Shown here: positions 1-36,299 of the stretch, piece by piece
Position numbering within the stretch: position 1 is the first letter of the stretch
How the letters are laid out: each line of letters begins with the position of its first letter
IMG/VR virus record: IMGVR_UViG_2657245570_000017
Span: 1-36,299 of that record
Origin: a virus
Lineage: Duplodnaviria > Heunggongvirae > Uroviricota > Caudoviricetes
Strand: one strand, 5' to 3'
Length of the DNA stretch: 36,299 bases
Position numbers and translations under genes: made by a program
Notes under the pieces: model-generated
What the model saw: the letters and a program-made list of their open reading frames with translations, nothing else
The model's database searches: none
Told to the model about the DNA's origin: nothing

Positions 1-1005
1 TTAATCCCCCGTGGACACTGCGTGGACACTCACGCCACCTTTCAGCGGATTAAGGGCCACCGCATCCTGCAGGTAATCCGGTGCAAAATGTGCATATGCC
101 ATTGTTTGCTGAATGGTTGCGTGGCCAAGAATCTTCTGAAGCGCAATAATGTTTCCTCCGTTCATCACAAAATGGCTGGCGAACGTATGCCGCAGCACAT
201 GTGCAGCCTGGCCTTTTGGTAAATCGGGCTTAACTCTTTTCAGCGCCAAGCAGAATTCCCGGTACTTCACCTCAAACAAGCCGCCTGTTTCTCTGGTTTT
301 GATCGCCTCACAAACTGCCTGCGAAATTGGCACTGTTCTCTTTCGGCCATTTTTGGTTTCAAGAAACGTCACTCGGTTATGAACTATCTGTTCACCACGG
401 AGCTTACAGGCTTCACTCCAGCGCGCTCCTGTGCTTAAACACAAAAGAGCAACACGCCAGTAATCGCCCTCCAATGTATCGAGCAATAACGCAACTTCCT
501 TCTGTGACAGGAACGCCATTTCTCGTGGAGATACATAAAGAATAGAAATTCCCCTTACCGGATGTTCTGCATCCCAAAGACCTATTTTTTTCAGCACGGT
601 AAACATTCCGGATAACCGATTCATGTACCTGTTAGCAGATGACGGTTTCAATCCATCAGCTATCTTTTGAGAACGCCACGCGATAATTTTCAGCTTATCA
701 AGATCCACAGCCTGCATATCAGCGCCAAGCTCATTGATTATGTTGCGCAGTTGTTTTCGGTCTTCTTCCGCCTTACGCCTGTGTTGACCGTGATACATCC
801 ACCACAACTCAAGCAAATCATTTAGCGTTCGGCGATCACGGTAGCCCTGTATATATTCCCGCTTTTCAGCGTTCGCCATGATGTAGCGTTCAGTGGCCAC
901 CGCTACCGATTTTTTGTCAAATACCTTACGCACGCGCTTTCCCTTGCGTCCGTTCGGCCTGATGTCCAGCAAATAACGACCATCTTCGAGCTTCTTAATT
1001 GACAT
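1..1005 (-). CDS. int: Tyrosine integrase, P2 Int-like
   Basis: 334 aa from ATG at 1005 with GGAGGG RBS; N-terminal MSIKKLEDGRY and C-terminal HTFASHF, ILGH, YAHF motifs match the P2 Int family as recalled; stop codon at 1-3. Confidence 0.9.
   Translation of the reverse strand: MSIKKLEDGRYLLDIRPNGRKGKRVRKVFDKKSVAVATERYIMANAEKREYIQGYRDRRTLNDLLELWWMYHGQHRRKAEEDRKQLRNIINELGADMQAVDLDKLKIIAWRSQKIADGLKPSSANRYMNRLSGMFTVLKKIGLWDAEHPVRGISILYVSPREMAFLSQKEVALLLDTLEGDYWRVALLCLSTGARWSEACKLRGEQIVHNRVTFLETKNGRKRTVPISQAVCEAIKTRETGGLFEVKYREFCLALKRVKPDLPKGQAAHVLRHTFASHFVMNGGNIIALQKILGHATIQQTMAYAHFAPDYLQDAVALNPLKGGVSVHAVSTGD
11..28. repeat. Putative attL core (direct repeat with 35119-35136)
   Basis: GTGGACACTGCGTGGACA here versus GTGGTCACTGCGTGGACA at the right end, 17 of 18 identical; lies in the last codons of int. 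Confidence 0.5.
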
Positions 1006-1101
1006 TGCGAAGCCCTCCAATGAACCGCTCTACAATTTCTCCAGCCTCTTTCCAGCAATAATCAGACCAGACAAAGAGCAGGTCTAACCAGTTTTCTGGC
1101 C

Positions 1102-1422
1102 TTAGCGGGGTGATTTTTGGTTTGTTTCGGTTGAAACCTGATCGCCCTCCGAATCGAAGAAGCCATCAAGAGAGAGAGGCGGAGCAATCTGCCCCGTCGC
1201 AGCATTAGTTTGATTAAACATCACCCAATCCGAATACTTCCGAAAACGAGGATGATTCAAAATCAGGAGTAGCGTTTCTCCAGGTATCATTCTTCCCAAT
1301 ATTTCATAATTTTTGAGATTGTTTTGAGATACCCCTGTCACCTCTTCCATCTCTCTACGTGACAATCCCTCTGCCTCTCGAATCAGGCGAAGTTTTTCTC
1401 CAAGGCTTGATTTATGGATCAT
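1102..1422 (-). CDS. C: Immunity repressor, P2 C-type (HTH)
   Basis: 107 aa from ATG at 1422; C-terminal FRKYSDWVMFNQ...GQIAPPL resembles the P2 C repressor as recalled; divergent from cox. Confidence 0.8.
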   Translation of the reverse strand: MIHKSSLGEKLRLIREAEGLSRREMEEVTGVSQNNLKNYEILGRMIPGETLLLILNHPRFRKYSDWVMFNQTNAATGQIAPPLSLDGFFDSEGDQVSTETNQKSPR

Positions 1423-1440
1423 ATGTGATCTAAACTCCAC

Positions 1441-1537
1441 GATATTGGGTTACATGTAATACAAAACATTCAAATAGCCAAAATAAGCCTATATAAGCCA
1501 TTTTGGGCCATTTGGACGAATTAAGGAGATTACCACA
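1441..1537. promoter_or_regulatory. Lysis-lysogeny switch region (divergent early promoters and operators)
   Basis: Candidate rightward promoter TTCAAA(1469-1474)-17-TATAAG(1492-1497); direct repeats ATAAGCC at 1483-1489 and 1493-1499, 10 bp apart, flank the -10; second repeat pair GCCATTT at 1497 and 1507. Confidence 0.5.
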
Positions 1538-1825
1538 ATGAGCGAATCAGAGCTTGAGGGGTTCATTCAGGTAGCACCATATCCACTTGAAGCGGTGCCA
1601 TATCAACTATTTGCCAAGATGATTGGTCGCAAAGAATCAACCGTCAGAACCATGATTGACGCTGCAAAGTTACCAACGATTGACTTTGTGAAACCAGGTT
1701 CAGTGAAGACGCGAGCATCAGAAAACTGGGTATATCTGCCAGCATTTAACGCAGGTATGCGCAAAGCGTTTTTTGATCAGCCGAAAGAACGCCGCGATGC
1801 ATGGTTGTTGTGGCTGGGGCTTTAA
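1538..1825 (+). CDS. cox: Cox/Apl-like excisionase and early regulator
   Basis: 95 aa, AGGAG RBS, first gene of the rightward early operon opposite the repressor. Confidence 0.7.
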   Translation: MSESELEGFIQVAPYPLEAVPYQLFAKMIGRKESTVRTMIDAAKLPTIDFVKPGSVKTRASENWVYLPAFNAGMRKAFFDQPKERRDAWLLWLGL

Positions 1826-1831
1826 TCATAA

Positions 1832-2038
1832 ATGACCAGCAATATCACCAGCGCCATTTTGGACCTTGTATTCCTAGAAGTGGGTGTAATAGCGATTTAT
1901 CTGCTTAGCAAGCTAACAGGACAAAAAGAACGCTTTATTGTTCTCAACGTTCATTACCTCGCCGCTTATGCCAGAGGTCTTTTTCCGATCACCATTGGTG
2001 CGCTGCTCATGGCGTTTGTTATTTGGCTCATCGGGTAG
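1832..2038 (+). CDS. Small two-helix membrane protein, hypothetical
   Basis: 68 aa with two hydrophobic stretches; no clear RBS. Confidence 0.35.
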   Translation: MTSNITSAILDLVFLEVGVIAIYLLSKLTGQKERFIVLNVHYLAAYARGLFPITIGALLMAFVIWLIG

Positions 2039-2049
2039 AGGCACGAAAA

Positions 2050-2508
2050 ATGAATAAGCAACAGCGAAATGGCAAGCCCCATAACACGGGATTTCGTCGC
2101 AATTACTTTGAAAATGGGTGTTATGCCGGGGAAGTAAATCGGCACGGAGTTTTTGACATGAAGCAACAGCGCAATTCTTCACAGCAACGCTTCCGCAACG
2201 GGGCGGAACGCCACGCTAACCGTTTCGCTACCAGTGCATCGCGTAGCAACTCTCGCTACAGCCTGAGCGAAACACACGCAACACCGGATGGCCACGCTGT
2301 AAAACAAATCGGCGAGCATGCCTGGCTGATTGAGAAAGCTGGAATCGTGGTCCACAAATGCCCACGCAATCCGTTTACCGGAAACCGCATTTTTGCATTG
2401 AGCTGCGGCGACAATCACTTCGGGCAGGATTTCACATTATACGAAGCGCTTCGCACGGTTGATCGTCTGCTTCGCGGGCAAAGTTTTATTAAACAGGCTG
2501 ATTTATAA
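2050..2508 (+). CDS. Early regulatory protein, hypothetical (186 CII-like position)
   Basis: ATG at 2050 with AGAGG RBS, 152 aa, basic N-terminus; position matches the gene following apl/cox in 186-like phages; function not established from sequence. Confidence 0.5.
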   Translation: MNKQQRNGKPHNTGFRRNYFENGCYAGEVNRHGVFDMKQQRNSSQQRFRNGAERHANRFATSASRSNSRYSLSETHATPDGHAVKQIGEHAWLIEKAGIVVHKCPRNPFTGNRIFALSCGDNHFGQDFTLYEALRTVDRLLRGQSFIKQADL

Positions 2509-2528
2509 CAGGTGCTTTATGACCAAAG

Positions 2529-2797
2529 AGCATGCACAAGGTGTATTTATCCGTTTTATTGATTTTCGCGGTGAACTGTTATTACGCGCATCAGCCATTG
2601 ACGGAGTTGTTCCATCCGAAAAAAACGCAGCTACTTACGTTTATCTGAACGGTACGCGCCTGACTGTGGAGCTTCCGTACCAGACCGTACGAGAAATCAT
2701 TAGCGAAGCTGAAAAGGCACGTCAGGTTAATGGCGATGAACCCTATATCGAAATTATTTGTATGGATTCAGAAGCTGAAATTCAGAAAGCAGATTAA
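2529..2797 (+). CDS. Hypothetical early protein
   Basis: 89 aa from ATG at 2529; packed in the early operon. Confidence 0.5.
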
Positions 2798-2808
2798 AAG
2801 GCATTGCG

Positions 2809-3051
2809 ATGGGCAAAGAATATAAAACTCTCATTAATAAAGCACTTGAACGATTTTATTTTCGCTTAAGTGCATCAGGCGCTCATGCTGAACGTGCAGC
2901 CCGTGACTCATTGACCAGGGCAATCCGGAGTTTGTATGACGTCGCTTTTTACGCTGATGATCTGGATGCACTTAACGAACTTTCCGAGCTGATCTGTGCC
3001 GCAGAATGCGGGGAACATATTGAACCGTATAAGCTGGGGAATATCGCATGA
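2809..3051 (+). CDS. Hypothetical early protein
   Basis: 80 aa; ATG at 2809. Confidence 0.5.
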   Translation: MGKEYKTLINKALERFYFRLSASGAHAERAARDSLTRAIRSLYDVAFYADDLDALNELSELICAAECGEHIEPYKLGNIA

Positions 3052-3161
3052 GTATATTTATCTCATGGCTTGTTCTGATTATTTCGGTGGCCTGCGCCAT
3101 TGGGATTATGCGAATTATTCATTCAGTAAAAAAGATTGAACGCTTTTTCACTGACGAATAA
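3048..3161 (+). CDS. Small hydrophobic peptide (37 aa), hypothetical
   Basis: ATG at 3048 overlaps the upstream stop (ATGA); MSIFISWLVLIISVACAIGIM is a single predicted transmembrane helix; AT-rich; below the ORF-track size cut-off. Confidence 0.35.
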   Translation: MSIFISWLVLIISVACAIGIMRIIHSVKKIERFFTDE

Positions 3162-3253
3162 CAGCTTAAACAAAACACCAGATTAAACCCGAAAACCTGA
3201 AAACTATCCGCATTCGCGGAGGTATTCGCACACGTAAATAACGGAGATATAAA

Positions 3254-3670
3254 ATGAACGCAAAAGAAGAAGGCATTATCGACACATTAAAAAAAATATC
3301 AGAAGCGGAAGATGAAATGGCTAAAGATGCCGTGAAGCGTAGCCAACATATGGCAGCACTTCACGCACTGACCATTGCAAAAATCACCGCTGACGCAGCC
3401 AAAATTATTGAGGAACAGAGCAAAGAAATCGACACTCTTAAAACACAGTCAACAGTTGCAGCCATGAATCCGTCCAGCATTGGACGCTGCATTTATATTC
3501 TTGGTTCAGCAATGATGCTGCAATACACCATTATTGCCGAACTGCACGGCAAATACCTGATAACGCCTTACCACACAAAAGAGTCAGAGCTTCTGACAAA
3601 TCTCCGCCTGATAGAACGCTCTCAAGCTGTATTCATTGATGACGCGCAACGTGCCGTATTTAACGCATAG
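3254..3670 (+). CDS. Hypothetical protein, AT-rich moron-like
   Basis: 138 aa; GGAG RBS; lower GC than flanking phage genes; charged N-terminal half and hydrophobic central segment. Confidence 0.55.
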   Translation: MNAKEEGIIDTLKKISEAEDEMAKDAVKRSQHMAALHALTIAKITADAAKIIEEQSKEIDTLKTQSTVAAMNPSSIGRCIYILGSAMMLQYTIIAELHGKYLITPYHTKESELLTNLRLIERSQAVFIDDAQRAVFNA

Positions 3671-3694
3671 GGTTACTGGACAAAGGGGGGCGCA

Positions 3695-3898
3695 ATGGCA
3701 ATTAAGCATTTTTCCGTCGTTCGCTTTACCTCCAGAGGGCGCGAATACGAGGTCGACGAACGCCTGATTACCACTATCGACAAACATCGTTCGGAAAAGG
3801 ATGCACACCACATCTACCTCACTGACGGCACTTACTTCTGCGCCACCAACGTGGCGCGAGTAAATCTTATCCGACAGGTACAGGAGCCACGCAGATGA
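3695..3898 (+). CDS. Hypothetical early protein
   Basis: 67 aa ORF, stop overlaps next start. Confidence 0.5.
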   Translation: MAIKHFSVVRFTSRGREYEVDERLITTIDKHRSEKDAHHIYLTDGTYFCATNVARVNLIRQVQEPRR

Positions 3899-4161
3899 CC
3901 ATTCTGGACTACATCGCTACTCATCCGGGGTGTAGCGGCGGAGAGATCGCCGCAGCACTGAATACTCCAACCACAGCCATTAATGCTGAGTTACGCCAAC
4001 TTTGGCGCGGCGGCTTAGTCATCAGAACAAACCGCAGCACAGGTGGTCGCGCTCGCAAAACAGGAGGCCAGGCTTCTTACCACGTAAACCCGATGCCGTT
4101 CGGGTGTAGCAATCCACTTACTCACATGTTTAACCAGCTACTGAAGGAAGCCAGAGCATGA
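3895..4161 (+). CDS. Putative winged-helix DNA-binding protein
   Basis: 88 aa; MTILDYIATHPGCSGGEIAAALN...LRQLWRGGLV looks like a winged HTH. Confidence 0.5.
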   Translation: MTILDYIATHPGCSGGEIAAALNTPTTAINAELRQLWRGGLVIRTNRSTGGRARKTGGQASYHVNPMPFGCSNPLTHMFNQLLKEARA

Positions 4162-4457
4162 GCACCATCAACCACCAGAAGCTACGCGAACTGGCATTTG
4201 CCCTGCAACGAATGGCAACGCCTCAAAAATTACTGGCATTTCGCGCAATGCTCTCGCCGTCTGCTGTGCTGGCACTGCTGGATGAGCTGGAGCACGCCAG
4301 AACCACGGCTCCTGCCATTCGCCTGACGCTCCATCATGAAATCGCTGATTTCTGCGCGACGTTGGAGGCGCCGGGCGAACCGGAAACGCCGGAAGCAATA
4401 CAGCAAGAGCTGCTGCAACGCATTGACAAGGTTTTTGATTTTTTTCTGAACCAGTAA
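4158..4457 (+). CDS. Hypothetical early protein
   Basis: 99 aa, translationally coupled to the upstream ORF. Confidence 0.5.
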   Translation: MSTINHQKLRELAFALQRMATPQKLLAFRAMLSPSAVLALLDELEHARTTAPAIRLTLHHEIADFCATLEAPGEPETPEAIQQELLQRIDKVFDFFLNQ

Positions 4458-4489
4458 GAAACCAGAACATGCACACACAAAAAAACCGC

Positions 4490-4518
4490 TTGCCATGCCG
4501 CAATCAGTCAGGTTACAT
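4490..4518 (+). promoter_or_regulatory. Candidate sigma70 promoter
   Basis: TTGCCA(4490-4495)-17 nt-TTACAT(4513-4518). Confidence 0.35.
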
Positions 4519-4524
4519 TTCCGC

Positions 4525-4599
4525 TGCACCTCATAAAACGGGTGCCGGGTTTCGCAGCCTGCTGACTAGCAAAGCGCACAACCGCGCCAGCGGTTTTTT
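4525..4599 (+). ncRNA. Candidate small structured RNA (about 75 nt)
   Basis: Between the promoter-like motif and a hairpin plus T7 run (stem 4580-4593, T-run 4593-4599); no RBS-led ORF in this interval. Confidence 0.3.
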
Positions 4600-4779
4600 T
4601 GTGCGTACTGTATTGCCACGTCTTTTTCGCACACGAATTATGGCGGGGCGTACGGGGCCGACTTCGGTCGGGCCGGGTTCTTTGCTAGCCGGTACTGCGA
4701 ACCTCGTACGTCTCGCCACCCACAGTTTCGCAGCTCTGGATGGTGAGTTTTCAAAACTTACTAGCAAAGAGGCCACACC

Positions 4780-5010
4780 ATGGCAAACCGCAAACAGCAC
4801 CGCGCTATCGCGGAGCGTCGTCACATCCAGACTGAAATCGATCGCAGACTCACCCGCGCTGCACACATCGCCTTTATCATGCAATCCAACACATTGCACA
4901 GACTCAACAGCACTATTTCAGCCGACTACTGCGCCGCTGTATTCAGCTATCTGGCGGAAGACCTCCTGTCTCTTCAGGATCTCATCCAGCAGCAAAACAA
5001 ACCCCATTAA
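4780..5010 (+). CDS. Hypothetical basic protein
   Basis: 76 aa; strong RBS AAAGAGG 7 nt upstream of ATG at 4780. Confidence 0.5.
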   Translation: MANRKQHRAIAERRHIQTEIDRRLTRAAHIAFIMQSNTLHRLNSTISADYCAAVFSYLAEDLLSLQDLIQQQNKPH

Positions 5011-5083
5011 TTCCTGTTCCGGGCCTTTCCTGCACCTTGCGGCGGGAGGCCTTCGCACATCTGTAGTAAAGAGGATTGCCGCA

Positions 5084-5449
5084 ATGATTCTCGCCAACGA
5101 CTTTCTTGAATACCTGCTCAACACAGAGCGTGATCTTGCCGTTCGCGTGCGTGAACGTTATGACATGTACCTGAAATCCCTGCCTGTACCGCAGCTCGCT
5201 GACGGAAAATTTGTTATTGATGGTCGCTACATGATTGACAGCCACGAGGGGAATTACAGGCTTTACCGCATTGAAGGCGGCACCCCGTCCGTTATTGGCA
5301 TTTACCAGCGCCCATCCTCTGCGATCGTCGATGTGATTGCCGACAGCATCCGCATCACACACCACCATGCCGACACAGAAGACACTGTGCTGGAGATTCA
5401 GCGGCTGGCTGCCGTTTGCCGTGACACTCTGAATGGTATGACGAAGTAA
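5084..5449 (+). CDS. Hypothetical protein upstream of A
   Basis: 121 aa from ATG at 5084 (AAGAGG RBS); the 326-aa track ORF upstream of this ATG lacks coding signals. Confidence 0.55.
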   Translation: MILANDFLEYLLNTERDLAVRVRERYDMYLKSLPVPQLADGKFVIDGRYMIDSHEGNYRLYRIEGGTPSVIGIYQRPSSAIVDVIADSIRITHHHADTEDTVLEIQRLAAVCRDTLNGMTK

Positions 5450-5455
5450 ATCAGT

Positions 5456-8278
5456 ATGACGACAGAGTACATCAGGGACTGGCAACAACCGCGCCACGCA
5501 GTAGGACGTGAAGGAACGGAGATCCCCGCACCTGAATCCGCGCTTTCCTCATGGCTGGATGCCTACCGGGTAGAGAACGAGCGCCGCCAGGAAATGGCTG
5601 ATGCGGCGTTCTCCGCCACACCGCTGGGCAACCTGATTAATAAAAGCCTGGACGCACAGGAAAAACAGGACAAAACCATCACACTGGCAGGAGACGCCAG
5701 AAAACAGGCACGCGGCGCGGTGGATGAAGCCATGGCCTCGCTGCGCCTGCTGCCGTCCTATCTGCGCGATCCGCTTATTCGCCACCTCTCCTTCCTGCGC
5801 AAAAAACAGGAAGCCGATCGCCGGAAAGGCAAAAAGAGCTGGCAGGCGGAACGCTATGCACGCGGAACCCTGCGCAAAATATTCGAACGTCTGGACCGCA
5901 CCGATCACCGCTGGCTGACACCGGGTTATCGCTCCCTTGCCGGACGCGAACGCCTGGACGATTTGCTTTACCTGCCGCAGCTCAACAAACACCAGATACA
6001 GACGCTGGCCACCATGACGGCGGCGATGTTCAGCAGCACCTTCGAAAAACTCTGCGATGGCTTTGGCGCGACCGATGGCGAGCTGACCATGGATGTAACG
6101 CTGAAGGCGTATCAGATGCTGGCCCGCATGGCGTTACACCTGCACGCCATGCCTCCACATTATGACGCACTGACAACAGACAAAGACCGGAGGAACGAAC
6201 CAGACACGGAGCTGCTGCCGGGCGCAATCCTTCGCCTGACCTGTGCGCAATGGTGGAAACGCAAACTGTGGCTGTTACGTTGCGAGTGGCGGGAAGAACA
6301 ACTCCGCGCCGCCTGTCTGGTTTCCAGAAAAACATCGCCCTATCTGAGCCAGGACGCGTTAAGCGAGTTTCGCGCACAGCGCGAGAAAACACGCGATTTC
6401 CTGAAAAGTTTCATGCTGGAAAATGAAGACGGGTTCACGATTGATCTCGAGACGGTGTATTACGCGGGAGTAAGTAACCCGGTTCACCGTAAGGCAGAAA
6501 TGATGGCCACCATGAAGGGACTGGAACTTCTGGCCGAAGCCCGTGGCGACAGAGCGGTGTTTCTGACTGTCACCTGCCCGTCAAAATATCACGCAACAAC
6601 GGAGAACGGTCATCCGAATCCCAAATGGAACGGGGCCACAATGCGCAACTCCAGCGATTACCTGGTTAACACGTTTTTTGCGGCGGTCCGCAAAAAACTG
6701 AACCGCGACGGTCTTCGCTGGTATGGCATCCGCACGGTGGAGCCTCACCATGACGGTACCGTACACTGGCATATGATGGTCTTTGCACATCCGGAAGAAA
6801 TCGACAGCATCGTGGCCATCACCCGCGATATTGCCATTCAGGAAGACCGCCACGAGCTGGGCAATGATATTACTCCGCGCTTTAAGGCGGAGTATGTCGA
6901 CGGCTCAAAAGGCACACCAACCAGCTATATCGCGACCTACATTGGAAAAAACCTGGACAGCCGCGCCGTGGATGGCATTGACCCGAAAACGGGCAAACCA
7001 CGCGTTGACCACGAAACCGGAAAATCAATGGCCGAGAGCGTGGAGCGCGCCATCGGCTGGGCGCGCCTTCACCGGGTCCGCCAGTTCCAGTTCTTTGGCA
7101 TCCCCTCCCGTCAGGTGTGGCGTGAACTGCGCCGCCTTGCCAGCCAGATGGCACGCAACCCGGAAGGCCCGCAACGACTGAAGGACGACGCAATGGATGC
7201 GGTACTCGCTGCCGCTGATGCCGGGTGTTTTGCCTCCTACATTGAAAAACAGGGTGGCGTACTTGTTCCACGCAAAGACTACCTGATTCGCACCGCCTAC
7301 GACCTCGCAGATGAGCTGAACGATTACGGCGAACAGAGTGTACAGATTTACGGGATCTGGTCGCCGCTCATCGGGGAGTCTTCCCGCGTGTGCACGCACC
7401 CGGATAACTGGAAGCTGGTAAGACGTAAACCGGAAGCGGAAGACAGCGCCCGCGAAAATGGTTTTGACCTTCAGGGCGGCCCTGCCGCCCCTTGGACTCG
7501 TGGCAATAACTGTCCCCGTGTACAGGAAACAGACAACAACGGGACAGAACAGCCGGAAGAACGGCCAGCACCGTGGCCGCAGCTTCCTGACGGCGTTGAC
7601 GTGAACGAATGGGTGCGCTCACTGAAACGGCACGAACGCCGGGCGCTGATGCGTTCGCTGCGTGACAAACAGGCAAAAAACAGCAGTGATGAAATGCAGA
7701 ACTGGACACAGAGCCGCAAACAGCCACAGCCTTTGCCTGATAACCACGAATTACTCGCTAAAGAATGGCGGGAGTCTGCTGAATCTCTCGGCCTGCATAT
7801 CGGTGAACAGCAGATGCAGCACCTGTTACGGGGCGGCAGTCTGTACGTTGACGGCAGCATCATTGCACCGCAGGGATTTGAAATTGTACGCAAACCGGAT
7901 ACCCGACCGGACAGCCGGATCACGCAGCTCTGGCAGCGCCTGAGCCGTAACCACGGCGTAAGCAGCACGGAGATCCGCCATAACCCGGTCGCCAGCTATC
8001 TGGAACAGCTGGGGGCATCAGACCCCGAAGCCGCCGCACGCCTGGCATCCACACTTCAGCAAGACCAGAACACCATGAAAACACCCGTTACCGTGCTTTC
8101 TGACATGCTGCGCGCCATCCGCGACGCAGAGCACGCACAGAGAATCAGTGAAACCACTGAACGCGCCCGCCGCAAAGCAGACCTGCTGCGGGGTGGCCTG
8201 ACCATTGGAAACAAAAAACAGACAGAAACGGGATTCACAAATCCCGTAAATGAGCAAAAAACGCGCCGCGATATATGA
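5456..8278 (+). CDS. A: Replication initiation endonuclease, P2 gpA-like, with long C-terminal extension
   Basis: 940 aa; HUH-type motif VHWHMMVF and paired catalytic tyrosines YIATYIGK; about 180-250 aa longer than the P2 or 186 A proteins as recalled. Confidence 0.85.
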   Translation: MTTEYIRDWQQPRHAVGREGTEIPAPESALSSWLDAYRVENERRQEMADAAFSATPLGNLINKSLDAQEKQDKTITLAGDARKQARGAVDEAMASLRLLPSYLRDPLIRHLSFLRKKQEADRRKGKKSWQAERYARGTLRKIFERLDRTDHRWLTPGYRSLAGRERLDDLLYLPQLNKHQIQTLATMTAAMFSSTFEKLCDGFGATDGELTMDVTLKAYQMLARMALHLHAMPPHYDALTTDKDRRNEPDTELLPGAILRLTCAQWWKRKLWLLRCEWREEQLRAACLVSRKTSPYLSQDALSEFRAQREKTRDFLKSFMLENEDGFTIDLETVYYAGVSNPVHRKAEMMATMKGLELLAEARGDRAVFLTVTCPSKYHATTENGHPNPKWNGATMRNSSDYLVNTFFAAVRKKLNRDGLRWYGIRTVEPHHDGTVHWHMMVFAHPEEIDSIVAITRDIAIQEDRHELGNDITPRFKAEYVDGSKGTPTSYIATYIGKNLDSRAVDGIDPKTGKPRVDHETGKSMAESVERAIGWARLHRVRQFQFFGIPSRQVWRELRRLASQMARNPEGPQRLKDDAMDAVLAAADAGCFASYIEKQGGVLVPRKDYLIRTAYDLADELNDYGEQSVQIYGIWSPLIGESSRVCTHPDNWKLVRRKPEAEDSARENGFDLQGGPAAPWTRGNNCPRVQETDNNGTEQPEERPAPWPQLPDGVDVNEWVRSLKRHERRALMRSLRDKQAKNSSDEMQNWTQSRKQPQPLPDNHELLAKEWRESAESLGLHIGEQQMQHLLRGGSLYVDGSIIAPQGFEIVRKPDTRPDSRITQLWQRLSRNHGVSSTEIRHNPVASYLEQLGASDPEAAARLASTLQQDQNTMKTPVTVLSDMLRAIRDAEHAQRISETTERARRKADLLRGGLTIGNKKQTETGFTNPVNEQKTRRDI
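8228..8247. promoter_or_regulatory. Palindrome 1, ACGGGATT-N4-AATCCCGT
   Basis: Perfect 8-bp inverted arms; lies in the 3' end of A, 127 bp upstream of the parM-like start. Confidence 0.5.
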
Positions 8279-8301
8279 AGCGCGCATAAAACAGGCAAAA
8301 A

Positions 8302-8321
8302 CGGGATTTCAGAATCCCGTA
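8302..8321. promoter_or_regulatory. Palindrome 2, ACGGGATT-N4-AATCCCGT
   Basis: Second copy 74 bp downstream of the first, 34 bp upstream of the parM-like start, overlapping a promoter-like region. Confidence 0.5.
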
Positions 8322-8354
8322 AACGATTAATTAATCAACATAAGGAAAAGCGAC

Positions 8355-9314
8355 ATGAAAATTTGTATCGATGACGGCTCCACCAACATCAAGCTGGCAT
8401 GGACTGAGAACGGCGAACGCCGCAACGCCATCAGCCCGAACAGCTTCAAGTCGGAATGGTCTGCGCCGTTCGGTGGCACGCAGCCCGCGAACTACATGCT
8501 TGATGGCGTGCGCTATGGTTTTGATCCGGTCAGCGATCGCTTTGTCCAGACGACCGACACGCAATACCAGTACAGCGATGTGAATGTCATTGCCATTCAT
8601 CACGCGCTGGTCAAATCAGGCATCACACCACAGGAAGTGGATGTGGTTGTCACCCTGCCACTGAGCGAATATTTCGACACAAACGCACAGCCGGACATGG
8701 CCAACATCAACCGCAAAAAAGCAAACGTCATGCGCCCGGTGGCGTACCAGAACGGAAAAGCATTCACTATCCGTAACGTACGGGTTATGCCTGAATCCAT
8801 TCCGGCTGGTTTTAAAGCACTGGCTGACATGAGTCCGTTTGAATCCCTGCTGATTGTGGATTTAGGCGGAACCACGCTGGATGTGGCAAAGGTTCAGGGA
8901 CAACTGGCAGGTATCAGCCAGGTGTTTTGCGATCCACACGTAGGCGTTTCCCTGATGGCCGATGCCGTACTGTCGGTGATGGCCACTAACGGTATGCGCA
9001 CCAGTCACCACATCGCCAATACCATTATCGAACATCGCCATGATGAAGCCTGGCTGCGCCAGCACATCCACAATGACGCGCATTACGCCAGCCTGATGGC
9101 GGTTATTCGTGAAAAGGAAGAAACACTGAAACAACGCGTGATCCGCGCGCTGGCGGTTTTTTCGGGTTACGGGCGGGTGATGGTTGTCGGTGGCGGGGCG
9201 GAGATTGTGGCACCCGCTATCCGCGAAGCCTGCGGAGTTAATGCGACTTTCATCGCGGACGGGGTGCCACAATTTGCTCTGGTTAATGGGCTGTACGCAA
9301 TGAACAAGGAGTAA
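8355..9314 (+). CDS. parM: Actin-like segregation ATPase, ParM/StbA family
   Basis: 319 aa; MKICIDDGSTNIKLAW, ISPNSFK, YSDVNVIAIHHAL, MPESIPAG, LIVDLGGTTLD, VVGGGAE and LVNGLY are collinear with R1 ParM as recalled; AAGGA RBS. Confidence 0.8.
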   Translation: MKICIDDGSTNIKLAWTENGERRNAISPNSFKSEWSAPFGGTQPANYMLDGVRYGFDPVSDRFVQTTDTQYQYSDVNVIAIHHALVKSGITPQEVDVVVTLPLSEYFDTNAQPDMANINRKKANVMRPVAYQNGKAFTIRNVRVMPESIPAGFKALADMSPFESLLIVDLGGTTLDVAKVQGQLAGISQVFCDPHVGVSLMADAVLSVMATNGMRTSHHIANTIIEHRHDEAWLRQHIHNDAHYASLMAVIREKEETLKQRVIRALAVFSGYGRVMVVGGGAEIVAPAIREACGVNATFIADGVPQFALVNGLYAMNKE

Positions 9315-9318
9315 ACCA

Positions 9319-9630
9319 ATGACGACACCAACCAGAAGAATAAGTTTCTATCTGAAGCCAGCTGCCGTCAAGAACGAAGGAGAAGCATGCGCCTGGCTGG
9401 ACAGTCTTACACCAGAAGCCCGCAAAAGCGGCCAACGCGTGGCTTTTCTGGCCGGGCTGGCACTTCTGAAGACGAATCCGGCAGAGGCTTACCGACTGGC
9501 CGCATGGGCTGATGATGAGATGTTACCTGTGACACAAATCAGCTCAAAAAAGTTTGAAGCACAGTCTGCACCAGTGGCTAAGATAACCAGCCAGATGGCT
9601 GGGAATATCCGGGCGTTATTTCCTGAGTAA
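9319..9630 (+). CDS. ParR/StbB-like centromere-binding adaptor (putative)
   Basis: 103 aa, 4 bp after the parM-like gene, AAGGAG RBS; N-terminal region ISFYLKP...RVAFLAGLALLK resembles ParR; sits at the parR position. Confidence 0.5.
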   Translation: MTTPTRRISFYLKPAAVKNEGEACAWLDSLTPEARKSGQRVAFLAGLALLKTNPAEAYRLAAWADDEMLPVTQISSKKFEAQSAPVAKITSQMAGNIRALFPE

Positions 9631-9758
9631 AAGCATCTGCGCGAAAAATGCTCACGTTTATAGAGACAGTATCATTCCATTTGGCACACTTACTTCAATA
9701 ATCGATCTGTTAAACAAATAGATTGTCTATTATCTATCGATTAAAACGATCAATTATC

Positions 9759-9786
9759 TTGACAGTAATGTGCCTTTTTGTAAGAT
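9759..9786 (+). promoter_or_regulatory. Candidate sigma70 promoter with GATC in the -10
   Basis: TTGACA(9759-9764)-16 nt-TAAGAT(9781-9786); GATC at 9784-9787 overlaps the -10; two more GATC upstream at 9704 and 9748. Confidence 0.5.
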
Positions 9787-9835
9787 CGTTCGCATTGTGA
9801 GCGACAAGATAATTGCGCGGCATTGTCCATGCAAA

Positions 9836-9865
9836 ACGCCCCAATAGCAGCAACTATTGGGGCGT
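9836..9865. other. Perfect 12-bp stem hairpin in leader
   Basis: ACGCCCCAATAG-CAGCAA-CTATTGGGGCGT; a short T-run follows only on the minus strand. Confidence 0.6.
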
Positions 9866-9994
9866 AAAACTCGGTCGGACTCACTTAACCTGATATGCGT
9901 GCCTTCCGAAGTAAATCAAAATGTGCGTCGTATATTTTATTGCTTACACGCACCTCTGTAAAGGCACGCATATTTTTCCTATGAGGTAAATAAA

Positions 9995-10264
9995 GTGCGG
10001 GCTAAAACAGGTATTTGCAAGAACCCTCATCGTTATAATCCAACATTTCTGTCTCTCCCTGAATATCAAGGACAAGAAGGTCGGCACAAATGCGCTGCCT
10101 GTGCTTTTGAGCTAGGCATAAAAGATGCGCTTGAAGGACGCGCTATGGCTCAGAATGATTTAGTTTTAGCTAACATTCCGTTTAGCCAGGCTGGAACTGT
10201 AAGGCACAGAGATGCCTATGAAGCATATGTTCGTGGTTGGCGATTAATACACAGCAACAATTGA
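9995..10264 (+). CDS. Orphan hypothetical protein (89 aa), moron-like
   Basis: GTG start with GAGG RBS 8 nt upstream; own promoter and terminator; AT-rich context; no family recognised. Confidence 0.55.
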   Translation: MRAKTGICKNPHRYNPTFLSLPEYQGQEGRHKCAACAFELGIKDALEGRAMAQNDLVLANIPFSQAGTVRHRDAYEAYVRGWRLIHSNN

Positions 10265-10273
10265 TACTTTTGA

Positions 10274-10297
10274 AGCGCCGATAAGGCGCTTTTTTTG
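10274..10297 (+). terminator. Rho-independent terminator
   Basis: AGCGCC-GATAA-GGCGCT followed by T6. Confidence 0.75.
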
Positions 10298-10379
10298 TTT
10301 GCACGATAGTGCACAAGTTTGCACAATTTTTTTGAACGACTTTTTGTACTTCCGGCCCGCGTGGTGGCTGGATCCGTCA

Positions 10380-10620
10380 AGGATCCGTACGTGCACAAAA
10401 AAACGCGTTTTTTCTGCGCGCAGGTGACGGGGGAACAGCCCGCGTTTCAGGGGGTAAATAGCATCCCCTGAACGATGTCGCAGCAACACAACAGAATGGC
10501 TGTATTTCTCACGCTGAGCGTGAAAAAGACGTGAGGGCTTTTGATTTGATGGGGTGGCAGATAAGGCCGTCAAAATCGCACTGAGGCGGCGAGAACATGC
10601 AGTCAGCGCGATGGGATTGC
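10380..10620. other. Putative cos packaging region
   Basis: Non-coding interval 3' of the portal gene, as in P2; palindrome AAAAAAACGCGTTTTTT (10396-10412); GGATCCGT direct repeat; G-rich GGTGACGGGGGAACAGCC (10423-10440) and GAGGCGGCGAG (about 10590) loosely resemble the P2/186 cohesive-end sequence as recalled. Confidence 0.35.
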
Positions 10621-10698
10621 GTAAGAGCCTGACCGTCGATGATGGCAATAAGCTGGAAGACGTCGTGAAATTATCTGATTGATACAGGAGCTGGAGAG

Positions 10699-10723
10699 TC
10701 GGGGCATAAATTTTTTATGCCCC
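10699..10723. other. Hairpin downstream of the portal gene
   Basis: GGGGCATA-loop-TATGCCCC 8-bp stem; no clean T-run on either strand. Confidence 0.4.
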
Positions 10724-10750
10724 GGCGAAGCAGCAGACAAGCGAAGCGCG

Positions 10751-11797
10751 TCAGGATGTGGGCTGGGTGTCCAGCAGTGCGTAAGGGTTAAAGCGGATCA
10801 CCTCTTCGCCAAGCCAGTCATTGATGTGCTTCATAGCCTCCATGACGGGCATCAGCTCGTTAATTGCGTAAACCCGCGCGGCCTTCTCCACATCACCAAA
10901 CGCACTTTTTTCGCCCGGCATTGCCCCCATCAGTTGCGGCGGAACGCGGTGCGCAGCCAGCACATCATCACGGGATGCCGCCTTAACATTCATGAACTCA
11001 TCCTTTGCGGTGATCTGCTGGAACGGCAAAATTTGCACCCCCTCTTTGCCCCCGTTGGGCGCGTGGATGAGCACGTTTTTAAACGCACCACCACCACGCG
11101 CACCCTGTAACGTTTCTTTCAGGGAGTCCATGCTTTCGCGGTTTACCTGCGCTGCACCGATGTAGATGATGCACCCGGCGTGGGATCCGTTGTCGTAATA
11201 CAGTTTTCTGAACATGTCCGCCGAATGAGACAGGCTGGCCGAGAGTAATGCGCCAAGATATTCCGGCATGCCGTAAATTTCCTGGTTAATGTCCGGATTC
11301 ATCAGGTGGCACACTTTGCCAGGGCGAAACTGAAACGCGTCCTTGCCATCCTGCACATACCACCATGATTCAAGATCGCTTCCGCGTCGCATGTATTTCG
11401 CCAGTGCGTGCCGTAATTTAAGTGGTTCGCCGAGCATATTGCTCCGAAGCTCAAGGAATGCGTTACCGAACACAAACCAGTCCAGCGCCAGCGCCGAGAA
11501 ATCCTGCCGGGAAAGCAGCGGGTGCGGGATGTAGCAACCGAGCAATACATTGCGCTTAAAGTAAAGCGCAGACTGATGCCAGGACGTTTGCCGGGCGGCT
11601 CTTGCCAGACCGTACCAGTCCACCGGGGTTTCATACCACCGCCCGTTATCAGCACAGTACATATTGTCCAGCAGGTCATGCCCGGTCAGGCGATAAGGAC
11701 CATCAAATGTGAATGCACTGAGCGATGATTCTTTCCTGAGCGCATCAGCGAGATCAATGCGTGAACTCATGCGCACTTTTTTATTTTTTCTGCTCAT
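10751..11797 (-). CDS. Q: Portal protein, P2 gpQ-like
   Basis: 348 aa, leftward, overlaps the terminase gene stop; size and position match gpQ. Confidence 0.8.
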   Translation of the reverse strand: MSRKNKKVRMSSRIDLADALRKESSLSAFTFDGPYRLTGHDLLDNMYCADNGRWYETPVDWYGLARAARQTSWHQSALYFKRNVLLGCYIPHPLLSRQDFSALALDWFVFGNAFLELRSNMLGEPLKLRHALAKYMRRGSDLESWWYVQDGKDAFQFRPGKVCHLMNPDINQEIYGMPEYLGALLSASLSHSADMFRKLYYDNGSHAGCIIYIGAAQVNRESMDSLKETLQGARGGGAFKNVLIHAPNGGKEGVQILPFQQITAKDEFMNVKAASRDDVLAAHRVPPQLMGAMPGEKSAFGDVEKAARVYAINELMPVMEAMKHINDWLGEEVIRFNPYALLDTQPTS

Positions 11798-13548
11798 CAG
11801 AACTCCATAACCGTGAAACGCTCGTTTTCTCCTTCGCCGCCAATTGGTTCGTTAATGACAGCAAGCATGGTTGCCCACGCAAGGTCGCCGTGGCTGATCC
11901 CCCTCGCGCGGTCCGTTTCGTAAGTGATAAAGCCGCCCGGTGTTTTCACCTTACGCACGGCGTTAAAGGCCGCGACCAGCTCGCGTTCGGCGCGATCGTA
12001 TTCCCACCGTCCGGCACGCATTATTTGCAGCATTTTCAGTACCAGCGACCGTTTGGATGACAGCGTGAAGGTGTACGGAATAGCAGCAGGGAAAAACCGC
12101 TTCACTATCTGATAAACAGCCTCCCCGTTCCCGCCCGTCACATCAATGCCGATGTGTTCCACGTTGTAGCGACACGTGAACTCTTCAATGACTCTGGCCT
12201 GTTCTTCAAACTCCAGCCCCTGAACGCGTCGCGTCTCCACCGTTCGAAAACGGCCACCAGGAACAGCCGGAGGAACCACCACGGACACAGCGCCGCTGTC
12301 GCCGTTGCCACTGCTGCCGTTTGCGTCATACCCAATCCATACCGGACGATTCCCCATCGGGCGGGGAGCAAAAGGTTTCCAGTCTTTCCAGTCGTCGTAT
12401 CCGTCAACACCGCAGCCAATCAGGATATTCAGGTTAAATGCCGATTCCCCTTCGCGGACAAACTCACACATATAGAGATTGCGGAACTCGTCTTCGGTGT
12501 TTTCATCACGAATTTCGTCAATATCGGTGTGTTTCCAGCCGTGATTAACCACATCTTCCAGCGTGACAATTTGCCGCCACGTCCGGTCAGGGCAGATAAG
12601 CCCGTTATGCAGCGTTTTCCAGTCCACAGAAAAACGCTGGCGTTTATGCGTGGCCTTTTTCTCGTTCCAGCGGTCGCCGTTCCAGTAGGCGTATGCCTCG
12701 TGCGTTTCGGTGGATGGCGTGGAGAAGTAGGTGCGCCGCAGTCCGCTGAGGGTTGCCATAGCGCCAGCCACCTTGCGCAGTTCAGCAAAGCGGCTGACCC
12801 AGAAAAATTCATCAAAATAAAAATTGCCCGTGTAGGACTGTGCCGTCGCAGCAGAAGTACCAAGAAAATGCAGCTCTGCACCGTTGGAGAGGATGATTTT
12901 ATCGCCCCCTTTCAGCTCCACATCAACTTCAGATGCAGCCTTCTGAATAATGCTTTTAAACTGGAACGCCTGACGACGCGACGCAGACAAAAAAATCTGG
13001 TTACGCTGGTAAGGTTGTGCCACATCGTCACGCAGTGCCATCAGCAGTGCTTCCTGTGCAAAATACCAGGTCGCCCCAATCTGTCGGGATTTCAGGATCA
13101 TCCTGTTACGTATCCCGGCTTCCCTGCAAAGGGTCAGAGAGTCAAACCAGCCCCGCTGATGCCACTCCAGCCTGCTGATGATTTTTTCCCGCAGTGCGGC
13201 AATCTGTTCCGGCGTGAAATGATTTTTGAGTTTTTTCGCCCGGCTTTTCTTTCCTGTGGCCGTCGCATCCGGCTGGCCATCATGCAGTTTTTTAAGCTGC
13301 CGGGTCAGCAGGTCTATTTCCTTGAAGTCACCACCTGTTTTATTCTGTTTTTCAGTAAGCTGGATGAGGCGCGCATCGATGGACTGCGTGACACGCTGCA
13401 CGGGTGGTGTTTCATCCCACTGGTCGCGTTTTTTCCACGCATAAATCGTGTTCGGGTTTATTCCCATCAGACGTGATATTTCTGCGGGCGGATAACCCTG
13501 CCAGTAAAGTTGCCGCGCACGCTGGCGCACAAAAGCGTCCTGAATCAT
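11797..13548 (-). CDS. P: Terminase large (ATPase) subunit, P2 gpP-like
   Basis: 583 aa, leftward, divergent from the capsid operon. Confidence 0.8.
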   Translation of the reverse strand: MIQDAFVRQRARQLYWQGYPPAEISRLMGINPNTIYAWKKRDQWDETPPVQRVTQSIDARLIQLTEKQNKTGGDFKEIDLLTRQLKKLHDGQPDATATGKKSRAKKLKNHFTPEQIAALREKIISRLEWHQRGWFDSLTLCREAGIRNRMILKSRQIGATWYFAQEALLMALRDDVAQPYQRNQIFLSASRRQAFQFKSIIQKAASEVDVELKGGDKIILSNGAELHFLGTSAATAQSYTGNFYFDEFFWVSRFAELRKVAGAMATLSGLRRTYFSTPSTETHEAYAYWNGDRWNEKKATHKRQRFSVDWKTLHNGLICPDRTWRQIVTLEDVVNHGWKHTDIDEIRDENTEDEFRNLYMCEFVREGESAFNLNILIGCGVDGYDDWKDWKPFAPRPMGNRPVWIGYDANGSSGNGDSGAVSVVVPPAVPGGRFRTVETRRVQGLEFEEQARVIEEFTCRYNVEHIGIDVTGGNGEAVYQIVKRFFPAAIPYTFTLSSKRSLVLKMLQIMRAGRWEYDRAERELVAAFNAVRKVKTPGGFITYETDRARGISHGDLAWATMLAVINEPIGGEGENERFTVMEF

Positions 13549-13702
13549 TGCTCCCCCTGAGTAATTACAGGAAGATTACCCGCGCGCGAAACCGTTCTCC
13601 TTAACCCCCTGTTCTGGCCGTTTTCTTACAACAAAAGCCCTTTGTATCAGCCTGTTACGCTTTGCCATCATGACTGAAGAACCAGTCAGAGGGGCAAAAA
13701 CT

Positions 13703-14539
13703 ATGACTAATGAAAAAAAGACATCCCGCAAAAAGTTTCGCGTGGCTGTCTCCGGTGTGACGGCAGACGGGCGCGAAATCAACGGCGACATGCTGAAAGC
13801 TGCCGCCACCAGTTATAACCCGTCCGTTTATGGTGCACGTGTGAATATTGAGCACATCCTGTCACCACTCCCCGGCAGCGAGTTTTCCGCTATGGGCGAT
13901 GTTGTGGGGTTGAGCACCGAAGACATAACCGATGGCCCGCTGGCAGGCCGCACGGCACTGTATGCCGAAATTGAGCCGACCGCTCGCATGATGTCCCTGC
14001 TTAACGATGGTAAAAAAATTTACTCCAGTATTGAGCTGGAACCACAGTCAACCATCACGGGAGGCCCTTACCTGCGCGGGCTGGCAATGACCGACACCCC
14101 CGCCAGCCTGGGCACGGAACGTCTGGCCTTTGCGGCACAACAACGTATGCAACTGATGACATTCAACTGTCAGCAGGGAGACGTGGCGATGTTTACCGCC
14201 GCTATGGAGTCAGAACTTATCGAACTCACCGAACAACGTCAGGAAGAAGGCACCCAGTGGTTTAACCGCGTTATGGGGATTATTGGCCGTGGCCGCAAAG
14301 CGGATGACGCCAGTTTCTCCCGTATTCAGGAAGCGCTGGAAGGTGTCGCAACATCACAGGCCGACATTATCGACCGTTTTAATGCACTGGAAACCCGCCA
14401 TCAGCAGGACAGCCAGAAAATCACTTCGCTGACCACAGAGCTGACAGCACTGAAGGAAAAACTGCGCACGCAGGACGGCGATCCGCAGAACCGGTTCACC
14501 GCAACGGGCGCAGCCTCCGACCAGCTGGCTGACTTCTGA
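13703..14539 (+). CDS. O: Capsid scaffolding protein, gpO-like
   Basis: ATG at 13703 with GAGGGG RBS; KKFRVAVSGVTADGREINGDMLKAAATSYNPSVYGARVNIEHI matches the gpO N-terminus as recalled. Confidence 0.85.
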   Translation: MTNEKKTSRKKFRVAVSGVTADGREINGDMLKAAATSYNPSVYGARVNIEHILSPLPGSEFSAMGDVVGLSTEDITDGPLAGRTALYAEIEPTARMMSLLNDGKKIYSSIELEPQSTITGGPYLRGLAMTDTPASLGTERLAFAAQQRMQLMTFNCQQGDVAMFTAAMESELIELTEQRQEEGTQWFNRVMGIIGRGRKADDASFSRIQEALEGVATSQADIIDRFNALETRHQQDSQKITSLTTELTALKEKLRTQDGDPQNRFTATGAASDQLADF

Positions 14540-14562
14540 TAAGACAAAGGAGCAAATTTTTT

Positions 14563-15615
14563 ATGAATCTGGTGATGTCAGATAATGCCCGTAACAAGCT
14601 GGGCTGCTACATGACGCGACAGGCGTCGATTAACAATATCCCGGTTTCTGGACTGGTATCGCGATTTACCGTGGAACCCGCGGTGCAGCAGCGTTTTGAA
14701 AACGCCTCAAAGGATAGCACCGAACTTACAAAAAAAATTAACGTGATCGGTGTGACCGACCAGAAAGGCGAAAAAGTCCTCATGGACACCACCGGGCCGA
14801 TTGCGCGCACAAATACCAGTTATGACGGCACAGATCGCCGCAACCCGATTAACGCTGTCGACCTGAAGTCCCGTCAGTACCAGTGTGAGCAGGTGAACTA
14901 CGACACGTTTATTTCGTATCCGCAGCTTGATGCCTGGGCGGCGCACAATGACTTCCAGACCCGCATCAGCGCACAGATTGCCCGACAGGTGGCGCTTGAC
15001 CGCATCATGATCGGCTTTAACGGCACGTCACACGCGGAAAAATCCAACTTCAGCACCAACAAGCTGCTTCAGGACGTTAACGTGGGGTGGCTGGAGCACA
15101 TCAGAACCAATGCCAGCGCGCGCGTAATGAATGACGTGACGCTGACCTCCCGCAACATGGACAACACCGTGGCGCACGCGGGTAAGTATGCGAATGCTGA
15201 TGCACTGGTTCAGGACGCACGCTCATCCCTGCTGGATGAATGGCACAAGGAAGCTGACGACCTCGTGGTGATTATGGGGCGCAACCTGTTTAACTCGCTG
15301 CGTCTGCCCGTGCTGAACAGCATCAGCGGCCAGAATCCCAATGCGGAATTACTCGCCGGGCAGCTCATCCTGTCATCGCGCACCATTGGCGGGCTGGGTG
15401 TGTTCCTTGCGCCGTTCTTCCCGGATGCAACGATGCTGATCACCTCGTTCAACAACCTGTCGATTTACTGGCAGAAAGGTTCAATGCGTCGCCTGATGAA
15501 AGACGAGCCGGAATACAACCGCATCGCCACCTACCAGTCCATCAATGACGCTTATGTCGTTGAAGACTATGGCAAGTGCGCGATGGTCACTGGCCTGAAG
15601 TTCGCCGACAGCTAA
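14563..15615 (+). CDS. N: Major capsid protein, gpN-like
   Basis: 350 aa; VGWLEHIR, LSIYWQ and DAYVVEDYG segments match P2 gpN as recalled. Confidence 0.9.
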   Translation: MNLVMSDNARNKLGCYMTRQASINNIPVSGLVSRFTVEPAVQQRFENASKDSTELTKKINVIGVTDQKGEKVLMDTTGPIARTNTSYDGTDRRNPINAVDLKSRQYQCEQVNYDTFISYPQLDAWAAHNDFQTRISAQIARQVALDRIMIGFNGTSHAEKSNFSTNKLLQDVNVGWLEHIRTNASARVMNDVTLTSRNMDNTVAHAGKYANADALVQDARSSLLDEWHKEADDLVVIMGRNLFNSLRLPVLNSISGQNPNAELLAGQLILSSRTIGGLGVFLAPFFPDATMLITSFNNLSIYWQKGSMRRLMKDEPEYNRIATYQSINDAYVVEDYGKCAMVTGLKFADS

Positions 15616-15660
15616 TCAACTCACGGCGGGCATCATGCCCGCCTGTAACGGAGAGAAACA

Positions 15661-16461
15661 ATGATTACTCCTGCACAGCAACACTGGCAGAACGTGATGG
15701 CACAGCGCGCAGGCCGGGCGAATGAAGGCGTGGACCACGCCGCGCGTACCGCGCATGAAGAGGTGCTGTATCGTCTGCGTCTGGCACAGGCCCGGCTTAA
15801 GGGCGTACAGGCCAGAAGCGCGAAAGCCGCCATCAAAAAAGAGTTGTTGCCGGATTTTTCCGGCTGGATTGAGGGAACGCTGGAGGCTGACGGCGGGCAG
15901 CAGGATGAAGTGATTGCCACGCTGATGGTGTGGGCGATTGACTGCGGCGATCTTCCGCTGGCGTTGCGTATTGGTGCGTATGTGGTCCGTCATAACCTCA
16001 TTATGCCGGATAACTTTGGCCGTACTGCTGCCACAGTGCTGACCGAAGAAATCTGCAACCCGGTACTGACGCAGGCCGGGACGGATGCCGACGCGGATTT
16101 GTCCGCCTTTATCGAACCACTGGATACCCTCCGGGAGATTGTCACCGACCAGGACATGCCGGACGAAGTGCGCGCCAAATTATGCAAGGCGTGCGCCTTT
16201 GCCCGCCGTGGCCTGAGCGATGCGGACAGCATGGCACTGTCACTGAAGCTGCTGCGCGAAGCAATGCACCTGAACCCGAACGCAGGTGTGAAACGCGAGA
16301 TTGCAACCCTTTCCCGCGCCCTGAAAAAAGCCGATTCCGCAGCCGCACCAGAAGACGCCAGCGCACAGCAGGCGCAGGACGAAAGCAGCAAAAGTAAAAA
16401 GACAACGCGGAAGCCTGCAACACGAAAAACCACCGCGACGCAGAAGGCGAAGCGCGGTTAA
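15661..16461 (+). CDS. M: Terminase small/endonuclease subunit, gpM-like
   Basis: 266 aa, basic C-terminal tail, follows N. Confidence 0.75.
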   Translation: MITPAQQHWQNVMAQRAGRANEGVDHAARTAHEEVLYRLRLAQARLKGVQARSAKAAIKKELLPDFSGWIEGTLEADGGQQDEVIATLMVWAIDCGDLPLALRIGAYVVRHNLIMPDNFGRTAATVLTEEICNPVLTQAGTDADADLSAFIEPLDTLREIVTDQDMPDEVRAKLCKACAFARRGLSDADSMALSLKLLREAMHLNPNAGVKREIATLSRALKKADSAAAPEDASAQQAQDESSKSKKTTRKPATRKTTATQKAKRG

Positions 16462-16553
16462 CGACTGACCCCGTCAGCGGGCGGCGTGCGCGGTGTTCCG
16501 GTCTGACTCCGTGACCGTTTACACCGCGCACCCACCGCCCGATTTTTTCAGGA

Positions 16554-17057
16554 GTGAACCCCATGAGTATGGTTGCCAGAACCAACCCCGGACCCGCAGA
16601 GGACGACATCACCGATACCGATGATGGTGATACCCGTATTTCAGCAGGTGCATTCTGGCCGGATATTGTGCTGCGTGAGCTGCGTCTGGCGGTACGACTG
16701 CCGGGGCGCGTGACCACCTCCCGCCTGCTGCATACCGCCACCGGGGCCGTGGCACACGTTACCCGCGAGCTGGAAGCGTGGCAGCAGGAACAGCAGGCGG
16801 CTGGCCATCAGACGCTGGCCGATGTTCCGGCACCCGTAATTAACGGAGAAAGCGTCAATCTCTGGCACTGGCGCAATGCGGTTTACACCGCCACACGCGC
16901 CCTGATTCTGGAGCGTTACCGCGATGCGGACACAACGGACAAGGGCGACCGCCGGGCGGACGCACTGGATATACAGACATCGGATTTGTGGCGCGATGTG
17001 AGCTGGGCCATCTCTGACATTCTGTGCCGCCCGCGAATCTTTGCGGAGTTGTGCTGA
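16554..17057 (+). CDS. L: Head completion protein, gpL-like
   Basis: 167 aa, position and size. Confidence 0.7.
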   Translation: MNPMSMVARTNPGPAEDDITDTDDGDTRISAGAFWPDIVLRELRLAVRLPGRVTTSRLLHTATGAVAHVTRELEAWQQEQQAAGHQTLADVPAPVINGESVNLWHWRNAVYTATRALILERYRDADTTDKGDRRADALDIQTSDLWRDVSWAISDILCRPRIFAELC

Positions 17058-17257
17058 TGAAAGTGAAGGCACTGGAAGGCGACACCGTGGATTCGCTCTG
17101 TTTCCGGTACTACGGCACGACGCAGGGCGTCACCGAAAAGGTGCTGGATGCCAACCCCGGACTCTGTCAGCAGGTATTTCTGGACGCCGGGCAGGAGGTG
17201 GAGATGCCGGAGCCGGAGAAGAAGAAACGAGAAATGATTCAGTTGTGGGGGGAGTAG
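17057..17257 (+). CDS. X: Tail protein X, gpX-like
   Basis: 66 aa from ATG at 17057 overlapping the L stop. Confidence 0.7.
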   Translation: MKVKALEGDTVDSLCFRYYGTTQGVTEKVLDANPGLCQQVFLDAGQEVEMPEPEKKKREMIQLWGE

Positions 17258-17259
17258 CA

Positions 17260-17583
17260 GTGAGCACCATTCAAACAGGGATCACAGAGCAGGTTATTGC
17301 GTGGCTCTTTGACCACCTGCCAACGGTGTATGCAGTAGGCGCGGCGGTCAGCATTTCCGCGCTGATGAGTCTTTATGACGGACGAACACTGGTTCAGACC
17401 GTAACGGGATCGCTGGCGTGCGGCGTTCTTGCCATGGCCGTGGCCGGGTCGTTGCGCTTCTTCGGGTTTCCTGAAGATGCCGTGACGTTTATCGGCGCAT
17501 CAATCGGTTTTATGGGTGCAGAGAAAGCACGCGACAAGGTTATTGCGGCCTTTAATCGCAGGGTGAAGGAGAAGGACGAATGA
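17260..17583 (+). CDS. Y: Holin (putative)
   Basis: 107 aa from GTG at 17260 (GGGGAG RBS); several hydrophobic helices and charged C-terminus; precedes the endolysin. Confidence 0.6.
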   Translation: MSTIQTGITEQVIAWLFDHLPTVYAVGAAVSISALMSLYDGRTLVQTVTGSLACGVLAMAVAGSLRFFGFPEDAVTFIGASIGFMGAEKARDKVIAAFNRRVKEKDE

Positions 17584-17972
17584 GCAACACATTTAAATTC
17601 AGCAGCCGGAGCGAAAAGAATTTGCAGGGCGTAAATCCTGATCTGGTGAAAGTGACCCGACGGGCACTGGAAATCTCGGAAGTGGATTTTGGTATCACCG
17701 AAGGGTTGCGCAGCCGTTACCGCCAGAAGCAACTGGTGGCCACGGGTAAGAGCCAGACCATGAACAGCCGCCACCTTACGGGGCATGCCGTGGATGTTGT
17801 GGCTTATATCGGCAACCAGGTGTCATGGGAATGGCCGCTGTACGAAAAAATCGCAGCAGCATTCAGACAGGCCAGCCGGGAACTGAATATTCCGGTGGAA
17901 TGGGGCGGCGACTGGAAGACCCTGAAAGACGGACCGCATTTTCAGTTACCACACGGAGCCTATCCGGCATGA
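17580..17972 (+). CDS. Endolysin, zinc D-Ala-D-Ala carboxypeptidase/M15-type peptidase
   Basis: 130 aa; SRHLTGHAVDVV and WGGDW motifs are typical of the M15 family; occupies the P2 K position. Confidence 0.7.
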   Translation: MSNTFKFSSRSEKNLQGVNPDLVKVTRRALEISEVDFGITEGLRSRYRQKQLVATGKSQTMNSRHLTGHAVDVVAYIGNQVSWEWPLYEKIAAAFRQASRELNIPVEWGGDWKTLKDGPHFQLPHGAYPA

Positions 17973-18376
17973 AGCTCTGGCCCACGCTGGGCGTCGCTTT
18001 CCTTCTGATTGCCGCATGGGGAACATCCATGCGTCTGTCGTGGTCGCTGGGCCGGGAGAACGCCAGAAACGAAGCGCAGGCCAGCGCCCTGAAAAGTACC
18101 GTCGACACCCTGAATATCATCAGCACCGGGGTACAGGATATGCAGCAGGTGCTGGCGCAACTCCGCGTGGAAAATCAACAGCGAAATCAGGACGGAGAGG
18201 CCAGACGTGAACAGCTACGCAACGATATTGCAAAAGATGAATGCGCCCACGCTTTGCCTGACGCTCGTTTTACTGACAGGTTGCGCAGGCACGCAGAACG
18301 CGCCACGGCCAGCGCCGTCAGTCCGGCTTATACCGCAGACGCTGACCATACCAGTAATGCCTCCCCCCTTCCCTGA
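17969..18376 (+). CDS. lysB: i-spanin, LysB/Rz-like
   Basis: ATG at 17969 overlapping the endolysin stop; N-terminal transmembrane helix then coiled-coil region. Confidence 0.65.
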   Translation: MKLWPTLGVAFLLIAAWGTSMRLSWSLGRENARNEAQASALKSTVDTLNIISTGVQDMQQVLAQLRVENQQRNQDGEARREQLRNDIAKDECAHALPDARFTDRLRRHAERATASAVSPAYTADADHTSNASPLP

Positions 18377-18527
18377 TACTCCCACATGGGGAAATCTCGG
18401 TATATGGGGCGACCGCCTTCTGGATGCACTGGAAACCTGTAACGCGGATAAACGGGCCATTGAATTACTGGAACAGCGCAGACTGCAACGACTGAACAAC
18501 GAGGACAACAACCATGCTGAAAACTGA
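18237..18527 (+). CDS. lysC: o-spanin lipoprotein, LysC/Rz1-like
   Basis: Starts inside lysB in the +1 frame and runs past its end; lipobox LLTGC; proline-rich. Confidence 0.65.
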   Translation: MNAPTLCLTLVLLTGCAGTQNAPRPAPSVRLIPQTLTIPVMPPPFPDTPTWGNLGIWGDRLLDALETCNADKRAIELLEQRRLQRLNNEDNNHAEN

Positions 18528-18981
18528 TTCCCTGCGTGAAGCCATGACCCGTTCATGCCGATGGTGTCAGGCCAACCCGGAAAAATTCACCATTTTCGTG
18601 GAGAGCGGCAACATTGAAACGACCGGAGAAACGCCCTCGTTTGTTTACCGCTATCAGATGGTGATGTTTGTCATGGATTACGCCGGGGAGCTGGACGACC
18701 TCACGCTGCCGCTGCTGGCGTGGTTATCCGAAAATCAGCCACAGTTGTTGCTCAACCCTGAGCGTAATCAGGACATCAAATTCTCCGCCGTTATCAATGA
18801 CGATGACAGCGCCGATCTCCTGTTTACGCTCCCCCTGCGGGAACGCGTTCGCATCACGCGCAGCAGTCAGGGCACACCGCAGGCAGAACACCTGCCGGAG
18901 CCAAAACCCCGCCTGCCATCTTCCGAAGGCGACTGGTCGCATGTATTCCAGGATGTGACGTGGGGTGAAAGCGATGGATAA
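18514..18981 (+). CDS. R: Tail completion protein, gpR-like
   Basis: 155 aa, same size as P2 gpR; position. Confidence 0.75.
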   Translation: MLKTDSLREAMTRSCRWCQANPEKFTIFVESGNIETTGETPSFVYRYQMVMFVMDYAGELDDLTLPLLAWLSENQPQLLLNPERNQDIKFSAVINDDDSADLLFTLPLRERVRITRSSQGTPQAEHLPEPKPRLPSSEGDWSHVFQDVTWGESDG

Positions 18982-19609
18982 GGCATTCACCCGCGTGGAT
19001 GAAACCTTTGAGGCCATCCGCGACAGCCTGAATCAGCAGGCCATCAATAACATCGCCAGAAAGCTGGCACAGGATTTACGCCGCGCCCAGCAGGCGCGTA
19101 TCCGGTCACAGAAAGCGCCGGACGGGACCGCGTGGACACCACGCAGACGCCGCGTAACCCGGATACAGGAACGCATTCGCTTTATCTGGAATAACGAAGC
19201 ACGCACGCTGAAAAACTGGCATCACGACACGGGGAAATACGGGCGAACCATTACCGGGTGGGATGAGGATAAAAATAATATCCGCACGTTTTACCGGGAT
19301 GACATCGACCGTTTTCTGGAAATACGCACCCGGCGCATCAACCAGGACAGCACAAAGCGCGTCCCCATGTTCGTAAAACTGCGCACCGCCCGCTACCTGA
19401 AAGCCCGTGCAGATGCTTCCGGTGTGACGGTGGGTTACAGCGGCGTGGCCGCACGTATTGCCCGCGTTCATCAGTTCGGTGAGCGCGATCAGGTTGCGCC
19501 GGGCATTTTCACCGATTACCCGGTACGTGAGCTGTTGGGTATCAGCCAGGCAGATGAGCGCCTGATTTATAACACGGTGCTGGGCCGGATTGCGGAGGCT
19601 GTACGGTGA
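18965..19609 (+). CDS. S: Tail completion/virion morphogenesis protein, gpS-like
   Basis: 214 aa (alternative start at 18974); longer than P2 gpS (about 150 aa as recalled). Confidence 0.7.
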   Translation: MKAMDKAFTRVDETFEAIRDSLNQQAINNIARKLAQDLRRAQQARIRSQKAPDGTAWTPRRRRVTRIQERIRFIWNNEARTLKNWHHDTGKYGRTITGWDEDKNNIRTFYRDDIDRFLEIRTRRINQDSTKRVPMFVKLRTARYLKARADASGVTVGYSGVAARIARVHQFGERDQVAPGIFTDYPVRELLGISQADERLIYNTVLGRIAEAVR

Positions 19610-20187
19610 GCGCAGAACTCATGCGACTGCTGAGCAATATCATCCGCACCGGGATCATCTCTGAAGTTGATGAGAAGTCCTGGCGCGTGCGCGTTCGCAG
19701 CGGCGAACTGGAAACAGGCTGGCTGCGCTGGAACACCACGCGCGCGGGAGCCTTCAATGTGTGGCTGCCGCCATCACCAGGCGAACAGGTGGTAATTGCC
19801 TGCATTGGCGGCAACCCGGAAACCGCCATGATAATTGGCAGCCTGTGGAGTGATGCCAATCCGGCACCCGGCAAAAGCCTGAAAGAAATCGTGATCAGCG
19901 CGCCGGACGGCGCGGTGTTCCGCTACGACGCGGACGCTGGCGCACTGAGCGCCAGCGGCATGAAAACGGCCACTTTACAGGCATCCGTCAGCGTGAAACT
20001 GGATACGCCCGTCGTGGAATGCACAAACCTTCTGAGAACGGCGACGCTTGACGTCACAAAAGGAGGAAAGATGAGCGGCAATATCACGCACAGCGGCGGC
20101 AACTTCACCTCAAACGGCATTACCGTGCATACGCATAAACACGGTGGCGTGAAAGGCGGCAGCGATTCGACAGGAGGCCCGCAGTGA
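19606..20187 (+). CDS. V: Baseplate spike/assembly protein, gpV-like
   Basis: 193 aa; C-terminal GGxxHxHxxGGxxGG-type spike motif. Confidence 0.8.
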   Translation: MSAELMRLLSNIIRTGIISEVDEKSWRVRVRSGELETGWLRWNTTRAGAFNVWLPPSPGEQVVIACIGGNPETAMIIGSLWSDANPAPGKSLKEIVISAPDGAVFRYDADAGALSASGMKTATLQASVSVKLDTPVVECTNLLRTATLDVTKGGKMSGNITHSGGNFTSNGITVHTHKHGGVKGGSDSTGGPQ

Positions 20188-20534
20188 CAACCCGCTACAC
20201 AGGAATGAATCCGGACGGGACGGGAAACCTGAACGATATGGAGCACCTGAAACAGTCAGTCAGGGATATCCTGACCACCCCGCTGGCAAGCCGGGTTATG
20301 CGACGGGAATATGGCAGCCTTGTGCCTGATTTGATTGACGAACCCATGAATAACACCACGCGTCTGCAATGCATGAGTGCTGCCGTGATTGCGCTGACAC
20401 GATGGGAACCCCGCATTGCCCTGGATGCCATCGACGTTGTCTGGAAAGCGGGAGGCCGCGCCGGGGTGACGCTGTCGGGCACTGTCATGCAGACCATGCA
20501 AAATGTTGAATTAACCATCACGCTGAGGGAGTAA
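20184..20534 (+). CDS. W: Baseplate wedge protein, gpW-like
   Basis: 116 aa, same size as P2 gpW. Confidence 0.8.
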   Translation: MTTRYTGMNPDGTGNLNDMEHLKQSVRDILTTPLASRVMRREYGSLVPDLIDEPMNNTTRLQCMSAAVIALTRWEPRIALDAIDVVWKAGGRAGVTLSGTVMQTMQNVELTITLRE

Positions 20535-20537
20535 ATC

Positions 20538-21434
20538 ATGCCTGCCGTTGACCTTTCCCAGTTACCGGAACCCGCCATCATCGCGGAGCCTGACTTTGAG
20601 GCAATTCTGGCTGACACAAAGGCCATGATGATTGCGGCTTATCCCGCCGAACAGCGTGAAGCCGTCTCCGCCGCGCTGGAGCTGGAATCGGAACCCCTGA
20701 ACGTTATCGCCCAGACAACAGCGTTTCGTGAAATGCTGTTACGCCAGCGGGTCAATGAGGGGGCACGCGCCTGCATGTTAAGCCACAGCGCCGGGACAGA
20801 CCTGGACAACCTCGCGGGCAATATGAACACAAAGCGCCTGACCATCACTCCGGCAACGGATACCACCGACGCGGTGATGGAGAGCGACACCTCGCTGAGA
20901 CTGCGGGCGCAGCGGGCGTACGACGGCCTGAGTGTTGCTGGCCCGTCAGGTGCATACGAGTATTTTGCCCGCAGCGCCAGCGGTCTGGTGCGTGATGCGC
21001 GGGCTATCAGCCCGTCTCCGGCAAATGTGACGGTTTCCATCCTGTCCACTGAGGGCGACGGCACAGCAACGGAGGCGTTGCTTAATACCGTTCGCGCCGT
21101 TCTGAATGCAGAGGATACCCGCCCGGTGGCCGACCGCCTGACCGTACAGAGCGCCAGAATCGTGACATGGCGGCTGAATGCAAAACTGTACTTTTACCCC
21201 GGCCCGGAATCCGAACCTATTCTGGCCGCGGCTGAATCGTCGTTCAGGAAGTGGCTGGCTGAGCAGGGGCTTATCGGTCAGGACGTGGCGTTGTCCGCCA
21301 TTGCTGCCGCACTGCATGTGCACGGTGTGCAACGCGTGGAGATAATCGAACCCACACAGAATATGACCATCAGCGACATACAGGCGGCGCGCTGTGAGTC
21401 ATTCACCATCAGCGAAGGTGGACGCAATGAGTAA
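20538..21434 (+). CDS. J: Baseplate assembly protein, gpJ-like
   Basis: 298 aa; position and size. Confidence 0.8.
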   Translation: MPAVDLSQLPEPAIIAEPDFEAILADTKAMMIAAYPAEQREAVSAALELESEPLNVIAQTTAFREMLLRQRVNEGARACMLSHSAGTDLDNLAGNMNTKRLTITPATDTTDAVMESDTSLRLRAQRAYDGLSVAGPSGAYEYFARSASGLVRDARAISPSPANVTVSILSTEGDGTATEALLNTVRAVLNAEDTRPVADRLTVQSARIVTWRLNAKLYFYPGPESEPILAAAESSFRKWLAEQGLIGQDVALSAIAAALHVHGVQRVEIIEPTQNMTISDIQAARCESFTISEGGRNE

Positions 21435-22035
21435 TTCACTGTTACCACCATCAGCCAGCAATTTCATGCGTTGTGCCGAAGCCGTCGGAACACGCATTAC
21501 AGACATTCCGGTAGACCTCAACACGCTGTGGTCGCCGGACACCTGCCCGGTGCATCTGCTGCCTTATCTCGCCTGGGCGTTTTCCGTTGACCGCTGGGAT
21601 CGCAACTGGCCGGAAGAGACAAAGCGACAGGTAATTCGTGATGCATGGCTGATACACCGACACAAAGGGACCATCAGCGCACTGCGAAGAGCCGTGGAGC
21701 CTCTCGGTTACCTGATTGAAGTAAAGGAGTGGTGGCAACTCAACGAGGAGCCGGGAACATTTCGCATTGTTGTCGGAGTACTTGATCAGGGCATCACCGA
21801 TGAAATGTATCAGGAACTTGAGCGCCTTATTGCGGATGCAAAACCAGTAAGTCGCCATCTGACGGGGCTGGCGATCAGCCTGAGTGTGAACGGAAAGATT
21901 TTCGTTGGTACGGGATGCTATCACGGCGATGCCCTGACGGTTTATCCCTACACCCCGGAGTCCATTATTGTCGAAGGGGATTATTTCCCTGCCCCGGCCA
22001 TTCATTTAATTGATAATCTGAGAGTAAACGCATGA
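21427..22035 (+). CDS. I: Baseplate protein, gpI-like
   Basis: ATG at 21427, 202 aa. Confidence 0.75.
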   Translation: MSNSLLPPSASNFMRCAEAVGTRITDIPVDLNTLWSPDTCPVHLLPYLAWAFSVDRWDRNWPEETKRQVIRDAWLIHRHKGTISALRRAVEPLGYLIEVKEWWQLNEEPGTFRIVVGVLDQGITDEMYQELERLIADAKPVSRHLTGLAISLSVNGKIFVGTGCYHGDALTVYPYTPESIIVEGDYFPAPAIHLIDNLRVNA

Positions 22036-23627
22036 CAGTGAAATACTACGCCATTCTGACTAATCAGGGCGCAGCACGACTGGCTAACGCGACGATGCTC
22101 GGCAGTAAGCTGAATCTGACGCAAATGGCCGTTGGTGATGCAAATGGTGTGTTACCAACACCAGACCCTGCACAAACAAAACTGATTAACCAGAAACGCA
22201 TTGCACCGCTGAATCTTCTGAGTGTTGACCCTAACAATCAGAGCCAGATTATTGCGGAGCAAATCATCCCTGAAAACGAGGGAGGATTCTGGATCCGTGA
22301 GATTGGTCTTTATGATGATGAAGGTGTACTCATTGCGGTGGCAAACTGCCCGGAAACGTACAAACCGCAGTTGCAGGAAGGCAGTGGACGCACCCAGACT
22401 ATCCGCATGATTCTGGTTGTCACGAACACCGAAGCCATCACGCTGAAAATCGACCCGTCTGTGGTTCTGGCAACCCGCAAATATGTGGATGATAAAATCT
22501 CAGAGCACGAACAGTCACGACGTCACCCAGACGCCTCGCTGACCGTAAAAGGTTTTACTCAGTTAAGCAGTGCAATTAACAGTGAATCAGAAACACTGGC
22601 CGCAACACCGAAAGCGGTTAAGGCTGCATATGACCTGGCTAACGAGAAATATACCGCCCAGAACGCCACCACTACACAAAAAGGGATTGTTCAGCTCAGT
22701 AGCGCCACGAACAGCACGTCTGAAACACTGGCAGCGACACCAAAAGCTGTTAAGGCGGTAATGGATGAAACGAACAAGAAAGCACCATTAAACAGCCCGG
22801 CACTGACCGGAACGCCAACAACACCAACAGCGGCACAGGGGACTAATAGTACCCAGATCGCAAGCACGGCTTTCGTTATGGCCGCGATTGCCGCACTTGT
22901 AGACTCGTCACCTGATGCACTGAACACGCTGAACGAACTGGCTGCGGCGCTGGGCAATGACCCGAATTTTGCGACCACCATGACTAACGCGCTTGCGGGT
23001 AAGCAACCGAAGGATGCCACCCTGACTGCGCTGGCGGAGCTTGCTACATCAGCAGATAAACTCCCATATTTTACAGGGGCAGATCGTGCCGCGTTAACCG
23101 CGTTGACAAGTGTTGGACGTGCCATTCTTGGCAAAACCAGCACTCAGGGAGTTCTTGATTACCTTGGTTTGGGGGAAGGCTCTGCACTGCCCGTTGGTGT
23201 ACCTGTTCCATGGCCCTCAGCCACGCCGCCAACGGGGTGGCTGAAATGTAACGGCGCAGCATTTTCTTCTGAAATGTATCCCAGACTGGCAATGGCTTAC
23301 CCCACCAATAAATTACCAGACTTACGCGGTGAATTTATCCGTGGCTGGGATGATGGGCGCGGGGTGGATGCCGGAAGGGTCATCTTAAGCATGCAGGGGT
23401 GGTTAACAGGAAGTCATTATCATAATATTCGGTCATGGGATGCGTGGGATAACACGGTACTGGTGCCAAATGACAAAGGCGGGGATAGTCTGTTGTCGAC
23501 AGATAACGCCGTCCGGCAAGGTGCAATTAACGGTAGATTTACCAGTCAATACAGAACGGAATCCTCAGAGGGGAATGAAACCCGCCCACGCAATATTGCC
23601 TTCAATTATATTGTGAGAACCGCATAA
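22032..23627 (+). CDS. H: Tail fibre protein, gpH-like (constant region plus currently expressed variable cassette)
   Basis: 531 aa; tandem SETLAATPKAVKA repeats; collar-like GWLKCNGAAFS...LPDLRGEFIRGWDDGRG; C-terminus ETRPRNIAFNYIVRTA. Confidence 0.9.
   Translation: MTVKYYAILTNQGAARLANATMLGSKLNLTQMAVGDANGVLPTPDPAQTKLINQKRIAPLNLLSVDPNNQSQIIAEQIIPENEGGFWIREIGLYDDEGVLIAVANCPETYKPQLQEGSGRTQTIRMILVVTNTEAITLKIDPSVVLATRKYVDDKISEHEQSRRHPDASLTVKGFTQLSSAINSESETLAATPKAVKAAYDLANEKYTAQNATTTQKGIVQLSSATNSTSETLAATPKAVKAVMDETNKKAPLNSPALTGTPTTPTAAQGTNSTQIASTAFVMAAIAALVDSSPDALNTLNELAAALGNDPNFATTMTNALAGKQPKDATLTALAELATSADKLPYFTGADRAALTALTSVGRAILGKTSTQGVLDYLGLGEGSALPVGVPVPWPSATPPTGWLKCNGAAFSSEMYPRLAMAYPTNKLPDLRGEFIRGWDDGRGVDAGRVILSMQGWLTGSHYHNIRSWDAWDNTVLVPNDKGGDSLLSTDNAVRQGAINGRFTSQYRTESSEGNETRPRNIAFNYIVRTA
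23152..23177. other. hix/gix-like recombination site S1 inside H
   Basis: TTCTTGATTACC-TT-GGTTTGGGGGAA; left half matches hixL TTCTTGAAAACC at 10 of 12 as recalled; right half identical to the cassette sites. Confidence 0.6.
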
Positions 23628-24238
23628 TGAATAACGCGATATTAAATGATGACCTTATTGCCGTACAGGCAGGAAACATCGTCGTTTATAACTATGATGG
23701 TGAGACACGGGAATATATTTCCGAATCAACTGAATATCTTGCTGCGGGTGTCGGTATTCCGGCAAATTCCTGTTTAGATGCCCCGGGCGCACATAAAGCG
23801 GGCTATGCTATCCGCCGTTCGGAGAATTTAAATTCATGGGAGTATACGCCAGATCATCGTGGTGAAACCGTCTATAACACTGACACGGGAAACACCGAAG
23901 AAATCACGACGCTAGGTGACTACCCGAAAAATACAACCACTATCTCCCCGTCAACACCATACGATAAATGGGATGGTGAAAAATGGGTGACAGATACTGA
24001 GGCACAACATAGTGCCGCAGTAGAAGCGGCAGAAACCAAGCGCCAGTCACTGGCTGATGCGGCAATGGCTTCCATAAGTCTGATTCAGTTGAAGTTGCAG
24101 GCCGGGCGGAAGTTGACGCAGGCAGAAACCACCCGGCTTAACGCCGTGCTGGATTATATAGACGCGCTGAACGCAATGGATATAAACATGGCACCAGATA
24201 TCAACTTGCCGGAAATACCACTGGCAGCAGCCAGTTGA
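23627..24238 (+). CDS. G: Tail fibre assembly chaperone, Tfa/gpG-like
   Basis: 203 aa; start overlaps the H stop; conserved Tfa-type C-terminus LNAVLDYIDALNAMDINMAPDINLPEIP. Confidence 0.8.
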   Translation: MNNAILNDDLIAVQAGNIVVYNYDGETREYISESTEYLAAGVGIPANSCLDAPGAHKAGYAIRRSENLNSWEYTPDHRGETVYNTDTGNTEEITTLGDYPKNTTTISPSTPYDKWDGEKWVTDTEAQHSAAVEAAETKRQSLADAAMASISLIQLKLQAGRKLTQAETTRLNAVLDYIDALNAMDINMAPDINLPEIPLAAAS

Positions 24239-24244
24239 ATATAA

Positions 24245-24712
24245 CTAAGCCGCCCTCACGATATAGTTAAATGCAATATTGCGGGGGCGGGTTTCACTAC
24301 CACCTGTGTTACCAATACTTCCTCGTGAATGAAGCGTTGGTGATGGAATCAAACTCCCTCCTGTATTTGTGGCATCAAGCCCCCTGCCTTGTGTATATGT
24401 TTTTTTGAAAATCGTGGCCAACTCCCATTCATCCTTTGTGTCATATCCATCGTTAGCTACAACAATATGGCGGTGTTTTTCCAACATCCCGGTTTGAATG
24501 CTCAATAAAGCGCGTGCTGCATCAATTCCTCGCCCATCATCCCAGCCACGAATAAATTCGCCCCGTAAATCCGGTAATTTATTGGTGGGGTAGGCTTTTG
24601 CCAGATTGGGGTACATTTCAGAAGAAAATGCTGCGCCGTTACATTTCAGCCAGCCCGTTGGTGGTGTTGCTAAGGGCCACGGAACGGGCACACCAACGGG
24701 CAGTGCAGAGCC
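24245..24712 (-). other. Silent tail-fibre C-terminal cassette (5'-truncated, promoterless)
   Basis: Encodes GLGEGSALPVGVPVPWP...collar motif...variable tip...ETRPRNIAFNYIVRAA; homologous to the 3' third of H. Confidence 0.8.
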
Positions 24713-24738
24713 TTCTCCTAAACCAACGTTTTCATGCT
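24713..24738. other. hix-like site S2
   Basis: TTCTCCTAAACC-AA-CGTTTTCATGCT, inverted relative to S1; contains the stop codon of the next cassette. Confidence 0.6.
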
Positions 24739-25229
24739 GCTCTTACGATGTAATTAAACGCAATGTTGCGTGGGCGGTTTTCGTTTGCAGTTGGAACAAT
24801 TCTTGAAGCATCAAGGCCAATCACTTTTGGGTAAACAGTGCCATCTGTTCTTTCAGTCACCATACTTCTGATTAAGGAGAAATAACTATTGTTCGTTGAG
24901 GGACTCAAAGGCACCACTGCCCCCTTAAATGAGCCTACTGATTCCCATATTGAATAATTTTCGGTGTTTACAGTCTTGAACTCACCATAGATATTACGTA
25001 TGGCATCACCTTGAGCGGATAATATTGTTCTCCCCGCATCCACACCACGTCCGTCATCCCAACCACGGATAAATTCACCGCGTAAATCCGGTAATTTATT
25101 GGTGGGATAAGCCTTTGCCAGTTTTGGGTACTTTTCAGAAGAAAATGCTGCTCCGTTGCATTTCAGCCATCCCGTTGGCGGTGTTTCTAAGGGCCACGGA
25201 ACGGGTACACCAACGGGCAGTGCAGAGCC
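24732..25229 (-). other. Silent tail-fibre C-terminal cassette
   Basis: Same conserved N- and C-terminal segments with a different central region. Confidence 0.8.
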
Positions 25230-25255
25230 TTCCCCCAAACCAACGTTTTCATGCT
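25230..25255. other. hix-like site S3
   Basis: TTCCCCCAAACC-AA-CGTTTTCATGCT. Confidence 0.6.
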
Positions 25256-25707
25256 GCCCTTACGATGTAATTAAACGCAATGTTATGGGGGCGTGTTTCA
25301 GATGCTGTGCGAACTGAGCGAGAGGCGTCGAATGTCCATACAGAAGCACCATATCCTTCAATGATCTCAGTTGGTTGTAAGCCTACTGATAATATAGAGT
25401 CAGTTTGACTAAATGGTCCTGAATTAAGCGCATCTTTAAAAAGCTGAGTACGCCCAAAAGTGCCAACTATATTCTGAATAGCGTCAGACTGTGCAGACAG
25501 TAGGTTGCGCCCATTATCAACGCCCCGTCCGTCATCCCAGCCGCGAATAAATTCGCCCCGTAAATCCGGTAATTTATTGGTGGGGTAGGCCTTTGCCAGA
25601 TTGGGGTACATTTCAGAAGAAAATGCTGCGCCGTTACATTTCAGCCACCCCGTTGGCGGCGTGGCTGAGGGCCATGGAACGGGCACACCAACGGGCAGCG
25701 CAGAGCC
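25249..25707 (-). other. Silent tail-fibre C-terminal cassette
   Basis: Third variant; the ORF-track N-terminal extension beyond the site is read-through of non-coding sequence. Confidence 0.8.
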
Positions 25708-25733
25708 TTCCCCCAAACCAACGTTTTCGTCTT
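25708..25733. other. hix-like site S4
   Basis: TTCCCCCAAACC-AA-CGTTTTCGTCTT, 55 bp upstream of the invertase start. Confidence 0.6.
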
Positions 25734-25787
25734 TATCCCTACCTATACCAACTATGTATTTTTCACGAAACAAAAAGGATGTTTTTT

Positions 25788-26387
25788 ATGCAAATTGGCT
25801 ATATTCGTGTGTCAACAAATGACCAGAACACGGATTTACAACGCAATGCACTGAACTGCGCAGGATGTGAACTGATTTTTGAAGATAAAATCAGCGGAAC
25901 GAAATCAGCCAGACCGGGATTGAAAAAACTGCTCAGAACGCTATCAGAAGGAGATACGCTGGTTGTCTGGAAGCTGGACAGACTGGGCAGAAGTATGAAA
26001 CACCTGATCACGCTTATTGAGGAATTGCGGAAAAAAGGTGTTAATTTCCGTAGTCTGACGGACAGCATTGACACATCAACACCCATGGGGCGTTTCTTTT
26101 TTCACGTCATGGGGGCTTTAGCCGAAATGGAACGTGAATTAATTGTAGAGCGTACACTGGCCGGGCTGGCAGCAGCACGCGCACAAGGACGCATTGGCGG
26201 ACGTCGCCCGAAGTTGACAAAAGAACAACACGAGCAAATAGCGAGGCTGATTAAAAACGGTCATGACAGGAAACAACTGGCGATCATTTACGACATCGGC
26301 ATATCGACGATTTATCGTTATCACCCTGTAGGCGATATACAGGCTGAAGAAACAACCAGGCAGACTCAGGAAAATGAAAACCGCTAA
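25788..26387 (+). CDS. Serine DNA invertase, Hin/Gin/Cin/Pin family
   Basis: 199 aa from ATG at 25788; GYIRVSTNDQ (catalytic Ser), TLVVWKLDRLGRS, MGRFFFHVMGALAEMERELIVERT and a C-terminal HTH match Hin as recalled. Confidence 0.9.
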   Translation: MQIGYIRVSTNDQNTDLQRNALNCAGCELIFEDKISGTKSARPGLKKLLRTLSEGDTLVVWKLDRLGRSMKHLITLIEELRKKGVNFRSLTDSIDTSTPMGRFFFHVMGALAEMERELIVERTLAGLAAARAQGRIGGRRPKLTKEQHEQIARLIKNGHDRKQLAIIYDIGISTIYRYHPVGDIQAEETTRQTQENENR

Positions 26388-26406
26388 TCTGACCATTAGC
26401 GGTTTT
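26375..26406. terminator. Bidirectional hairpin between convergent invertase and U
   Basis: GAAAACCGCTAAT-CTGACC-ATTAGCGGTTTTG, A-run 5' and T-run 3'; overlaps the invertase stop codon. Confidence 0.6.
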
Positions 26407-26413
26407 GCGTTAA

Positions 26414-26908
26414 TCAAAACAGCCCTTTAACGGAGCTGGCCGCGCTGTTAAGGGATGATGTGACCTTATCTTTGAAGCCGGACAGCATATCACTGAACGA
26501 TGAGGATTGCAGGCGCTCCCGCAAATCCTCATCACAGCGTTCAAGAGTCAGTGAAAATTCTATCTTTTTCGCCTTACCGTAGCGATCAAACTCGGAGCGG
26601 GTCGTATTCGTTTCAGTCAGTACATACATGCCGTAAATCTGCCCGACACCATCAATCAGAGGCCAGGGGCGTCCTGTATATGCCTGCGTGGTCAGCAGCG
26701 AAAGCGACACTTCGCCACCTGTAATTTCAGGATAAAGCACGCCAGAAAGCACGATGCGATCATCACCTGCACCGATATACTGCCAGCTTGCTGAGCGGTT
26801 TACGCGCTCATTTTTCACATGCCGCCAGCTTTTGTTTTGCTGTAACTGCTGATGCGGCAGTGTGCGCAGCTCAAAAACAAACATGCCGTAGATCATCATC
26901 ATGGCCAT
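26414..26908 (-). CDS. U: Tail protein, gpU-like
   Basis: 164 aa; follows the tape-measure gene on the minus strand. Confidence 0.7.
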   Translation of the reverse strand: MAMMMIYGMFVFELRTLPHQQLQQNKSWRHVKNERVNRSASWQYIGAGDDRIVLSGVLYPEITGGEVSLSLLTTQAYTGRPWPLIDGVGQIYGMYVLTETNTTRSEFDRYGKAKKIEFSLTLERCDEDLRERLQSSSFSDMLSGFKDKVTSSLNSAASSVKGLF

Positions 26909-26914
26909 GACTCC

Positions 26915-29758
26915 TCAATCTTTATCGTAAAAACTGCCACGCCCGGCACGGGCGCGCCGTTCCGTTTCTGCCCTGACCATTTCACCGACCAGTTTCGCCA
27001 GTTCGCGGGGATTCTGCGTAACAACGTTATGCAGATGAACATGAATTTCACCACCAAATCCGGAGGCAACAGGCTCCCGGTTACGGGAAGTTACAGGAAC
27101 TGATGCCACTGGAGATCGTATGGCCTCCGCCACCGGGCGGGAGCTGGCCGCAACAACAGGGACCAGCGCCGGAGGCAGCGGAGCCGGGACCACGGGGGTG
27201 ATATTAATTGCGGGGGCAGGCTTACCGACCTGCGCAATCTTCCGCTCCTGCCACTCCCCACGAACAGCAAGTGCGCGGGGCAGGTTCTTAAAGACAATAT
27301 CGCCGGGGCCAATGCGTTTTTTCGTCTCATCAACCAGCTTACCTGTGTTATCAGCAATTTTGCTGAGTCTGCGTAGTGTACCGGTATTGCTGTCTGTGAG
27401 CGGTTTGTTGTCTTTGGGTTTATCACCTCCGGTGCCATTGCCATTTTCCACAGGCTTCGGCGGATTGATTTTCGCCAGGTCCCCCTGAAGCAAGGCAACC
27501 TTGTCCTGAAGAATGGCCGCACGCTGTGCGTCTTCGATTTTCTTTCTCGCCCTTTCCGCTTCATCCGGAAGCACACCGAGTTTTTCAAGTATCCACGCCA
27601 GCGTATCCAGCAACATTTTTGCGGGCGTCAGAACAAGCTGTAACGCACCGCCAAGAACGTTACCGAATGTCTCGCCAGCACTGGTACATTTATCCAGCGT
27701 TTCCTTGCTGGACTCCATCGGTGACAGCAGCGATTTAAACCAGTTAAACACCTGACTTATCCCGCTTCCGATTGCGTCAAAAACAGGACCAAACCGTTCA
27801 AAGGTTTCGCGCAACGGAGCCAGCCGTTCCATAATCCCACTGAACACCCCGGCATAAAACGCCTTGATGGGTTCCCAGTATTTCCAGATGAGAACCGCCG
27901 CAGCCACAAACGCGGCAACAATCAATCCGACCGGACTGAACAGCGCCCCGATAGCGCCACCCAGCAACGAGATGGAACCTGTTACCATTCCCCATAGTGC
28001 TGGCAGCACCCTGACGACATTCATTGATCCTGTCAGGAGGGAAAAACCAAGACGCAGTTTTGCCAGCGGACCAGCAAGCACACCAATAGCCAGCGACAAC
28101 GAGCCAATCGTTGCAGTCATTGCCAGCAACGCACCGCCTGCAATCAGTAGCTGGCGCGTCAGTGCAGGATGCGCCTGCGCCAGCGCCGTCACCTTTGAGA
28201 CCACCTTCGTCAGCCACTGCGTGACAGAACGCAGCGGACCGTCAATCAGATCGGCAATGCGGATACGCAGCCCTTCCCATGCACTGCCGAGTGATTTCAG
28301 ATCGCCGTCAAGGTTGTTGGCCATAACCTTTGCCGTGCGTTCAGCCTCACCGCGCGCGCCTTCAAGTTCTTTTCTCAGTTTAGGTAAGGAGCCGTCACCT
28401 GCCGCATCAACGAGGGCCATAAATGATGTGAAAGCCTCTTCTCCGGCAATGTCCTTAAAGAACGATACCCGGTCAACTTCCCCGTATTTGCGGGTGGCTT
28501 TATAAAGGTCGGCCAGCAAATCCTCCATCGGGCGCATTTTGCCGTTCGCATCAGAGACGGACACGCCCAGCTCTTTCAGAGCTTCTGCCGCCGCCTTTGG
28601 CGGTGATGCCAGACGAGCCAGGCTGGCACGCATTGCCGTCCCGGCATCACTCCCTCTGATACCCATATTCGCCAACACGCCAGCCATCGCTGCGGCCTGC
28701 TCCAGCGATATTCCCAGCTTACCCGCTACCGGACCTGCATATTTCATGGTTTCGCCCAGTGCGCGAAGGTCAGTGTTGGTACGGGTAAACGCTGCGGTGA
28801 GTGTGTCACCGACCCGGTCCATCTGGTCAGCAGAAAGGCCGAACTGCGTCAGGATGTTTGAGCCAATATCCGCCGTCTCGCCGAGATCCATACCGCCAGC
28901 CGTTGCCATGCTCAGCACACCGGGAAGCGCAGCCTGAATGGCCTGTGGTGTGAAGCCAGCCATTGCAAGAAATGCCTGTCCACTGGCGGCATCTCCAGCG
29001 GTGAACTGCGTTTCAGAGCCAAGTTTTAACGCCTGCTCACGCAGCGCCTTAAACTGCGGGCTGTTCTGGTCGATTCGCGTCAGCGCCTGAACGCGGGACA
29101 TCTCTTTCCCGAACCCGATCGCAGGCTGCAAAAAACGCCCGGCAGCATAGCCGCCCGCCGCTACCGCACCAATTGCCAGCGCACCACCTGTTTTCAGTTT
29201 TTCCGCTGTTTCCTGCGCGCGCGAATACCGCTCACGCGCCCGCGTTACACGCGCAAGCGCCTGCCGTTCGCGTTCAAGCTGGTTGTTGTATTGTTCGGTG
29301 CGTCTGATGGCCTGCTGGATGGTGTTATCGCTGCCTGTCAGGGAAATGCCGTGGCGTTTCAGCTCTCCGCCAAGCTCCCGCATTTTCTGAATTTCCCGTG
29401 TGCGCGATTCATTCAGGCGTTCAAGCCGGGTGCTTAACTGCTGCATCAGCTTTTGTTGTTTTTCGCTGAGCACTGTCCCCGTGCGTTGTAACTGATTAAG
29501 GGCGTTAAGCTGGCGTCGTGCTTTCACGATGCCCGCATCCGCTTTACTGACAGCGTCACGGGCGCGCTCAAATGAACGCGCCTGACGCTCGAGATTTTTG
29601 ATCGCCCCCTGCGTTCGCTGGATGGAGTCACCAAACTGCCCCATCAGGCGGCGGGCGTTTTCGGCAGGCCGGGTCAGCCTGTCAACGGCGCTGAAAGCGA
29701 CCCGGATATCAAGAGTCTTCATTGTCTGCATTCCCGCTGCGAAGTGCCGCCCGCTCAC
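26915..29758 (-). CDS. T: Tail tape measure protein, gpT-like
   Basis: 947 aa, alpha-helical Ala/Gly/Leu-rich protein with coiled-coil N-terminal region. Confidence 0.85.
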   Translation of the reverse strand: MSGRHFAAGMQTMKTLDIRVAFSAVDRLTRPAENARRLMGQFGDSIQRTQGAIKNLERQARSFERARDAVSKADAGIVKARRQLNALNQLQRTGTVLSEKQQKLMQQLSTRLERLNESRTREIQKMRELGGELKRHGISLTGSDNTIQQAIRRTEQYNNQLERERQALARVTRARERYSRAQETAEKLKTGGALAIGAVAAGGYAAGRFLQPAIGFGKEMSRVQALTRIDQNSPQFKALREQALKLGSETQFTAGDAASGQAFLAMAGFTPQAIQAALPGVLSMATAGGMDLGETADIGSNILTQFGLSADQMDRVGDTLTAAFTRTNTDLRALGETMKYAGPVAGKLGISLEQAAAMAGVLANMGIRGSDAGTAMRASLARLASPPKAAAEALKELGVSVSDANGKMRPMEDLLADLYKATRKYGEVDRVSFFKDIAGEEAFTSFMALVDAAGDGSLPKLRKELEGARGEAERTAKVMANNLDGDLKSLGSAWEGLRIRIADLIDGPLRSVTQWLTKVVSKVTALAQAHPALTRQLLIAGGALLAMTATIGSLSLAIGVLAGPLAKLRLGFSLLTGSMNVVRVLPALWGMVTGSISLLGGAIGALFSPVGLIVAAFVAAAVLIWKYWEPIKAFYAGVFSGIMERLAPLRETFERFGPVFDAIGSGISQVFNWFKSLLSPMESSKETLDKCTSAGETFGNVLGGALQLVLTPAKMLLDTLAWILEKLGVLPDEAERARKKIEDAQRAAILQDKVALLQGDLAKINPPKPVENGNGTGGDKPKDNKPLTDSNTGTLRRLSKIADNTGKLVDETKKRIGPGDIVFKNLPRALAVRGEWQERKIAQVGKPAPAINITPVVPAPLPPALVPVVAASSRPVAEAIRSPVASVPVTSRNREPVASGFGGEIHVHLHNVVTQNPRELAKLVGEMVRAETERRARAGRGSFYDKD

Positions 29759-29927
29759 GCCAGCTAACCACTTCGCCGGGCGTCATCATGAAGATTTCGG
29801 CGGGCGACCAGTTAAAAATAACGGCAATATCTGCCACAAAGTCTTCTATGTGCTCAAAGCACACAACCGTGATCAGGCTTCCGTCGCCTGTTCGTTCTTC
29901 CCGCCAGAGTCCGCACCGCTCAAAAAA
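29709..29927 (-). CDS. E' extension reached by -1 programmed frameshift (E+E' product)
   Basis: Slippery heptamer TTTTTTG on the coding strand (plus coordinates 29921-29927) near the E 3' end; the -1 frame stays open to 29709, overlapping the T start. Confidence 0.55.
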   Translation of the reverse strand, partial: FFERCGLWREERTGDGSLITVVCFEHIEDFVADIAVIFNWSPAEIFMMTPGEVVSWRERAALRSGNADNEDS

Positions 29928-30238
29928 TTTACGGCAACCACACATAACTGAATAAAGTCACGGGATGCCATTTTTTTGATCGTCACTTCATCCAGTCGCG
30001 GTGATGTCACGCGTGACAGCAGCGTAAACATGGATTCCGCTTTCAGATTCAGCACATCAGACAGCGACAAATCTCGCAGAGATCCAGCCTGCTCAATAGC
30101 TCCGGTGATCTCCACATACGTGATTTTTTCGCCGCCTCGCTCAATTGGTTGGGTAAGTTTTACGCCACGCTCACTGGTTTCTTTCACAGTGTCAGCAACT
30201 ACCGTGTTTTCGGTATCGATGTTTTTCGTCTCTTTCAT
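29873..30238 (-). CDS. E: Tail assembly chaperone, gpE-like
   Basis: 121 aa, AAGGAG RBS; lies between the tube and tape-measure genes. Confidence 0.7.
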   Translation of the reverse strand: MKETKNIDTENTVVADTVKETSERGVKLTQPIERGGEKITYVEITGAIEQAGSLRDLSLSDVLNLKAESMFTLLSRVTSPRLDEVTIKKMASRDFIQLCVVAVNFLSGADSGGKNEQATEA

Positions 30239-30292
30239 CAGGAAACTCCTTTCAGTCAGAGGCGACGCACTGCGCCGCCTGCATATTACTTA

Positions 30293-30805
30293 TCAGCCAA
30301 GCCCAAGCGCGGAACGGATGCGATCGGGCACAATGTCCTTGCCGTCCTTCCGGTAAATGAAGTTCAGCAGGTCAATCTCCCACAACGGACGATCGTTAAC
30401 ACTCAGCTTGTAGTAGGTGTTTTTAATGGCGTAAGTGTGTGATGTGGCTTCGCCCTGTTTGGCTTCCCCCATATCAATTTCCGTCACACGTCCGCGCATT
30501 TCGACTTCATACAGGTCGCTTTCTGCATCAGTGTAATATTCACCCGCAAAACGCAGCAGCGTGCCGTCAATCGTGCCGCCATACTTAAGGAACAGCTCAC
30601 GAACTGCGCCCCCCATGACAAAGCTCGCATCAAGCGCGGAGTCGTCCAGACCGAGATCAATACTTACCGCACCCATCATGCCACCACCCCGGTAGCTGTC
30701 GGTTTTGCGCGTCAGCTTAGGCAGAGTGACGGACGTCACCTTACCCACTTCGTTTTCACCATCCACAAACAGCGTAAAAAAGCGAAGATGTTTTGGCACA
30801 GCCAT
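30293..30805 (-). CDS. FII: Tail tube protein, gpFII-like
   Basis: 170 aa; position and size. Confidence 0.8.
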   Translation of the reverse strand: MAVPKHLRFFTLFVDGENEVGKVTSVTLPKLTRKTDSYRGGGMMGAVSIDLGLDDSALDASFVMGGAVRELFLKYGGTIDGTLLRFAGEYYTDAESDLYEVEMRGRVTEIDMGEAKQGEATSHTYAIKNTYYKLSVNDRPLWEIDLLNFIYRKDGKDIVPDRIRSALGLG

Positions 30806-31989
30806 CAGGCACCTCCCAGAACCGCAAATGCGGGTTCAAAGTATTCATCAGTAAACGTCTGGTAAAGCTCCATGTCTTCCAGTGGCGGAACGGGCGTATA
30901 TTTGTAGCGAATACGCACACGCCCCTGACGTAAATCCGTGGTGCTGTTATCCACCACGTCATACCAGCACTGCGCGCCAATCAGTTTCCCGGCAGTAACC
31001 AGTGAATCCAGTTTTGCCCTGATGGCACTGATAACATCCTTCACGTTCGCAGGCGTCAGTGGACTGTCGATGGTTTCAAACTGCGCTTCCGCAATTGAAT
31101 CAGCCAGCACCTGTGCGGTTCGGGTATACACCTCAAAAATGTAGGCGTTCGTTTCCGGTGTGCGGTTGCCCCAGAAGCGGAACCCGTTGCGACGAATAAT
31201 GGTCGTGATTTCTTTGTTGTTGAGGCTGTTGGCATCGCTGTCTTCGGCCTGCAACGACCAGAACACATGCCTCGACATCCCCAGCACATTTTTAACCGGA
31301 ACGTTGGACAGCGATTTGTGCCAGCCCTGCTCATGGTCAATGTACGCACGAAGGCCGCACGCATAAGCAGGCGCGGGGAACGTTTCGTTTTCGCCACTTT
31401 TCGGGTTGTAGGCGATGAAGTCCGGCCATAAGAGCATCACTTCACGTTCGTTGAATTTCTGGCGGTAGGTAATCGCTTCAGCCATCGTGTTACAGCCGTG
31501 ACATGAGGCATACACAAATGCGCGCAGTTTACCCGCAATCACGCACAGGGATTTTGTCACCGCCTCCGTGTCCAGCTCCGGCGCGGCCAGAATACGCGGA
31601 CGGTATCCGATGCTTTCATCCTGCTCTGCAACAAGCAGCGCATACATCCCCGTATAGCTGCCGTCATCCTCAGAACCACCGATAACCAGTTGATCCTGCG
31701 TCTTTTCGTCTTCTTCTTTGTGTTCAGCCACGCGAACGACGATCACCTTTGTGCTCACCTGGTCTGCGATGGCCTTAAGCGCACGATAAAGCGTCCCCGT
31801 TGTTCCGCATTTTCCCAGCACGTCATTGACGCGGGTCAGCAGTGTGGGCTTGTTCAGCGGGAACAACTTCGCGTCCGCATCATCCGCCGTTGCCACGATA
31901 CCGATAACGCTGGAATCAACATCGTTAATCGCTGTTACCAGGTCGGTATTTTCCGTAACACGGGCACCATGAAAACGAGTTTCACTCAT
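30805..31989 (-). CDS. FI: Tail sheath protein, gpFI-like
   Basis: 394 aa; FPLNKP, LRAF, WPDF, EQGWHK, RRNGFRFWGNRT, YTRTAQV and YTPVPPLE segments match P2 FI as recalled. Confidence 0.9.
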   Translation of the reverse strand: MSETRFHGARVTENTDLVTAINDVDSSVIGIVATADDADAKLFPLNKPTLLTRVNDVLGKCGTTGTLYRALKAIADQVSTKVIVVRVAEHKEEDEKTQDQLVIGGSEDDGSYTGMYALLVAEQDESIGYRPRILAAPELDTEAVTKSLCVIAGKLRAFVYASCHGCNTMAEAITYRQKFNEREVMLLWPDFIAYNPKSGENETFPAPAYACGLRAYIDHEQGWHKSLSNVPVKNVLGMSRHVFWSLQAEDSDANSLNNKEITTIIRRNGFRFWGNRTPETNAYIFEVYTRTAQVLADSIAEAQFETIDSPLTPANVKDVISAIRAKLDSLVTAGKLIGAQCWYDVVDNSTTDLRQGRVRIRYKYTPVPPLEDMELYQTFTDEYFEPAFAVLGGA

Positions 31990-32144
31990 AGCTTCAGCCC
32001 CTTGTATCCGTTAAATGATTCGGCAACAATCATCACCCACCACGCGCGTAATCTCACCCCTGCGCCGTTCTCCCGCCACGGCGACAACAAAAAGCAGTAA
32101 CCCCCTCCGCACGCACATGCGACCATGCCACACAGGGAGGGAGC

Positions 32145-33256
32145 AGATGACCGACACCACCATGCAATTGCTCAGTCAGGGCACAGACCCCGTGAAAATG
32201 CCGGATTTTGATATTCTCGCCGAGGGTAAAACGCTGTCCGGCGTGGCAGAACGCCTGATGAGCCTGTCACTGACCGACAACCGGGGATTTGAGGCGGACC
32301 AGCTCACCATCACGCTGGATGATGCCGATGGCCAGTTGCAGCTACCGCCACGGGGCGCGCGTCTGACGGTTCTCATTGGCTGGAAAGGGGAACCGCTGAC
32401 AGAAAAAGGCACTTACATTGTTGATGAAATCGCTCACGAAGGACCGCCGGACAGGCTGACTGTTTCAGCCAGAAGCGCAGATTTTCGGGATGAATTTAAC
32501 GTTAAACGTGAGGTGTCATGGCATGATGTGACCGTTGAGCGTGTGGTATCCGCCATCGCTCATCGGTACGGCCTGAAACCGCAAATCAGCGAAATGCTGA
32601 TGGATATCGAAATCGACCACGCCGACCAGACTGAAGAAAGCGACATGTCCTTCCTTACGCGCATGGCGGAAATGCTGGGCGCAATCACCACGGTAAAAAG
32701 CGGTAATCTGTTATTCATCATGCCCGGCGGTGGCGTGAACGCACAGGGCCAGCCGTTGCCATCGTTCGCCATCACACGCAGCAGCGGCGATCGCCATCAG
32801 TTCCGCATTGCTGACCGCGAGGCGTATACGGGGGTACGCGCTTACTGGCTTGATCTTAATTACGGGAAAAAGAAAAAAGTCAGCGTGAAACGCCGCAAAC
32901 CGCCAAAACCCAAAAAGGAGAAAAGCAGCAGCCGTGAAGGTGATTATATGGAAGGCGCAGAAGGCAATGTGTTTGTGTTACGCAAGACTTATCAGAACGA
33001 GCAGGCAGCAAGACGCGCAGCGGCGGCAAAGTGGCAGCAGCTACAACGCGGAGCCGCATCATTTTCCATCACGCTGGCACGCGGACGCGCAGAACTCTAC
33101 CCCGAAATGCATGGCACGGTAACAGGATTTAAAAGCGAGATTGATAATCAGGACTGGATTATTGCAAAAGCCGAGCACACCATTGATAACAGTGGCTTTA
33201 CCACGCAGCTTGAGCTTGAGGCAAAAATCCCGGAATGGATAGCGGAAATAGAGTGA
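32145..33256 (+). CDS. D: Tail protein D (late control gene D family)
   Basis: ATG at 32145 with GGGAGGGAG RBS, 370 aa; immediately upstream of ogr as in P2. Confidence 0.7.
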
Positions 33257-33298
33257 GCAACTTAGAATAGCGGCAGCACCACGTTAAGGGAGGTCGCT

Positions 33299-33559
33299 AT
33301 GTTCCGTTGTCCGCTTTGTGGCGCATCTGCCCGTATCCGCACCAGTCGTTCGGAAAATGATTCAAACACCGTACGGAAAAAATATTACCAGTGTAACAAC
33401 CTGGAATGCGGCGTATGCTTCTCAACACTGGAAGCCTTCCATAAATTCACATCAAAACACGCCTCCGGCGTTCACTCTTCAGAAGGTATCCCGTGGCATG
33501 AGCTGCCAGCTTCACACAGGGGAAACAATCAGATGAGTTTGCCTTTACCTCAGAATTAA
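33299..33559 (+). CDS. ogr: Ogr/Delta-type zinc-finger late transcription activator
   Basis: MFRCPLCG...YYQCNNLECGVCF, a C2-C2 finger resembling P2 Ogr MFHCPLC...YHQCQNVNC as recalled. Confidence 0.8.
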   Translation: MFRCPLCGASARIRTSRSENDSNTVRKKYYQCNNLECGVCFSTLEAFHKFTSKHASGVHSSEGIPWHELPASHRGNNQMSLPLPQN

Positions 33560-33750
33560 CAGGCAGAATTGCCGGAGTAACAAAAAAGCGATAGATTACG
33601 CGCGGGTGCCTTTCGGCTGATGGTCGGAGGGAATACCCGAAGGCCAGATGTGGAAAGGCCCCGGAAAACATTTCTGTTTAACCGAGGCCCTAACATATCT
33701 ACCTTAAGCAAGTGATAGGTTAGCGCCTCTCCAACAAAGGAGCAAGCGCT

Positions 33751-33891
33751 ATGTCGCAAAAATCGCTTACGGCCATCACGTTCTGCGTGACGGTAATCCT
33801 CATCATCTGGATGCTGCACGGTTCGCTGTGTGAAATACGGATGAGCTTCTGGGGAGCGGAGTTTGCGGCGTTCTTACAGTGTAAGCAGTAA
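33751..33891 (+). CDS. Hok/Gef-family type I toxin (46 aa)
   Basis: AAGGAG RBS; hydrophobic helix ITFCVTVILIIWML followed by the family signature SLCEIR and AEFAAF (compare Hok KSLCEIR...EVAAF as recalled). Confidence 0.7.
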   Translation: MSQKSLTAITFCVTVILIIWMLHGSLCEIRMSFWGAEFAAFLQCKQ

Positions 33892-33978
33892 GGAAACCGC
33901 GACGGGGGAGCAATCCCCCGTCAATCGGTTGCTAAGGTTGGCTGAAGTGGCACCCTATCTCTCAGACATGAACAACAA

Positions 33979-34011
33979 ACCCGCAGCGTAAAAACTGCGG
34001 GTTTTCTTTTT
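33979..34011 (+). terminator. Rho-independent terminator of the hok-like transcript
   Basis: ACCCGCAG-CGTAAAAA-CTGCGGGT followed by TTTCTTTTT. Confidence 0.7.
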
Positions 34012-34054
34012 GCTACCCTCACAAATGAGGGCACCATACATAAGCAATAGGCAT

Positions 34055-34100
34055 AACAGATCGATGCAATAAATCCGATCGATAAAAACGATCGATTTGT
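34055..34100. promoter_or_regulatory. Cluster of three GATC (Dam) sites upstream of com-like gene
   Basis: GATC at 34059, 34077 and 34090, each within CGATCGAT-like context. Confidence 0.5.
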
Positions 34101-34140
34101 TATCATATCGGCAGCAGTAACCACACAAGAGGTGCCGCAA

Positions 34141-34338
34141 ATGACGCAAAATGTACGATGCAAAAATTGCAACAAACTACTTGCCCGCGCCTCATTTCAC
34201 TACATTGAAATAAAATGTCCGCGCTGCAAAACACTTAACCAGATAACGAGAGCCATCGAGCACCCCACACACATGAGGAGTTATGACCGTGGGGATCGCA
34301 ATCCGGCACCAACCAGCACATACACCGGAACACACTAA
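34141..34338 (+). CDS. com: Com-like zinc-finger translational activator
   Basis: 65 aa from ATG at 34141 (AAGAGG RBS); CKNCNKLL...IEIKCPRCK matches Mu Com CKNCNKLL...IEIRCPRCK as recalled; overlaps the downstream gene start. Confidence 0.75.
   Translation: MTQNVRCKNCNKLLARASFHYIEIKCPRCKTLNQITRAIEHPTHMRSYDRGDRNPAPTSTYTGTH
34263..34294 (+). promoter_or_regulatory. Stem sequestering the methyltransferase RBS and start codon
   Basis: CCCCAC (34263-34268) pairs with GTGGGG (34289-34294), enclosing GAGGAG and ATG 34283. Confidence 0.5.
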
Positions 34339-35074
34339 GGTTTATCAGACTGACAATGCCACGCTCTGTCGTGGGAATGCACTGGAAATATTGCCGCTGA
34401 TTGAGCCAGAAAGTATTGATGCCTTAATCACTGACCCGCCTTACAGTTCGGGCGCGACACACAAGGCCGGACGCACCAACCAGGGCAGCCACGCAAAATA
34501 TCTGAACGGCGAGAACCTTCATCGCTTTGATGGGTTTGCGGGTGAAAACATGGATGCCCGTTCGTGGGCTTACTGGACACAATTATGGATGGCACAGGCA
34601 CACCGCGCAGTCAGGCCGGGCGGTTATGCCCTGGTATTTACTGACTGGCGACAACTGCCAGCTTTAACCGATGCGTTTCAGGCCAGCGGTTTTACATGGC
34701 GTGGAATCATTGCGTGGAACAAAGGAAGGGGGTCACGAACACCCCATACGGGGTATTTCCGGCATCAGTGCGAATACATCGTCTGGGGCAGTAAAGGCCA
34801 TTTAGGTAAATCGCCTTCGGGACCGTTCGACGGCTGCATGACGTTCCCGGTTATCCCATCAAAGAAAATGCACCCGACCGGAAAACCAGAAGAACTTATG
34901 GCAGAACTGGTCAGGACTGCGAATAGTGGTGGAACAGTCCTTGATCCTTTTATGGGATCGGGAACAACGGGTGTTGCAGCACTAAAAGCAGGACGCAAAT
35001 TTATTGGTATAGAAACCAGTGATCATTATTTTGATGTAGCAACACAACGGCTCAAAACGGCGATCGAACCATAA
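34283..35074 (+). CDS. DNA methyltransferase (N6-adenine/N4-cytosine, beta class)
   Basis: 263 aa; DPPY motif (ITDPPYSS) precedes the AdoMet motif DPFMGSGTTG; alternative GTG start at 34289. Confidence 0.85.
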   Translation: MTVGIAIRHQPAHTPEHTKVYQTDNATLCRGNALEILPLIEPESIDALITDPPYSSGATHKAGRTNQGSHAKYLNGENLHRFDGFAGENMDARSWAYWTQLWMAQAHRAVRPGGYALVFTDWRQLPALTDAFQASGFTWRGIIAWNKGRGSRTPHTGYFRHQCEYIVWGSKGHLGKSPSGPFDGCMTFPVIPSKKMHPTGKPEELMAELVRTANSGGTVLDPFMGSGTTGVAALKAGRKFIGIETSDHYFDVATQRLKTAIEP

Positions 35075-35078
35075 GACA

Positions 35079-35100
35079 AAGCCCGCAATGTTGCGGGCTT
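35079..35100 (+). terminator. Hairpin after the methyltransferase (weak terminator)
   Basis: AAGCCCGCA-ATGT-TGCGGGCTT, 9-bp stem; poor T-run. Confidence 0.45.
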
Positions 35101-35118
35101 ACTCTACCTCTCGAAAAT

Positions 35119-35136
35119 GTGGTCACTGCGTGGACA
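35119..35136. repeat. Putative attR core
   Basis: GTGGTCACTGCGTGGACA, direct repeat of 11-28; phage-type genes end to its left and a host gene starts to its right. Confidence 0.5.
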
Positions 35137-35303
35137 TACGCTGATACAAATCCTTTTATATCAAGAAATTAAATCTTTGTTTTTTTCATCAACAAGGATT
35201 TTCACGTTTGTGTTACCTGTATGAGACGAGAGTTAACCGGACAAGTGTGCCATAATCTCGCGGCCAGGCATACTTGCGAAGATTTCAGGTATAAGGATAC
35301 GTA

Positions 35304-36299
35304 ATGATACAACCTATTTCCGGCCCTCCTCCTGGGCAACCACCAGGTCAGGGAGATAACCTGCCGTCTGGCGCGGGCAATCAGCCTTTATCCAGTCAGC
35401 AACGTACTTCGCTGGAAAGCTTAATGACGAAAGTGACCTCACTGACGCAACAGCAAAGAGCAGAACTGTGGGCGGGTATCAGGCACGATATTGGTCTGTC
35501 GGGAGATTCACCGCTGCTTTCGCGTCACTTCCCTGCCGCTGAGCACAATCTGGCGCAACGTCTGCTGGCCGCGCAAAAAAGCCATTCTGCCCGCCAGCTT
35601 TTAGCGCAATTAGGGGAGTATTTACGTCTGGGGAATAATCGTCAGGCGGTCACGGATTATATCCGTCATAACTTTGGTCAGACGCCGCTGAATCAGCTCT
35701 CACCGGAGCAATTAAAAAACATTCTCACCCTGTTGCAGGAAGGGAAGATGGTTATTCCGCAACCGCAGCAGCGCGAGGCGACCGACCGTCCTTTATTACC
35801 GGCGGAGCACAATGCGCTTAAACAGCTGGTGACCAAACTTGCGGCGGCAACGGGAGAACCCAGCAAGCAGATCTGGCAATCGATGCTGGAACTTTCCGGG
35901 GTGAAAGATGGTGAGTTAATTCCAGCGAAACTGTTTAACCATCTGGTGACCTGGCTGCAGGCGCGTCAGACGCTAAGCCAGCAAAATACGCCGACGCTGG
36001 AATCACTACAGATGGCGCTGAAACAACCTTTAGATGCCAGTGAACTGGCGGCGTTATCGGCATATATCCAGCAAAAATATGGTCTTTCTGCGCAATCATC
36101 GCTTTCTTCAGCCCAGGCCGAGGATATTCTTAATCAGCTTTATCAACGGCGGGTTAAAGGGATTGATCCGCGTGATATGCAACCGCTGCTTAATCCTTTT
36201 CCACCGATGATGGACACGTTGCAAAATATGGCAACGCGTCCCGCGCTGTGGATACTGTTAGTCGCGATTATCCTGATGCTGGTCTGGCTGGTTCGTTAA
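35304..36299 (+). CDS. flk: Host flagellar regulator Flk
   Basis: 331 aa; MIQPISGPPPGQPPGQ N-terminus and C-terminal hydrophobic anchor match enterobacterial Flk as recalled; stop at window end. Confidence 0.65.
   Translation: MIQPISGPPPGQPPGQGDNLPSGAGNQPLSSQQRTSLESLMTKVTSLTQQQRAELWAGIRHDIGLSGDSPLLSRHFPAAEHNLAQRLLAAQKSHSARQLLAQLGEYLRLGNNRQAVTDYIRHNFGQTPLNQLSPEQLKNILTLLQEGKMVIPQPQQREATDRPLLPAEHNALKQLVTKLAAATGEPSKQIWQSMLELSGVKDGELIPAKLFNHLVTWLQARQTLSQQNTPTLESLQMALKQPLDASELAALSAYIQQKYGLSAQSSLSSAQAEDILNQLYQRRVKGIDPRDMQPLLNPFPPMMDTLQNMATRPALWILLVAIILMLVWLVR

What the first reader, a model, noticed from the sequence alone, without database searches (positions are those of the whole stretch)
3048..3670. 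AT-rich two-gene insertion in the early operon: 37-aa membrane peptide plus 138-aa protein
Seen: GC content drops across 3050-3700; a 37-aa single-helix peptide is translationally coupled to the upstream gene, followed by a 138-aa protein with charged coiled-coil-like N-terminus and hydrophobic centre. Inference: horizontally acquired moron, possibly a small toxin or membrane effector pair.
Basis: seen in the sequence. Interest (0 to 1): 0.45.

Follow-up and report, generated by a model that had tools for sequence, protein, structure and literature searches.

The report
Optional early gene in P2-like prophage
This is not a two-gene toxin insertion: a small membrane peptide belongs to the conserved early operon of a common E. 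coli P2-like prophage, and next to it lies one optional gene for a soluble protein of unknown function, so the finding is largely ordinary.

Summary
The window is a P88-like (Xuanwuvirus, P2-like) E. coli prophage. The flagged genes lie in its early lytic operon, between cox and the replication gene.

Both ORFs are real, and the ATGA start/stop overlap with the upstream gene is real.
- **The low GC is not specific.** It runs from about 1100 to 3680 and includes conserved core genes.
- **Only the 138-aa gene is an indel.** It is a clean cassette of about 445 bp (about 3236-3680). The 37-aa peptide and the spacer after it occur in every Xuanwuvirus record, including five phages that lack the 138-aa gene.
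- **The "hydrophobic centre" is not a membrane segment.** It is predicted beta strand and is not conserved as hydrophobic.

The 138-aa protein is predicted to be soluble: a helical hairpin, a linker and an SH3/KOW-like small beta-barrel. Its family is tiny (26 representatives among 1.84 billion proteins). The members whose context I read all lie in P2-like early operons. It matches no Pfam, PADLOC or NCBIfam model.

About a quarter of complete E. coli genomes carry this early region. In a 57-row sample, about 60% of sites held this gene family, about 37% were empty and about 2% held an unrelated gene.

My best reading is a dispensable early-expressed protein-binding accessory factor, for host takeover or counter-defence. 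That function is inferred. I found no evidence for a toxin pair.

The parts
2809..3051 (+). DUF4754 gene (80 aa), a conserved early-operon gene. Its stop codon overlaps the start of the 37-aa ORF (ATGA).
   Evidence: Pfam DUF4754, E 2.8e-54. Annotated in the 99.9% identical RefSeq twin and in phage P88. The same ATGA coupling to a small membrane-peptide ORF is seen in Salmonella locus L010.
3048..3161 (+). 37-aa single-pass membrane peptide gene (MSIFISWLVLIISVACAIGIMRIIHSVKKIERFFTDE). It is a core gene of the Xuanwuvirus early operon, with a basic C-terminal tail that suggests N-out/C-in topology.
   Evidence: Kyte-Doolittle 19-residue maximum 2.68. tblastn finds it in all 14 Xuanwuvirus phage records, 12 of them at 82-100% identity and the two phage 503458 records at 57%; the records include those without the 138-aa gene. 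Substitutions in the membrane helix are conservative, while the C-terminal tail is truncated or frameshifted in two phages. A diverged 50-aa counterpart sharing the SW...AI.I.R pattern sits at the same place in Salmonella. No Pfam, PHROG, PADLOC or NCBIfam hit.
3162..3235 (+). Conserved intergenic spacer, present whether or not the cassette is there. It holds a 5-bp hairpin TCCGC-ATTC-GCGGA (3207-3220) and the motif GGAGGTATTCGCACA (3218-3232). The variable site begins directly after it.
   Evidence: Multi-locus alignment. The stem is kept by a double change (CCGC/GCGG to CCGT/ACGG) in the Shae, 569R5 and UTI89 type and by a T in L018 that allows a G-U pair, while the loop varies (ATTC, ATTA, ATGC, ACTC, ATTT). 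The motif recurs at 5045-5059.
3236..3680 (+). Single-gene cassette of about 445 bp, the actual presence/absence polymorphism. It holds its own ribosome-binding site GGAG (3243-3246), the 138-aa ORF and about 10 nt of trailer. The junctions are uncertain by a few bases.
   Evidence: Absent in P88, 520873, Chuche, P884B11 and PhiR44_2, where CACACGC joins CAAGGAGGCGCAATG directly. Present in Shae_phiSM, 569R5, UTI89, O157:H7 86-24 and GF66.2. The same site holds an unrelated 106-aa gene in strain FDAARGOS_772 and two genes in Salmonella.
3254..3670 (+). 138-aa ORF for a soluble two-domain protein. Residues 3-65 form an antiparallel helical hairpin, about 66-78 a variable linker, and about 79-138 an SH3/KOW/Tudor-like small beta-barrel.
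3275..3302 (-). Antisense sigma-70 promoter-like site (CTGATA, 16 nt, GATAAT) inside codons 8-17 of the 138-aa gene. With the minus-strand terminator-like reading of the 3207-3220 hairpin it would give an antisense RNA of about 70 nt over the ribosome-binding site and start codon. Unverified.
   Evidence: Consensus scan. A site scoring at least 9 of 12 lies at the identical position in 10 of 11 alleles, down to about 39% amino-acid identity. No such site exists at the 67-aa gene start in any locus. Ser16 is TCA in 7 of 7 divergent alleles. Against: promoter-like sites are not enriched overall (3 found, 4.7 expected), the putative RNA is not unusually structured (z -0.41), and there is no Rfam hit.
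3695..3898 (+). 67-aa conserved early gene (phrog_3459), the right-hand flank of the variable site.
   Evidence: Its ribosome-binding site and start (GG..CGCAATGGCA) are shared by filled and empty sites.

Best explanation
Two unrelated things sit side by side in the early lytic operon (cox to replication gene) of a P88-like, P2-family prophage.

1. **The 37-aa ORF is a core gene of this phage genus.** It encodes a single-pass inner-membrane peptide. Ribosomes finishing the upstream DUF4754 gene reinitiate on it through the ATGA overlap. Its functional partner, if it has one, is therefore DUF4754 and not the 138-aa protein.

2. **The 138-aa ORF is a self-contained optional cassette of about 445 bp.** It occupies a small variable site directly after a conserved intergenic hairpin and motif. 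The site can be empty, hold one of several diverged alleles of this gene, or hold unrelated genes. The cassettes are probably swapped by homologous recombination through the conserved flanks and, for this gene, within the gene itself.

The product is a cytoplasmic, mildly acidic protein. It has a helical hairpin that is probably an oligomerisation or contact surface and is the most variable part. A flexible linker joins this to a conserved SH3/KOW-like beta-barrel.

The gene has no detectable promoter or terminator of its own, so it should be made with the early genes after infection or induction and be silent in the lysogen.

The most likely mode of action is inferred, not shown. I think it binds a host protein, or a host defence or competing-element protein, to help lytic growth in some hosts. 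That would make it a dispensable host-takeover or counter-defence accessory factor.
For: **Shown**
- Phage identity and operon position.
- The 37-aa gene occurs in all Xuanwuvirus records, with or without the 138-aa gene.
- The ATGA coupling to DUF4754 is kept in Salmonella with a diverged peptide.
- The indel is gene-sized and clean.
- In an evenly spaced 57-row sample of the 1367 of 5426 complete E. coli genomes that carry the region, the site held the 138-type in about 28%, the 136-type in about 33%, nothing in about 37% and another gene in about 2%. The other occupants are described.
- Viable isolated phages lack the gene: P88, PhiR44_2 and Chuche (PMC5285337).
- PhiSM lysogens of E. coli K-12 grow normally (PMC6456863); the deposited PhiSM record (Shae_phiSM, OR565851) carries the 136-aa allele.
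- There is no membrane segment, and the fold is a hairpin plus a small beta-barrel.
- The gene is under purifying selection (dN/dS 0.23-0.32 in the C-terminal domain).
- The window and O157 alleles are identical in the 3' half but differ by dS 0.34-0.48 in the 5' half, which shows recombination within the gene.
- The hairpin surface, positions 10-45, is the most variable part (entropy 1.42 against 0.44 for residues 100-138).
- Distant members (about 39% identity) sit behind the same motif in P2-like early operons.
- No + strand promoter- or terminator-like site lies next to the gene.

**Inferred**
- Early-only expression.
- A protein-binding role in takeover or counter-defence. This rests on small size, acidity (pI 5.8), patchy presence, allelic diversity and the position in the early operon.
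Against: - There is no functional evidence of any kind. No homologue has a known role.
- dN/dS never robustly exceeds 1, so an arms race is not demonstrated. The N-terminal variability may simply reflect relaxed constraint plus recombination.
- SH3/KOW-like barrels also bind nucleic acids and RNA polymerase, so a role in the phage's own regulation is equally compatible with the fold.
- The promoter scan is a crude consensus match and could miss a real promoter.
- A conserved antisense promoter-like site hints at extra regulation that this account does not require.
- The C-terminal domain model has only moderate support (17 sequences).
Confidence: 0.45

Rival explanations
1. Both ORFs arrived together as one AT-rich, horizontally acquired moron and act as a pair: a small membrane toxin or effector plus a partner protein.
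For: The 37-aa product looks generically like a small hydrophobic toxin, with a membrane helix followed by a basic tail. GC over 3048-3670 is low (0.419). The two genes are adjacent.
Against: - The 37-aa gene and the spacer are present in every Xuanwuvirus record, including five phages without the 138-aa gene.
- The low GC is shared with conserved upstream genes.
- The 37-aa gene is coupled to DUF4754, not to the 138-aa gene.
- The 138-aa protein has no membrane segment.
- No toxin family matches.
- Lysogens of a phage carrying both genes grow normally (PMC6456863), although the operon is expected to be repressed there.
Confidence: 0.05
2. The 138-aa gene is a true moron. It is expressed from the prophage and protects the lysogen by superinfection exclusion or anti-phage defence, like P2 old, tin and fun.
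For: It shows presence/absence polymorphism at a fixed site with several alternative occupants. P2-like phages are known to carry defence hotspots (PMC9122126). The gene is AT-rich.
Against: - It lies inside the early operon that the immunity repressor shuts off, with no + strand promoter- or terminator-like site of its own.
- It is not at the known P2 hotspot, which lies between gpA and gpQ (PMC9122126).
- It has no PADLOC hit.
- It has no enzymatic or membrane domain.
Confidence: 0.12
3. The 138-aa protein is a non-essential modulator of the phage's own development. It would bind RNA polymerase, Rho, the ribosome or nucleic acid through its KOW/Tudor-like barrel and tune early transcription, replication timing or the lysis-lysogeny choice.
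Confidence: 0.2
4. The 138-aa gene is a tightly controlled, potentially harmful gene. A cis-encoded antisense RNA of about 70 nt, starting near 3268 on the minus strand and ending at the 3207-3220 hairpin, would repress its translation. That layout resembles a type I toxin-antitoxin pair. This is compatible with any of the functions above.
For: A promoter-like site sits at the same codons in 10 of 11 alleles despite divergence, and none at the neighbouring gene. Ser16 is always TCA. A minus-strand terminator-like hairpin lies at 3220-3207.
Against: - The hairpin is equally conserved where the gene and its promoter-like site are absent.
- One variant (L018) keeps the stem only on the + strand.
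- The N-terminal residues are conserved at the protein level, which can explain the site.
- The putative RNA is not unusually stable and has no Rfam match.
- The terminator is weak (5 bp).
Confidence: 0.1

Closest known systems
Non-essential small ORFs of the P2/186 early operons (P2 orf78-83; 186 fil and dhr). Recalled from my own knowledge of the P2 literature, not tested here.
   Same: Small genes of mostly unknown function lie between cox/apl and the replication gene. They are co-transcribed from the early promoter, repressed in the lysogen and dispensable for plaque formation. Some, such as 186 fil and dhr, act on host functions.
   Different: No sequence relationship was detected. tblastn of both ORFs against 50,697 phage records, which I expected to include P2 and 186, hit only Xuanwuvirus records.
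Morons of temperate phages (the Hendrix/Juhala concept) and the P2 old, tin and fun loci or the gpA-gpQ defence hotspot (PMC9122126)
   Same: A gene-sized presence/absence polymorphism at a fixed site between conserved genes, with alternative occupants.
   Different: No promoter or terminator of its own was detected. It lies inside a repressed operon rather than at the cos-proximal hotspot. Its composition is the same as the conserved upstream genes. It matches no defence-system model.
Small phage anti-defence and host-takeover proteins encoded in early regions (for example Ocr/Ard-type or anti-CRISPR-type accessory genes). An analogy from general knowledge.
   Same: Small, acidic and early-encoded. 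Patchy distribution among close relatives, allelic diversity and no enzymatic domain.
   Different: No homology or structural match to any characterised one. No target is known. Positive selection was not demonstrated.
Type I toxins and other small membrane peptides (Hok, Ldr, TisB, Fst, Ibs)
   Same: The 37-aa product is a single hydrophobic helix with a charged tail.
   Different: No family match. It is translationally coupled within a long operon rather than having its own promoter and an overlapping antisense RNA. It is conserved as a core phage gene.
SH3-like small beta-barrels (KOW of NusG/Spt5, Tudor, chromo)
   Different: Sequence identity is 2-13%, and there is no Pfam KOW, Tudor or SH3 hit. 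It carries an extra short helix and a C-terminal helix, and it is fused to a helical hairpin not seen in the matches.

Membership tests
Moron (autonomous accessory transcription unit in a prophage) | Present in some and absent in other closely related phages at the same site | tested here: met
   Met for the 138-aa gene. Not met for the 37-aa gene, which is present in all 14 Xuanwuvirus records.
Moron (autonomous accessory transcription unit in a prophage) | Own promoter and terminator that allow expression from the repressed prophage | tested here: not met
   No + strand promoter-like site between 1000 and 4490, and no terminator-like site flanking 3236-3680 on the + strand. This is a consensus scan only; transcript mapping was not possible.
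Moron (autonomous accessory transcription unit in a prophage) | Base composition distinct from the flanking phage genes | tested here: not met
   The 138-aa gene has GC 0.439 and GC3 0.424. The conserved upstream genes have GC 0.43-0.45 and GC3 0.34-0.41. It differs only from the downstream flank (GC 0.52-0.54).
Type I toxin-antitoxin small hydrophobic toxins (Hok, Ldr, TisB, Fst, Ibs) | Sequence membership in a known toxin family | tested here: not met
   No Pfam or NCBIfam hit for the 37-aa peptide at E <= 0.1.
Type I toxin-antitoxin small hydrophobic toxins (Hok, Ldr, TisB, Fst, Ibs) | Independent toxin transcript controlled by an overlapping or adjacent antisense RNA | tested here: not met
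   The 37-aa ORF overlaps the upstream gene's stop (ATGA) within the operon. No minus-strand promoter-like site overlaps it. No Rfam match in 2900-3800.
Type I toxin-antitoxin small hydrophobic toxins (Hok, Ldr, TisB, Fst, Ibs) | Toxicity on expression | not testable with these tools
   Needs inducible expression in E. coli.
Known anti-phage defence systems (PADLOC-DB 2.0) | Match to a defence-protein model | tested here: not met
   No hit at E <= 0.1 for the 37-aa and 138-aa proteins or for three other early-operon ORFs (the 68-aa, 92-aa and 67-aa proteins).
P2-like defence hotspot (between gpA and gpQ; PMC9122126) | Location between the replication gene and the portal gene, next to cos | tested here: not met
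   The site is at 3236-3680, upstream of the replication gene (5456-8278). The gpA-gpQ interval in this window is 8279-10750.
KOW / SH3-like small beta-barrel | Five-stranded small barrel fold | tested here: met
KOW / SH3-like small beta-barrel | Sequence signature of the KOW, Tudor or SH3 families | tested here: not met
   No such Pfam hit in any of 16 family members at E <= 1.
phrog_9338 (phage protein family of unknown function) | Full-length profile match | tested here: met
   E 1.5e-81, residues 1-138 against profile positions 1-138.

The most novel reading that the evidence does not exclude
The site directly after the conserved hairpin and motif may be a previously undescribed mini-hotspot for counter-defence or host-takeover cassettes in the early operon of P2-like phages. 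On this reading the 138-aa hairpin-plus-barrel protein founds a new anti-defence family, with its variable hairpin tracking a variable host target. It might also be under the control of a conserved cis-antisense RNA.
Probability: 0.15. Interest if true: 0.55.

Novelty: new member of a known kind. Interest (0 to 1): 0.2.

Why it matters
This prophage family sits in about a quarter of complete E. coli genomes, including O157:H7, UTI89 and ST131 strains. Its unknown genes are therefore widespread.

The correction narrows what is worth testing. It points to one optional soluble early protein and, separately, a conserved membrane peptide coupled to DUF4754. It rules out the presumed toxin pair.

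If the optional gene proves to be a counter-defence or takeover factor, it would add a second kind of variable locus to P2-like phages, besides the known defence hotspots. As it stands, it is an ordinary accessory gene of unknown function in a well-known phage group.

Tried and rejected
- **Membrane or toxin reading of the 138-aa protein.** Rejected by hydropathy, homologue sequences and predicted beta structure.
- **Foldseek against viral predicted structures.** No match at E <= 0.001. The afdb50 library was unavailable.
- **Sequence searches.** Pfam, NCBIfam, PADLOC and PDB sequences gave nothing above noise.
- **Search of the 1.84-billion-protein representative library.** It found only 26 relatives and none informative.
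- **Homologue search with the 37-aa peptide.** I replaced it with tblastn against phages.
- **Locus search with the wide alignment.** It failed. With the narrower alignment it gave one Salmonella locus.
- **The nearby C4 antisense RNA as regulator of the GGAGGNNTTCGCACA motif upstream of the gene.** Duplex energies of the two motif windows rank 1043 and 508 of 1360 windows, so there is no support.
- **Positive selection in the hairpin.** dN/dS is raised (up to 0.84) but not robustly above 1. Values of 1.2-1.6 rest on a handful of changes.
- **Relatedness of the alternative 106-aa occupant to the 138-aa family.** hhalign probability 0.1%.
- **Relatedness of the flanking 92-aa and 67-aa proteins.** BLASTP E 0.26, so not supported.
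- **Literature searches.** Searches for the protein accessions, DUF4754, Xuanwuvirus and CP-933T found nothing on these genes.

Full report
**Context**

The window is a P2-family prophage of the P88-like genus Xuanwuvirus. The segment 2400-4300 matches E. coli GF66.2 at 99.9%; there the prophage lies next to pdxB. It matches phages P88, 569R5, 705R2, Shae_phiSM and others at 85-90%.

| Feature | Coordinates | Strand |
|---|---|---|
| Integrase | 1-1020 | - |
| Repressor | 1102-1440 | - |
| cox | 1538-1825 | + |
| 68-aa ORF | 1832-2038 | + |
| DUF4761 gene | ends 2508 | + |
| 92-aa ORF | 2519-2797 | + |
| DUF4754 gene | 2809-3051 | + |
| 37-aa ORF | 3048-3161 | + |
| 138-aa ORF | 3254-3670 | + |
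| 67-aa ORF | 3695-3898 | + |
| MarR-like winged-helix gene | 3895-4161 | + |
| Ead/Ea22-like gene | 4158-4457 | + |
| Two small RNAs | 4526-4723 | + |
| Derepression gene | 4780-5010 | + |
| 121-aa ORF | 5084-5449 | + |
| Replication endonuclease | 5456-8278 | + |

"Early operon" is therefore correct.

**Checking the observation**

Both ORFs exist. The 37-aa ATG overlaps the DUF4754 stop as ATGA.

GC over 3048-3670 is 0.419 against 0.530 for the window, in the lowest 1% of equal-sized windows. The low-GC block is much wider than the two genes, though:

| Gene | GC |
|---|---|
| Repressor | 0.44 |
| 92-aa gene | 0.43 |
| DUF4754 | 0.45 |
| 37-aa gene | 0.36 |
| 138-aa gene | 0.44 |
| 67-aa, MarR-like and Ead-like genes | 0.52-0.54 |

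GC3 runs 0.34-0.54 upstream of about 3680 and 0.53-0.64 downstream. Composition therefore does not set the two genes apart from conserved core genes.

**What is variable**

I aligned the window with P88 and seven other phage or prophage loci. The 37-aa gene and the spacer 3162-3235 are conserved throughout. The block from about 3236 to 3680 is simply missing in P88, 520873, Chuche, P884B11 and PhiR44_2. That block is the ribosome-binding site GGAG, the 138-aa ORF and about 10 nt. In those phages CACACGC joins CAAGGAGGCGCAATG, the start region of the 67-aa gene.

The block is present in Shae_phiSM, 569R5 and 705R2, and in UTI89, an O157:H7 strain and other chromosomes.

tblastn finds the 37-aa peptide in all 14 Xuanwuvirus phage records. 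It finds the 138-aa family in only 4.

Of 5426 complete E. coli genomes, 1367 carry this early region. I took an evenly spaced sample of 57 informative rows and read the span between the flanks:

| Site state | Share of sample |
|---|---|
| 138-type allele | about 28% |
| 136-type allele | about 33% |
| Empty | about 37% |
| Another gene | about 2% |

One "other" occupant is an unrelated 106-aa helical protein, phrog_26764. A Salmonella prophage carries a 136-aa homologue plus an extra 117-aa ORF at the same site.

So this is a small variable site, and the 138-aa gene is a single-gene optional cassette. The "two-gene insertion" is wrong.

**The 37-aa peptide**

- It has one strongly hydrophobic helix (Kyte-Doolittle maximum 2.68) followed by a basic tail.
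- Substitutions among phages are conservative within the helix. The tail is truncated in Chuche and frameshifted in PhiR44_2.
- In Salmonella, a diverged 50-aa single-helix ORF sharing the SW...AI.I.R pattern starts with the same ATGA overlap on the DUF4754 homologue.
- The conserved unit is therefore DUF4754 plus the peptide. No family in Pfam, PHROGs, NCBIfam or PADLOC matches the peptide.

**The 138-aa protein**

- It is phrog_9338, of unknown function, with no Pfam, NCBIfam, PADLOC or PDB sequence match above noise.
- The word-indexed search found 87 clusters; every source name it returned is Escherichia, E. albertii or Citrobacter. The exhaustive profile search of 1.84 billion representatives found only 26.
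- Distant members (30-55% identity, some only 122 aa) also lie in P2-like early operons, behind the same intergenic motif and upstream of the derepression and replication genes.
- AlphaFold2 predicts a confident helical hairpin (residues 3-65), a low-confidence linker and a beta-rich C-terminal domain. Modelled alone, the C-terminal domain reaches pLDDT 83.6 and pTM 0.69.
It scores 1.46 and is not hydrophobic in homologues.
- The full-length model has no significant match among viral predicted structures.
- Some E. albertii alleles carry 7-residue tandem repeats in the linker, which fits a flexible tether.

**Evolution of the gene**

It is a real coding gene. dN/dS is 0.23-0.32 in the C-terminal domain and 0.2-0.84 in the hairpin.

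The hairpin surface, positions 10-45, is the most variable part (entropy 1.42 against 0.44 for residues 100-138).

The window allele and the O157 allele are identical at nucleotide level in the 3' half but differ by dS 0.34-0.48 in the 5' half. The gene is therefore itself mosaic through recombination.

Allele divergence (39-98% amino-acid identity) far exceeds that of the flanks. The same DUF4754 protein accession, WP_000514277, is found next to different cassettes. That is what exchange of old cassettes through conserved flanks would produce. It does not look like a recent import from outside.

**Expression and likely role**

No + strand promoter-like site lies between the switch region and 4490, and no terminator-like site brackets the cassette. 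By inference the gene is made with the early genes and is silent in lysogens.

Phages without the gene are viable isolates (P88, PhiR44_2 and Chuche; PMC5285337). PhiSM lysogens grow normally (PMC6456863), and the deposited PhiSM record carries the 136-aa allele. The gene is therefore dispensable and not overtly harmful in that state.

Taken together, the protein is small, acidic, soluble, early-encoded, patchy and allelically diverse, with no enzymatic domain. That points to a protein-binding accessory factor for host takeover or counter-defence. This is my best guess (about 0.45 including the anatomy), and it remains an inference.

The rivals are as follows:
- A modulator of the phage's own transcription or replication acting through the KOW-like barrel (0.2).
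- A lysogen-expressed exclusion gene (0.12).
- The toxin pair (0.05).
- A gene under cis-antisense RNA control (0.1), which could hold alongside any of the functions above.

**Side observations next to the gene**

- The hairpin at 3207-3220 keeps its stem through a compensatory double change and a G-U-compatible change while its loop varies.
- It overlaps the motif GGAGGNNTTCGCACA, which recurs at 5045-5059 upstream of the 121-aa gene. Two exact matches were found where 0.07 are expected, but I derived the pattern after seeing both copies.
- An antisense promoter-like site sits at the same codons in 10 of 11 divergent alleles, and none at the neighbouring gene. Protein-level conservation of the N-terminus may explain this, and the putative RNA shows no special structure.
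- The C4-like RNA downstream does not pair preferentially with the motif.

**Comparison with what is known**

The arrangement resembles the non-essential small ORFs of the P2 and 186 early operons and, by analogy, early accessory genes of other phages. This comparison rests on general knowledge; no homology was found.

It fails the strict moron criteria on promoter, terminator and composition. It is not at the published P2 defence hotspot between gpA and gpQ (PMC9122126). It belongs to no toxin or defence family that I could test.

**Verdict**

The thing itself is an ordinary accessory gene of unknown function in a very common prophage family, beside a conserved small membrane peptide. Interest is 0.2. 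It is a new member of a known kind.

Noticed in passing
window 4526-4600 and 4636-4723 (+): Two Rfam matches lie in the stretch with no annotated gene between the Ead-like gene and the derepression gene. They are isrK Hfq-binding sRNA (65.5 bits) and C4 antisense RNA (82.8 bits). Promoter-like sites sit at 4490-4519 and 4613-4641, and a terminator-like site at 4580-4595. This is a P1/P7/P4-style RNA immunity module inside a P2-like early operon, just upstream of the 76-aa derepression ORF (4780-5010). The 326-aa ORF 4469-5449 that spans them is probably spurious.
   Followed up: partly
window 3218-3232 and 5045-5059 (+): The motif GGAGGNNTTCGCACA occurs twice on the + strand of the early operon (0.07 expected). 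Each copy lies in an intergenic spacer 17-26 nt upstream of a ...CGCAATG start, in the empty-site phages for the first copy. Both copies are conserved in Salmonella. Its function is unknown, and the pattern was derived after seeing the two copies. Pairing with the C4 RNA was tested and not supported.
   Followed up: partly
window 3207-3220: The intergenic hairpin TCCGC-ATTC-GCGGA keeps its stem across loci. There is one compensatory C-G to T-A change, and one variant pairs only on the + strand through G-U. Five different loop sequences occur. It is present whether or not the 138-aa cassette follows. On the minus strand it reads as a weak terminator.
   Followed up: partly
window 3275-3302 (-): A sigma-70 promoter-like site antisense to codons 8-17 of the 138-aa gene is kept at the identical position in 10 of 11 alleles, down to about 39% identity. 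The Ser16 codon is TCA in 7 of 7. It could drive a short antisense RNA over the gene's start, but this may be a by-product of N-terminal protein conservation.
   Followed up: partly
window 8355-9630 (+) and about 9500-10250: The gpA-gpQ interval is the published P2 defence hotspot. Here it carries a ParM/StbA-like actin-type segregation protein (319 aa; Pfam E 7e-82 and 6e-69) and a plasmid-stability StbB-like protein (103 aa; E 1e-23). After them comes the window's other low-GC patch (0.40-0.44), with an 89-aa ORF that has no family match. A plasmid-type partition pair in an integrating P2-like prophage is unusual enough to look at.
   Followed up: partly
L018 742-1062 (E. coli FDAARGOS_772) and L010 5408-5761 (Salmonella enterica s1): These are other occupants of the same variable site. 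One is an unrelated 106-aa helical protein (phrog_26764) in place of the 138-aa gene. The other is an extra 117-aa ORF (phrog_16975) after the 136-aa homologue in Salmonella. Both have unknown function.
   Followed up: partly
proteins P0047, P0054, P0035 (E. albertii and related alleles): The linker between the hairpin and the barrel contains one to four extra copies of a 7-residue repeat (DTGLNLS / DTRLNLP). Linker length is therefore variable among alleles.
   Followed up: no
protein P0099 (143 aa): The C-terminal barrel of this family is fused to an unrelated N-terminal segment in one metagenomic representative. This could be a chimeric assembly or a real domain swap.
   Followed up: no

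Follow-up and report, generated by a model that had tools for sequence, protein, structure and literature searches.

A probable P4/P1-type antisense-RNA immunity module lies ahead of the replication gene in P88-like prophages of Escherichia coli

The interval at 4469-4780 of the phage DNA analyzed here (36,299 nucleotides [nt] in all, referred to as the window) is, taken as a whole, probably a P4/P1-type antisense-RNA immunity module of a P2-like (P88-like, Xuanwuvirus) E. coli prophage, with functional steps that we propose by analogy to known systems. The module adds one more case to an already described type of phage RNA switch, in which a leader RNA (IsrK/seqA) and an antisense RNA (C4/CI) are accompanied by matching sites on either side. 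It sits ahead of an anti-repressor-like (epsilon-like) gene and the replication gene (Table 1).

Two Rfam models identify the RNAs. The isrK model (RF01394) matches positions 4526-4600 with 65.5 bits (gathering threshold, 50), and the C4 antisense RNA model (RF01695) matches positions 4636-4723 at full length (model positions 1 to 87) with 82.8 bits (threshold, 45). RNAs of the C4 class are stable molecules of approximately 77 to 80 nt that are cut from a longer transcript, with RNase P acting at the 5' end, and that repress in trans. The c4-a1b1 motif (RF03163) stays below its gathering score at 4513-4565 (20.5 bits versus 46.7), and P4 itself likewise falls just under this cutoff, at 44.1 bits; the putative function of a1 and b1 is backed by covariation and not by this model. 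No tRNA or tmRNA was detected in the window by ARAGORN. IsrK corresponds to seqA and C4 to CI (PMC3632133, PMC4825925). Our literature search found no paper tying C4 or IsrK to P2-like or Xuanwuvirus phages, and no RNA annotation of the stretch was present in the public records examined, where its 320 bp are either blank or, in some RefSeq records, an "ash family protein" pseudogene.

The leader RNA lies behind a predicted promoter whose -35 hexamer is TTGCCA (4490-4495) and whose -10 hexamer can be read either as TTACAT (4513-4518) after a 17-nt spacer, as it was in a preliminary description of this DNA, or as TACATT (4514-4519) after an 18-nt spacer. Both promoter hexamers are invariant across 18 P88-like loci, and the transcript is predicted to start at approximately 4526. 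The leader is made up of stem 1, stem 2 bearing a1, a single-stranded b1, and a predicted intrinsic terminator, whose 6-bp stem closes on a GCCA loop and is followed by a T7 run (AACCGC-GCCA-GCGGTT) and which is invariant in relatives. The preliminary description had noted this hairpin and T run and had proposed a phage-encoded small RNA of roughly 75 nt; the proposal agrees with the 75-nt isrK element, which extends from the promoter to the T-run terminator. The isrK segment, judged against shuffled sequence, is not thermodynamically unusual (z = -0.68).

A second promoter immediately before C4 (TTGCCA at 4613-4618, 17 nt, AATTAT) was considered and rejected. The region holds two promoter-like matches against a chance expectation of 1.0 ± 1.0, and this -35 hexamer is not conserved: roughly half of the relatives have TCGCCA or TCGTCA in its place. 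The candidate is also disfavored because the CI RNA of P4 is processed from the PLE transcript (PMC10111431).

The minimum-energy fold of the C4 RNA is the family consensus, and it is far more stable than that of shuffled sequence (z = -4.77). This larger RNA was missed in the preliminary description, although its GC hairpin with a UUCG-type loop was seen there and is found at 4656-4671 (GGCCGACTTCGGTCGG). The antisense elements b' and a' are exact complements of their targets over 7 to 10 nt. The inverted repeat CTGCGAA/TTCGCAG that had been described consists of a' and a1; a second copy of TTCGCAG, at a2, was not listed. A direct repeat that had also been described, ACTAGCAAAG, is indeed present twice, at 4565-4574 and 4760-4769, but the positions given for it were one base too low. 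Neither repeat had been recognized as part of the antisense/target pairs of one system. The sequence CTAGCAAAG or its complement occurs three times in the window, all within 204 nt, where 0.16 occurrences are expected. TTCGCAG is not enriched window-wide (9 found versus 7 expected); its significance derives from position and covariation. The next gene has its Shine-Dalgarno sequence, AAAGAGG, at 4766-4772, ending 7 nt short of the ATG at 4780, and b2 overlaps this sequence.

Table 1 Features of the module and the adjacent genes (window coordinates).
Feature	Position	Strand	Basis and remarks
Frame-A ORF, 326 codons	4469-5449	+	ORF list; eta/"Ash"-like part at 4469-5083
Internal sigma-70-like promoter (predicted), TTGCCA-18-TACATT	4490-4519	+	Promoter scan; counterpart of P4 PLE
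IsrK/seqA-like leader RNA, 75 nt	4526-4600	+	Rfam RF01394
a1 target, TTCGCAG	4551-4557	+	Complement of a'; 100% of cells pair, 4 pairs change both sides
b1 target, CTAGCAAAG	4566-4574	+	Complement of b'; 100% of cells pair, 7 pairs change both sides
Intrinsic terminator of short RNA (predicted)	4580-4600	+	Terminator scan; within isrK model
C4/CI-type antisense RNA	4636-4723	+	Rfam RF01695; 17-bp outer stem around UUCG hairpin and second hairpin
b' antisense element, TCTTTGCTAG	4679-4688	+	In 12-nt loop of second C4 hairpin
a' antisense element, CTGCGAA	4695-4701	+	In single-stranded junction
a2 target, TTCGCAG	4727-4733	+	seqC-like site; 100% of cells pair, 4 pairs change both sides
b2 target, CTAGCAAAGA	4761-4770	+	96% of cells pair, 6 pairs change both sides
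eps76, 76 aa	4780-5010	+	P4 epsilon (helper derepression protein) homologue; by analogy, first gene under C4 control
orf121	5084-5449	+	phrog_3237, no assigned function; downstream of switch
Replication gene A (nicking endonuclease)	5456-8278	+	Pfam Phage_GPA, E 3.9e-130

Comparison among related prophages supports the pairing. In E. coli GF66.2 the corresponding stretch is 99.8% identical to the window. The 18 P88-like loci share 91% identity in the backbone, and their variation is concentrated in six short cassettes (a1, b1, a', b', a2, and b2), where it is compensatory: the cassettes pair in 96 to 100% of cells, and 10 to 11 pairs change on both sides. None of 500 shuffles reached the observed score, and controls slid along the sequence pair in approximately 40% of cells. 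The helices of C4 itself pair in 100% of cells, with two outer-stem pairs changing both sides and inner hairpins that never vary. The 18 loci carry 11 a'/b' combinations, indicating that the cassettes are hypervariable and reshuffled; in P88, b' is GTTCTGTAGTTG and a' is TGTGGAAA. In a wider set of 111 contexts, perfect complements of at least 7 nt to a' and b' are found upstream and downstream in 66 to 89%, versus 5 to 9% when the loops are tested against the flanks of other loci.

The first gene behind b2, eps76, is related to P4 epsilon by BLASTP (E = 3e-8, 29% identity) and by profile comparison (89% probability, E = 2.3e-6). The Derepression family (PF25738) is matched by all eight of the eps76 variants searched (best E, 4.6e-8), with the window's own copy scoring 22 bits, under the cutoff of 27, and the copy in P88 is named "derepression protein" in RefSeq. 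The C repressor of the window is a homologue of P2 C (35% identity, E = 6e-20). The idea that eps76 is matched to its own repressor is not supported, as L035 has a 99%-identical eps76 but a C that is only 33% identical.

The preliminary description had found no convincing open reading frame (ORF) in this interval and had called it an apparently noncoding island. The former does not hold, as the 326-codon frame-A ORF spans the interval and its frame is open in relatives. The latter holds in part: the interval does encode small RNAs, as the isrK and C4 matches indicate, but it also lies within a conserved eta/"Ash"-like frame. The ATG at 4469 is positioned upstream of the internal promoter (-35 at 4490) and 12 nt past the stop of an Ead/Ea22-like gene. 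In relatives, the frame-A ORF ends in an ATGA overlap with orf121; in this window, orf121 (5084-5449) is joined in frame to the eta-like part through a 1-nt insertion near 5065-5069.

Frame A is open in 81 to 90% of 99 loci, compared with 6 to 26% for the other frames, and is the same frame that is open in P4. Taken together, 60 distinct a'/b' cassettes contain a single stop trinucleotide in frame A, against 20 in frame B and 28 in frame C. Frame A is also free of stops over all 17 eps76 variants (P(0) under synonymous resampling, 0.007 to 0.39 each). A nested in-frame restart (kil) right after b2 is absent; the ATG at 4780 instead opens the epsilon homologue, which is read in another frame. 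That frame A continues through eps76 in an alternative frame fits ribosome transit better than it fits a folded protein. The protein-level matches of the ORF are weak, comprising PHROG "transcriptional regulator" matches and one to Phage_ASH (PF10554; 23.0 bits versus a cutoff of 26, E = 1.1e-4, residues 16 to 108), a family to which the P4 ORF overlying CI scores 59.7 bits. No NCBIfam match was obtained for eps76, orf121, the eta-like translation, or the Ead/Ea22-like gene. The N-terminal part of Phage_ASH is a translation across conserved RNA genes, and protein-family matches there need care.

Among characterized systems, the region is most like the immunity region of P4. The two agree element by element, in spacing as well as in order. 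The order in the window runs from an ORF start through a predicted internal promoter, an isrK-model leader (a1/b1 and predicted terminator), a C4-model RNA (b'/a'), and a2 to a b2 site over the ribosome-binding site. In P4, the eta ATG upstream of PLE is followed by seqA with its terminator, CI, seqC, a b2 over the kil ribosome-binding site, and epsilon downstream. The P4 promoter (TTGCCT-18-TATAGT) holds the same position relative to isrK, the P4 seqA region matches the isrK model with 60.8 bits, the RNAs are traversed by an open frame that is the same in both, and genes of the epsilon family and for replication lie downstream in both. The two nevertheless differ in several respects. The host of the module here is a complete P2-like phage of the helper type, whereas P4 is a satellite; Pe, an early promoter repressed by C, takes the upstream position that PLL has in P4; the gene under b2 is an out-of-frame epsilon homologue wholly overlapped by the eta-like ORF, in place of kil; the replication gene is a P2-type A rather than the alpha primase; and the a/b specificities are unlike.

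The c4 RNAs of P1 and P7 (icd-ant, immI) belong to the same Rfam family, C4. By the same logic as proposed here, a' and b' pair there with a2 and b2, with b2 masking the ribosome-binding site of the gene that comes next, before an anti-repressor function, and the specificity variants of P1 and P7 arise by compensatory change. To our knowledge, P1 has no isrK-model leader with its own terminator. In the window, by contrast with P1, the regulated protein is epsilon-like and not Ant, and the module is found inside an early replication operon. A table in PMC12197685 supports the P1/P7 details.

The isrK-orf45-anrP region of the Salmonella phage Gifsy-1 shares the isrK family with the window, as well as a short terminated sRNA alongside a read-through mRNA, both predicted in the window, a small ORF whose start lies at the 5' edge of the RNA region that follows isrK, and a downstream anti-repressor (PMC4825925). 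It differs in belonging to a lambdoid phage, in having a large AnrP-type anti-repressor and no replication gene downstream, and in its demonstrated effect, which is activation by IsrK in trans.

From these parallels we propose the following mechanism. By analogy to P4, P1, and Gifsy-1, the internal promoter would give rise to two products, the 75-nt IsrK/seqA-like RNA ending at the terminator and a read-through transcript from which the C4/CI RNA (4636-4723) would be cut. The sequence and its covariation indicate that b', in its hairpin loop, and a', in the junction, pair with a1 and b1 in the leader and with a2 and b2 downstream. Following P4 and P1, pairing at b2, which covers the ribosome-binding site ahead of the ATG at 4780, would block translation of the epsilon-like gene, and the untranslated transcript would then be prematurely terminated ahead of orf121 and gene A, the latter being the likely final target of termination control. 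With translation blocked and transcription terminated, a lysogen would therefore keep both the anti-repressor-like protein and replication silent.

By analogy to P4 eta, transcription from the early promoter Pe could override the block. Ribosomes that begin at the ATG at 4469 would move without interruption across isrK, C4, and the targets and reach orf121, and their transit should keep the terminator from forming, Rho from loading, and C4 from pairing. The eta/kil/CI mechanism of P4 is summarized in PMC10111431. Because of homology to the P4 immunity region, termination control before the replication gene is the most likely function, in keeping with the attenuator ahead of this gene that the preliminary description had offered as one option. 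Several points count against the P4-type explanation: the short IsrK of Gifsy-1 activates the downstream gene instead of contributing to its repression (PMC4825925); the gene that follows b2 does not share the frame of the eta-like ORF, unlike P4 kil; the isrK segment has no unusual stability; the Phage_ASH and Derepression scores of the window's own sequences lie under the Pfam cutoffs; and phage 520873 lacks the module.

Alternative readings deserve different weights. A positive switch of the Gifsy-1 type, which could coexist with P4-type control, strikes us as possible though somewhat improbable. Here, the read-through transcript would fold into a silent form that short IsrK opens in trans, or IsrK would titrate C4; either eps76 or the frame-A ORF, from the AUG at 4640, would then be translated, and the epsilon-like anti-repressor would inactivate the P2 C-type repressor to bring about LexA-independent induction. 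This mechanism has been shown for the very Gifsy-1 RNA that defines the isrK family, where a stable RNA, STnc1160, lies downstream (PMC4825925). An extended IsrK-C4 duplex of -56.9 kcal/mol is predicted, the AUG at the 5' edge of C4 is conserved and in frame A, and the C protein of the window is of the kind targeted by P4 epsilon. In addition, P88 is mitomycin C inducible and phiSM is spontaneously active (PMC5285337, PMC6456863). The type of eps76 does not, however, track the type of C repressor, as L035 illustrates, and P4, the closest relative in architecture, uses the same elements to repress. We consider it unlikely that the module is instead a cross-immunity or anti-satellite device, with C4 acting in trans to shut off the replication operons of incoming P4-like satellites or phages that carry matching a/b targets. 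A related idea has been proposed for lambdoid prophages (PMC3632133), hypervariable and reshuffled a'/b' cassettes are the pattern expected for immunity specificities, and the module is frequent, being found in 1,282 of 5,426 complete E. coli genomes (~24%) at up to four copies per genome. Yet the 20 combinations of the sampled P4-like satellites include no a' or b' variant of the P88-like loci and none of their 11 combinations, and by the P4 model, translated transcripts from the upstream promoter would escape C4.

We find it very improbable that the stretch is an ordinary protein gene (for an "Ash family protein") with incidental RNA-family matches. Such a gene would be in keeping with the spanning ORF, the weak Phage_ASH and PHROG matches, the pseudogene label in RefSeq, and the avoidance of stop codons in frame A, but protein constraint cannot explain covariation between sites 100 to 200 nt apart. 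Moreover, the scores of both RNA models clear their thresholds comfortably, in P4 the homologous ORF lies over the CI RNA, and the frame extends across eps76, which is itself read in another frame. The preliminary description had also suggested a replication origin or protein-binding site, which is barely credible. Nothing supports it beyond the presence of repeats and hairpins near a replication gene; all of the repeats are RNA stems or antisense/target pairs with compensatory change, the P2 nick site is annotated within gene A, and there is no iteron-like array.

The P2 early region has neither isrK nor C4. The P4/P1-type module thus counts as an accessory element of P88-like phages and not as a general P2 feature. 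Nor is it essential: in phage 520873, a deletion that spans window positions 4167-4971 has removed it.

A broader picture, which we hold only tentatively and consider on the whole improbable, is that of an RNA-gated anti-repressor switch in the P88 group. What appears to be a P4 cassette (seqA-CI-seqC-epsilon) would here let the ratio of IsrK to C4 decide synthesis of the epsilon-like protein, which would inactivate C-type repressors, either the phage's own (LexA-independent induction) or, in cross-induction, the repressors of other P2-like prophages resident alongside it. Each set of the rapidly reshuffled a/b cassettes would act as a private address, stopping interference between co-resident copies, and the frame would be kept open across another gene solely for ribosome-carried transcription.

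About one in four complete E. coli genomes has the module, and naming it correctly connects these prophages with an RNA switch that has been studied in depth. The presence of a regulatory cassette of the satellite P4, including its epsilon-type derepression gene, in P2-like phages as well bears on the exchange of parts between helper and satellite. P2-like prophages are classically noninducible, and the finding also bears on how they may be switched on. Finally, the compensatory a/b variants are a natural collection of orthogonal RNA-RNA address pairs.

The interval between the Ead/Ea22-like gene (4158-4457) and the 76-codon gene (4780-5010; here eps76) that flank the island carries members of two curated RNA families, both scoring over their own Rfam thresholds. 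isrK (RF01394) matches 4526-4600 at 65.5 bits (threshold, 50), and the C4 antisense RNA (RF01695) matches 4636-4723 at 82.8 bits (threshold, 45). The sole extra match in a permissive Rfam scan was a weak c4-a1b1, and ARAGORN found no tRNA or tmRNA. The predicted fold of C4 is that of the family consensus, with a stability far beyond that of shuffled sequence (z = -4.77); the stability of the isrK segment is unremarkable by the same measure (z = -0.68).

All of the sequence features named in the preliminary description exist in the window, and they can now be assigned roles. The promoter-like element consists of TTGCCA (4490-4495) followed by TTACAT (4513-4518) or TACATT (4514-4519), and from its placement transcription is predicted to begin at base 1 of the isrK model. 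A hairpin followed by seven Ts, at 4580-4600, forms the isrK terminator, and C4 has as its first inner hairpin the UUCG-type GC hairpin (GGCCGACTTCGGTCGG, 4656-4671). The direct and inverted repeats correspond to the C4 antisense elements (a' and b') and their upstream (a1 and b1) and downstream (a2 and b2) targets. The CTGCGAA/TTCGCAG inverted repeat has a second TTCGCAG arm, and the repeated ACTAGCAAAG is present in two copies as described, each one base further along (4565-4574 and 4760-4769). The window contains three occurrences of the 9-mer CTAGCAAAG or its complement, all of them in the island region, versus 0.16 expected; the 7-mer TTCGCAG is not enriched across the window as a whole. 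The Shine-Dalgarno sequence of eps76, AAAGAGG (4766-4772), is overlapped by b2.

Positions of the antisense elements, their targets, and genes of the integration and early region
Feature	Position	Strand	Remarks
Integrase	1-1020	minus	Left end of window
P2 C-type repressor	1102-1440	minus	35% identity to P2 C, E 6e-20
cox	1538-1825		Left end of window
a1 (TTCGCAG)	4551-4557		Complement of a', inside isrK
b1	4566-4574		Complement of b', inside isrK
b' (TCTTTGCTAG)	4679-4688		12-nt loop of C4 second hairpin
a' (CTGCGAA)	4695-4701		Single-stranded junction of C4
a2 (TTCGCAG)	4727-4733		Complement of a', downstream of C4
b2	4761-4770		Complement of b', downstream of C4
ParM	8355-9314		Actin-like partition ATPase, directly after replication gene A
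Plasmid_stab_B protein	9319-9630		After ParM

Covariance across related phages, suggested earlier as a check, provides direct comparative evidence for the predicted function of these repeats as RNA-RNA pairing partners. Scanning viral contigs with a pattern for the C4 core yielded 120 stretches; these, plus four annotated phage loci and the window itself, were reduced to 111 nonredundant contexts with sufficient flanks. Stretches of 7 nt or more that perfectly complement the C4 loop or junction were found upstream in 66% (b1) and 89% (a1) of these contexts and downstream in 78% (b2) and 87% (a2), versus 5 to 9% when loops were compared with flanks from different loci. We then aligned window positions 4526-4776 with 17 P88-like relatives of conserved gene order (18 contexts in all). 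Backbone identity is 91%; the stems and terminator are invariant or nearly so, as is the promoter in the wider alignment, and most of the differences fall within the six a/b cassettes. Pairing is retained in 100% of cells for a' with a2 (4 pairs changed on both sides), a' with a1 (4 pairs), and b' with b1 (7 pairs), and in 96% for b' with b2 (6 pairs). The covariation score was not equaled in any of 500 shuffles; slid controls showed pairing in approximately 40% of cells. The a' and b' elements are reassorted, with 11 distinct combinations among the 18 loci, and look like a set of specificities.

The closest relative of the module is that of phage P4 (NC_001609), which we analyzed with identical tools. 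The P4 CI RNA matches C4 (74.9 bits), the seqA leader matches isrK (60.8 bits), and the old "cI protein" open reading frame (ORF) over them matches Pfam Phage_ASH; the equivalence of IsrK with seqA and of C4 with CI has been noted in the literature (PMC3632133, PMC4825925). The layout agrees element for element. A long ORF begins before the internal promoter in both: in P4 the ATG of eta shares bases with the stop codon of the preceding gene and lies upstream of PLE, while that of the window (4469) lies 12 nt past the upstream stop and before the -35 at 4490. The promoters are TTGCCT-18-TATAGT in P4 and TTGCCA-18-TACATT in the window. Each is followed by a leader with a1/b1 and a T-run terminator, the antisense RNA, and then a2 and b2, with b2 over the Shine-Dalgarno sequence of kil in P4 and of eps76 here. 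Further downstream lie epsilon and the replication gene in P4, and orf121 (5084-5449) and gene A in the window. As PMC10111431 outlines for P4 (summarizing Forti et al. 1999), transcripts from the internal constitutive promoter end early via RNA interactions at CI and seqA. According to the same source, CI arises by processing of these transcripts, Kil is produced only upon read-through, and translation of full-length Eta, which prevents termination, takes place only on transcripts from the upstream promoter and is coupled to that of the gene before it.

An eta-like reading frame contradicts the earlier view that the interval has no convincing ORF, since a 326-codon ORF (4469-5449) spans it entirely. 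Its frame (frame A) is open over the leader, C4, and targets in 81 to 90% of 99 loci, versus 6 to 26% for the other two frames. Counts of stop trinucleotides inside 60 distinct a'/b' cassettes are 1 for frame A, 20 for frame B, and 28 for frame C; frame A therefore avoids stops even in segments whose sequence can vary freely. Frame A of P4 and lambdoid phages runs on into whatever gene follows b2, either kil or one for a protein with a Kil-like N terminus. Unlike these, P88-like phages have a gene after b2, eps76, that is not in frame A, yet frame A is still open across it, with no stops in any of 17 eps76 variants (probability by synonymous resampling, 0.007 to 0.39 per variant); the third frame has 1 to 5. 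In most relatives the frame-A TGA overlaps the orf121 ATG. The window ORF reaches 326 codons because a 1-nt insertion near 5065-5069, found also in a P88-like relative (L035), fuses frame A in frame with orf121. Ribosomes from 4469 reach orf121 under either arrangement. We infer that frame A is selected for ribosome transit, as is P4 eta, and not for a folded protein. Phage_ASH (PF10554) matches the window weakly at 4469-4793, where the translated sequence spans the isrK and C4 RNAs, and matches P4 at 8168-8584, over the CI RNA; such matches may flag the RNA immunity module instead of a folded domain.

The 76-residue eps76 product is, by sequence comparison, homologous to epsilon, the helper derepression protein of P4 (BLASTP E, 3e-8; profile-profile probability, 89%). 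All eight eps76 variants match PF25738 (best E, 4.6e-8), the window's own copy falling just below the Pfam cutoff. Among P88-like loci, eps76 identity is 56 to 99%, far more variable than orf121, where present, and gene A, which are mostly 94 to 99% identical (gene A, 51 to 89% in six loci). The eps76 type does not follow the C-repressor type of the same phage.

By analogy with P4, P1, and Gifsy-1, the most likely mechanism is that in the lysogen the internal promoter would give a 75-nt leader RNA, with read-through and processing yielding C4. C4 would pair with a2/b2 and a1/b1, blocking eps76 translation and causing premature termination, so that eps76, orf121, and A would remain off. Once the early promoter is derepressed, its transcripts would escape, being translated across the module starting at ATG 4469. 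In Gifsy-1, the short IsrK RNA activates the downstream gene, so its counterpart here may act with either sign. Two further possibilities were considered. The eps76 protein may target the C repressor of its own phage; strict matching between the two appears disfavored, because L035 joins the same eps76 as the window to a C only 33% identical. A role against satellites is unsupported in our sample, as no a/b variant is common to P88-like loci and the sampled P4-like satellites.

The prophage that makes up the window is P2-like and belongs to the P88 group (genus Xuanwuvirus). After cox the early operon runs rightward, ending with gene A (5456-8278) and the ParM partition pair. This pair adjoins gene A, and the prophage encodes an integrase as well, which suggests that the phage may additionally persist as a plasmid. 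Elsewhere, three alternative Collar-domain cassettes (24245-24691, 24732-25238, and 25249-25773) lie beyond a tail-fiber gene (22032-23627) and its assembly gene (23627-24238), on the strand opposite to the tail-fiber gene; each shares an inverted repeat (209 to 240 nt, 84 to 90% complementary) with 23156-23395. The stretch 25593-26387 includes the coding sequence of a serine invertase (Resolvase and HTH_7), and the whole (22032-26387) looks like an invertible multicassette switch of the Gin/Cin/Min type. Near the right end, a DNA methylase gene (N6_N4_Mtase, 34283-35074) lies downstream of an ogr-like late activator (33299-33559).

Both RNA families, the pairing logic, and the eta-type override are already known; we found no description of the module in P88-group P2-like phages in the literature searched. 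In public records the stretch is either empty or labeled an "ash family protein" pseudogene. A Megablast search with 4458-5010 found the module in 1,282 of 5,426 complete Escherichia coli genomes, in up to four copies per genome and nearly always on the chromosome. Annotations there are limited to hypothetical protein, "ash family protein," or derepression protein, and neither of the two RefSeq records examined carries an RNA feature at that place. The module is absent from P2 itself. In phage 520873 (Xuanwuvirus; L002, NC_049344; locus 1199-1225), a clean deletion of window 4167-4971 leaves the opening codons of the Ead/Ea22-like gene abutting the 3' end of the epsilon-like gene and takes out isrK, C4, and most of eps76; the module is therefore dispensable or lost in some lineages. 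Three aspects merit follow-up: a frame maintained open over another gene, the a/b address variants as a natural specificity set, and the immunity-and-derepression cassette that helper-type phages and the satellite P4 have in common.

What the first reader, a model, noticed from the sequence alone, without database searches (positions are those of the whole stretch)
8228..9630. Plasmid-type ParM/ParR actin partition cassette inside an integrative P2-like prophage
Seen: a 319-aa protein collinear with the R1 plasmid ParM/StbA actin-like ATPase (DDGSTNIKL, ISPNSFK, YSDVNV..HHAL, MPESIPAG, DLGGTTLD, GGGAE, LVNG.Y), then 4 bp later a 103-aa protein at the parR position, preceded by two perfect palindromes ACGGGATT-N4-AATCCCGT 74 bp apart. 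Established: type II partition loci are centromere plus ParM plus ParR; the post-A region of P2-like phages (tin/old locus) is variable cargo. Inference: the phage may carry a filament-based DNA positioning or segregation function, or the cassette has another role; none of this is shown here.
Basis: partly seen in the sequence, partly recalled or inferred. Interest (0 to 1): 0.8.

Follow-up and report, generated by a model that had tools for sequence, protein, structure and literature searches.

The report
ParM/ParR partition cassette in P88-like prophage
An integrated P2-family (P88-like) E. coli prophage carries an intact, strongly conserved plasmid-type ParM/ParR DNA-segregation module; this is real but already annotated and mentioned in the literature, and why an integrating phage keeps it has not been tested.

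Summary
ORF 8355-9314 is a full-length R1-type ParM (Pfam 7e-82 and 6e-69; PDB 1mwk 1e-92). ORF 9319-9630 is a StbB/ParR adaptor (PF10784, 1e-23). Two identical-arm palindromes lie just upstream, 73 bp apart start to start.

The host element is a P88-like (Xuanwuvirus) prophage integrated between pdxB and flk. The cassette is not new. PGAP and PHROGs already name both genes. It occurs in 1,304 of 5,426 complete E. coli genomes. Rousset et al. [quoted passage not shown] I found no experimental test.

What this work adds:
- The module is fixed in one phage lineage and always sits next to a lineage-specific 940-aa replication protein A. It is not shuffled cargo.
- It is under strong purifying selection: dN/dS 0.09 for parM, 0.08 for the ParR core and 0.02 for the ParR tail.
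- The putative centromere is minimal (four half-sites, unlike R1's ten iterons) and has no recognisable promoter of its own.
- Free circular copies are almost never seen.

Most likely it segregates or positions extrachromosomal phage circles transiently, after infection or induction, as in the ICE R391 srpMRC and prophage CGP3 AlpAC systems.

The parts
5456..8278 (+). Gene A: rolling-circle replication initiator, 940 aa. It lies directly upstream of and co-oriented with parM. Its last codons contain palindrome 1. Residues ~797-940 form a C-terminal extension specific to this lineage.
   Evidence: Pfam Phage_GPA 3.9e-130. Phages whose A is >=86% identical are exactly the phages with this parMR; all other A proteins are <=43% identical and align only to residues 9-796. 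The last 300 codons have dN/dS 0.73.
8212..8253 (.). Repeat unit 1 of the putative centromere parC. It contains palindrome 1 (ACGGGATT-N4-AATCCCGT, 8228-8247) preceded by phased A-tracts.
   Evidence: 42-nt direct repeat with 73-bp spacing. Arms are conserved and the spacer is variable across 57 unique sequences. A-tract periodicity of 10.5 bp is reached by 0 of 2000 shuffles.
8262..8284 (.). GC-rich inverted repeat (CGCGC...GCGCG) between the two palindromes, spanning the stop codon of gene A. Role unknown.
   Evidence: It pairs in the folds of both strands. One variant shows a change on both arms that keeps the pairing (CGTGC...GCACG in L089/L079).
8285..8326 (.). Repeat unit 2 of the putative parC. 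It contains palindrome 2 (8301-8320) and ends 34 nt before the parM start codon.
   Evidence: No sigma-70 consensus promoter and no plus-strand terminator was found between A and parM.
8355..9314 (+). parM: actin-fold ATPase, 319 aa. An AGGA ribosome-binding site lies about 8 nt upstream.
   Evidence: Pfam StbA_N 6.9e-82 and ParM C-terminal 6.2e-69. PDB 1mwk 1.3e-92 over residues 2-316. phrog_691 'partition protein'. dN/dS 0.088 over 59 unique alleles. At most ~52% identical to any plasmid ParM in PLSDB.
9319..9630 (+). parR: centromere-binding adaptor, 103 aa. It has a conserved N-terminal core (1-66), a hypervariable linker (67-88) and a conserved C-terminal tail (89-103, ...NIRALFPE).
   Evidence: PF10784 9.8e-24 and phrog_2515. 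Profile hit to the StbB structure 2jd3, E 0.005. 26% identical to IncFII StbB with the C-terminal tails aligned. dN/dS 0.077 (core), 0.78 (linker) and 0.024 (tail). AF2 monomer: helices 20-29, 32-52, 54-61 and 86-100, linker disordered, pLDDT 59.

Best explanation
The cassette is a functional type II (R1-type ParMRC) DNA-segregation module that belongs to the backbone of P88-like phages.

Proposed mechanism:
1. ParR dimers bind, through their N-terminal ribbon-helix-helix core, to the two 20-bp palindromes. These provide four half-sites on a helically phased, A-tract-rich stretch at 8212-8326 (inferred).
2. ParR's conserved C-terminal helix captures the ends of ATP-ParM filaments (inferred from homology).
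3. Filament growth between two ParR/parC complexes pushes two phage DNA circles apart (inferred from the R1 system).

There is no recognisable promoter or terminator between gene A and parM. The genes are therefore most likely read through from the early lytic operon. They would be made only after infection or induction, when the phage genome is an extrachromosomal circle copied by A-dependent rolling-circle replication.

The module would then spread these circles through the cell or to both daughters. The benefit could be more lysogens per infection, less loss of the phage after excision, or more efficient replication and packaging.

What is shown: the identity of both proteins, their intactness, purifying selection, the conserved repeats, and the integrated state. 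What is inferred: ParR binding to the palindromes, the timing of expression, and the benefit to the phage.
For: - Identity.
- Functional constraint: both genes are intact in 82 of 85 complete loci. dN/dS is 0.088 for parM, 0.077 for the ParR core and 0.024 for the ParR tail, against 0.78 for the ParR linker and 0.73 for the adjacent 3' end of A.
- ParR-site match: the ParR segment R6-P14 is invariant in homologues down to 43% identity, and the palindrome arms are nearly invariant across all ParR types.
- Putative centromere: identical-arm palindromes sit exactly where type II centromeres lie, and A-tracts are phased at 10.5 bp.
- Expression: no promoter or plus-strand terminator between A and parM.
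- Lineage linkage: strict linkage to the lineage's replication initiator.
- Transient rather than stable role: 1450 chromosomal against 2 plasmid places, no unsplit attP in 432 genomes of this att type, and one free circle among 72,556 plasmid records.
- Precedents in integrative elements: ICE R391 srpMRC has four 13-bp repeats and an induction-only promoter, and reduces loss of R391, whose excised form is a replicating circle (PMC4489591). Prophage CGP3 AlpAC is needed for efficient replication (PMC4446434).
Against: - No experiment exists for this cassette. ParR binding, filament formation and any phenotype are all untested.
- Two palindromes are far fewer sites than the ten iterons of R1 parC, and it is unclear whether four half-sites can build a filament-capturing complex.
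- The absence of a promoter rests on a simple consensus scan, so a weak or non-canonical promoter active in lysogens is not excluded.
- On the minus strand each palindrome looks like an intrinsic terminator, a hairpin followed by a T-run.
- The P2-type lytic cycle is short (my background knowledge, not tested here), so segregation across a cell division may be irrelevant during lytic growth.
- No co-variation between ParR type and palindrome sequence could be found to tie the two together.
- The ParR monomer model has low confidence, pLDDT 59.
Confidence: 0.5

Rival explanations
1. Facultative plasmid prophage. The cassette lets P88-like phages persist for many generations as low-copy plasmids, the possibility raised by Rousset et al. 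2022, for example when the attachment site is missing or occupied.
For: - Rousset et al. suggest this (PMC9122126).
- One closed 34.5-kb circular record deposited as a plasmid is a complete P88-like phage with the same att type as the window (NZ_CP148288.1).
- Phages 520873 and 503458 carry CP-series genome accessions named after their E. coli strains, which suggests, but does not show, that they were deposited as separate replicons of strain assemblies.
- The only other phage record with an R1-type ParM is the true phage-plasmid D6.
- A Hok/Gef gene is present.
Against: - In complete E. coli genomes the cassette lies at 1450 chromosomal places against 2 plasmid places.
- 432 genomes carry this att type and none has an unsplit attP.
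- Only 1 of 72,556 PLSDB plasmids is a free circle; the other six hits are large replicons with an integrated copy, or fragments.
- Circular contigs can simply be induced phage DNA.
- No plasmid-type replicon was seen, only the rolling-circle initiator A in the early lytic operon.
- hok is not specific to this lifestyle. It is also found in about 180 lambdoid Stx-converting phage records (which I take to be integrative, from background knowledge) and in only about half of the parMR phages.
Confidence: 0.12
2. The module works in the lysogen and not on phage circles. ParR, with or without ParM, would be expressed from the integrated prophage and act on other DNA: as an incompatibility or exclusion determinant against related phages or plasmids, as a defence system of the P2 hotspot, or as a regulator.
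For: - The locus lies in the A-to-portal interval, which is a known hotspot of anti-phage systems in P2-like phages (PMC9122126).
- ParR's linker and helices diversify into at least three types.
- Up to three copies occur per genome.
Against: - No PADLOC defence model matches either protein.
- The cassette is constant in the lineage while the real hotspot cargo varies downstream of it.
- Plasmid ParMs are at most ~52% identical, and plasmid ParRs are too diverged for tblastn to find, so cross-reaction with plasmid centromeres is unlikely.
- The full ParM ATPase and the ParR tail are under strong purifying selection, which a mere DNA-binding regulator would not need.
- No promoter was detected for expression in the lysogen.
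Confidence: 0.12
3. The proteins are a real ParM/ParR pair, but the two palindromes are not the centromere. They would be RNA hairpins, for example minus-strand terminators that shield the early operon from antisense transcription, or mRNA-stabilising or processing structures. The true ParR sites would then be the A-rich direct repeats or lie elsewhere.
For: - On the minus strand both palindromes, and the GC hairpin between them, are each followed by a T-run and are called terminator-like.
- The region folds far better than shuffles on both strands, z about -5.
- Several arm variants keep pairing through G-U on the minus strand.
- R1-type centromeres are made of direct 11-bp iterons, not palindromes.
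Against: - Independent terminators do not normally share identical stems, but two copies of one protein-binding site do.
- No compensatory double changes were seen within either palindrome, and spacers vary more than arms.
- There is no minus-strand gene within 1.3 kb downstream in the window whose transcript would need stopping here.
- The position directly upstream of parM, and the four repeats bound in pairs, match srpC of R391.
Confidence: 0.2
4. Non-functional relic. The cassette was captured from a plasmid and is simply carried along.
For: Three of 85 loci carry inactivating mutations (L065, L066, L087).
Against: - dN/dS is 0.02-0.09 in the functional parts, while the linker and the neighbouring A 3' end are near 0.75.
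- 82 of 85 loci are intact.
- No close plasmid donor exists (at most ~52% identity), so the association is old.
Confidence: 0.03

Closest known systems
ParMRC (StbA/StbB/parC) of IncFII plasmids R1/NR1: type II, actin-type plasmid partition
   Same: - Gene order is centromere-parM-parR.
- ParM aligns over its full length with all nucleotide-binding motifs and is 46.5% identical to an IncFII StbA.
- ParR belongs to the same Pfam family, PF10784, with the same N-terminal core and an aligned C-terminal tail.
   Different: - It sits in an integrated phage, not on a plasmid.
- ParR is only 26% identical and lacks most of the linker (103 aa against 117 aa in the IncFII StbB).
- The upstream region has two 20-bp palindromes (four half-sites) in place of two clusters of 11-bp direct iterons.
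- No promoter was detected inside it.
- The phage ParMs form a separate clade, at least ~95% identical to each other and at most ~52% to any plasmid ParM.
srpMRC of SXT/R391 integrative conjugative elements (Carraro et al. 2015, PMC4489591)
   Same: - It is a ParM-type partition locus in an element that normally lives integrated.
- The centromere is small: four repeats, direct and inverted, bound in pairs.
- It is expressed only when the element is activated.
- It works together with a rolling-circle (HUH-type) initiator that replicates the excised circle, and alongside a toxin-antitoxin system.
   Different: - SrpM and SrpR are only distantly related to R1 ParM/ParR, and SrpR has no recognisable domain. 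The phage proteins are clear R1-family members.
- The host element is a conjugative element, not a virus.
- Function is demonstrated for srpMRC and untested here.
AlpAC/alpS of Corynebacterium glutamicum prophage CGP3 (Donovan et al. 2015, PMC4446434)
   Same: It is an actin-like ATPase plus a DNA-binding adaptor encoded by an integrated prophage. The adaptor binds upstream of its own operon. The genes are induced early after excision, and the system acts on circular phage DNA.
   Different: It is a different actin-like family with a different gene order, in a Gram-positive host. Its measured role is efficient replication rather than inheritance. No sequence relationship was tested here.
StbA-type partition locus of phage-plasmid D6 (P1-like, 91 kb)
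   Same: It is the only other phage record in the collection with an R1-type ParM (47.8% identity).
   Different: From background knowledge, not checked here, D6 is maintained as a plasmid prophage, so its partition locus has the ordinary plasmid role. P88-like phages integrate.

Membership tests
Type II (R1-type ParMRC) partition system | Actin-fold ATPase ParM with both ParM domains and the nucleotide-binding motifs | tested here: met
   StbA_N 6.9e-82 (1-157) and ParM C-terminal domain 6.2e-69 (159-316). 1mwk 1.3e-92 with DDGSTNIK, MPESIPAG, DLGGTTLD and GGGAE aligned.
Type II (R1-type ParMRC) partition system | Small adaptor gene immediately downstream of parM that is a ParR/StbB homologue | tested here: met
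   4-nt gap. PF10784 9.8e-24, cut-off 25 bits, score 83. Profile top hit in the PDB is the StbB structure 2jd3, E 0.0047.
Type II (R1-type ParMRC) partition system | Ribbon-helix-helix DNA-binding fold at the ParR N-terminus | tested here: inconclusive
   The AF2 monomer (pLDDT 59) gives helices 20-29 and 32-52 after an unstructured 1-19, where the strand of a dimeric RHH would be. No strand was predicted. The fold is supported only through homology to 2jd3.
Type II (R1-type ParMRC) partition system | ParR C-terminal tail that binds ParM | tested here: inconclusive
   The tail aligns with the IncFII StbB C-terminus, and N96 is invariant. dN/dS is 0.024. A helix is predicted at 86-100. Binding itself cannot be tested with these tools.
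Type II (R1-type ParMRC) partition system | Centromere of multiple repeats directly upstream of parM | tested here: inconclusive
   Two conserved identical-arm palindromes within 42-nt repeats, with phased A-tracts. The R1 pattern of 2 x 5 direct 11-bp iterons is absent. ParR binding was not tested.
Type II (R1-type ParMRC) partition system | Autoregulated promoter inside the centromere | tested here: not met
   No sigma-70 consensus site between 8100 and 8355. This was a simple consensus scan, so a weak promoter is not excluded.
Type II (R1-type ParMRC) partition system | Stabilises a low-copy extrachromosomal replicon | not testable with these tools
   This needs a plasmid-stabilisation assay.
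Phage-plasmid (prophage maintained as a plasmid) | Lysogenic state is extrachromosomal, with a plasmid-type replicon | tested here: not met
   The window prophage is integrated. 1450 chromosomal against 2 plasmid places. 0 of 432 genomes with an unsplit attP. 1 free circle among 72,556 plasmids. No plasmid replicon was seen.
Anti-phage defence system of the P2 hotspot | Match to a known or candidate defence protein model; variable presence at the hotspot | tested here: not met
   No PADLOC hit at E <= 1. The cassette is constant in the lineage, and the variable cargo lies downstream. Defence activity itself was not tested.
P88-like phages (genus Xuanwuvirus, Peduoviridae) | Near-identity of the replication and partition region to phage P88 and its relatives, with P2-type gene order | tested here: met
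   93-97% DNA identity over 8200-9700 to P88, 520873, P884B11 and Shae_phiSM. A protein 86-98% identical. Gene order int, cox, A, portal, terminase, capsid, as in the annotated identical locus.

The most novel reading that the evidence does not exclude
P88-like phages, present in about a quarter of E. coli genomes, have a short-lived but actively segregated 'plasmid phase'. After infection or excision, A-dependent rolling-circle copies are pushed into both daughter cells by a minimal four-half-site ParMRC segrosome expressed from the early operon. One infection or excision event would then seed several lysogens, or the element would survive cell division before it reintegrates. That would be a viral counterpart of the ICE R391 strategy, and a natural minimal type II centromere.
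Probability: 0.3. Interest if true: 0.6.

Novelty: already known. Interest (0 to 1): 0.35.

Why it matters
The presence of the cassette is not news. The unanswered question is still a good and easily testable one: why does an integrating virus found in roughly a quarter of E. coli genomes keep a complete actin-type DNA-segregation machine under strong purifying selection?

An answer would show whether temperate phages, like ICEs, pass through an actively partitioned extrachromosomal stage. That stage would affect lysogenisation efficiency, prophage stability and induction yield.

The very small putative centromere (two palindromes) could also be a useful minimal model for how ParR/parC complexes capture ParM filaments. 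For annotation, the result warns that 'plasmid segregation protein ParM' in an E. coli chromosome usually marks a P88-like prophage and not an integrated plasmid.

Tried and rejected
- **Co-variation between ParR type and palindrome sequence.** At least three ParR types exist (53-54% identical to the window's), but all share the N-terminal strand and the same palindromes, so the test has no power.
- **Compensatory changes within the palindromes** to separate an RNA hairpin from a protein site. Only single transitions were seen, at about 95% overall identity, which is uninformative.
- **Structure prediction of ParR for an RHH fold.** The monomer model is weak (pLDDT 59), so I did not run a fold search on it and used a profile search of the PDB instead.
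- **Hok as support for a plasmid-like maintenance kit.** Rejected, because the same hok locus is in about 180 lambdoid Stx-converting phage records and in only about half of the parMR phages.
- **Defence-system reading.** No PADLOC hit.
- **Recent capture from a plasmid.** Rejected, because the best plasmid ParM is ~52% identical and plasmid ParRs are not detectable by tblastn.
- **Genome-contig scan with ParM.** It returned only three species representatives (E. albertii, Salmonella, and a contig labelled Vagococcus), because single-protein patterns find only close relatives.
- **Literature searches** for experimental work on this cassette found none.
- **Integrated copy in the strain with the circular 'plasmid' copy.** I did not establish whether it also carries one.

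Full report
**Observation**

The window contains, on the plus strand, a 319-aa ORF (8355..9314). Four nucleotides later there is a 103-aa ORF (9319..9630). Upstream lie two palindromes with identical 8-nt arms, ACGGGATT-N4-AATCCCGT, at 8228-8247 and 8301-8320.

These palindromes are the cores of a longer 42-nt direct repeat (8212-8253 and 8285-8326, 81% identical). The first one lies within the last codons of gene A, whose stop is at 8276-8278. The 36.3-kb window has only five perfect 8-N4-8 palindromes, and these two share their arms.

**Identity of the proteins**

The 319-aa protein matches the two Pfam ParM domains end to end (StbA_N 6.9e-82, ParM C-terminal domain 6.2e-69). It also matches the solved R1 ParM (1mwk) at 1.3e-92 over residues 2-316, with all nucleotide-binding motifs aligned.

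The 103-aa protein matches PF10784, the StbB/ParR family, at 9.8e-24. It has no solved relative by single-sequence search. A profile of 20 homologues has the StbB structure 2jd3 as its best PDB hit (E 0.0047, residues 9-74).

Aligned with a genuine IncFII StbB, it is 26% identical. It keeps the N-terminal core, and its extreme C-terminus (..GNIRALFPE) aligns with the StbB C-terminal tail (..KKNAMKLIN). It lacks most of the linker.

An AlphaFold monomer model is weak (pLDDT 59) but shows the expected layout. Residues 1-19 are unstructured, which is where the strand of a dimeric ribbon-helix-helix would form. Helices lie at 20-29, 32-52 and 54-61, the linker at 62-85 is disordered, and there is a C-terminal helix at 86-100.

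**Context**

The element is a P2-family prophage of the P88 group (genus Xuanwuvirus).
- The 8200-9700 stretch is 93-97% identical to phages P88, 520873, P884B11, 503458, PhiR44_2, Chuche and Citrobacter phage Shae_phiSM.
- The window starts at the stop codon of a tyrosine integrase (1..1020, minus strand).
- A 100% identical cassette in E. coli 2014C-3075 sits in a prophage integrated next to pdxB.
- The window's last ORF looks like host flk. This is my reading of the sequence, and no family hit confirms it.
- Comparison with a circular copy places the att core near 35183-35202.

**Prior knowledge**

- RefSeq annotation already names both genes 'plasmid segregation protein ParM' and 'plasmid partitioning/stability family protein'. 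This holds in phage P88 and in the chromosomes of 1,304 of 5,426 complete E. coli genomes.
- PHROGs has 'partition protein' families for both proteins, and phrog_2515 is exactly 103 positions long.
- Rousset et al. [quoted passage not shown]
- The PhiSM paper lists the gene as a 'fitness' factor without comment (PMC6456863).
- The P88 paper does not mention it.
- I found no experimental study of it.

The finding is therefore already known as an observation and as a speculation, and untested as a function.

**What the analysis adds**

1. **The cassette is a lineage-fixed module, not shuffled cargo.**
   - In 50,697 phage records, the 14 that carry this parMR are exactly the 14 whose replication protein A is at least 86% identical to the window's 940-aa A.
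   - Every other P2-family A protein is at most 43% identical and aligns only to residues 9-796.
   - The C-terminal extension of A that overlaps the first palindrome is therefore also lineage-specific.
   - The interval from parR to the portal gene is the truly variable part: 993 to 2854 nt in more than 20 size classes among 75 loci.

2. **The phage ParMs form their own clade.** They are at least ~95% identical to each other and at most ~52% identical to any ParM in 72,556 plasmids. Plasmid ParRs are too diverged to be found by tblastn at all. The only other phage record with an R1-type ParM is D6 (47.8% identity), which I recall is a P1-like phage-plasmid.

3. **The module is under strong purifying selection.**
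   - Both genes are intact in 82 of 85 complete loci. Three are degraded and four are cut by contig ends.
   - dN/dS is 0.088 for parM, 0.077 for ParR residues 1-66 and 0.024 for the ParR tail 89-103, despite high synonymous divergence in the tail.
   - The ParR linker (0.78) and the last 300 codons of gene A (0.73) are nearly unconstrained.
   - The extreme constraint on the tail argues that the ParR-ParM contact is kept.

4. **The putative centromere is conserved and minimal.**
   - ParR residues R6-P14 are invariant in homologues down to 43% identity.
   - The palindrome arms are nearly invariant in 57 unique upstream sequences. Their spacers are the most variable positions, and the whole 8212-8354 stretch varies less than the adjacent A coding sequence.
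   - A-tracts in this stretch are phased at 10.5 bp, a value reached by 0 of 2000 shuffles.
   - The architecture differs from R1-type parC, which in an IncFII plasmid is two clusters of direct 11-bp iterons. Here there are only four half-sites.
   - That is not disqualifying. [quoted passage not shown]

5. **Expression probably depends on the early operon.** A consensus scan finds no sigma-70 promoter and no plus-strand terminator between gene A and parM. The genes are co-oriented with A, and both have good ribosome-binding sites. The simplest reading is read-through from the early lytic operon, so expression would follow infection or induction. This again parallels srpMR, which depends on an induction-specific promoter. 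It is an inference from a simple scan, not a demonstration.

6. **A stable plasmid state is rare at best.**
   - In complete E. coli genomes the cassette lies at 1450 chromosomal and 2 plasmid places.
   - In PLSDB only seven records carry it. One of them is a free 34.5-kb circle, pZ1323PEC0009-2, with integrase and the same att type as the window. The others include a copy integrated in a 228-kb IncC plasmid, further large replicons, and one degraded 26.8-kb linear fragment.
   - I used the unsplit attP junction of that circle as a probe. 432 genomes have this att type, and none has the junction in one piece. A circle linearised exactly at attP would escape this test.

**Mechanism**

I consider it most likely (about 0.5) that this is a working type II segrosome acting on extrachromosomal phage circles during a transient phase.

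In this model ParR binds the palindromes. Its tail captures ParM filaments, and filament growth separates pairs of circles produced by A-dependent rolling-circle replication.

Two experimentally studied integrative elements behave this way.
- R391 combines a rolling-circle initiator, srpMRC and a toxin-antitoxin system, which together keep the element from being lost at cell division.
- The CGP3 prophage needs its actin-like AlpC and the adaptor AlpA for efficient replication after induction.

I cannot decide from sequence which benefit applies to P88-like phages. The candidates are more lysogens per infection, less loss after excision, or better replication and packaging.

**Rivals**

- **Stable plasmid prophage (0.12).** The distribution data argue against it.
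- **A role in the lysogen, such as exclusion, incompatibility or defence (0.12).** The points against are the lack of a PADLOC hit, constancy within the lineage, distance from the plasmid systems, and the lack of a promoter.
- **The palindromes are RNA hairpins or minus-strand terminators rather than the centromere (0.2).** In favour, each is followed by a T-run on the minus strand. Against, the stems are identical and the position is the right one for a centromere.
- **A decaying relic (0.03).** The selection analysis excludes this.

The Hok/Gef gene near the right end (33751..33891) looked at first like a second plasmid-maintenance function. The same locus is present in about 180 lambdoid Stx-converting phage records and in only about half of the parMR phages, so it gives no specific support.

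**Verdict**

The finding is already known from annotation and the literature. The function is untested but readily testable.

Interest is moderate. A specialist would not be surprised by the presence of the cassette. The questions worth pursuing are its strict fixation next to a lineage-specific replication protein, the strong selection on it, the minimal centromere, and its abundance in E. coli.

Noticed in passing
window 4526-4723 (+), within/upstream of ORF 4469..5449: Rfam gathering-level hits to isrK (4526-4600, 65.5 bits) and C4 antisense RNA (4636-4723, 82.8 bits). They lie at the start of a 326-aa ORF with a weak Ash-family match, inside the early operon of a P2-family phage. This recalls the P1/P7 immI-type antisense control of an antirepressor.
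   Followed up: no
window 7850-8278 (3' end of gene A, residues ~797-940): The A protein is 940 aa. Its C-terminal extension of about 145 aa exists only in the P88 lineage; other P2-family A proteins stop aligning at residue ~796. The last 300 codons evolve almost neutrally (dN/dS 0.73), yet the final codons carry palindrome 1. The long ORF tail may be kept open mainly by the cis-acting DNA it overlaps.
   Followed up: partly
window 9388-9585 (ParR codons 67-88): The ParR linker is hypervariable (dN/dS 0.78) between a constrained core and tail. At least three ParR types (53-54% identical to the window's) coexist in E. coli and E. albertii, with the same palindromes and nearly identical ParM.
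   Followed up: partly
window 9631-10750: Variable cargo between parR and the portal gene.
- A strong promoter-like site at 9759-9786 (TTGACA-16-TAAGAT) is bracketed by an 11-nt inverted repeat (9751-9761 / 9805-9815).
- A 12-nt perfect inverted repeat lies at 9836-9865.
- An 89-aa ORF at 9995..10264 matches phrog_3941 (unknown function, 6e-49), with no Pfam or PADLOC hit.
- A strong terminator lies at 10272-10292.

Other P88-like phages carry different genes here.
   Followed up: partly
window 33751-35074: A Hok/Gef-family toxin ORF (33751..33891, Pfam 3.7e-7) is followed by a Com-like zinc-ribbon ORF (34132..34338) that overlaps the start of an N6/N4 DNA methyltransferase (34283..35074). This is a Mu com/mom-like arrangement, but with a methylase, at the right prophage end. 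No Sok RNA reached the Rfam gathering score. The hok locus is shared at ~83% identity with about 180 Stx-converting phage records.
   Followed up: partly
L088 (NZ_MK439959.1, 40014-52325): A complete-looking P88-like prophage region (A, parM, parR, cargo, portal, terminase) is integrated in a 228-kb conjugative IncC KPC plasmid. Similar copies lie in other large 'plasmid' records, including a 272-kb Salmonella plasmid. In these cases a phage-borne ParMRC rides on a conjugative plasmid.
   Followed up: no
L004 (NZ_JBQPOM010000071.1): A 226-kb contig labelled Vagococcus sp. WN89Y, a Gram-positive organism, carries a ParM 97% identical to the E. coli phage copy, with the same upstream region. It is most likely a contaminating or mislabelled enterobacterial contig.
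   Followed up: no
L002 (NZ_CP148288.1, whole record): A closed 34,461-bp circular record deposited as plasmid pZ1323PEC0009-2 is a whole P88-like phage genome with integrase and an intact attP of the same type as the window's prophage. Whether the same strain also has an integrated copy was not determined.
   Followed up: partly

Follow-up and report, generated by a model that had tools for sequence, protein, structure and literature searches.

Gene A of phage P2 (761 aa) and that of phage 186 (694 aa) encode HUH/Tyr rolling-circle initiators built on a Phage_GPA core with an HUH motif and a YxxxY tyrosine pair. The origin lies inside each gene, and both proteins finish at a conserved end of their own. 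In P2, A is followed by the small gene orf91 and the minus-strand genes old and tin. The region between gpA and gpQ has been described as an accessory and defence hotspot in P2-like phages, where near-identical phages carry alternative cassettes as cargo; roughly one in four of the P2-like phages of E. coli has a putative partition system there (Rousset et al. 2022, PMC9122126, in the part of the article available to us). That part of the article sets the locus as the genes lying between gpA and gpQ.

Type II ParMRC systems of plasmids R1 and NR1 (StbA/StbB) place parM (PF06406/PF21523) before parR (PF10784), with repeats directly upstream of parM. In the R1 family the centromere consists of some ten direct 11-bp iterons in an array, and in R1 these iterons flank the par promoter. 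A relative of parM on IncL/M plasmids is accompanied by direct TATTTTTC repeats, without palindromes of the type described below.

We analysed a 36,299-nt stretch of viral DNA (the window), which is, judged by its sequence, a P88-like (Xuanwuvirus, P2-like) prophage, with 96-97% nucleotide identity to phages P88, P884B11 and Shae_phiSM. P88 and other Xuanwuvirus or P88-like prophages, in which a replication endonuclease, ParM and a partition protein are found, carry essentially the same element with only point differences: A-parM-parR at 96-97% nucleotide identity, a 940-aa A and both repeats. A literature search gave nothing specific on the tail of P88 A or on a P88 parC. Features are listed in Table 1.

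Table 1. Features of gene A and the adjoining cargo module in the window
Feature	Position	Strand	Basis
Gene A, GpA-type HUH rolling-circle replication initiator, 940 aa plus stop	5456-8278	+	ORF list; Pfam PF05840
Catalytic Phage_GPA domain with HUH motif and Tyr pair, aa 179-503	5990-6964	+	Pfam; alignment with P2 and 186
Probable replication origin (nick region) within A, codons ~677-686 (APWTRGNNC)	7484-7514	+	Aligns with annotated P2 nick site and 186 ori
Conserved C-terminal alpha/beta domain of A, aa ~764-870	7745-8065	+	AlphaFold2; homologues ending just past the domain
C-terminal helix of A, aa ~877-913, lineage-specific, cargo-independent	8084-8194	+	AlphaFold2; all four cargo types
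Cargo-specific read-through end of A, codons 909-940 plus stop; left edge of parMR module	8179-8278	+	Homology loss; dN/dS
Exchangeable cargo module: end of A, repeats, parM, parR, AT-rich spacer, ORF 9995-10264, terminator 10272-10292	8179-10296		Comparison with L004 and L005
Left 42-nt repeat unit; palindrome 1 at 8228-8247 (ACGGGATTCACAAATCCCGT), codons 925-931 of A	8212-8253		Sequence; L072 and Hafnia comparison
Candidate weak parM promoter between palindromes, ATGAGC-16 nt-TATATG	8250-8277	+	Reading of sequence
Right 42-nt repeat unit; palindrome 2 at 8301-8320 (ACGGGATTTCAGAATCCCGT), in A-parM spacer	8285-8326		Sequence; Hafnia comparison
parM, actin-like segregation ATPase, 319 aa	8355-9314	+	PF06406 E=6.9e-82; PF21523 E=6.2e-69
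parR, adaptor / centromere-binding protein, 103 aa	9319-9630	+	PF10784 Plasmid_stab_B E=9.8e-24

The C-terminal module of A

The window's A resembles P2 A and 186 A in its core. Its match to PF05840 is strong (E=3.9e-130, 434 bits against a cut-off of 31.4), and the residues of the HUH motif (H437-W-H439) and of the tyrosine pair (Y491-IAT-Y495) do not vary when the protein is aligned with P2 and 186. A sequence-only reading of the same DNA had placed both motifs in the first 500 residues of a 940-aa ORF, which agrees with these residues and with the ORF list; the P88 homologue is annotated at equal length. Identity to P2 A and 186 A is 31-35% over aa ~77-744, and the window's A differs from both by an N-terminal insert of ~55 aa.

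That reading had further proposed that A carries a C-terminal extension of roughly 180-250 aa. BLASTP homology does end at aa 744 (P2 A) and aa 739 (186 A), leaving ~196 residues in the expected size range; the ends of P2 A and 186 A beyond the match measure 74 and 45 residues. However, the apparent size owes something to the use of the two shortest references: GpA relatives of 830-946 aa are common, and an alignment of the PHROG GpA profile phrog_91 (852 positions) spans tail residues 11-196 and reaches the profile end (E=1e-20). The C-terminus of P2 A can itself be aligned to the N-terminal half of the tail domain. Searching 1.84 billion representative sequences with the tail (phmmer) gave 23 matches, and all of the divergent ones cover tail residues ~10-116, a region which in one 841-aa homologue (P0024) is the C-terminus. 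Other homologues likewise end just after this domain (P0022/23, P0028-37 and the 871-aa A of L072). Only ~75 residues (aa ~867-940) extend past the ends of these homologues, and of these only the last 32 are peculiar to the parMR context. Homology to other GpA C-termini holds for aa ~754-911 and not for aa 912-940. A conserved C-terminus in related A proteins accounts for about two thirds of the supposed extension.

AlphaFold2 predicted a folded domain at aa 764-870 (pLDDT 75-90, order H-H-E-E-E-H-H-H), a single long helix at aa ~877-913 (pLDDT 60-70) and disorder in the last 26 residues (pLDDT ~40). The earlier description of the tail as low-complexity is therefore contradicted, both by this fold and by a sequence entropy of 4.03 bits against 4.15 in the rest of A; its richness in Gln, Arg and Glu was overstated, with Q+R+E at 26% compared with 21%. 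The dN/dS ratio is 0.135 for aa 745-866, with the domain, and 0.20 for aa 867-908, with most of the helix, and the helix is kept with all four cargo types found behind A and in the A protein of a Hafnia relative. Pfam identified no family in the tail alone (E up to 1), and Foldseek comparison of the tail model with the PDB returned nothing at E <= 0.001, with TM-scores below 0.25; the structural search thus gives no functional hint for the domain.

The sequence-only reading had suggested a fused accessory domain, and a discrete folded domain followed by a helix is indeed present. It is, however, an exchangeable module that is usual at the C-terminus in a GpA subfamily, and not a new fusion. 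P2 A has only a stub of the domain and 186 A almost nothing, whereas the window's A has the complete domain of ~105 aa and the helix. The module also has no link to partition, since it is equally present with methyltransferase/ATPase, protease/AAA or unknown-gene cargo. In the arrangement that we propose, the catalytic HUH/Tyr core and a probable origin within the gene itself are followed by this exchangeable module, consisting of a linker, the ~105-residue alpha/beta domain and the ~35-residue helix, and the functional protein would effectively end near ...RRKA-LL (aa ~911). We also considered derivation of aa 867-940 from a once-separate downstream gene like the 155-aa ORF of L072, and this is unproven, as BLASTP found only the last 21 residues to be shared.

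The hotspot junction and the last 32 codons of A

The window shares the gpA-gpQ hotspot, with its left junction inside the gpA ORF, at codon 909, and not between genes as in the published definition (PMC9122126, available part). Near-identical A genes diverge completely beyond nt ~8178. L004 and L005, two relatives with methyltransferase/ATPase cargo, are homologous to the window as far as 8178, where similarity drops off sharply, and then from 10297 onward, shortly ahead of the portal gene gpQ. Four cargo types occupy this one site, and at least four different terminal peptides of A were seen, one per cargo. With parMR, A ends ...DLLRGGLT..RRDI (940 aa; in the window ...TGFTNPVNEQKTRRDI). With a D12 methyltransferase and AAA_15/21 genes it ends ...TLLQKRGKQHF..HHEG, with three unknown minus-strand genes ...ISLLHRTR (910 aa), and with AAA and peptidase S8 genes ...SLLQDKGNSEKKK (916 aa). 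In the window, then, the stop codon of A comes from the downstream cargo, unlike in P2 and 186. The available part of PMC9122126 did not yield the observation that each cargo gives A its own C-terminal peptide.

The last 32 codons show no protein-level constraint. Their dN/dS is 1.16, against 0.08-0.25 elsewhere in A. Synonymous and nonsynonymous variants number 7:20 there, whereas the tail before them has 61:44 (Fisher p=0.004) and the remainder of A 398:230 (p=0.00015). The Hafnia A crosses the palindrome in a different frame and stops inside it, as does a -1 slip variant (P0221). In L072, A is only 871 aa long, and the left repeat is crossed by a separate 155-aa ORF that shares the last 22 codons. 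From the substitution pattern, the frame used in Hafnia and the different covering ORF in L072, we conclude that these codons are translated but, as far as comparison of relatives can tell, not selected as protein.

The tail of A thus has the layers of a shared domain, a helix and a cargo-specific end, and we consider it likely that the last of these is an incidental read-through into a parMR cassette whose palindromes are ParR sites. The hotspot starts within the A frame, at nt ~8179, so that the resident cassette supplies A with its stop and its final 6 to 33 codons. As the cassette here consists of parM-parR and its upstream control region, A reads 32 more codons, through the left repeat and its 20-bp palindrome. 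It also follows from a left boundary inside gpA that GpA C-termini of different length (910, 916, 940 and 941 aa) report the cargo that follows and not domains. The overlap of A with the palindrome is then an accident of the position of the recombination junction, ordinary phage mosaicism and not a fused function. The length of A is what mosaic exchange normally produces, and not a new fusion of replication with partition; mostly, this corrects the sequence-only reading. The methyltransferase-cargo ending faintly resembles that of the window's A (K..F[ST]N...[DE][EQ]K), and the junction could accordingly reflect recombination between diverged alleles and not a fully non-homologous replacement.

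The parMR cassette and its paired repeats

As in R1 and NR1, parR lies directly downstream of parM. The window's element differs from those plasmid loci in being almost always chromosomal. Of 5426 complete E. coli genomes, 1321 (about 24%) had the A-parMR junction, a count consistent with the quarter of E. coli P2-like phages given in the available part of PMC9122126. Of 1465 places in complete E. coli genomes, 1463 were chromosomal, so the residence on an extrachromosomal replicon expected of ParMRC was not found; one 34.5-kb circular 'plasmid' record is a whole phage genome with its integrase still present. A tblastn search of 72,556 plasmids with ParR gave seven records, all overlapping the seven recovered by DNA search at >=90% identity, several of which also hold a phage replication endonuclease. 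No plasmid relative of ParR outside P88-like elements was found in this set, which leaves no independent plasmid parC for comparison. All ParR relatives examined, including more distant ones at 42-82% identity, adjoin GpA in P2-like prophages, and among the more distant ones only that of Hafnia has diverged enough to be informative.

Two direct 42-nt repeat units, 73 nt apart, precede parM, and each contains one palindrome with the core CGGGA-N8-TCCCG. Palindrome 1 reads ACGGGATT-CACA-AATCCCGT and, as the sequence-only reading had stated, falls in the last codons of A. With up to three mismatches allowed, the window contains these two palindromes and no further copy; the chance expectation is 0.1, and none of 100 shuffled sequences contained two or more. 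In L072, homology to the window resumes at 8214 despite the different upstream ORF. Compared with Hafnia, the left and right repeats are 81% and 86% identical and parM 87.5%, against 56-67% for the adjoining tail of A, and the 73-nt spacing is kept. By these comparisons, the repeats and palindromes travel with parMR. The idea that the end of A doubles as a cis site is thus right in the physical sense, because the palindrome does occupy codons of A, but the palindrome belongs to parMR and the A frame merely runs into it.

The palindromes vary among close relatives. Palindrome 1 of P88 (the L003 row) is ACGGGACTCACGAATCCCGC, differing from the window at 8234, 8239 and 8247. Among 44 close relatives, 6-7 of the 20 palindrome sites vary, compared with 0.20 per site in the coding tail, which makes the palindromes at least as polymorphic as the sequence around them. 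In several variants a pair of the stem is broken, and one relative (L031) persists with one repeat only, a hybrid. Recent exchange of the whole parMR module, and not constraint, may explain why the repeats are more similar to those of Hafnia than the tail of A is.

The palindromes are probably ParR operator or centromere sites flanking a weak promoter. Separated by about 7 helical turns, they would flank the promoter-like element just upstream of parM, recalling the way in which the R1 and NR1 repeats lie directly upstream of parM. This candidate stayed below threshold in a consensus promoter scan, which found no sigma-70 site between A and parM; Hafnia has a similar pair at the corresponding place (ATGAAC-17-TATAAG). 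A ribbon-helix-helix ParR would most likely bind the palindromes, both for autoregulation of parMR and for attachment of ParM filaments, as an analogue of parC; any partition activity is likewise inferred. Two 20-bp palindromes differ from the iterons of R1, and R1-like iteron arrays were absent from 8150-10760. Judged against the R1 arrays and the IncL/M direct repeats, two sites 73 bp apart would be an unusual parC. Rfam models (7400-10800, E <= 1) gave nothing at the palindromes, and only two sub-threshold matches, on a hairpin at 9836-9865. The two-palindrome control region of the parMR cassette, which about one in four P2-like prophages of E. coli carries, is a natural place to start in asking why an integrating phage has a partition system.

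Alternative roles for the palindromes and the tail

The palindromes could instead be two tandem intrinsic terminators for minus-strand transcription (for example late or cargo-derived antisense), embedded at the convergent 3' end of A, and each 42-nt repeat unit would then be a hairpin with its U-tract. A consensus scan flagged both on the minus strand, with 8 stem pairs each (ACGGGATTCTGAAATCCCGT then TTTTTGCC; ACGGGATTTGTGAATCCCGT then TTCTGTCTG), and the hairpins fold at about -10 kcal/mol. The plus-strand A-rich tract that forms the minus-strand T-run lies within the conserved repeat unit, and Hafnia retains it; the P2 hotspot cargo (old, tin) is transcribed opposite to A and toward it. 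The cargo of the window, however, is all on the plus strand (parM, parR and the ORF at 9995), with no minus-strand gene between 8355 and 10750. The stems are only 50% G+C (4 of 8 pairs), the U-tract of palindrome 1 is poor and interrupted, and G-to-A variants give a G-U pair on either strand, so that neither strand is favoured. The Hafnia stems are weaker (-7 to -8 kcal/mol), having lost outer pairs while keeping the core GGGATT/AATCCC, which suggests that sequence recognition matters over stem stability. We regard a terminator role as unlikely, but as a live alternative.

An elaboration of the ParR-site explanation would make the two palindromes a minimal two-site centromere and operator, from which transcription and translation of the early operon displace ParR, so that parMR is switched on only during replication of the phage genome. 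If true, such a device would couple partition or positioning to replication in a P2-like phage that is normally integrated, and we think it very unlikely. On such a scheme, the left site is kept inside the end of any upstream ORF, which is A here and the 155-aa gene in L072.

It is also very unlikely that the overlap is functional, with translation or transcription of A across palindrome 1 competing with ParR binding, or the ParR complex blocking completion of A expression, and initiator expression coupled in this way to derepression or assembly of the partition complex. Palindrome 1 does lie within the A ORF in all 940-, 941- and 946-aa relatives, an ORF ends in or just past the left repeat in L072 and Hafnia too, and A and parMR are on the same strand with no plus-strand terminator predicted between them. 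But the covering ORF is sometimes A and sometimes a 155-aa gene unrelated to it, two frames are used and the stops vary, the last 32 codons are free of protein-level constraint, and the same pattern is expected if the junction simply lies upstream of the ancestral stop codon. That the whole ~196-residue tail is a fused domain dedicated to partition, for instance tethering A or the origin to ParR/ParM, is scarcely credible: A adjoins parMR, its tail carries a palindrome and that tail is rare in databases (23 representative matches), yet the tail up to aa ~908 occurs with three unrelated cargos that lack parMR, parMR is also found behind an A whose tail is of another type (L072), the final 32 residues lack constraint and have a disorder prediction, and this uncoupling of tail type from cargo type already contradicts the idea.

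Since the block around the P2 nick site is conserved, gene A would already hold one cis element inside its coding sequence. The block aligned with this site in the window is the probable origin of replication. In three relatives (P0220, P0221 and P0184), the identity profile against A switches at aa ~680, and on this evidence the origin codons appear to be a recurrent recombination junction. An exchangeable C-terminal module of GpA that starts at the origin codons hints at recombination at the nick site.

Layers of the A protein tail

The A protein is an ordinary GpA family member. Its HUH and tyrosine-pair residues are invariant in an alignment with the A proteins of P2 and 186 and, as the sequence-only reading had recognized, lie within the first 500 residues of the 940-aa product. 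BLASTP matches to P2 A (761 aa) and 186 A (694 aa) stopped at aa 744 and aa 739, respectively, leaving ~196 residues beyond them (nt 7688-8275), an extension of the size and coordinates given in that reading. Its description as low-complexity did not hold up, with Q, R and E making up 26% of residues versus 21% elsewhere and an entropy of 4.03 versus 4.15 bits.

The tail consists of three layers: a conserved domain, a helix and the last 32 codons. A phmmer search of 1.84 billion representative proteins with the 196-residue tail returned only 23 matches, and the divergent ones (28-41% identity) all covered tail residues ~10-116. In P0024, a related A protein of 841 aa and the only full-length divergent match, the matching residues 744-832 are the C-terminus. 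The domain alignment is well defined (...LLRGxxLxIxGxIVSA..GEL.RRKD...DRK...LW.R...H.IDS..IRHDPVG.Y..ML...), relatives in it stop 0-20 residues past the domain, and the C-terminus of P2 A (ALARGATVNYDGKKF) aligns with its first half. The AlphaFold2 model, which for the tail rests on a small alignment, predicted a compact helix-helix-three-strand-three-helix unit at aa 764-870 (pLDDT 75-90), a long helix at aa 877-913 (pLDDT 60-70) and disorder in the last 26 residues (pLDDT ~40). This helix is kept in relatives whatever cargo comes downstream, and is also present in a Hafnia homologue only 44% identical over the tail; phrog_91, the general PHROG GpA family (852 positions), covers tail residues 11-196 to the end of the profile (E=1e-20). 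Of the earlier proposal of a fused accessory domain, the discrete folded unit survives and the idea of a new fusion does not; about two thirds of the extension is a C-terminal module of the GpA family, conserved and exchangeable.

In P2 and 186 the origin lies inside A, and in the GpA family it is already normal for A coding sequence to serve as a cis site as well. The window block homologous to this in-gene origin is ~7484-7514 (A codons ~677-686, APWTRGNNC), aligned with the nick site. The same codons are a recurrent recombination junction: the related A proteins P0220 and P0221 share 20-70% identity with the window protein before aa ~680 and 92-100% after it, and P0184 is their mirror image. 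Judged from these alignments, such a junction would be consistent with recombination at the origin, either initiator-mediated or replication-associated. The A N-terminus (5456-5760, aa 1-100) is a swapped module too: in P0141 and P0143, which stand for clusters of 16,881 and 3,025 sequences, respectively, identity is only 17-27% for the first ~80 residues and 95-100% for the remainder. Compared with P2 A, the window protein has a ~55-residue insert at aa 22-76.

Features of gene A and the parMR cassette (nucleotide positions in the window unless marked aa)
Feature	Position	Strand	Details
Gene A	5456..8278	+	940 aa; ORF list
Pfam Phage_GPA	aa 179-503 of A		Pfam search
HUH motif	H437-W-H439 of A
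Tyrosine pair	Y491/Y495 of A
42-nt direct repeat, two units	8212-8253 and 8285-8326		73 nt apart, one palindrome each
Palindrome 1	8228-8247		ACGGGATT-CACA-AATCCCGT; codons 925-931 of A
Palindrome 2	8301-8320		ACGGGATT-TCAG-AATCCCGT; 76-nt A-parM spacer
Promoter-like site	9759-9786	+	within 9631-9994
Hairpin	9836-9865		perfect 12-bp stem, T-run on minus strand; sub-threshold Rfam ctRNA/sar matches
13-bp inverted repeat	9893-9905 / 9961-9973		within 9631-9994

The end of gene A and the hotspot junction

In two related loci, L004 and L005, the A gene matches the window to nt 8178 (...ERARRKA), after which there is no similarity until 10297, just before the portal gene. In these loci the place of parMR is taken by a D12 methyltransferase and an AAA_15/21 ATPase, and their A proteins end in a different 33-residue peptide. 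With a third cargo type (three unknown minus-strand genes) A has 910 aa and ends ...ISLLHRTR, and with a fourth (AAA ATPase and S8 peptidase) it has 916 aa and ends ...SLLQDKGNSEKKK. On these comparisons, the last 32 codons of A are part of the cargo and not of A. Since relatives with other cargo match again from 10297, the terminator at 10272-10292 is the right edge of the exchangeable cargo; this strong terminator follows an 89-aa ORF (phrog_3941) in window 9995-10292. Cargo exchange downstream of A corresponds to the known gpA-gpQ hotspot of P2-like phages, which Rousset et al. 2022 (PMC9122126) describe; by their account, roughly one in four E. coli P2-like phages has a putative partition system at this site. 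The present comparison adds to that account that the left hotspot junction falls within the A reading frame, around codon 909.

We calculated dN/dS by segment of A on an alignment of 44 distinct sequences, taken from IMG/VR and P88 and running from A to parM. Values were 0.25 for aa 1-178, 0.10 for aa 179-503 and 0.08 for aa 504-744; in the tail, they were 0.135 for aa 745-866, 0.20 for aa 867-908 and 1.16 for aa 909-940. Segregating synonymous and nonsynonymous variants stood at 7:20 in the last 32 codons, versus 61:44 in the preceding tail (Fisher p=0.004) and 398:230 in the rest of A (p=0.00015). Frame and stop position of the A end are not fixed. In the Hafnia A (913 aa) the palindrome is read in a frame shifted by one base, with a TGA stop in the palindrome centre; in P0221 the run at 8213-8218 is one A shorter and the protein ends ...GNKNRQKRDSQIP at TAA 8248-8250; and close relatives include occasional frameshifted A variants of 931-957 codons. 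Immediately ahead of palindrome 1, the six-A run at 8213-8218 (codons 920-921) is a site of slippage, and the Hafnia homologue is in the -1 frame of P0221.

The palindrome-overlapping part of A is unselected read-through from a hotspot junction inside the gene. Palindrome 1 does lie within the last codons of A, and this much remains of the suggestion that a coding region doubles as a cis site; the codons concerned are unselected cargo read-through. The earlier observation on the A tail was real but largely ordinary.

The repeats and the role of the palindromes

The two palindromes were the only copies in the window at up to three mismatches, with 0.1 expected by chance. In the related locus L072, A has a different tail module and is 871 aa long, its stop coming immediately past the conserved domain. 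Between this A and parM lies a separate ORF of 155 aa (L072:3457-3924; IMGVR_UViG_2547132279_000014), whose start overlaps the A stop; it has a zinc-ribbon-like N-terminus (CRQCG...CCRCRG) and matches phrog_21788. Homology with the window returns precisely with the left repeat (nt 8214), and the last 22 codons of the 155-aa ORF (KQTKTGFTNPVNEQKTRSDI) are therefore those ending the window A. An identical G-to-A change is present in the left arm of each L072 palindrome (ACAGGATT). In the comparison with the Hafnia relative, whose ParR is 75% identical, the A tail matches the window at 56-67%, the two repeat units at 81% and 86%, and parM at 87.5%; the cores of the two palindromes (GGGATT-N4-AATCCC) are retained, as is their 73-nt spacing. 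Three independent comparisons thus place the left edge of the parMR module within 8179-8214, with palindrome 1 inside the module, and the repeats travel with parMR. A natural variant, L031:3930-3975, has a single hybrid 42-nt repeat with one palindrome, which apparently arose by unequal recombination between the two units.

The best reading of the palindromes, to which we give slightly better than an even chance, is that they are putative ParR operator/centromere sites. They are directly upstream of parM, seven helical turns apart, and flank a weak promoter-like pair (ATGAGC-16-TATATG, 8250-8277) that is found in Hafnia too and was read by eye, the promoter scan making no call there; the diverged relative keeps the core sequence and not the stem length. 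However, R1-type centromeres are arrays of direct iterons, and an IncL/M parM relative shows such direct repeats where the window has palindromes. The palindromes are also as polymorphic as their flanks among close relatives, and L031 is a natural recombinant with a single hybrid repeat. The main rival, that they are intrinsic terminators of the minus strand, draws on both being flagged as a hairpin with a T-run on that strand and on a hairpin free energy of about -10 kcal/mol; we consider it unlikely, as no minus-strand gene ends nearby and the Hafnia stems are weaker with the core sequence still kept. Other or combined roles take up the remaining probability. The tail layering and read-through conclusions are independent of the choice between ParR sites and terminators.

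A 364-nt AT-rich non-coding stretch (9631-9994) lies 3' of parR and may represent a small antisense RNA, or else serve the cassette as another cis site. The parR gene is mosaic in its 3' half (~9515-9630): in several relatives parM shows ~94% nucleotide identity, homology is lost near 9515, and ParR is only ~55% identical overall. The N-terminal part of ParR, presumably the DNA-binding part, is unchanged among those relatives.

Prophage identity and distribution

The window, 36.3 kb long, is a complete P88-type prophage of the P2 family (genus Xuanwuvirus, Peduoviridae), and the element is essentially phage P88. Escherichia phage P88, Xuanwuvirus P884B11 and Citrobacter phage Shae_phiSM match the A-parM-parR region of the window (5456-9630) at 96-97% identity; gene order is unchanged in P88, whose 'replication endonuclease' likewise has an annotated length of 940 aa. 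Upstream of A, a mechanical 326-aa ORF (4469-5449) has a weak, sub-threshold Ash-family match as its sole hit, and P88 has two small genes annotated in the matching region (a derepression protein and a 121-aa hypothetical protein), so the ORF as listed is probably no real gene.

The junction sequence was found in 1321 of 5426 complete E. coli genomes. Its places there were chromosomal in 1463 of 1465 cases, and parMR is therefore no marker of a plasmid prophage, at least as a stable state. One complete P88-like genome of 34,461 bp with integrase, A and parMR (NZ_CP148288.1) is on record as a circular plasmid from E. coli; the assembly may have captured the phage in excised or replicating form, or this may be a plasmid state that occurs rarely.

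Follow-up and report, generated by a model that had tools for sequence, protein, structure and literature searches.

A cargo cassette of a P2-like prophage with a predicted cis-antisense RNA and a small protein whose relatives accompany adenine-methylation restriction–modification genes

The closest described parallels to the control of the locus reported here are IS10 (pIN/RNA-OUT and Dam) and finP/traJ. In these, a GATC lies in the sense −10 element (here TAAGATC), and an opposing promoter in the 5′ region gives a short antisense RNA that ends in a hairpin and can pair with the leader (predicted here). By analogy, the shared logic would be very low expression unless the methylation state changes. 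The comparison is made without sequence similarity. It differs in two respects: the protein encoded here is neither a transposase nor a transfer activator, and the predicted antisense RNA covers the leader 68–163 nt upstream of the start codon, not the start codon itself. A second parallel is with the type I toxin–antitoxin loci hok/sok, symE/symR and ralR/ralA, which share a compact mobile module, a long folded leader, a sequestered ribosome binding site and a cis-antisense promoter within the leader. Plasmid R1 carries both parMRC and hok/sok, and a partition system is also next door here. To our knowledge, type I toxins are with few exceptions small hydrophobic peptides, typically <60 aa with a transmembrane helix; SymE is a soluble type I toxin. 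The present protein, in contrast, is soluble, has 89 aa, is probably zinc-binding and is no hydrophobic peptide, and its relatives in restriction–modification (R-M) operons are unregulated in this way.

Accessory genes of Type II R-M systems offer a third comparison, as small genes inside methylase/endonuclease operons; dpnA of the DpnII cassette, for example, sits between the methylase and endonuclease genes. C genes usually lie just upstream of the endonuclease gene. A place between methylase and endonuclease was found in 13 homologue operons, and in one further locus (L031) the homologue precedes methylase and nuclease genes, whereas the gene in our window is solitary. As with C genes, the family is combined with several methylase and nuclease families. 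However, the protein is not a methyltransferase, and it lacks the helix-turn-helix (HTH_3/Xre-type) of C proteins; it coexists with a canonical C protein (locus L024) and with HTH-bearing methylases. Finally, old, tin and Z/fun of P2 resemble it as AT-rich, independently transcribed genes in a P2-like cargo hotspot, but there is no sequence or domain relation to them (a search for similarity to old, tin and fun was negative), and we know of no antisense and GATC control described for these genes.

The window, by which we mean the whole 36,299-nucleotide stretch of DNA analysed, contains a cassette (9640–10297) that follows parM/parR in a P2-like (Xuanwuvirus) prophage, within the gpA–gpQ hotspot for cargo genes. 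Its gene, here called X, sits between the replication endonuclease and portal genes. The P2 gpA–gpQ region is a hotspot for known defence genes and for genes of other functions (Rousset 2022, PMC9122126), and the supplement to that study has 23 listings, among the hotspot contents, of exactly the gene trio present here (StbA, Plasmid_stab_B and WP_001594304). The sense transcription unit comprises the following features:

9698–9757, no strand assigned: imperfect AT-rich inverted repeat preceding the sense promoter, 26-nt arms, 73% complementary, with GATC at 9704 and 9748
9759–9786, plus strand: sense promoter P(+), TTGACA (9759–9764), 16 nt, TAAGAT (9781–9786), 10/12 consensus matches
9793–9994, plus strand: structured 5′ leader, predicted at ∼200 nt with the transcription start placed from the −10 element
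9995–10264, plus strand: X gene, 89 aa, GTG start, stop codon included, with GAGG at 9983–9986, 8 nt upstream
10272–10297, plus strand: intrinsic terminator of the sense transcript, GAAGCGCC-GATAA-GGCGCTT then a T-run, the 8-bp GC-rich stem spanning 10272–10292

An earlier note on this DNA had described a self-contained single-gene unit, AT-rich relative to the phage backbone, with a near-consensus promoter whose −10 overlaps a GATC, an 89-aa reading frame with a GTG start and a GAGG ribosome binding site, and a clean terminator. All of these were recovered, with a GC content of 36–45% in the cassette vs 52–60% in the backbone. That note also took the gene for a moron, in a position equivalent to those of the P2 morons, and the hotspot location, the different cargo that other parMR prophages carry in the same slot and the homologous cassettes that lambdoid phages carry in their moron slots (following cI, or on the opposite strand between Q and the lysis genes) support its status as autonomous cargo; the label 'regulatory moron' is compatible with these findings. 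Hairpins analogous to the sense terminator follow the stop codon in three related loci (L002, L003 and L004). Among 5426 complete Escherichia coli genomes, 166 (∼3%) carry the cassette, O157:H7 and O111 strains included, and every copy is chromosomal; parM is found in 1303. A frameshifted copy in phage 503458 was left out, many genes of that record being fragmented.

Since a promoter scan found two matches against 2.0 expected by chance, the significance of P(+) comes from its conservation across relatives rather than from the match itself. A TTGnnn-16..18-TAnnnT promoter with a GATC ≤12 nt upstream of the −35 was present in 28 of 31 diverged representative relatives; in the window, that GATC (9748) lies 7 nt upstream of the −35, and a further one (9784–9787) forms the TAAGATC overlap. 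GATC sites occur at fixed offsets from the cassette promoters across relatives, at 3.6 per 260-nt leader compared with 0.86 in shuffled sequences, and at a density of 13.8 per kb vs 2.25 per kb in flanking DNA (∼6-fold). Most relatives carry two more at the antisense promoter described below, which are absent from the window cassette and its closest variants. Because the relatives share ancestry, the conservation of promoter and GATC sites in part reflects relatedness. The inverted repeat at 9698–9757 is ∼90% conserved in the closest variant cassettes (L119 and L123), where ParR is ∼54% and X ∼63% identical. Taken with the analogy to IS10, the site arrangement suggests that Dam methylation may gate transcription of the cassette. 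Inspection by eye found no LexA box upstream of P(+), and a CTGT...ACAG palindrome in close variants has the wrong spacing for one. The AT-rich segment 9640–9760 was also considered as a parC centromere and set aside, there being better candidate repeats upstream of parM; moreover, lambdoid phages without a match to parM or parR have the same arrangement of promoter and leader.

On the plus strand the leader has a minimum free energy (MFE) of −76 kcal/mol (z −3.3 vs shuffled sequence), with predicted helices at 9813–9820/9827–9834, 9836–9847/9854–9865, 9892–9905/9961–9974 and 9923–9932/9945–9953. Strand asymmetry in related sequences favours the plus strand for the first stem (17/22) and for the downstream leader (19/22). 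Two elements of the fold are relevant to expression of X:

9893–9973, plus strand: long-range leader stem, ATATGCGTGCCTT / AAGGCACGCATAT, a 13-nt inverted repeat (9893–9905/9961–9973) with 100% complementarity
9981–10030, plus strand: translation-initiation region, sequestered according to the fold prediction

The long-range stem encloses an inner hairpin (9923–9953, arms 9923–9932/9945–9953) and absorbs the TGCGTG/CACGCA repeats of the earlier note, which are part of its perfect 13-nt inverted repeat. At the start of the gene, the Shine–Dalgarno (SD)-containing AUGAGG (9981–9986) is predicted to pair with CCUCAU (10025–10030), and the start region (9993–9998) with 10011–10016. In most relatives, by contrast, the SD is hidden in a small hairpin formed locally, immediately 5′ of the start codon.

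The opposite strand of the leader carries a second set of features:

9934–9962, minus strand: antisense promoter P(−), −35 TTTACA (9962–9957), 17 nt, −10 TAAAAT (9939–9934)
9836–9865, minus strand: perfect 12-bp GC-rich hairpin, arms 9836–9847/9854–9865, followed on the minus strand by UUUUG
9832–9927, minus strand: cis-antisense small RNA, predicted at ∼95 nt, both ends being predictions

The solitary clade has 55 distinct upstream sequences, and every one of them carries the minus-strand pattern TTTAC[AT]-17-TAnnnT, the −10 hexamer taking 11 different forms; the R-M-linked relatives lack the pattern. In the P(−) stretch of the alignment (A6), the invariant columns are exactly positions −12, −11 and −7 of the minus-strand −10, plus GTAAAG (the −35). 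The 12-bp hairpin lies downstream of this promoter. A per-sequence hairpin search found 31 distinct versions at the same relative position, and in a gapless 8-sequence alignment 8/13 pairs had changed on both sides with 98% of cells paired, a result reached by 0/500 shuffles. In 16 of 22 sequences the minus-strand version of the hairpin is the more stable one, and the wobble pairs likewise agree with the minus strand. The hairpin reads as terminator-like on the minus strand only; on the plus strand it is flanked by A-runs, not U-runs, and thus cannot be a sense attenuator. The minus-strand U-tail is short (the 8 nt that follow the stem include 4 T, and most relatives have UU(U)CCC) and the terminator scan did not call the minus-strand hairpin a terminator, so the antisense RNA has only a tentative 3′ end. 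The predicted RNA has an MFE of −36.8 kcal/mol (z −3.9 vs shuffled sequence) and is fully complementary to the leader at 9832–9927, including the 5′ arm of the long stem. Neither here nor in 12 related loci did any Rfam family reach the gathering threshold; minus-strand matches to ctRNA_pGA1, sar and Spot 42 scored 19–22 bits against cut-offs of 43–80, covered the hairpin alone and were rejected.

From these sequence patterns, the leader probably also yields an antisense RNA, and the complementary hairpin in the mRNA is likely to be its kissing target. The earlier note's long structured leader stands in so far as it folds better than shuffled sequence, but a control region for both sense and antisense transcripts is the better reading of it; the hairpin, whose perfect arms that note had correctly described, most likely forms the 3′ end of a minus-strand RNA. 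The minus-strand promoter, the minus-strand-only terminator-like character of the hairpin and the R-M link of the family did not appear in that note.

The earlier note had recognised no family for the 89-aa product, and searches of Pfam and NCBIfam gave none, PADLOC matched 0 families and the only hit of substance was PHROG 3941 (E 6e-49), which is of unknown function. Homology searches and structure prediction, which that note had proposed, gave a large unnamed family and a confident AlphaFold2 (AF2) model with no PDB match. Exhaustive phmmer and profile searches found 172 relatives among 50%-identity representatives and at least 1600 among 90%-identity clusters, where a word-indexed single-protein search gave two near-identical clusters only. 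The family spans many phyla and every member is named 'hypothetical protein'. Residues C8, H12, C33 and C36 (C8-x3-H12 and C33-x2-C36) are invariant in alignments of 47 and of 118 sequences, which points to the CHCC set as a putative zinc site. There are pseudo-repeats, LPxxQGxxGRHKCxxCA and IPxSQAGxxRH, in which a Q..RH motif is duplicated. AF2 with the 118-sequence alignment gave four helices and short strands with the CHCC motif (pLDDT 89, pTM 0.82); the single-sequence model was uninformative (pLDDT 44). The model matched nothing in PDB or BFVD, and no solved zinc domain. Pfam held no HTH family for X, and neither an enzymatic nor an effector domain was found. X has a pI of 9.2 (family median 6.5), a net charge of +3.8 and a GRAVY of −0.57, and with a maximum Kyte–Doolittle score of 0.58 (19-residue window) it has no membrane segment. 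A Pfam 'O-methyltransferase dimerisation' match (E 0.06, 13.6 bits vs a cut-off of 25.6) was regarded as noise, and a likeness to ribosome modulation factor, raised by weak BFVD matches, had an hhalign probability of 3.7%.

The neighbourhoods of X homologues are more informative. Within 3 kb of the homologue, 33 of 80 loci have a DpnII endonuclease and 43 of 80 a D12 (Dam-like) methylase, and 13 loci have a same-strand methylase–X–DpnII operon with gaps <60 nt. The homologue often immediately precedes the endonuclease gene or separates it from the methylase gene. Variants include X–D12 methylase–PDDEXK_11 nuclease (L031) and, on a Lactiplantibacillus plasmid, adenine methylase–hypothetical–X, and family members are fused to HNH_2, NOV_C, DndB and WYL domains; other defence-type neighbours are HEPN, DUF2971 and AIPR. 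Solitary copies are concentrated in lineages that we take to be Dam+, and the R-M-operon placement and the fusions to nucleases, DndB or WYL are found outside the Dam+ gammaproteobacteria. The methylase–X–DpnII operons have their own regulator (an HTH on the methylase or, in L024, a canonical C protein) and their promoters contain no GATC, which argues that X is not simply a controller of those R-M systems. The N-terminal HTH of the methylases and the co-occurrence of a C protein with X in L024 likewise weaken the idea of X as a substitute for the C protein. The family looks like a hitherto unrecognised part of R-M systems specific for GATC. On genomic context, this link to GATC methylation and restriction modules is the strongest functional lead for X, and the context and fusions together suggest that X may bind DNA.

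The reading we prefer, at a probability of about 0.45, takes the cassette to be a DNA-recognition module that came from R-M systems and is gated by Dam and by an antisense RNA. P(+) would transcribe the ∼200-nt folded leader and the X gene, ending at the terminator at 10272–10297, and P(−) (9962–9934) would transcribe the opposite strand to give a cis-antisense RNA of ∼95 nt that stops at the 12-bp hairpin (9865–9836). This RNA would pair with the leader, probably first by loop–loop contact at the shared hairpin, and pairing together with sequestration of the SD and start codon would keep translation of X off or very low; both the existence of the RNA and its repressive action are proposals drawn from the promoter, hairpin and fold evidence. 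With GATC sites at fixed promoter positions, transcription would depend on how far Dam has methylated the DNA, in the manner of IS10 pIN/RNA-OUT and finP/traJ. X itself would be a small, probably zinc-binding, internally duplicated (pseudo-dimeric) module which in other bacteria may serve as a component of adenine-methylation R-M cassettes, mostly of a Dam-like methylase with a DpnII (GATC) endonuclease, and may recognise DNA in a manner linked to GATC methylation status. Phages of Dam+ hosts could carry X alone because the host supplies the methylase, presumably to some benefit of the phage.

A bolder form of this reading, which we regard as doubtful, would make X the first of a new class of proteins, small pseudo-dimeric zinc modules that sense whether GATC or similar adenine sites are methylated; in phages of Dam+ bacteria, the opposed, GATC-studded promoters and cis-antisense RNA would have turned it into an epigenetic switch. 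GATC R-M systems would then use X as a stand-alone accessory or as the targeting domain of a nuclease, and X would be made only when the DNA of the element is un- or hemimethylated, i.e. at entry, induction or rapid replication.

Among the alternatives, a type I toxin–antitoxin system or post-segregational killing is unlikely, and survives best. Here X would be toxic, the antisense RNA would be an unstable antitoxin, and together they would either help to maintain the prophage, or its plasmid form, or bring about abortive infection. The long folded 5′ UTR, the sequestered SD and start codon and the antisense promoter in the leader all fit, the pairing of antisense RNA with mRNA being an in silico result. 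The mobile cassette directly adjoins the ParM/ParR stability module, and in one strain an IS1 at 9917–9924 cuts the X gene off from its promoter. A soluble product is also compatible, since RalR (PMC4041452) is, like SymE, a soluble type I toxin. Against this stand the size and hydrophilicity of X with its lack of a membrane segment, and its reading frame is intact and 95–100% conserved in the 166 genomes. Searches of Pfam, PHROG, NCBIfam and PADLOC found no sequence similarity to known toxins. Moreover, the relatives in R-M operons are co-transcribed with methylase and endonuclease without an antisense promoter, which argues against intrinsic toxicity of X.

It is distinctly improbable that X is, as the earlier note had proposed, a single-gene phage-exclusion or defence effector, made by the prophage against superinfecting phages. 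The known defence genes of the gpA–gpQ hotspot (PMC9122126), the rex/bstA-like slot downstream of cI in lambdoid phages and the relatives amid R-M genes, HEPN, DUF2971 and AIPR are what such an effector would lead one to expect, but the hotspot also carries partition genes and cdt (PMC9122126), PADLOC has no matching model and X no effector domain, and the control features point to tight repression, not to constitutive expression in the lysogen.

A phage-captured modulator of restriction has only a slim chance of being correct. Lambda Ral acts on EcoKI modification of unmodified DNA in a stimulatory manner, and X could similarly stimulate Dam-type methylation of unmodified DNA, or inhibit DpnII-type endonucleases. 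The greater frequency of the D12 methylase than of DpnII beside X and the concentration of solitary copies in Dam+ lineages are in keeping with this, and the GATC promoters would permit expression on under-methylated DNA, closing a feedback loop. However, X is found beside or fused to four unrelated nuclease types (DpnII, PDDEXK_11, NOV_C and HNH_2), which is a misfit for a specific inhibitor; it has no Pfam match to ArdA/Ocr and, at pI 9.2 and charge +3.8, none of their acidic DNA-mimic character. No DpnII-family endonuclease was found on enterobacterial plasmids in PLSDB, which also weakens the idea of an anti-DpnII weapon of enterobacterial phages.

We give as little credence to a plain structured 5′ UTR with no antisense RNA, in which hairpin and repeats would act in the sense mRNA only as a stability element, attenuator or protein-binding site and the P(−)-like motif would be kept for another reason, e.g. 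as an RNA motif: the conserved GTAAAG does overlap the long-range stem in its 3′ arm, the plus strand is favoured in two of three helix regions and the minus-strand U-tail is weak, but −12, −11 and −7 are invariant exactly 17 nt from TTTAC across 11 −10 hexamers in freely variable surroundings, and the hairpin wobble pairs fit the minus strand.

Returning to the Dam- and antisense-gated module, a gene of the P2 defence hotspot that had been catalogued only as 'hypothetical' now has a testable architecture and a new candidate small RNA. The family to which it belongs is widespread and unnamed, is not modelled in Pfam and lacks structural relatives, whether solved or predicted. If X were an RNA-checked toxin, it would be a rare soluble type I toxin. 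If, instead, X reads or modulates adenine methylation, it would be a new player in R-M biology and in Dam-dependent epigenetic control in enterobacterial phages.

The window is a P2-like prophage which, over the cassette (9640-10297; sense promoter, leader, gene for the 89-aa protein X, terminator), matches Escherichia phage 520873 (Peduoviridae, Xuanwuvirus) at ~99% identity. The cassette occupies the gpA-gpQ interval, which is the P2 cargo hotspot of Rousset et al. 2022 (PMC9122126).

Gene order around the cassette
5456-8278, replication endonuclease gene (ORF of 940 aa)
8355-9314, ParM gene
9319-9630, ParR/StbB-type protein gene
9640-10297, cassette, between the ParR/StbB-type gene and the portal gene
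10751-11797, minus strand, portal gene
11797-13548, minus strand, terminase gene

The phage 520873 record splits the replication endonuclease region into three CDSs, probably through frameshifts of that record. Candidates for a parC centromere or a ParR operator are two copies of GGGATTyCAsAATCCCGTAAAyGA (8230-8253 and 8304-8327), each with an inner palindrome GGGATT...AATCCC, situated where the replication gene ends and immediately before parM. Right after the cassette terminator, towards the presumed cos region, 10297-10420 holds TGCAC-rich repeats (GTTTGCACGAT / GTTTGCACAAT, and two copies of GTGCACAA) as well as two copies of GGATCCGT.

The cassette features listed in an earlier note were all recovered: the near-consensus promoter, P(+), is TTGACA-16-TAAGAT at 9759-9786 with a GATC (9784-9787) inside its -10; the perfect 12-bp hairpin is 9836-9847 / 9854-9865; the ORF of 89 codons runs from GTG at 9995 to 10264, with GAGG (9983-9986) 8 nt 5' of the GTG; and the terminator (10272-10292) is followed by a T-run. 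The AT-richness also held (GC 36-45%, against 52-60% in the phage backbone). The TGCGTG/CACGCA repeats proved to lie within a perfect inverted repeat of 13 nt (9893-9905 / 9961-9973) that surrounds an inner hairpin at 9923-9953. In a promoter scan, consensus matches in the region were at chance level (2 found, 2.0 expected), and the significance of P(+) comes from its conservation in relatives, not from the consensus match alone.

That the cassette is a self-contained moron, an autonomous cargo gene, is supported by its own promoter and terminator and by its distribution. The 658-bp cassette was found in 166 of 5426 complete E. coli genomes, always chromosomal and at 95-100% identity; a lambdoid-type version is present in another 21 E. 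coli genomes. parM occurs in 1303 of the 5426, at 1441 chromosomal places versus 2 on plasmids, and in other parMR prophages the parR-to-portal slot is filled by different genes. X homologues with 55-61% identity stand alone as independently oriented genes at typical moron sites: a P22-like Salmonella phage has one downstream of cI, while a Providencia phage and an Arsenophonus phage-plasmid each have one on the opposite strand between Q and the lysis genes. In E. coli O157:H7 LSU61 (L169, 3962-5341), the alternative cargo is a 280-aa hypothetical protein and an opposite-strand DUF4760 protein, possibly an uncharacterised two-gene system. The 34-kb plasmid-typed record NZ_CP148288 carries the same parMR, which hints that these prophages are occasionally in a plasmid state. 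Compared with loci L119-L123, the window (8355-10264) shows a mosaic break where parM meets parR: identity is 97-99% for ParM but only ~50-54% for ParR and ~59-63% for X, and the ~70 bp upstream of P(+) are still ~90% identical.

The leader, described earlier as long and structured, is indeed structured but is better explained as a sense/antisense control region with a minus-strand promoter. The promoter scan placed this promoter, P(-), inside the leader (TTTACA-17-TAAAAT, 9962..9934). Genomes and viral contigs supplied 164 related loci, and these in turn gave 55 distinct upstream sequences for the solitary clade (Enterobacterales/Orbales). Minus-strand TTTAC[AT], exactly 17 nt and TAnnnT were found in 55/55, 34-47 nt upstream of the start codon and with 11 different -10 hexamers, although these sequences, like those compared for the hairpin, share ancestry. 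An alignment of 22 sequences was invariant at P(-) in exactly the -12, -11 and -7 positions, plus GTAAAG (-35). The motif was missing from the restriction-modification-operon relatives, where the few chance TTTAC[AT] matches had no TAnnnT -10.

A GC-rich hairpin follows P(-) on the minus strand in all relatives, 30-45 nt downstream (62 nt in the window), in 31 different versions. In a gapless 8-sequence alignment, itself built from the structure under test, 8/13 pairs were altered on both sides with 98% of cells paired, a value matched by 0/500 shuffles. The flanks are A-runs on the plus strand versus U-runs on the minus strand, there are several G-U pairs that only the minus-strand reading allows, and fold energy was better on the minus strand in 16/22 sequences; for the first stem (17/22) and the downstream leader (19/22) the plus strand was better. 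From the promoter conservation and the hairpin we predict a cis-antisense RNA of ~95 nt (~9927 to ~9832, minus strand; MFE -36.8 kcal/mol, z -3.9), complementary to a leader stretch that takes in the 5' arm of the long stem. Its hairpin fails a terminator scan, the U-tail being short, and no Rfam family covers the RNA in the window or 12 related loci. In the predicted sense mRNA fold, the SD (9981-9986) pairs with 10025-10030 and the start-codon region with 10011-10016; in most relatives the SD is instead buried in a small local hairpin. Two lambdoid or phage-plasmid relatives have gathering-level Rfam matches to C4 antisense RNA and isrK at ~1-2 kb from their cassettes (L145, 1259-1457; L004, 5145-5328), with no relation to the leader RNA.

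Among the 4-bp palindromes in the leaders, GATC is the most frequent. Across 22 representatives there were 3.6 per 260 nt versus 0.86 in dinucleotide shuffles, and 13.8 per kb versus 2.25 in flanking DNA. P(+) was kept in 28/31 representatives, each of which had a GATC no more than 12 nt upstream of the -35. The sites hold fixed positions: counted from the conserved TGTAAA, they fall at ~-36, close to where the antisense RNA would begin (27/31), at -7, in the P(-) spacer (17/31), and near -180 and -140, at P(+). Of these, just the P(+) sites (9748, 9784) are left in the window and its closest variants, plus 9704. IS10 and finP are precedents for Dam-gated promoters, and by this likeness we infer that Dam methylation may gate the cassette promoters. 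The best explanation of the long leader is a switch that would control X expression through both the antisense RNA and Dam.

The main rival is that the cassette is a type-I-like toxin-antitoxin module, which its architecture and the adjoining partition genes would fit. Anecdotal support for it comes from strain CH4793 (L167), where IS1 has inserted in the leader at 9917-9924 (8-bp overlap), a few nt downstream of where the antisense RNA is predicted to begin, cutting the X gene off from P(+). However, X is soluble (pI 9.2; family median 6.5) and is unregulated in restriction-modification operons.

X belongs to a large uncharacterised restriction-modification-associated family. As the earlier note had supposed, the ORF has no recognised family: only PHROGs 3941, function not known, matched, with nothing in Pfam, NCBIfam or PADLOC. 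Sensitive homology searching and structure prediction, which that note had proposed, yielded 172 relatives among 50%-identity representatives (exhaustive phmmer) and 1600 clusters at 90% identity (profile search), none of those found being named, and an AlphaFold2 model (118-sequence alignment; pLDDT 89, pTM 0.82). The invariant residues C8, H12, C33 and C36 are likely a zinc site, and the two halves can be aligned with each other, each with a Q..RH motif (Q25/R30/H31 and Q65/R70/H71).

Of 80 loci from species-representative genomes of many phyla, 33 had a DpnII-family (GATC) endonuclease within 3 kb and 43 a D12 (Dam-like) methylase, and no other families were commoner as immediate neighbours. 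Thirteen loci have a same-strand methylase-X-DpnII operon with gaps <60 nt; other arrangements are X - D12 methylase - PDDEXK_11 nuclease, C protein - X with a convergent DpnII gene and, on a Lactiplantibacillus plasmid, adenine methylase - hypothetical - X. X domains are also fused N-terminal to HNH_2 and NOV_C nucleases and C-terminal to DndB-like and WYL proteins. A Chitinophagaceae island (L020, 1329-4993) reads D12 methylase - DpnII - 176-aa protein - DndB-X fusion - N6_N4 methylase - X-X-NOV_C nuclease, and thus holds two different X-domain proteins. One promoter motif, GGTATTGCTATTATTCGAGTTTTAGAATATAAT, which includes the inverted repeat TATTC-N8-GAATA, recurs about 30-70 nt before the methylase start in eight methylase-X-DpnII operons (L030, L033, L037, L045, L051, L052, L057, L064); their methylases have an N-terminal excisionase-type HTH, and the motif is a probable autoregulatory operator.

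A role for X as a mere controller protein is weakened by the methylases' own N-terminal HTH and by the canonical C protein also present at one locus. A specific DpnII inhibitor is unlikely, since X accompanies four nuclease families and DpnII was not found on the enterobacterial plasmids in PLSDB. Loci without a nearby methylase are mostly from Enterobacterales, Orbales, Vibrionales and Alteromonadales, lineages that carry Dam. Together, the methylase and endonuclease neighbours, the nuclease fusions and the solitary copies in Dam lineages suggest a DNA-recognition role for X tied to adenine (GATC) methylation, in which host Dam would serve the phage copies in trans.

Follow-up and report, generated by a model that had tools for sequence, protein, structure and literature searches.

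To our knowledge, the Dam/OxyR switches characterised so far are few, namely those of agn43, mom, gtr and opvAB. At the first three of these, methylation blocks the binding of OxyR (PMC2909390 and references therein). The one OxyR site of agn43 (flu, of prophage CP4-44) is bipartite and contains three GATCs at spacings of 19 and 13; it overlaps the promoter or transcript start, and it is because of this overlap that OxyR acts there as a repressor. The operator of Mu mom lies further out, at approximately -59 to -104, and combines GATC spacings of 18 and 13 with two dyads 31 bp apart (ATAG...GAT-C and G-ATCG...GAT-C); downstream, the com zinc-ribbon gene overlaps the modification gene, which encodes Mom, the enzyme of acetamido-adenine modification, and whose start is enclosed in an RNA hairpin to be opened by Com. 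The gtr operons of P22 and Salmonella (PMC2909390, PMC3688519) are prophage cargo whose operator lies upstream of, or overlaps, a sigma-70 promoter, and which has three half-sites, four GATCs and two alternative OxyR positions, one for the ON and one for the OFF state. Finally, com followed by a non-specific adenine methylase that replaces mom is a known arrangement in Mu-like prophages, as in Hin1523, Hia5 and Nme1821 (PMC3299994), modules for which an anti-restriction role under tight control is presumed.

The window considered here, meaning the whole stretch of 36,299 nucleotides that was analysed, is an E. coli prophage of P2-like (Xuanwuvirus/P88-like) type. Its integrase gene (1-1020), replication gene A (5456-8278), parM (8355-9314) and parR (9319-9630) are followed by portal and terminase genes from 10751 on, by D and ogr near 32-33.5 kb, and then by a hok/mok-like module. 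Two regions are of concern: region 1, which precedes an orphan gene in the slot downstream of parR, and region 2, which precedes a com-methylase operon. The prophage is carried by approximately 3% of complete E. coli genomes, O157 and O111 strains included, region 1 occurring in 166 of 5426 such genomes and region 2 in 183; strain GF66.2 is 100% identical to both. We propose to count both regions among the Dam-sensitive OxyR operators, the class of agn43, Mu mom and P22 gtr, and put the probability of this reading at about 0.68. Class membership rests on sequence, layout and conservation; that OxyR binds, that expression depends on methylation and varies in phase, and where transcription starts are what we infer. 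Both sites so understood belong to a known type of epigenetic switch, and the mechanism is not new. A previous sequence-only reading had already proposed that the two cargo modules may be under methylation-sensitive, mom-like (Dam/OxyR) control, and the computations support that proposal, strongly for the com/methylase module and well for the orphan gene. As in gtr, the candidate operators serve prophage cargo, lie upstream of or overlap a sigma-70-like promoter, and consist of GATC-bearing half-sites at a nearly equal distance (31 bp here, 32 bp in gtr), although gtr has three half-sites where each of the two regions has only two.

Half-sites, spacing and chance expectation

The likeness that had drawn attention to these regions is a pair of 19-mers, TCGATTAAAACGATCAATT at 9737-9755 and TCGATAAAAACGATCGATT at 34079-34097, which do match at 17 of 19 positions, each about one base away from where it had been placed. 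The presence of three GATCs per region was equally borne out (9704, 9748 and 9784 in region 1; 34059, 34077 and 34090 in region 2), with spacings of 44 and 36 in the former and of 18 and 13 in the latter. The two layouts are unlike, and the region-1 19-mer holds one GATC only, the equivalent of GATC-II being TATC. The comparison with the three GATCs of mom is therefore literally correct for region 2, whereas region 1 has one GATC per dyad and one in the -10. Promoter-like elements accompany both regions as had been said (TTGACA-16-TAAGAT at 9759-9786; TCGATA-16-TATCAT at 34079-34106), but the GATCs do not all lie upstream of them: the third GATC of region 1 overlaps the -10, and the region-2 operator overlaps the -35.

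Taken alone, the raw match and the clustering of GATCs are at chance level in 36 kb and not significant. Same-strand pairs of 19-mers agreeing at 17 positions number 18 in the window and 2-5 in shuffles; GATC triplets within 84 bp number three against 1.9 expected (P = 0.30), and the single triplet within 35 bp compares with an expectation of 0.35. Both statistics were accordingly left out of the evidence. The shared motif has no further occurrence in the window, even when three mismatches are allowed, and is thus absent from the immunity region.

At the heart of the 19-mer is a dyad of 15 bp, ATCGAT(T/A)AAAACGAT. Of the 10 positions specified in the half-site for an OxyR dimer, ATAGnTnnnAnCTAT, it matches 8. 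By plain consensus count, region 2 reaches 15/20 and region 1 14/20, the latter equal to Mu mom; as ten sites in the window score at least 14/20 (at 22-bp or 30-33-bp spacing), such counting is too permissive, and a position weight matrix (PWM) built from validated sites was used instead. This matrix derives from seven half-sites, none of them from the window, that belong to operators studied by experiment, namely agn43, Mu mom and P22 gtr (A/B/C), with the agn43 and mom registers picked by best fit to the consensus and not from published footprints. Across the roughly 36,000 positions of the 36.3 kb, the two top-scoring 15-mers begin at 34078 (19.9 bits) and 9736 (19.7 bits), and the third reaches 14.7 bits. 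When two half-sites 31 or 32 bp apart are scored together, region 2 obtains 31.2 and region 1 27.6, with the next unrelated site at 8.7; none of 200 shuffled windows attained the region-1 value.

The spacing is likewise shared, in that the best pair of dyads lies 31-32 bp apart in agn43, Mu mom, both regions, the cor loci discussed below, and loci L058 and L121. In agn43, ATAGAATAAAACGAT-C is followed 32 bp on by G-ATCGTTTATATCGAT-C, and in Mu mom ATAGAAAACGACGAT-C is followed 31 bp on by G-ATCGGTAATACAGAT-C. Region 2 has ATAGGCATAACAGAT-C (34047) and, 31 bp on, G-ATCGATAAAAACGAT-C (34078), and region 1 has G-ATCTGTTAAACAAAT (9705) and, again 31 bp on, ATCGATTAAAACGAT-C (9736). The P22 gtr half-sites A, B and C, arranged as described in PMC2909390, stand at 32-bp steps when read from the sequence; A and C each contain two GATCs at a distance of 13 bp. 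GATCs at dyad edges are common to agn43, Mu mom, gtr and both prophage regions. A third dyad, sought 31-32 bp beyond either end, is present in neither region 1 nor region 2.

Region 2 and the com-methylase operon

The distal dyad of region 2, ATAGGCATAACAGAT (34047..34061), matches 7 of 10 consensus positions and scores 11.3 bits (PWM rank 5), with GATC-I (34059-34062) at its edge, in the same layout as the first dyads of Mu and agn43. The proximal dyad, ATCGATAAAAACGAT (34078..34092), takes PWM rank 1 and is flanked by GATC-II (34077-34080) and GATC-III (34090-34093); it overlaps the -35 and spacer of the TG-extended promoter-like element TCGATA-16-TATCAT (34079..34106, + strand), the -10 of which begins 11 nt past GATC-III, as it does at other com loci such as L190. 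Next follows a com homologue (34141..34338, + strand), encoding a zinc-ribbon translational activator (PF10122, E = 9.5e-12; phrog_13819, 'gpCom control of modification') with 52% identity to Mu Com. The com homologue is overlapped by 56 nt by the gene for a 263-aa DNA methyltransferase of the beta-class, N6-adenine/N4-cytosine type (34283..35074, + strand; PF01555, E = 3.5e-33), for which the nearest solved structures are DpnA and CcrM. Identity of this enzyme with M.EcoGII was ruled out by length, 263 aa against 349 aa (PMC5778455). The methylase AUG is paired in a predicted hairpin (34263-34294) that carries the Shine-Dalgarno sequence in its loop, with a modest z-score of -1.9.

Recurrence in related elements, which the sequence-only reading had named as a check, is found both among diverged orphan cassettes, described below, and among com loci, where a high-scoring bipartite operator is present in 47 of 50 distinct upstream regions (com homologues of 52-100% identity). 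The proximal dyad mostly stands 62-65 nt before the com ATG, and approximately 107 nt before it in the most distant group. The 18/13 GATC spacing is kept at the diverged loci L148 and L161, and at L158-L160 the operator is cleanly deleted with the -10 retained.

Together, these features strongly suggest that in region 2 a P2-like prophage has re-used an operator of mom type for its com-methylase operon. Region 2 has the GATC spacing and the 31-bp dyad distance of Mu mom, and it shares with Mu com-mom a com zinc-ribbon gene that overlaps the modification gene; the start codon of the latter may also, as in Mu, lie in a hairpin. There are also several departures from Mu. The element is P2-like and not Mu-like, the downstream enzyme is a PF01555 methyltransferase and not Mom, and GATC-III lies 51 nt from the com ATG against 78 nt in Mu, 27 nt closer. 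Alignment by eye revealed in region 2 neither a site for the C activator (Mor/C family), which in Mu stands between OxyR site and -10, nor the Mu -10, and, as the C-activator site is lacking, mom is an incomplete template for regulation at region 2. Furthermore, the region-2 operator overlaps the predicted -35, unlike the more distant Mu operator. A dyad over the promoter is closer to the repression by occlusion seen at agn43 than to mom, although the agn43 site lies at the -10 and past +1 whereas that of region 2 covers the -35 and spacer. The Hin1523, Hia5 and Nme1821 modules resemble the present one in pairing a com-like gene with an adenine methyltransferase, but they belong to Mu-like prophages, and an OxyR/Dam operator is not discussed for them.

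Region 1, its orphan cassette and competing explanations

The regulatory block of region 1, operator and promoter included, spans 9697..9790 (+ strand), similarity to diverged cassettes occupying the same slot (L076, L063 and L092) beginning abruptly at 9697. Its distal dyad, ATCTGTTAAACAAAT (9705..9719), is weak, with 6 of 10 consensus positions and 7.9 bits (PWM rank 19), and has a GATC (9704-9707) at its outer edge; the counterpart in L076 is a perfect palindrome, ATCTGTTAAACAGAT. The proximal dyad, ATCGATTAAAACGAT (9736..9750), has PWM rank 2 and a GATC (9748-9751) at its promoter-side edge. Within it, TAAAACGATCAAT is identical to dyad 1 of agn43 (13/13), and TAAAACGATCAAT(A)TCT of agn43 is nearly identical to TAAAACGATCAATTATCT of region 1; the dyad with its surroundings also agrees with P22 gtr half-site A, GATCGGTAACAACGATCAATTAAC, at 19 of 24 positions counted by eye. 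The predicted sigma-70-like promoter (9759..9787, + strand; scan 10/12) consists of TTGACA (9759-9764), a 16-nt spacer and TAAGAT (9781-9786), the last overlapped by the GATC at 9784-9787. The operator ends 8 bp before the predicted -35, and would occupy approximately -89 to -44 if transcription starts near 9793, as we infer. It differs from the agn43 site in that no part of it reaches the -35 from upstream and in that either dyad carries a single GATC.

Conservation follows these elements closely. The L076/L063/L092 cassette, with a protein that shares only about 60% identity in the compared part, retains the two dyads, both promoter hexamers and the full set of three GATCs, and differs in the 16-bp inter-dyad spacer and in the flanks. 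Among 32 near-identical copies the sole variable position in 9687-9860 is 9727, within the same spacer, and a distant BLAST search of region 1 against phages returned near-identical copies only. In phages P88, Chuche and Shae, homology ends exactly at the parR stop codon and other cargo fills the slot, which indicates that region 1 belongs to the orphan cargo cassette. We therefore consider region 1 well supported as a further putative member of the OxyR class, placed before an uncharacterised gene cassette.

The wider family complicates the picture. L076 (TAGGATC) retains the two promoter hexamers together with the GATC of the -10, and so do cassettes of Citrobacter, E. whittamii and Salmonella P22-like type. 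No OxyR-like dyad was found in orphan cassettes of Gilliamella, Yersinia, Rahnella, Pantoea, Citrobacter, Enterobacter, Salmonella, Providencia or Proteus (bipartite PWM scores below 9), and the cassettes of these nine genera keep a GATC 6 nt before the -35, at about -45, and another at or next to the -10. As these GATCs persist in relatives that lack the dyads, two of the three GATCs in region 1 are family-wide promoter features, and OxyR cannot explain the conservation of GATCs across the whole orphan family. The OxyR-type operator is an extra element peculiar to the P2-like E. coli subgroup of orphan cassettes, and part of the methylation sensitivity of region 1 may be OxyR-independent. The family-wide motif, GATCTTTT, presumably resembles the 'GATC box' of Lrp and pap.

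Taken further, the same observations would allow the orphan gene to be controlled by methylation without OxyR at all, its GATCs near -45 and in the -10 acting either directly on RNA polymerase, after the manner of IS10 pIN, or through another GATC reader, for instance an Lrp-like protein or, on hemimethylated DNA, SeqA, with the resemblance of region 1 to OxyR sites being secondary. The retention across genera of 'GATC-6 nt-TTGAAG' and of a -10 GATC (TAGGATC or TATAAT..GATC) in cassettes devoid of an OxyR-like dyad speaks for such control, as does the fact that the -10 GATC of region 1 is among the family-wide sites. Nevertheless, we judge it unlikely as the full explanation, because the subgroup comprising the window and L076 adds a complete bipartite operator at 27.6 bits, beyond the reach of every shuffled window, and because that operator is conserved while its spacer drifts; both kinds of control may operate together. 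A further alternative is that two AT-rich, GATC-containing intergenic stretches agree at 17 of 19 positions by accident, region 1 having no operator function. Matches of this grade do arise in shuffled windows and are numerous in the real one, GATC triplets are not enriched, and ten sites reach the count of region 1 on the plain consensus. Against this stand the first two ranks of the matrix, conservation in a cassette with a markedly diverged protein, the identity with agn43 over 13 positions, and the return of the exact 19-mer upstream of cor; coincidence is accordingly the explanation to which we assign least credence, and we regard it as very improbable.

Hardly better placed, and in our estimation very improbable, is the notion that the motif is the site of some other regulator, be it a LysR-type protein, the prophage repressor, Cox or Ogr, or that region 1 is the parC of the ParMR system. 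Region 1 does lie directly downstream of parR, and LysR-type boxes (T-N11-A) are generic. The absence of the motif from the immunity region, however, does not suit a phage repressor, and its presence in unrelated phages, both Mu-like and lambdoid, and in agn43 indicates a regulator common to the hosts and not to the phages. As for parC, the orphan cassette travels in contexts without par, and the 42-nt repeats that precede parM, at 8212-8326, are likelier candidates; given also that region 1 contains no iterons and that par homology stops with the parR gene, its identification as the ParMRC centromere was rejected.

If region 1 and region 2 are indeed OxyR/Dam operators, then each would present two 15-bp dyads resembling the OxyR half-site, 31 bp apart and with GATCs within them, to a tetramer of host OxyR that binds only when the GATCs are unmethylated, and that once bound shields them from Dam. 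Each cargo promoter should in that case exist in one of two heritable methylation states. In region 2, the position of the proximal dyad over the -35 and spacer implies that OxyR should repress and that methylation should relieve repression, whereupon Com would unlock translation of the methylase from its predicted hairpin. In region 1, the location of the operator by the promoter, together with the GATC in the -10, leads us to expect that orphan expression depends on methylation state; since a near-consensus promoter stands downstream of the operator, whether OxyR would activate or repress is not readable from sequence.

The operator elsewhere and the products of the orphan cassette

An exact scan of IMG/VR for TCGATWAAAACGATCRAT yielded 84 loci, the copies of regions 1 and 2 among them. 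In lambdoid phages the motif precedes genes for cor superinfection-exclusion lipoproteins (phrog_1119), with three GATCs in the 18/13 layout and with all 19 positions identical to the region-1 motif; no cor-type operator locus was found in complete E. coli genomes. On unrelated phage contigs it also precedes a pair formed by com and a C5-cytosine methylase, an operon encoding unknown membrane proteins, and lipoprotein genes. Such recurrence before cor and other morons in unrelated contexts argues for a host factor with a portable operator, and not for a phage-specific regulator. The methylome papers searched reported nothing relevant on unmethylated GATCs at these prophage sites.

Two further candidates in one prophage suggest a common, reusable switch by which cargo is expressed in part of a population, and they raise the possibility that the prophage methyltransferase is phase-variable. 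More speculatively, and in our view doubtful as a whole, the OxyR/Dam operator could be a portable switch cassette that temperate enterobacterial phages place before cargo as varied as cor, com-linked methylases, the orphan family phrog_3941, agn43 and gtr, and that renders lysogens mosaic and, in the present prophage, creates a two-tier methylome. The lysogens of one clone would in that event differ from cell to cell in which of several defence and surface traits are ON and which OFF, and a Dam/OxyR switch would set a second methylome by way of the prophage DNA methyltransferase. Should this enzyme also methylate GATC, its own operator might become locked ON.

The orphan gene (9995..10264, + strand), which is followed by a terminator (10272-10292), codes for a phrog_3941 protein of 89 aa that contains the motif C-x3-H...C-x2-C, the residues Cys8, His12, Cys33 and Cys36 being invariant. 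This family, with 1321 hits across phyla, is without annotation, and the AlphaFold model of the orphan protein is confident (pLDDT 86) and resembles no solved structure. The operator proposed here would therefore provide a regulatory handle on a very widespread, uncharacterised family of small zinc proteins.

Between promoter and gene, the orphan mRNA is predicted to carry a strongly structured 5' leader (9793..9994, + strand; fold z-score -3.8), its 5' end following from the probable transcription start. Inverted repeats within the leader would form a hairpin at 9836-9865 and a long hairpin at 9893-9973 followed by a U run, and the leader hairpin and a TGTAAAG motif are kept across genera. 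Rfam returned nothing at the gathering threshold in either region, and weak sub-threshold matches fell on the terminator hairpin only. The opposite strand probably harbours a cis-antisense RNA unit (9830..9962, - strand) whose RNA would measure approximately 100 nt (9830-9928; fold z-score -4.0). TTTACA-17-TAAAAT at 9962..9934 resembles a promoter for it, and the hairpin at 9865-9836, with UUUU after it, would be its terminator. The -35 of this putative unit, which reads TGTAAAG on the + strand, is conserved in the orphan family together with the terminator hairpin and its T run.

Putative operators before cor and com genes

Putative operators of the OxyR/Dam type also lie 5' of genes for the cor superinfection-exclusion lipoprotein (phrog_1119) in four of the compared loci, L093 (positions 766-815), L065, L060 and L077, all of which are lambdoid phage contigs. 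The motif at the L093 operator is identical to that of region 1 (window 9697-9790, before the orphan gene) at 19/19 positions, three GATCs with 18/13 spacing are present at the operators of both L093 and L065, and the operator stands ~93 nt from cor in L060. An operator locus of the cor type was absent from complete E. coli genomes.

Upstream of com, three natural variants (L158, L159 and L160) carry a deletion of the entire operator between GATC-I and GATC-III yet retain the TATCAT -10 element; they constitute ready-made controls lacking the operator. In a further locus, L049, the same GATCGATAAAAACGATCGAT dyad as elsewhere lies 5' of a com homologue that is followed by a gene for a C5-cytosine methyltransferase; com operons therefore keep the operator and swap modification enzymes. 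At the methyltransferase start in the window, a hairpin is predicted (34263-34294; fold z-score just -1.9) in which the AUG is paired and the SD is free in the loop, an arrangement resembling the structure opened by Com in Mu mom.

The tail-fibre region contains isolated 15-mers resembling OxyR half-sites (10.8-14.7 bits against the weight matrix of known half-sites), together with repeated segments (window 23681, 24263, 24987; 24534/25054/25529). As none of these 15-mers has a bipartite partner, they are probably chance matches.

The orphan gene family and its control region

The orphan gene (window 9995-10264; phrog_3941), with relatives in loci L208-L287, belongs to a very large family without annotation: 1321 matches (E <= 1e-3), at 45-60% identity, span Proteobacteria, Bacteroidota, Firmicutes, Spirochaetes, Chloroflexi and others. 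Four residues are invariant, Cys8, His12, Cys33 and Cys36, and their pattern points to a zinc site. For the orphan protein, AlphaFold gives a confident model (pLDDT 86, pTM 0.80) that has no fold match in the PDB.

We compared promoters of the family over the upstream 260 nt in L208-L216 (including L209, L210 and L211), L219, L222, L233 and L009. One GATC is kept 6 nt 5' of the -35 element (taagctGATCtttttaTTGAAG) and a second at or adjoining the -10, an arrangement that may resemble the pap/Lrp GATC box; GAGATCTCGA is kept in the leader, and OxyR-like dyads were found in none of these 260-nt regions. TGTAAAG occurs ~35 nt 5' of the start codon in all family members examined. In the window (9830-9994, both strands) the leader is conserved and predicted to be structured, and on the minus strand a predicted promoter-like site (9962..9934) precedes a predicted terminator (9865-9836, then UUUU), so that a cis-antisense RNA is probably encoded here. 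In its layout the cassette resembles a module under antisense control or one akin to type I toxin-antitoxin systems.

Further elements of the window

Within the early region, Rfam matches above the gathering threshold to isrK (4526-4600) and C4 antisense RNA (4636-4723) mark 4526-4723 as an antisense immunity element of the P1/P4 type. Two 42-nt direct repeats at 8212-8326, where gene A ends, immediately 5' of parM, each enclose the palindrome ACGGGATT..AATCCCGT, and are likely to be the parC centromere or a ParR operator. Between ogr and the com operator, a hok/mokW-like host-killing module (~33580-33960) is flanked by terminators and shares ~84% identity with the modules of Stx phages.

Follow-up and report, generated by a model that had tools for sequence, protein, structure and literature searches.

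The Min system of the P1-related plasmid p15B, on which Sandmeier, Iida, Arber and co-workers worked in 1990-1992, is said to comprise six crossover sites and 240 isomers. In single-colony cultures of EPEC E2348/69, PCR and sequencing revealed four coexisting variants of a prophage locus termed a 'shufflon' (Goldberg et al. 2014, Genome Med 6:112, PMC4272514), and prophage Phi2 of EC958 carries the site TCCTCAATTACCTT GGTTTAGGAGAA, with both orientations present in PacBio reads (Forde et al. 2014, PMC4134206). The window analysed here, the whole stretch of 36,299 nucleotides, holds a P2-like E. coli prophage that adjoins flk and very probably carries a serine-invertase multiple-inversion switch, by which the tail-fibre gene H can be joined to any of four tips and which would govern phage host range. 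This four-tip switch adds one more case to a kind of system whose flipping has already been demonstrated in very close relatives, and every test run agrees with the reading of an earlier note on this DNA, which had proposed tail-fibre inversion with multiple cassettes, a Hin-family invertase and kinship to Gin, Cin, Pin, Hin and Min.

With the E2348/69 locus the window has in common the prophage type, the gene order, the site sequence (ACCTTGGTTTGGGGGAAGG...), an invertase at 99% identity, the T6-tfa-T4 unit and collar-type tips; the E2348/69 locus, however, has three sites, three tips (T6, T4 and T8) and four variants, whereas the window has four sites, the tips T6, T4, T2 and T5, and 12 reachable arrangements. 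In EC958 Phi2, too, the 3' parts carry collar domains and a 26-bp site of the same kind lies inside a 227-bp inverted repeat, but that switch has two sites and two states, its segment measures 2,067 bp, and it is described as a mirror image in which either side has a cognate minor gene (PMC4134206). The anatomy of the locus in the window is established here and comprises the following features:

22032-23627, plus strand: gene H, whole, ending in a 153-aa tip
22032..23163, plus strand: constant 5' part of H (ORF list; Pfam PF12571, PF03406)
23152-23177, plus strand: site S1, TTCTTGATTACC TT GGTTTGGGGGAA, core TT at 23164-23165 (sequence, pattern search, site table)
23166..23627, plus strand: expressed tip, type T6, 153 aa and stop (translation; Pfam Collar; tip-type clustering)
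23627..24238, plus strand: tfa, P2 gpG-like, 203 aa (Pfam Caudo_TAP 3.4e-32; PHROG 105 'tail fiber assembly')
24245..24724, minus strand: silent tip A, type T4, 159 aa and stop (translation; Pfam Collar; module maps)
24713-24738, minus strand: site S2, AGCATGAAAACG TT GGTTTAGGAGAA in minus-strand reading, holding the TGA of tip B (sequence, pattern search)
24732..25241, minus strand: silent tip B, type T2, 169 aa and stop (translation; Pfam Collar; tip-type clustering)
25230-25255, minus strand: site S3, AGCATGAAAACG TT GGTTTGGGGGAA in minus-strand reading, holding the TGA of tip C (sequence, pattern search)
25249..25719, minus strand: silent tip C, type T5, 156 aa and stop (translation; Pfam Collar; tip-type clustering)
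25708-25733, minus strand: site S4, AAGACGAAAACG TT GGTTTGGGGGAA in minus-strand reading (sequence, pattern search)
25788-26387, plus strand: DNA invertase, 199 aa (Pfam Resolvase 1.7e-51, HTH_7 1.4e-12)
26377..26406, no strand assigned: hairpin with a 12-bp stem (terminator scan and sequence; consensus match only)

The constant part of H combines an N-terminal tail-collar fibre domain with Phage_fiber_2 repeats (Pfam) and reaches the crossover in ...GVLDYL; the T6 tip that follows has a Collar domain, a variable centre and the terminus ...NIAFNYIVRTA. All four tips are intact (153, 159, 169 and 156 aa) and their translations have the common start GLGEGSALPVGVPVPWP, the three silent ones lying head-to-tail on the strand opposite to H, which bears out the four C-terminal versions described in the earlier note as one in H and three on the opposite strand. 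The repeated start of the H tip described there was also recovered, as three inverted copies of about 205-240 nt that are 84-90% identical to that of H (23156-23395 against 24495-24734, 240 nt, 84%; 23156-23377 against 25030-25251, 222 nt, 88%; 23161-23369 against 25516-25724, 209 nt, 90%). The supposition that all copies end in the same C-terminal motif was not sustained: H ends in ...IVRTA, tip B has ENRPRN and tip C has ETRPHN.

Across the four translations, conservation covers some 77 residues at the N terminus and 16 at the C terminus, with a different centre in each tip; the match of the tips to the T4 gp37/gp12 collar explains this pattern. Taken together as a profile, the four tips match PDB 2xgf, the receptor-binding tip of T4 gp37 (E 1e-20), over a stretch that takes in the C-terminal NIAFNYIVR, and also match the T4 gp12 collar (E about 1e-5 to 1e-6), in line with the Pfam Collar assignments. 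Their centres, however, are unrelated to the needle and head of gp37, which are much longer. An AlphaFold model with the four-sequence alignment as input reached a pLDDT of 33 and was unusable.

S1 is the sole site in its orientation and is inverted relative to S2, S3 and S4. A 16-nt pattern combining the shared half-site and the core occurs exactly at S1-S4 in the 36.3 kb, against 0.10 occurrences expected, and a search for further core-like sites across the window returned none besides these four. By translation, the TT core lies in frame, reading ...DYL/GLGEG in H and ...ENV/GLGEG in each silent copy, where the slash marks the crossover. Four hix/gix-type sites are thus found where a 26-bp hix-like site had been claimed at each junction, with S2-S4 inverted to S1 and the central dinucleotide in frame. 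The companion claim that the stop codon of each cassette lies inside the next site stands for tips B and C, whose TGA falls in S2 and S3, but not for tip A: its stop lies directly against the end of tfa, the two genes converging with their stop codons 6 bp apart. In every related locus the expressed junction bears the S1-type left half-site, and the AAGACG/AAAACG left half-site is always the invertase-side one; in the window, S4 is nearest the invertase and forms the fixed outer limit of the invertible region.

By its sequence, the product of 25788-26387 is a small serine recombinase of the Gin/Hin/Cin/Pin/Min ('Din') family, an assignment established here by the Resolvase and HTH_7 domains and by matches to the Mu Gin structures PDB 3uj3 and 4m6f (E about 1e-90), in keeping with the adjacent Hin-like serine invertase of the earlier note. 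The protein also matches the Hin DNA-binding domain 1hcr and is 71% identical to Gin, 92.6% to the invertase of a P1-like plasmid and 99% to that of E2348/69. With residue criteria taken from PMC3798978, we found the catalytic Ser9, the basic helix-B residues K46, K47 and R50, and the Fis-contact residues Q150, R153 and L154; such Fis-/enhancer-contact residues separate Fis/enhancer-dependent invertases from resolvases. Inversion here would probably depend on Fis and an enhancer. In the passage of PMC3798978 that cites Kahmann 1985, the Mu enhancer sits within the invertase gene; when the 5' part of the invertase gene here was scanned with a degenerate Fis motif, only weak, non-specific matches came up, with no enhancer convincingly located, and a search for an invertase promoter gave nothing above chance. 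The hairpin at 26377..26406 sits between the convergent invertase and gpU genes and, from its sequence, looks like a bidirectional terminator.

In the mechanism that we propose, invertase dimers would bind the four 26-bp sites, of which S2, S3 and S4 would each head one promoterless tip cassette. Presumably assisted by Fis on an enhancer, the invertase would make cuts staggered by 2 nt at the central TT/AA of both participating sites, rotate one half of the complex and rejoin the ends, so that the intervening DNA would be inverted. Because the core is in frame at ...L/GLGEG..., each inversion would fuse the 377-codon constant part of H to another tip. A first inversion would also reorient some of the inner sites and provide new partners: by enumeration, 12 arrangements, which together express four tips, can be reached from the present one, which makes the 'at least four tips' of the earlier note correct at the DNA level. 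Each tip would consist of a conserved collar (about 77 aa N-terminal and 16 aa C-terminal) around a variable receptor-binding centre, as in T4 gp37, and would probably confer a different host range. With such switchable tips, a lysogen population would release phage of mixed receptor specificity, a form of bet-hedging on host range.

Exact inversion isomers are established here in near-identical prophages. Two E2348/69-lineage assemblies, L002 and L003, are identical over 6,895 bp except for 2702-4629, which is exactly reverse-complemented; the inversion has 37-bp identical arms starting at the TT core, and the published 215-bp E2348/69 'shufflon' repeat matches L003 exactly. More broadly, eleven related loci carry 3-6 tips each, with at least ten tip types and many arrangements; a common set of 8 tip types recurs, variously ordered and oriented, in the window and in 10 related E. 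coli loci on the chromosome, and the P1-like plasmid locus has two additional types. Comparison of ten loci (the window and nine chromosomal relatives) revealed that the 205-nt conserved head stays with its tip type, with a median of 2 differences between copies of the same tip in different genomes versus 18 between different tips in one genome, and that the upstream context switches exactly at ...ACC/TT or ...ACG/TT. The same tip occurs behind all three upstream half-site kinds, and exchange is therefore confined to TTGGTTT. Comparison across eleven related loci places the exchange, whose position is thereby established, at the TT core.

These observations leave it extremely improbable that flipping proceeds by RecA-dependent homologous recombination between the 205-240-bp inverted repeats, with the invertase and the 26-bp sites irrelevant. 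Repeats of 209-240 nt at 84-90% identity would be enough in principle, and the crossover of the E2348/69 isomer pair can be resolved only to the 37-bp identical stretch; that stretch, however, starts exactly at the TT core, and homologous recombination would scatter junctions through the repeat and homogenise the repeats, whereas polymorphisms within the repeat stay with the tip they belong to, the change of upstream context falls exactly on the core and an intact Gin-family invertase is always adjacent. Somewhat less remote, but still improbable, is that the locus is a frozen relic here, inherited from an active ancestor and no longer rearranging on account of a defective prophage, an unexpressed invertase or a missing enhancer. 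Such a relic would fit a single assembled sequence with one arrangement visible, the outcome of the promoter and enhancer searches, and a tail operon FI-U that runs inverted with respect to canonical P2-like phages, an inversion that brings full prophage function into question. Yet neither the four tips nor the invertase is damaged, no key residue is missing, and the E2348/69 prophage, which has the same inverted FI-U block, nevertheless has a locus that flips in culture. Furthermore, the GF66.2 prophage occupies the same flk site, is 100% identical to the window in the first 300 nt of H and the first 600 nt of the invertase gene, and is in a different isomer state. Flipping in clonal cultures is shown by others for the strain with the 99% identical invertase; from these relatives we infer that inversion is probably active in the strain analysed here too.

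Granted that the invertase-driven switch operates, the single tfa gene bears on which arrangements would yield usable fibres. Its ATG and the stop of H share bases (TAATG), coupling it translationally to the expressed tip T6, and it is the sole tail-fibre assembly gene for the four tips. The earlier note makes no mention of the single tfa. The T6-tfa unit is unvarying in all twelve mapped loci, the P1-like plasmid included, and in our enumeration tfa is antisense to H in half of the reachable arrangements (6/12), always so when tip A (T4) is expressed; with a single tfa thus oriented, some arrangements may fail to yield assembled fibres. Switching might then produce working fibres from some arrangements only, with tfa serving its cognate T6, or other tips only when co-oriented with H, and the tfa-less cassettes acting mainly as a recombination reservoir. 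The search for a promoter-like site driving tfa from the other side, which gave none above chance, also fits this reading, which we regard as possible but rather unlikely. The tfa-less tips, however, are intact and evidently constrained in many genomes, their collar residues are invariant, none in the window is frameshifted, and natural assemblies often show tfa in the antisense arrangement (4 of the 12 mapped loci). Lambda Tfa can stand in for gp38 when T4 gp37 is assembled, and since the collar is common to all tips, one chaperone may act on all of them; other tfa genes, usual in E. coli genomes, could also act in trans.

The switch proposed here, in which inversion joins H to any of four tips, shares with Mu G/Gin, P1 C/Cin, e14 P/Pin and Salmonella Hin the enzyme family and the use of 26-bp sites with a 2-bp core, and as in Mu, P1 and e14 inversion fuses a constant tail-fibre part in frame to alternative tips. 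Those four are two-site, two-state systems, whereas the window has four sites and single-tip mini-cassettes; Mu and P1 provide an assembly gene of their own for each tip (S-U, S'-U'), as against one tfa here, and the core is TT rather than the TC of Mu. In the R64/IncI shufflon (Rci, pilV), several invertible segments also choose one C-terminus of a receptor-binding protein, but the two are alike in function alone: Rci, which acts at sfx sites, belongs to the tyrosine recombinases, and the enzyme here to the serine recombinases. The same module occurs on the P1-like plasmid p22AR0747A, where the sites number six, as they do in Min of p15B; it has one tfa, the 92.6% identical invertase and the tips T4, T6 and T3, which are 89-97% identical in the variable part. 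Min itself, as reportedly organised, resembles the window in a constant 5' gene part, several 3' parts, a Din-family invertase and more than two 26-bp sites; it lies, however, behind P1 gene S, whereas the module described here lies behind H of a P2-like prophage and has four sites.

The 36 kb window comprises a P2-like prophage that runs from an integrase at the left through replication genes, the Q-P/O-N-M-L block, lysis genes and V-W-J-I-H to ogr beside flk. The flk sequence at the right end shows 99.5% identity to E. coli chromosomes, identifying the host as E. coli. Downstream of the tail-fibre gene H lie a single tail-fibre assembly gene (tfa), three silent tips (alternative 3' ends of H) arranged head-to-tail, and a recombinase gene, with four crossover sites (S1-S4) at the junctions.

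Features of the tail-fibre region, by position in the window
22032-23627, plus strand: gene H, 531 aa, with an N-terminal tail-collar fibre domain, Phage_fiber_2 repeats and a C-terminal Collar domain
23152-23177, plus strand: site S1, TTCTTGATTACC TT GGTTTGGGGGAA
23627-24238, plus strand: tfa, single copy, Caudo_TAP domain, ATG overlapping the H stop codon
24245-24724, minus strand: silent tip A, first of the three
24713-24738, minus strand: site S2, AGCATGAAAACG TT GGTTTAGGAGAA
24732-25241, minus strand: silent tip B, second of the three
25230-25255, minus strand: site S3, AGCATGAAAACG TT GGTTTGGGGGAA
25249-25719, minus strand: silent tip C, third of the three
25708-25733, minus strand: site S4, AAGACGAAAACG TT GGTTTGGGGGAA
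25788-26387, plus strand: recombinase (invertase) gene, 199 aa, after tip C
26377-26406, between the convergent invertase and gpU genes: hairpin with a perfect 12-bp stem, AAAACCGCTAAT...ATTAGCGGTTTT

An earlier note on this DNA had described a multi-cassette inversion system in which the 3' end of H has three silent alternatives, and the repeats agree with that description. The head of the H tip recurs in three inverted copies (240 nt at 84%, 222 nt at 88% and 209 nt at 90%), and none of the four tips is interrupted between GLGEGSALPVGVPVPWP and its stop codon. Conservation among the tips extends over about 77 residues at the N terminus and 16 at the C terminus, and the centres, of 60-90 residues, are unrelated. 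The ending that the note had attributed to every copy is indeed a conserved C-terminal motif, but one that varies slightly between copies; likewise, the stop codon said to lie inside the next site does so for tips B and C, but not for tip A. Crossover sites of the Din family span 26 bp, with two imperfect inverted 12-bp half-sites flanking a 2-bp core that is identical between partners. The hix-like sites proposed for the four junctions, with S1 inverted relative to S2-S4, were all located and have this 26-bp form, with half-sites TTCTTGATTACC, TTCCCCCAAACC / TTCTCCTAAACC, AGCATGAAAACG and AAGACGAAAACG around a TT/AA core. A 16-nt pattern combining the common half-site with the core has exactly four matches in the window, namely S1-S4, against 0.10 expected by chance, and a search across the window for other core-like sequences returned none. 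The TT core is in frame in all four copies, as anticipated, and the sites fit both the published consensus table and the 26-bp site of EC958 Phi2, and resemble the Mu gix site, TTATCCAAAACCTCGGTTTACAGGAA.

The Pfam Collar domain (PF07484) was detected in each of the four tips (1e-13 to 1e-15). Tips of the gp37 type are recognized by a collar domain at the tip start and a C-terminal strand, ...NIAFNYIVR, that leads back to the collar. Searching with a profile of the tips gave a match to T4 gp37 (PDB 2xgf, E 1.1e-20), in an alignment reaching the C-terminal NIAFNYIVRLA, and also to the gp12 collar; these matches explain the layout, in which the chain exits the collar, forms the variable distal part and comes back to the collar via ...NIAFNYIVR. 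AlphaFold2 prediction on an alignment of the four window tips gave an unusable model (pLDDT 32.7, pTM 0.17), and NCBIfam searches provided no family-level name for the tips or for tfa.

Din-family invertases are small serine recombinases of ~190 aa, with a nucleophilic serine at position 9-10 of an N-terminal catalytic domain and a C-terminal helix-turn-helix. The adjacent gene, which the earlier note had read as a Hin-like serine invertase, encodes such a protein: it contains Resolvase (residues 3-135, 1.7e-51) and HTH_7 (residues 138-180, 1.4e-12) Pfam domains, and MQIGYIRVSTNDQ includes Ser9, aligned with Ser9 of Gin. Its best PDB matches are Mu Gin structures 4m6f and 3uj3 (E ~1e-90, 305 bits), well ahead of the best resolvase, gamma-delta (1.8e-31, 112 bits), and overall identity to Gin is 71%; NCBIfam yielded sub-threshold matches alone. 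The recombinational enhancer of these systems is a cis-acting element of ~60 bp with two Fis sites, classically located within the 5' part of the invertase gene. Codon-level DNA comparison shows that nucleotides 61-120 of the window gene are AT-rich and 75% identical to Mu gin. A degenerate Fis-motif scan of the invertase gene for pairs 48 bp apart returned weak, non-specific matches and no convincing site pair, the single motif pair in the scan lying at a position not tied to the known sis element. At the protein level, McLean et al. (PMC3798978) singled out Hin K47, K/R48, K/R51, Q151, R154 and L155 as residues that mark the Fis/enhancer-dependent invertases, and reported that Fis/enhancer-contacting residues are kept in invertases and not in resolvases. 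When aligned with Gin and with the Hin DNA-binding domain (1hcr), the window invertase retains all six, as K46, K47, R50, Q150, R153 and L154. The Fis/enhancer step is proposed here from the established behaviour of the family.

Because S1 is inverted with respect to S2, S3 and S4, an initial inversion in the arrangement seen now would turn over one of three intervals, of ~1.56, ~2.08 or ~2.56 kb, fusing H to tip A, B or C, respectively; inner sites, once flipped, would then serve as partners in later inversions. Enumeration from the present arrangement gives 12 reachable arrangements, in which the four tips, all in frame, are expressed. Sites in direct orientation are not expected to recombine to deletions, since the invertasome of Hin and Gin forms only in inversion topology. 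Read in this way, the prophage could yield particles of as many as four receptor specificities.

Several lines of evidence indicate that loci of this kind invert. Of 5,426 complete E. coli genomes, 2,795 have matches to the tail-fibre region (22000-26450) and 1,440 to its cassette part (23380-25720), on chromosomes as well as plasmids. Over 6,895 bp, two E2348/69-lineage assemblies (CP059840.2 and LT903847.1) differ in nothing but a stretch of 1,928 bp, which is exactly reverse-complemented, the inverted core being flanked by identical arms of 37 bp that start at TT. The invertase of this E2348/69 prophage is 99% identical to that of the window. Its locus is the one studied by Goldberg et al. 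(2014), whose 215-bp repeat matches L003, the locus in one of these two assemblies, exactly; these authors described a 'shufflon' comprising three repeats, two overlapping inversions and four variants, which were confirmed by PCR and sequencing and coexisted in single-colony cultures (PMC4272514). For a two-site relative, EC958 Phi2, Forde et al. (2014) showed both orientations with PacBio reads and listed the 26-bp site (PMC4134206). Together with the shuffled arrangements of eleven related loci, the exact isomers and the published PCR, sequencing and PacBio data establish that inversion occurs at related loci.

These arrangements were resolved by BLAST-anchored mapping of the module in 12 loci, comprising the window, ten related chromosomal loci and one P1-like plasmid locus. 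The P1-like phage vB_EcoM-673R5 (ON470615.2) was left out for its frameshifts throughout; this record carries the same multi-cassette module with broken tips and a broken invertase, annotated as Hin1 and Hin2, and the frameshifts are probably homopolymer sequencing errors. Eight tip types (T1-T8) are present among the chromosomal loci, and the plasmid adds two more, for a total of at least ten, in many orders and orientations.

Examples of mapped arrangements (expressed tip of the window, T6; tips A, B and C, T4, T2 and T5)
Window: H>T6>tfa><T4<T2<T5
Q5: H>T8>T6>tfa><T4<T7<T5
EC9: H>T5>T4><tfa<T6<T8
GF66.2: H>T4><tfa<T6<T8<T3<T1<T2

The GF66.2 prophage sits at the flk site used by the window prophage, and the first 600 nt of its invertase gene are 100% identical to those of the window gene. 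Mapped chromosomal loci carry three to six tips, a variation seen among L001, L005, L006, L009, L010 and L013 (the last being GF66.2); L006 holds T5 twice, with one copy frameshifted. Such differences suggest gain and loss of cassettes by recombination between the directly repeated heads.

Recombination spread over the homologous repeats could also be envisaged as the source of the shuffled arrangements. Every mapped locus, however, has exactly one H-type left half (TTCTTGATTACC) and exactly one invertase-proximal left half, the remaining sites carrying the end of the preceding cassette, and the same tip type occurs with each of the three left-half classes in front of it. The 205-nt conserved head differs at a median of 2 positions for the same tip across genomes, versus 18 for different tips within one genome. 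The head stays with its tip while the left half changes, which places the exchange within TTGGTTT and argues against dispersed homologous recombination. A Din-invertase multi-site tail-fibre switch is the best-supported reading of the locus and, in our view, very probably the correct one; the main residual doubt concerns the activity of the window copy, not its identity.

The earlier description made no mention of the fact that only one tip has a tfa gene; tips A, B and C each stand alone and lack a chaperone gene. One assembly gene thereby accompanies four to six tips per locus. The T6-tfa unit (tfa at 23627-24238) is invariant in the mapped loci (the window, L001-L003, L005-L010 and L013), and a tip convergent on the 3' end of tfa is always present (T4 in P2-like loci, T3 in the plasmid). 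The gene is antisense to H in four of the 12 mapped loci (L003, L007, L008 and L013) and in half of the 12 reachable arrangements, always so when tip A is expressed, and promoter scanning identified none above chance to drive it from the other side. It is conceivable, though unlikely, that with a single tfa the assembly of fibres depends on how the switch is arranged, beyond the choice of tip fused to H. One possible outcome is that these collar-type mini-cassettes can fold with no chaperone dedicated to them, or with a generic chaperone that works on the collar they have in common. The other is a hidden second layer of the switch, with infectious phage coming from only some isomers. As for Tfa, the common collar might enable a single Tfa to act on every tip, a Tfa encoded by a different prophage might be supplied in trans, or certain arrangements might produce fibreless phage. 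If the dependence were true, either of the two outcomes would provide a new rule for building multi-cassette tail-fibre switches.

A promoter and terminator scan of 21900-26600 gave the same counts as shuffled sequence, and neither the invertase nor leftward transcription across tfa and the silent cassettes could be given a promoter. The one feature that stands out is the hairpin at 26377-26406, which resembles a bidirectional terminator. Short plus-strand ORFs (24598-24753, 25115-25270 and 25593-25787) run antisense to the conserved heads of the silent tips (MPDWGTFQKKMLRRYISA...), the last of them extending into the invertase ORF in the same frame; most likely, these ORFs are a side effect of the sequence being repeated. 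Beyond the invertase, the tail block FI-FII-E-T-U (26414-31989, minus strand), with the sheath at 30805-31989, the tape measure at 26915-29758 and gpU at 26414-26908, is inverted relative to canonical P2-like phages, in which FI...U-D follows the invertase on the same strand as H (as in L012). The gpD gene (32015-33256) is still on the plus strand, divergent from FI across a gap of only ~25-120 bp, and the inverted order was found in every related chromosomal E. coli locus examined. The possibility that the invertase also flips this block was rejected, given that the window contains no further core-like or hix-like site and that the block boundaries have no inverted repeats.

Elsewhere in the prophage, two ORFs downstream of the 940-aa replication gene (8355-9314, 319 aa; 9319-9630, 103 aa) match in size and position the ParM and 'plasmid partitioning/stability protein' annotated in the GF66.2 prophage, and would make up a partition module of the plasmid type within an integrated P2-like prophage. 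Between ogr and flk (~33300-35100), annotations of matching E. coli records indicate a Hok/Gef toxin gene, a Com-family regulator and a site-specific DNA methyltransferase (34283-35074, 263-aa ORF); by annotation, the latter two form a pair like Mu com/mom at the end of the prophage.

Knowledge of multi-site invertase switches goes back to the work on Min of p15B, and in Min-type systems more than two crossover sites allow overlapping segments to invert, so that a constant 5' part receives more than two alternative 3' parts. The window conforms to this definition, with four sites, three invertible intervals and four in-frame tips. On the P1-like plasmid p22AR0747A, the same module lies behind the S gene with six sites, tip types in common with the window and one tfa, and its invertase shares 92.6% protein identity with that of the window (91% over the first 544 nt of the gene), which identifies the module as of the Min-of-p15B type, homology being judged against p22AR0747A in place of p15B (X62121). 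The kinship with Gin/Cin/Pin/Hin and Min systems proposed in the earlier note is upheld, and on sequence grounds the locus is a Din-invertase tail-fibre switch, more precisely one of the multi-site Min type, drawing on one pool of cassettes used by P2-like prophages and P1-like plasmids. For the field this adds little, this exact family having already been seen flipping in E2348/69 and EC958; specialist interest may lie in the common cassette pool and in the use of one tfa for several tips. It matters for annotation, because silent tips are routinely named 'phage tail protein' genes, and it bears on long-read assembly and on host-range prediction from sequence, one assembled genome displaying just one of the 12 possible arrangements. 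The G and C segments of Mu and P1 are two-state mirror pairs with an assembly gene for each tip (S-U and S'-U'; Mu has U and U'), whereas the window interval 24245-25733 is wholly occupied by three tips and there is only one Caudo_TAP gene, so the locus is not a mirror segment of that type. In R64-type shufflons, the tyrosine recombinase Rci acts at sfx repeats; the adjacent recombinase here is of the serine type, and the window is therefore not a shufflon in that sense. The term as applied to E2348/69 (PMC4272514) is an analogy. The window is a four-site sibling of that three-site E2348/69 switch, in which flipping has been shown experimentally.
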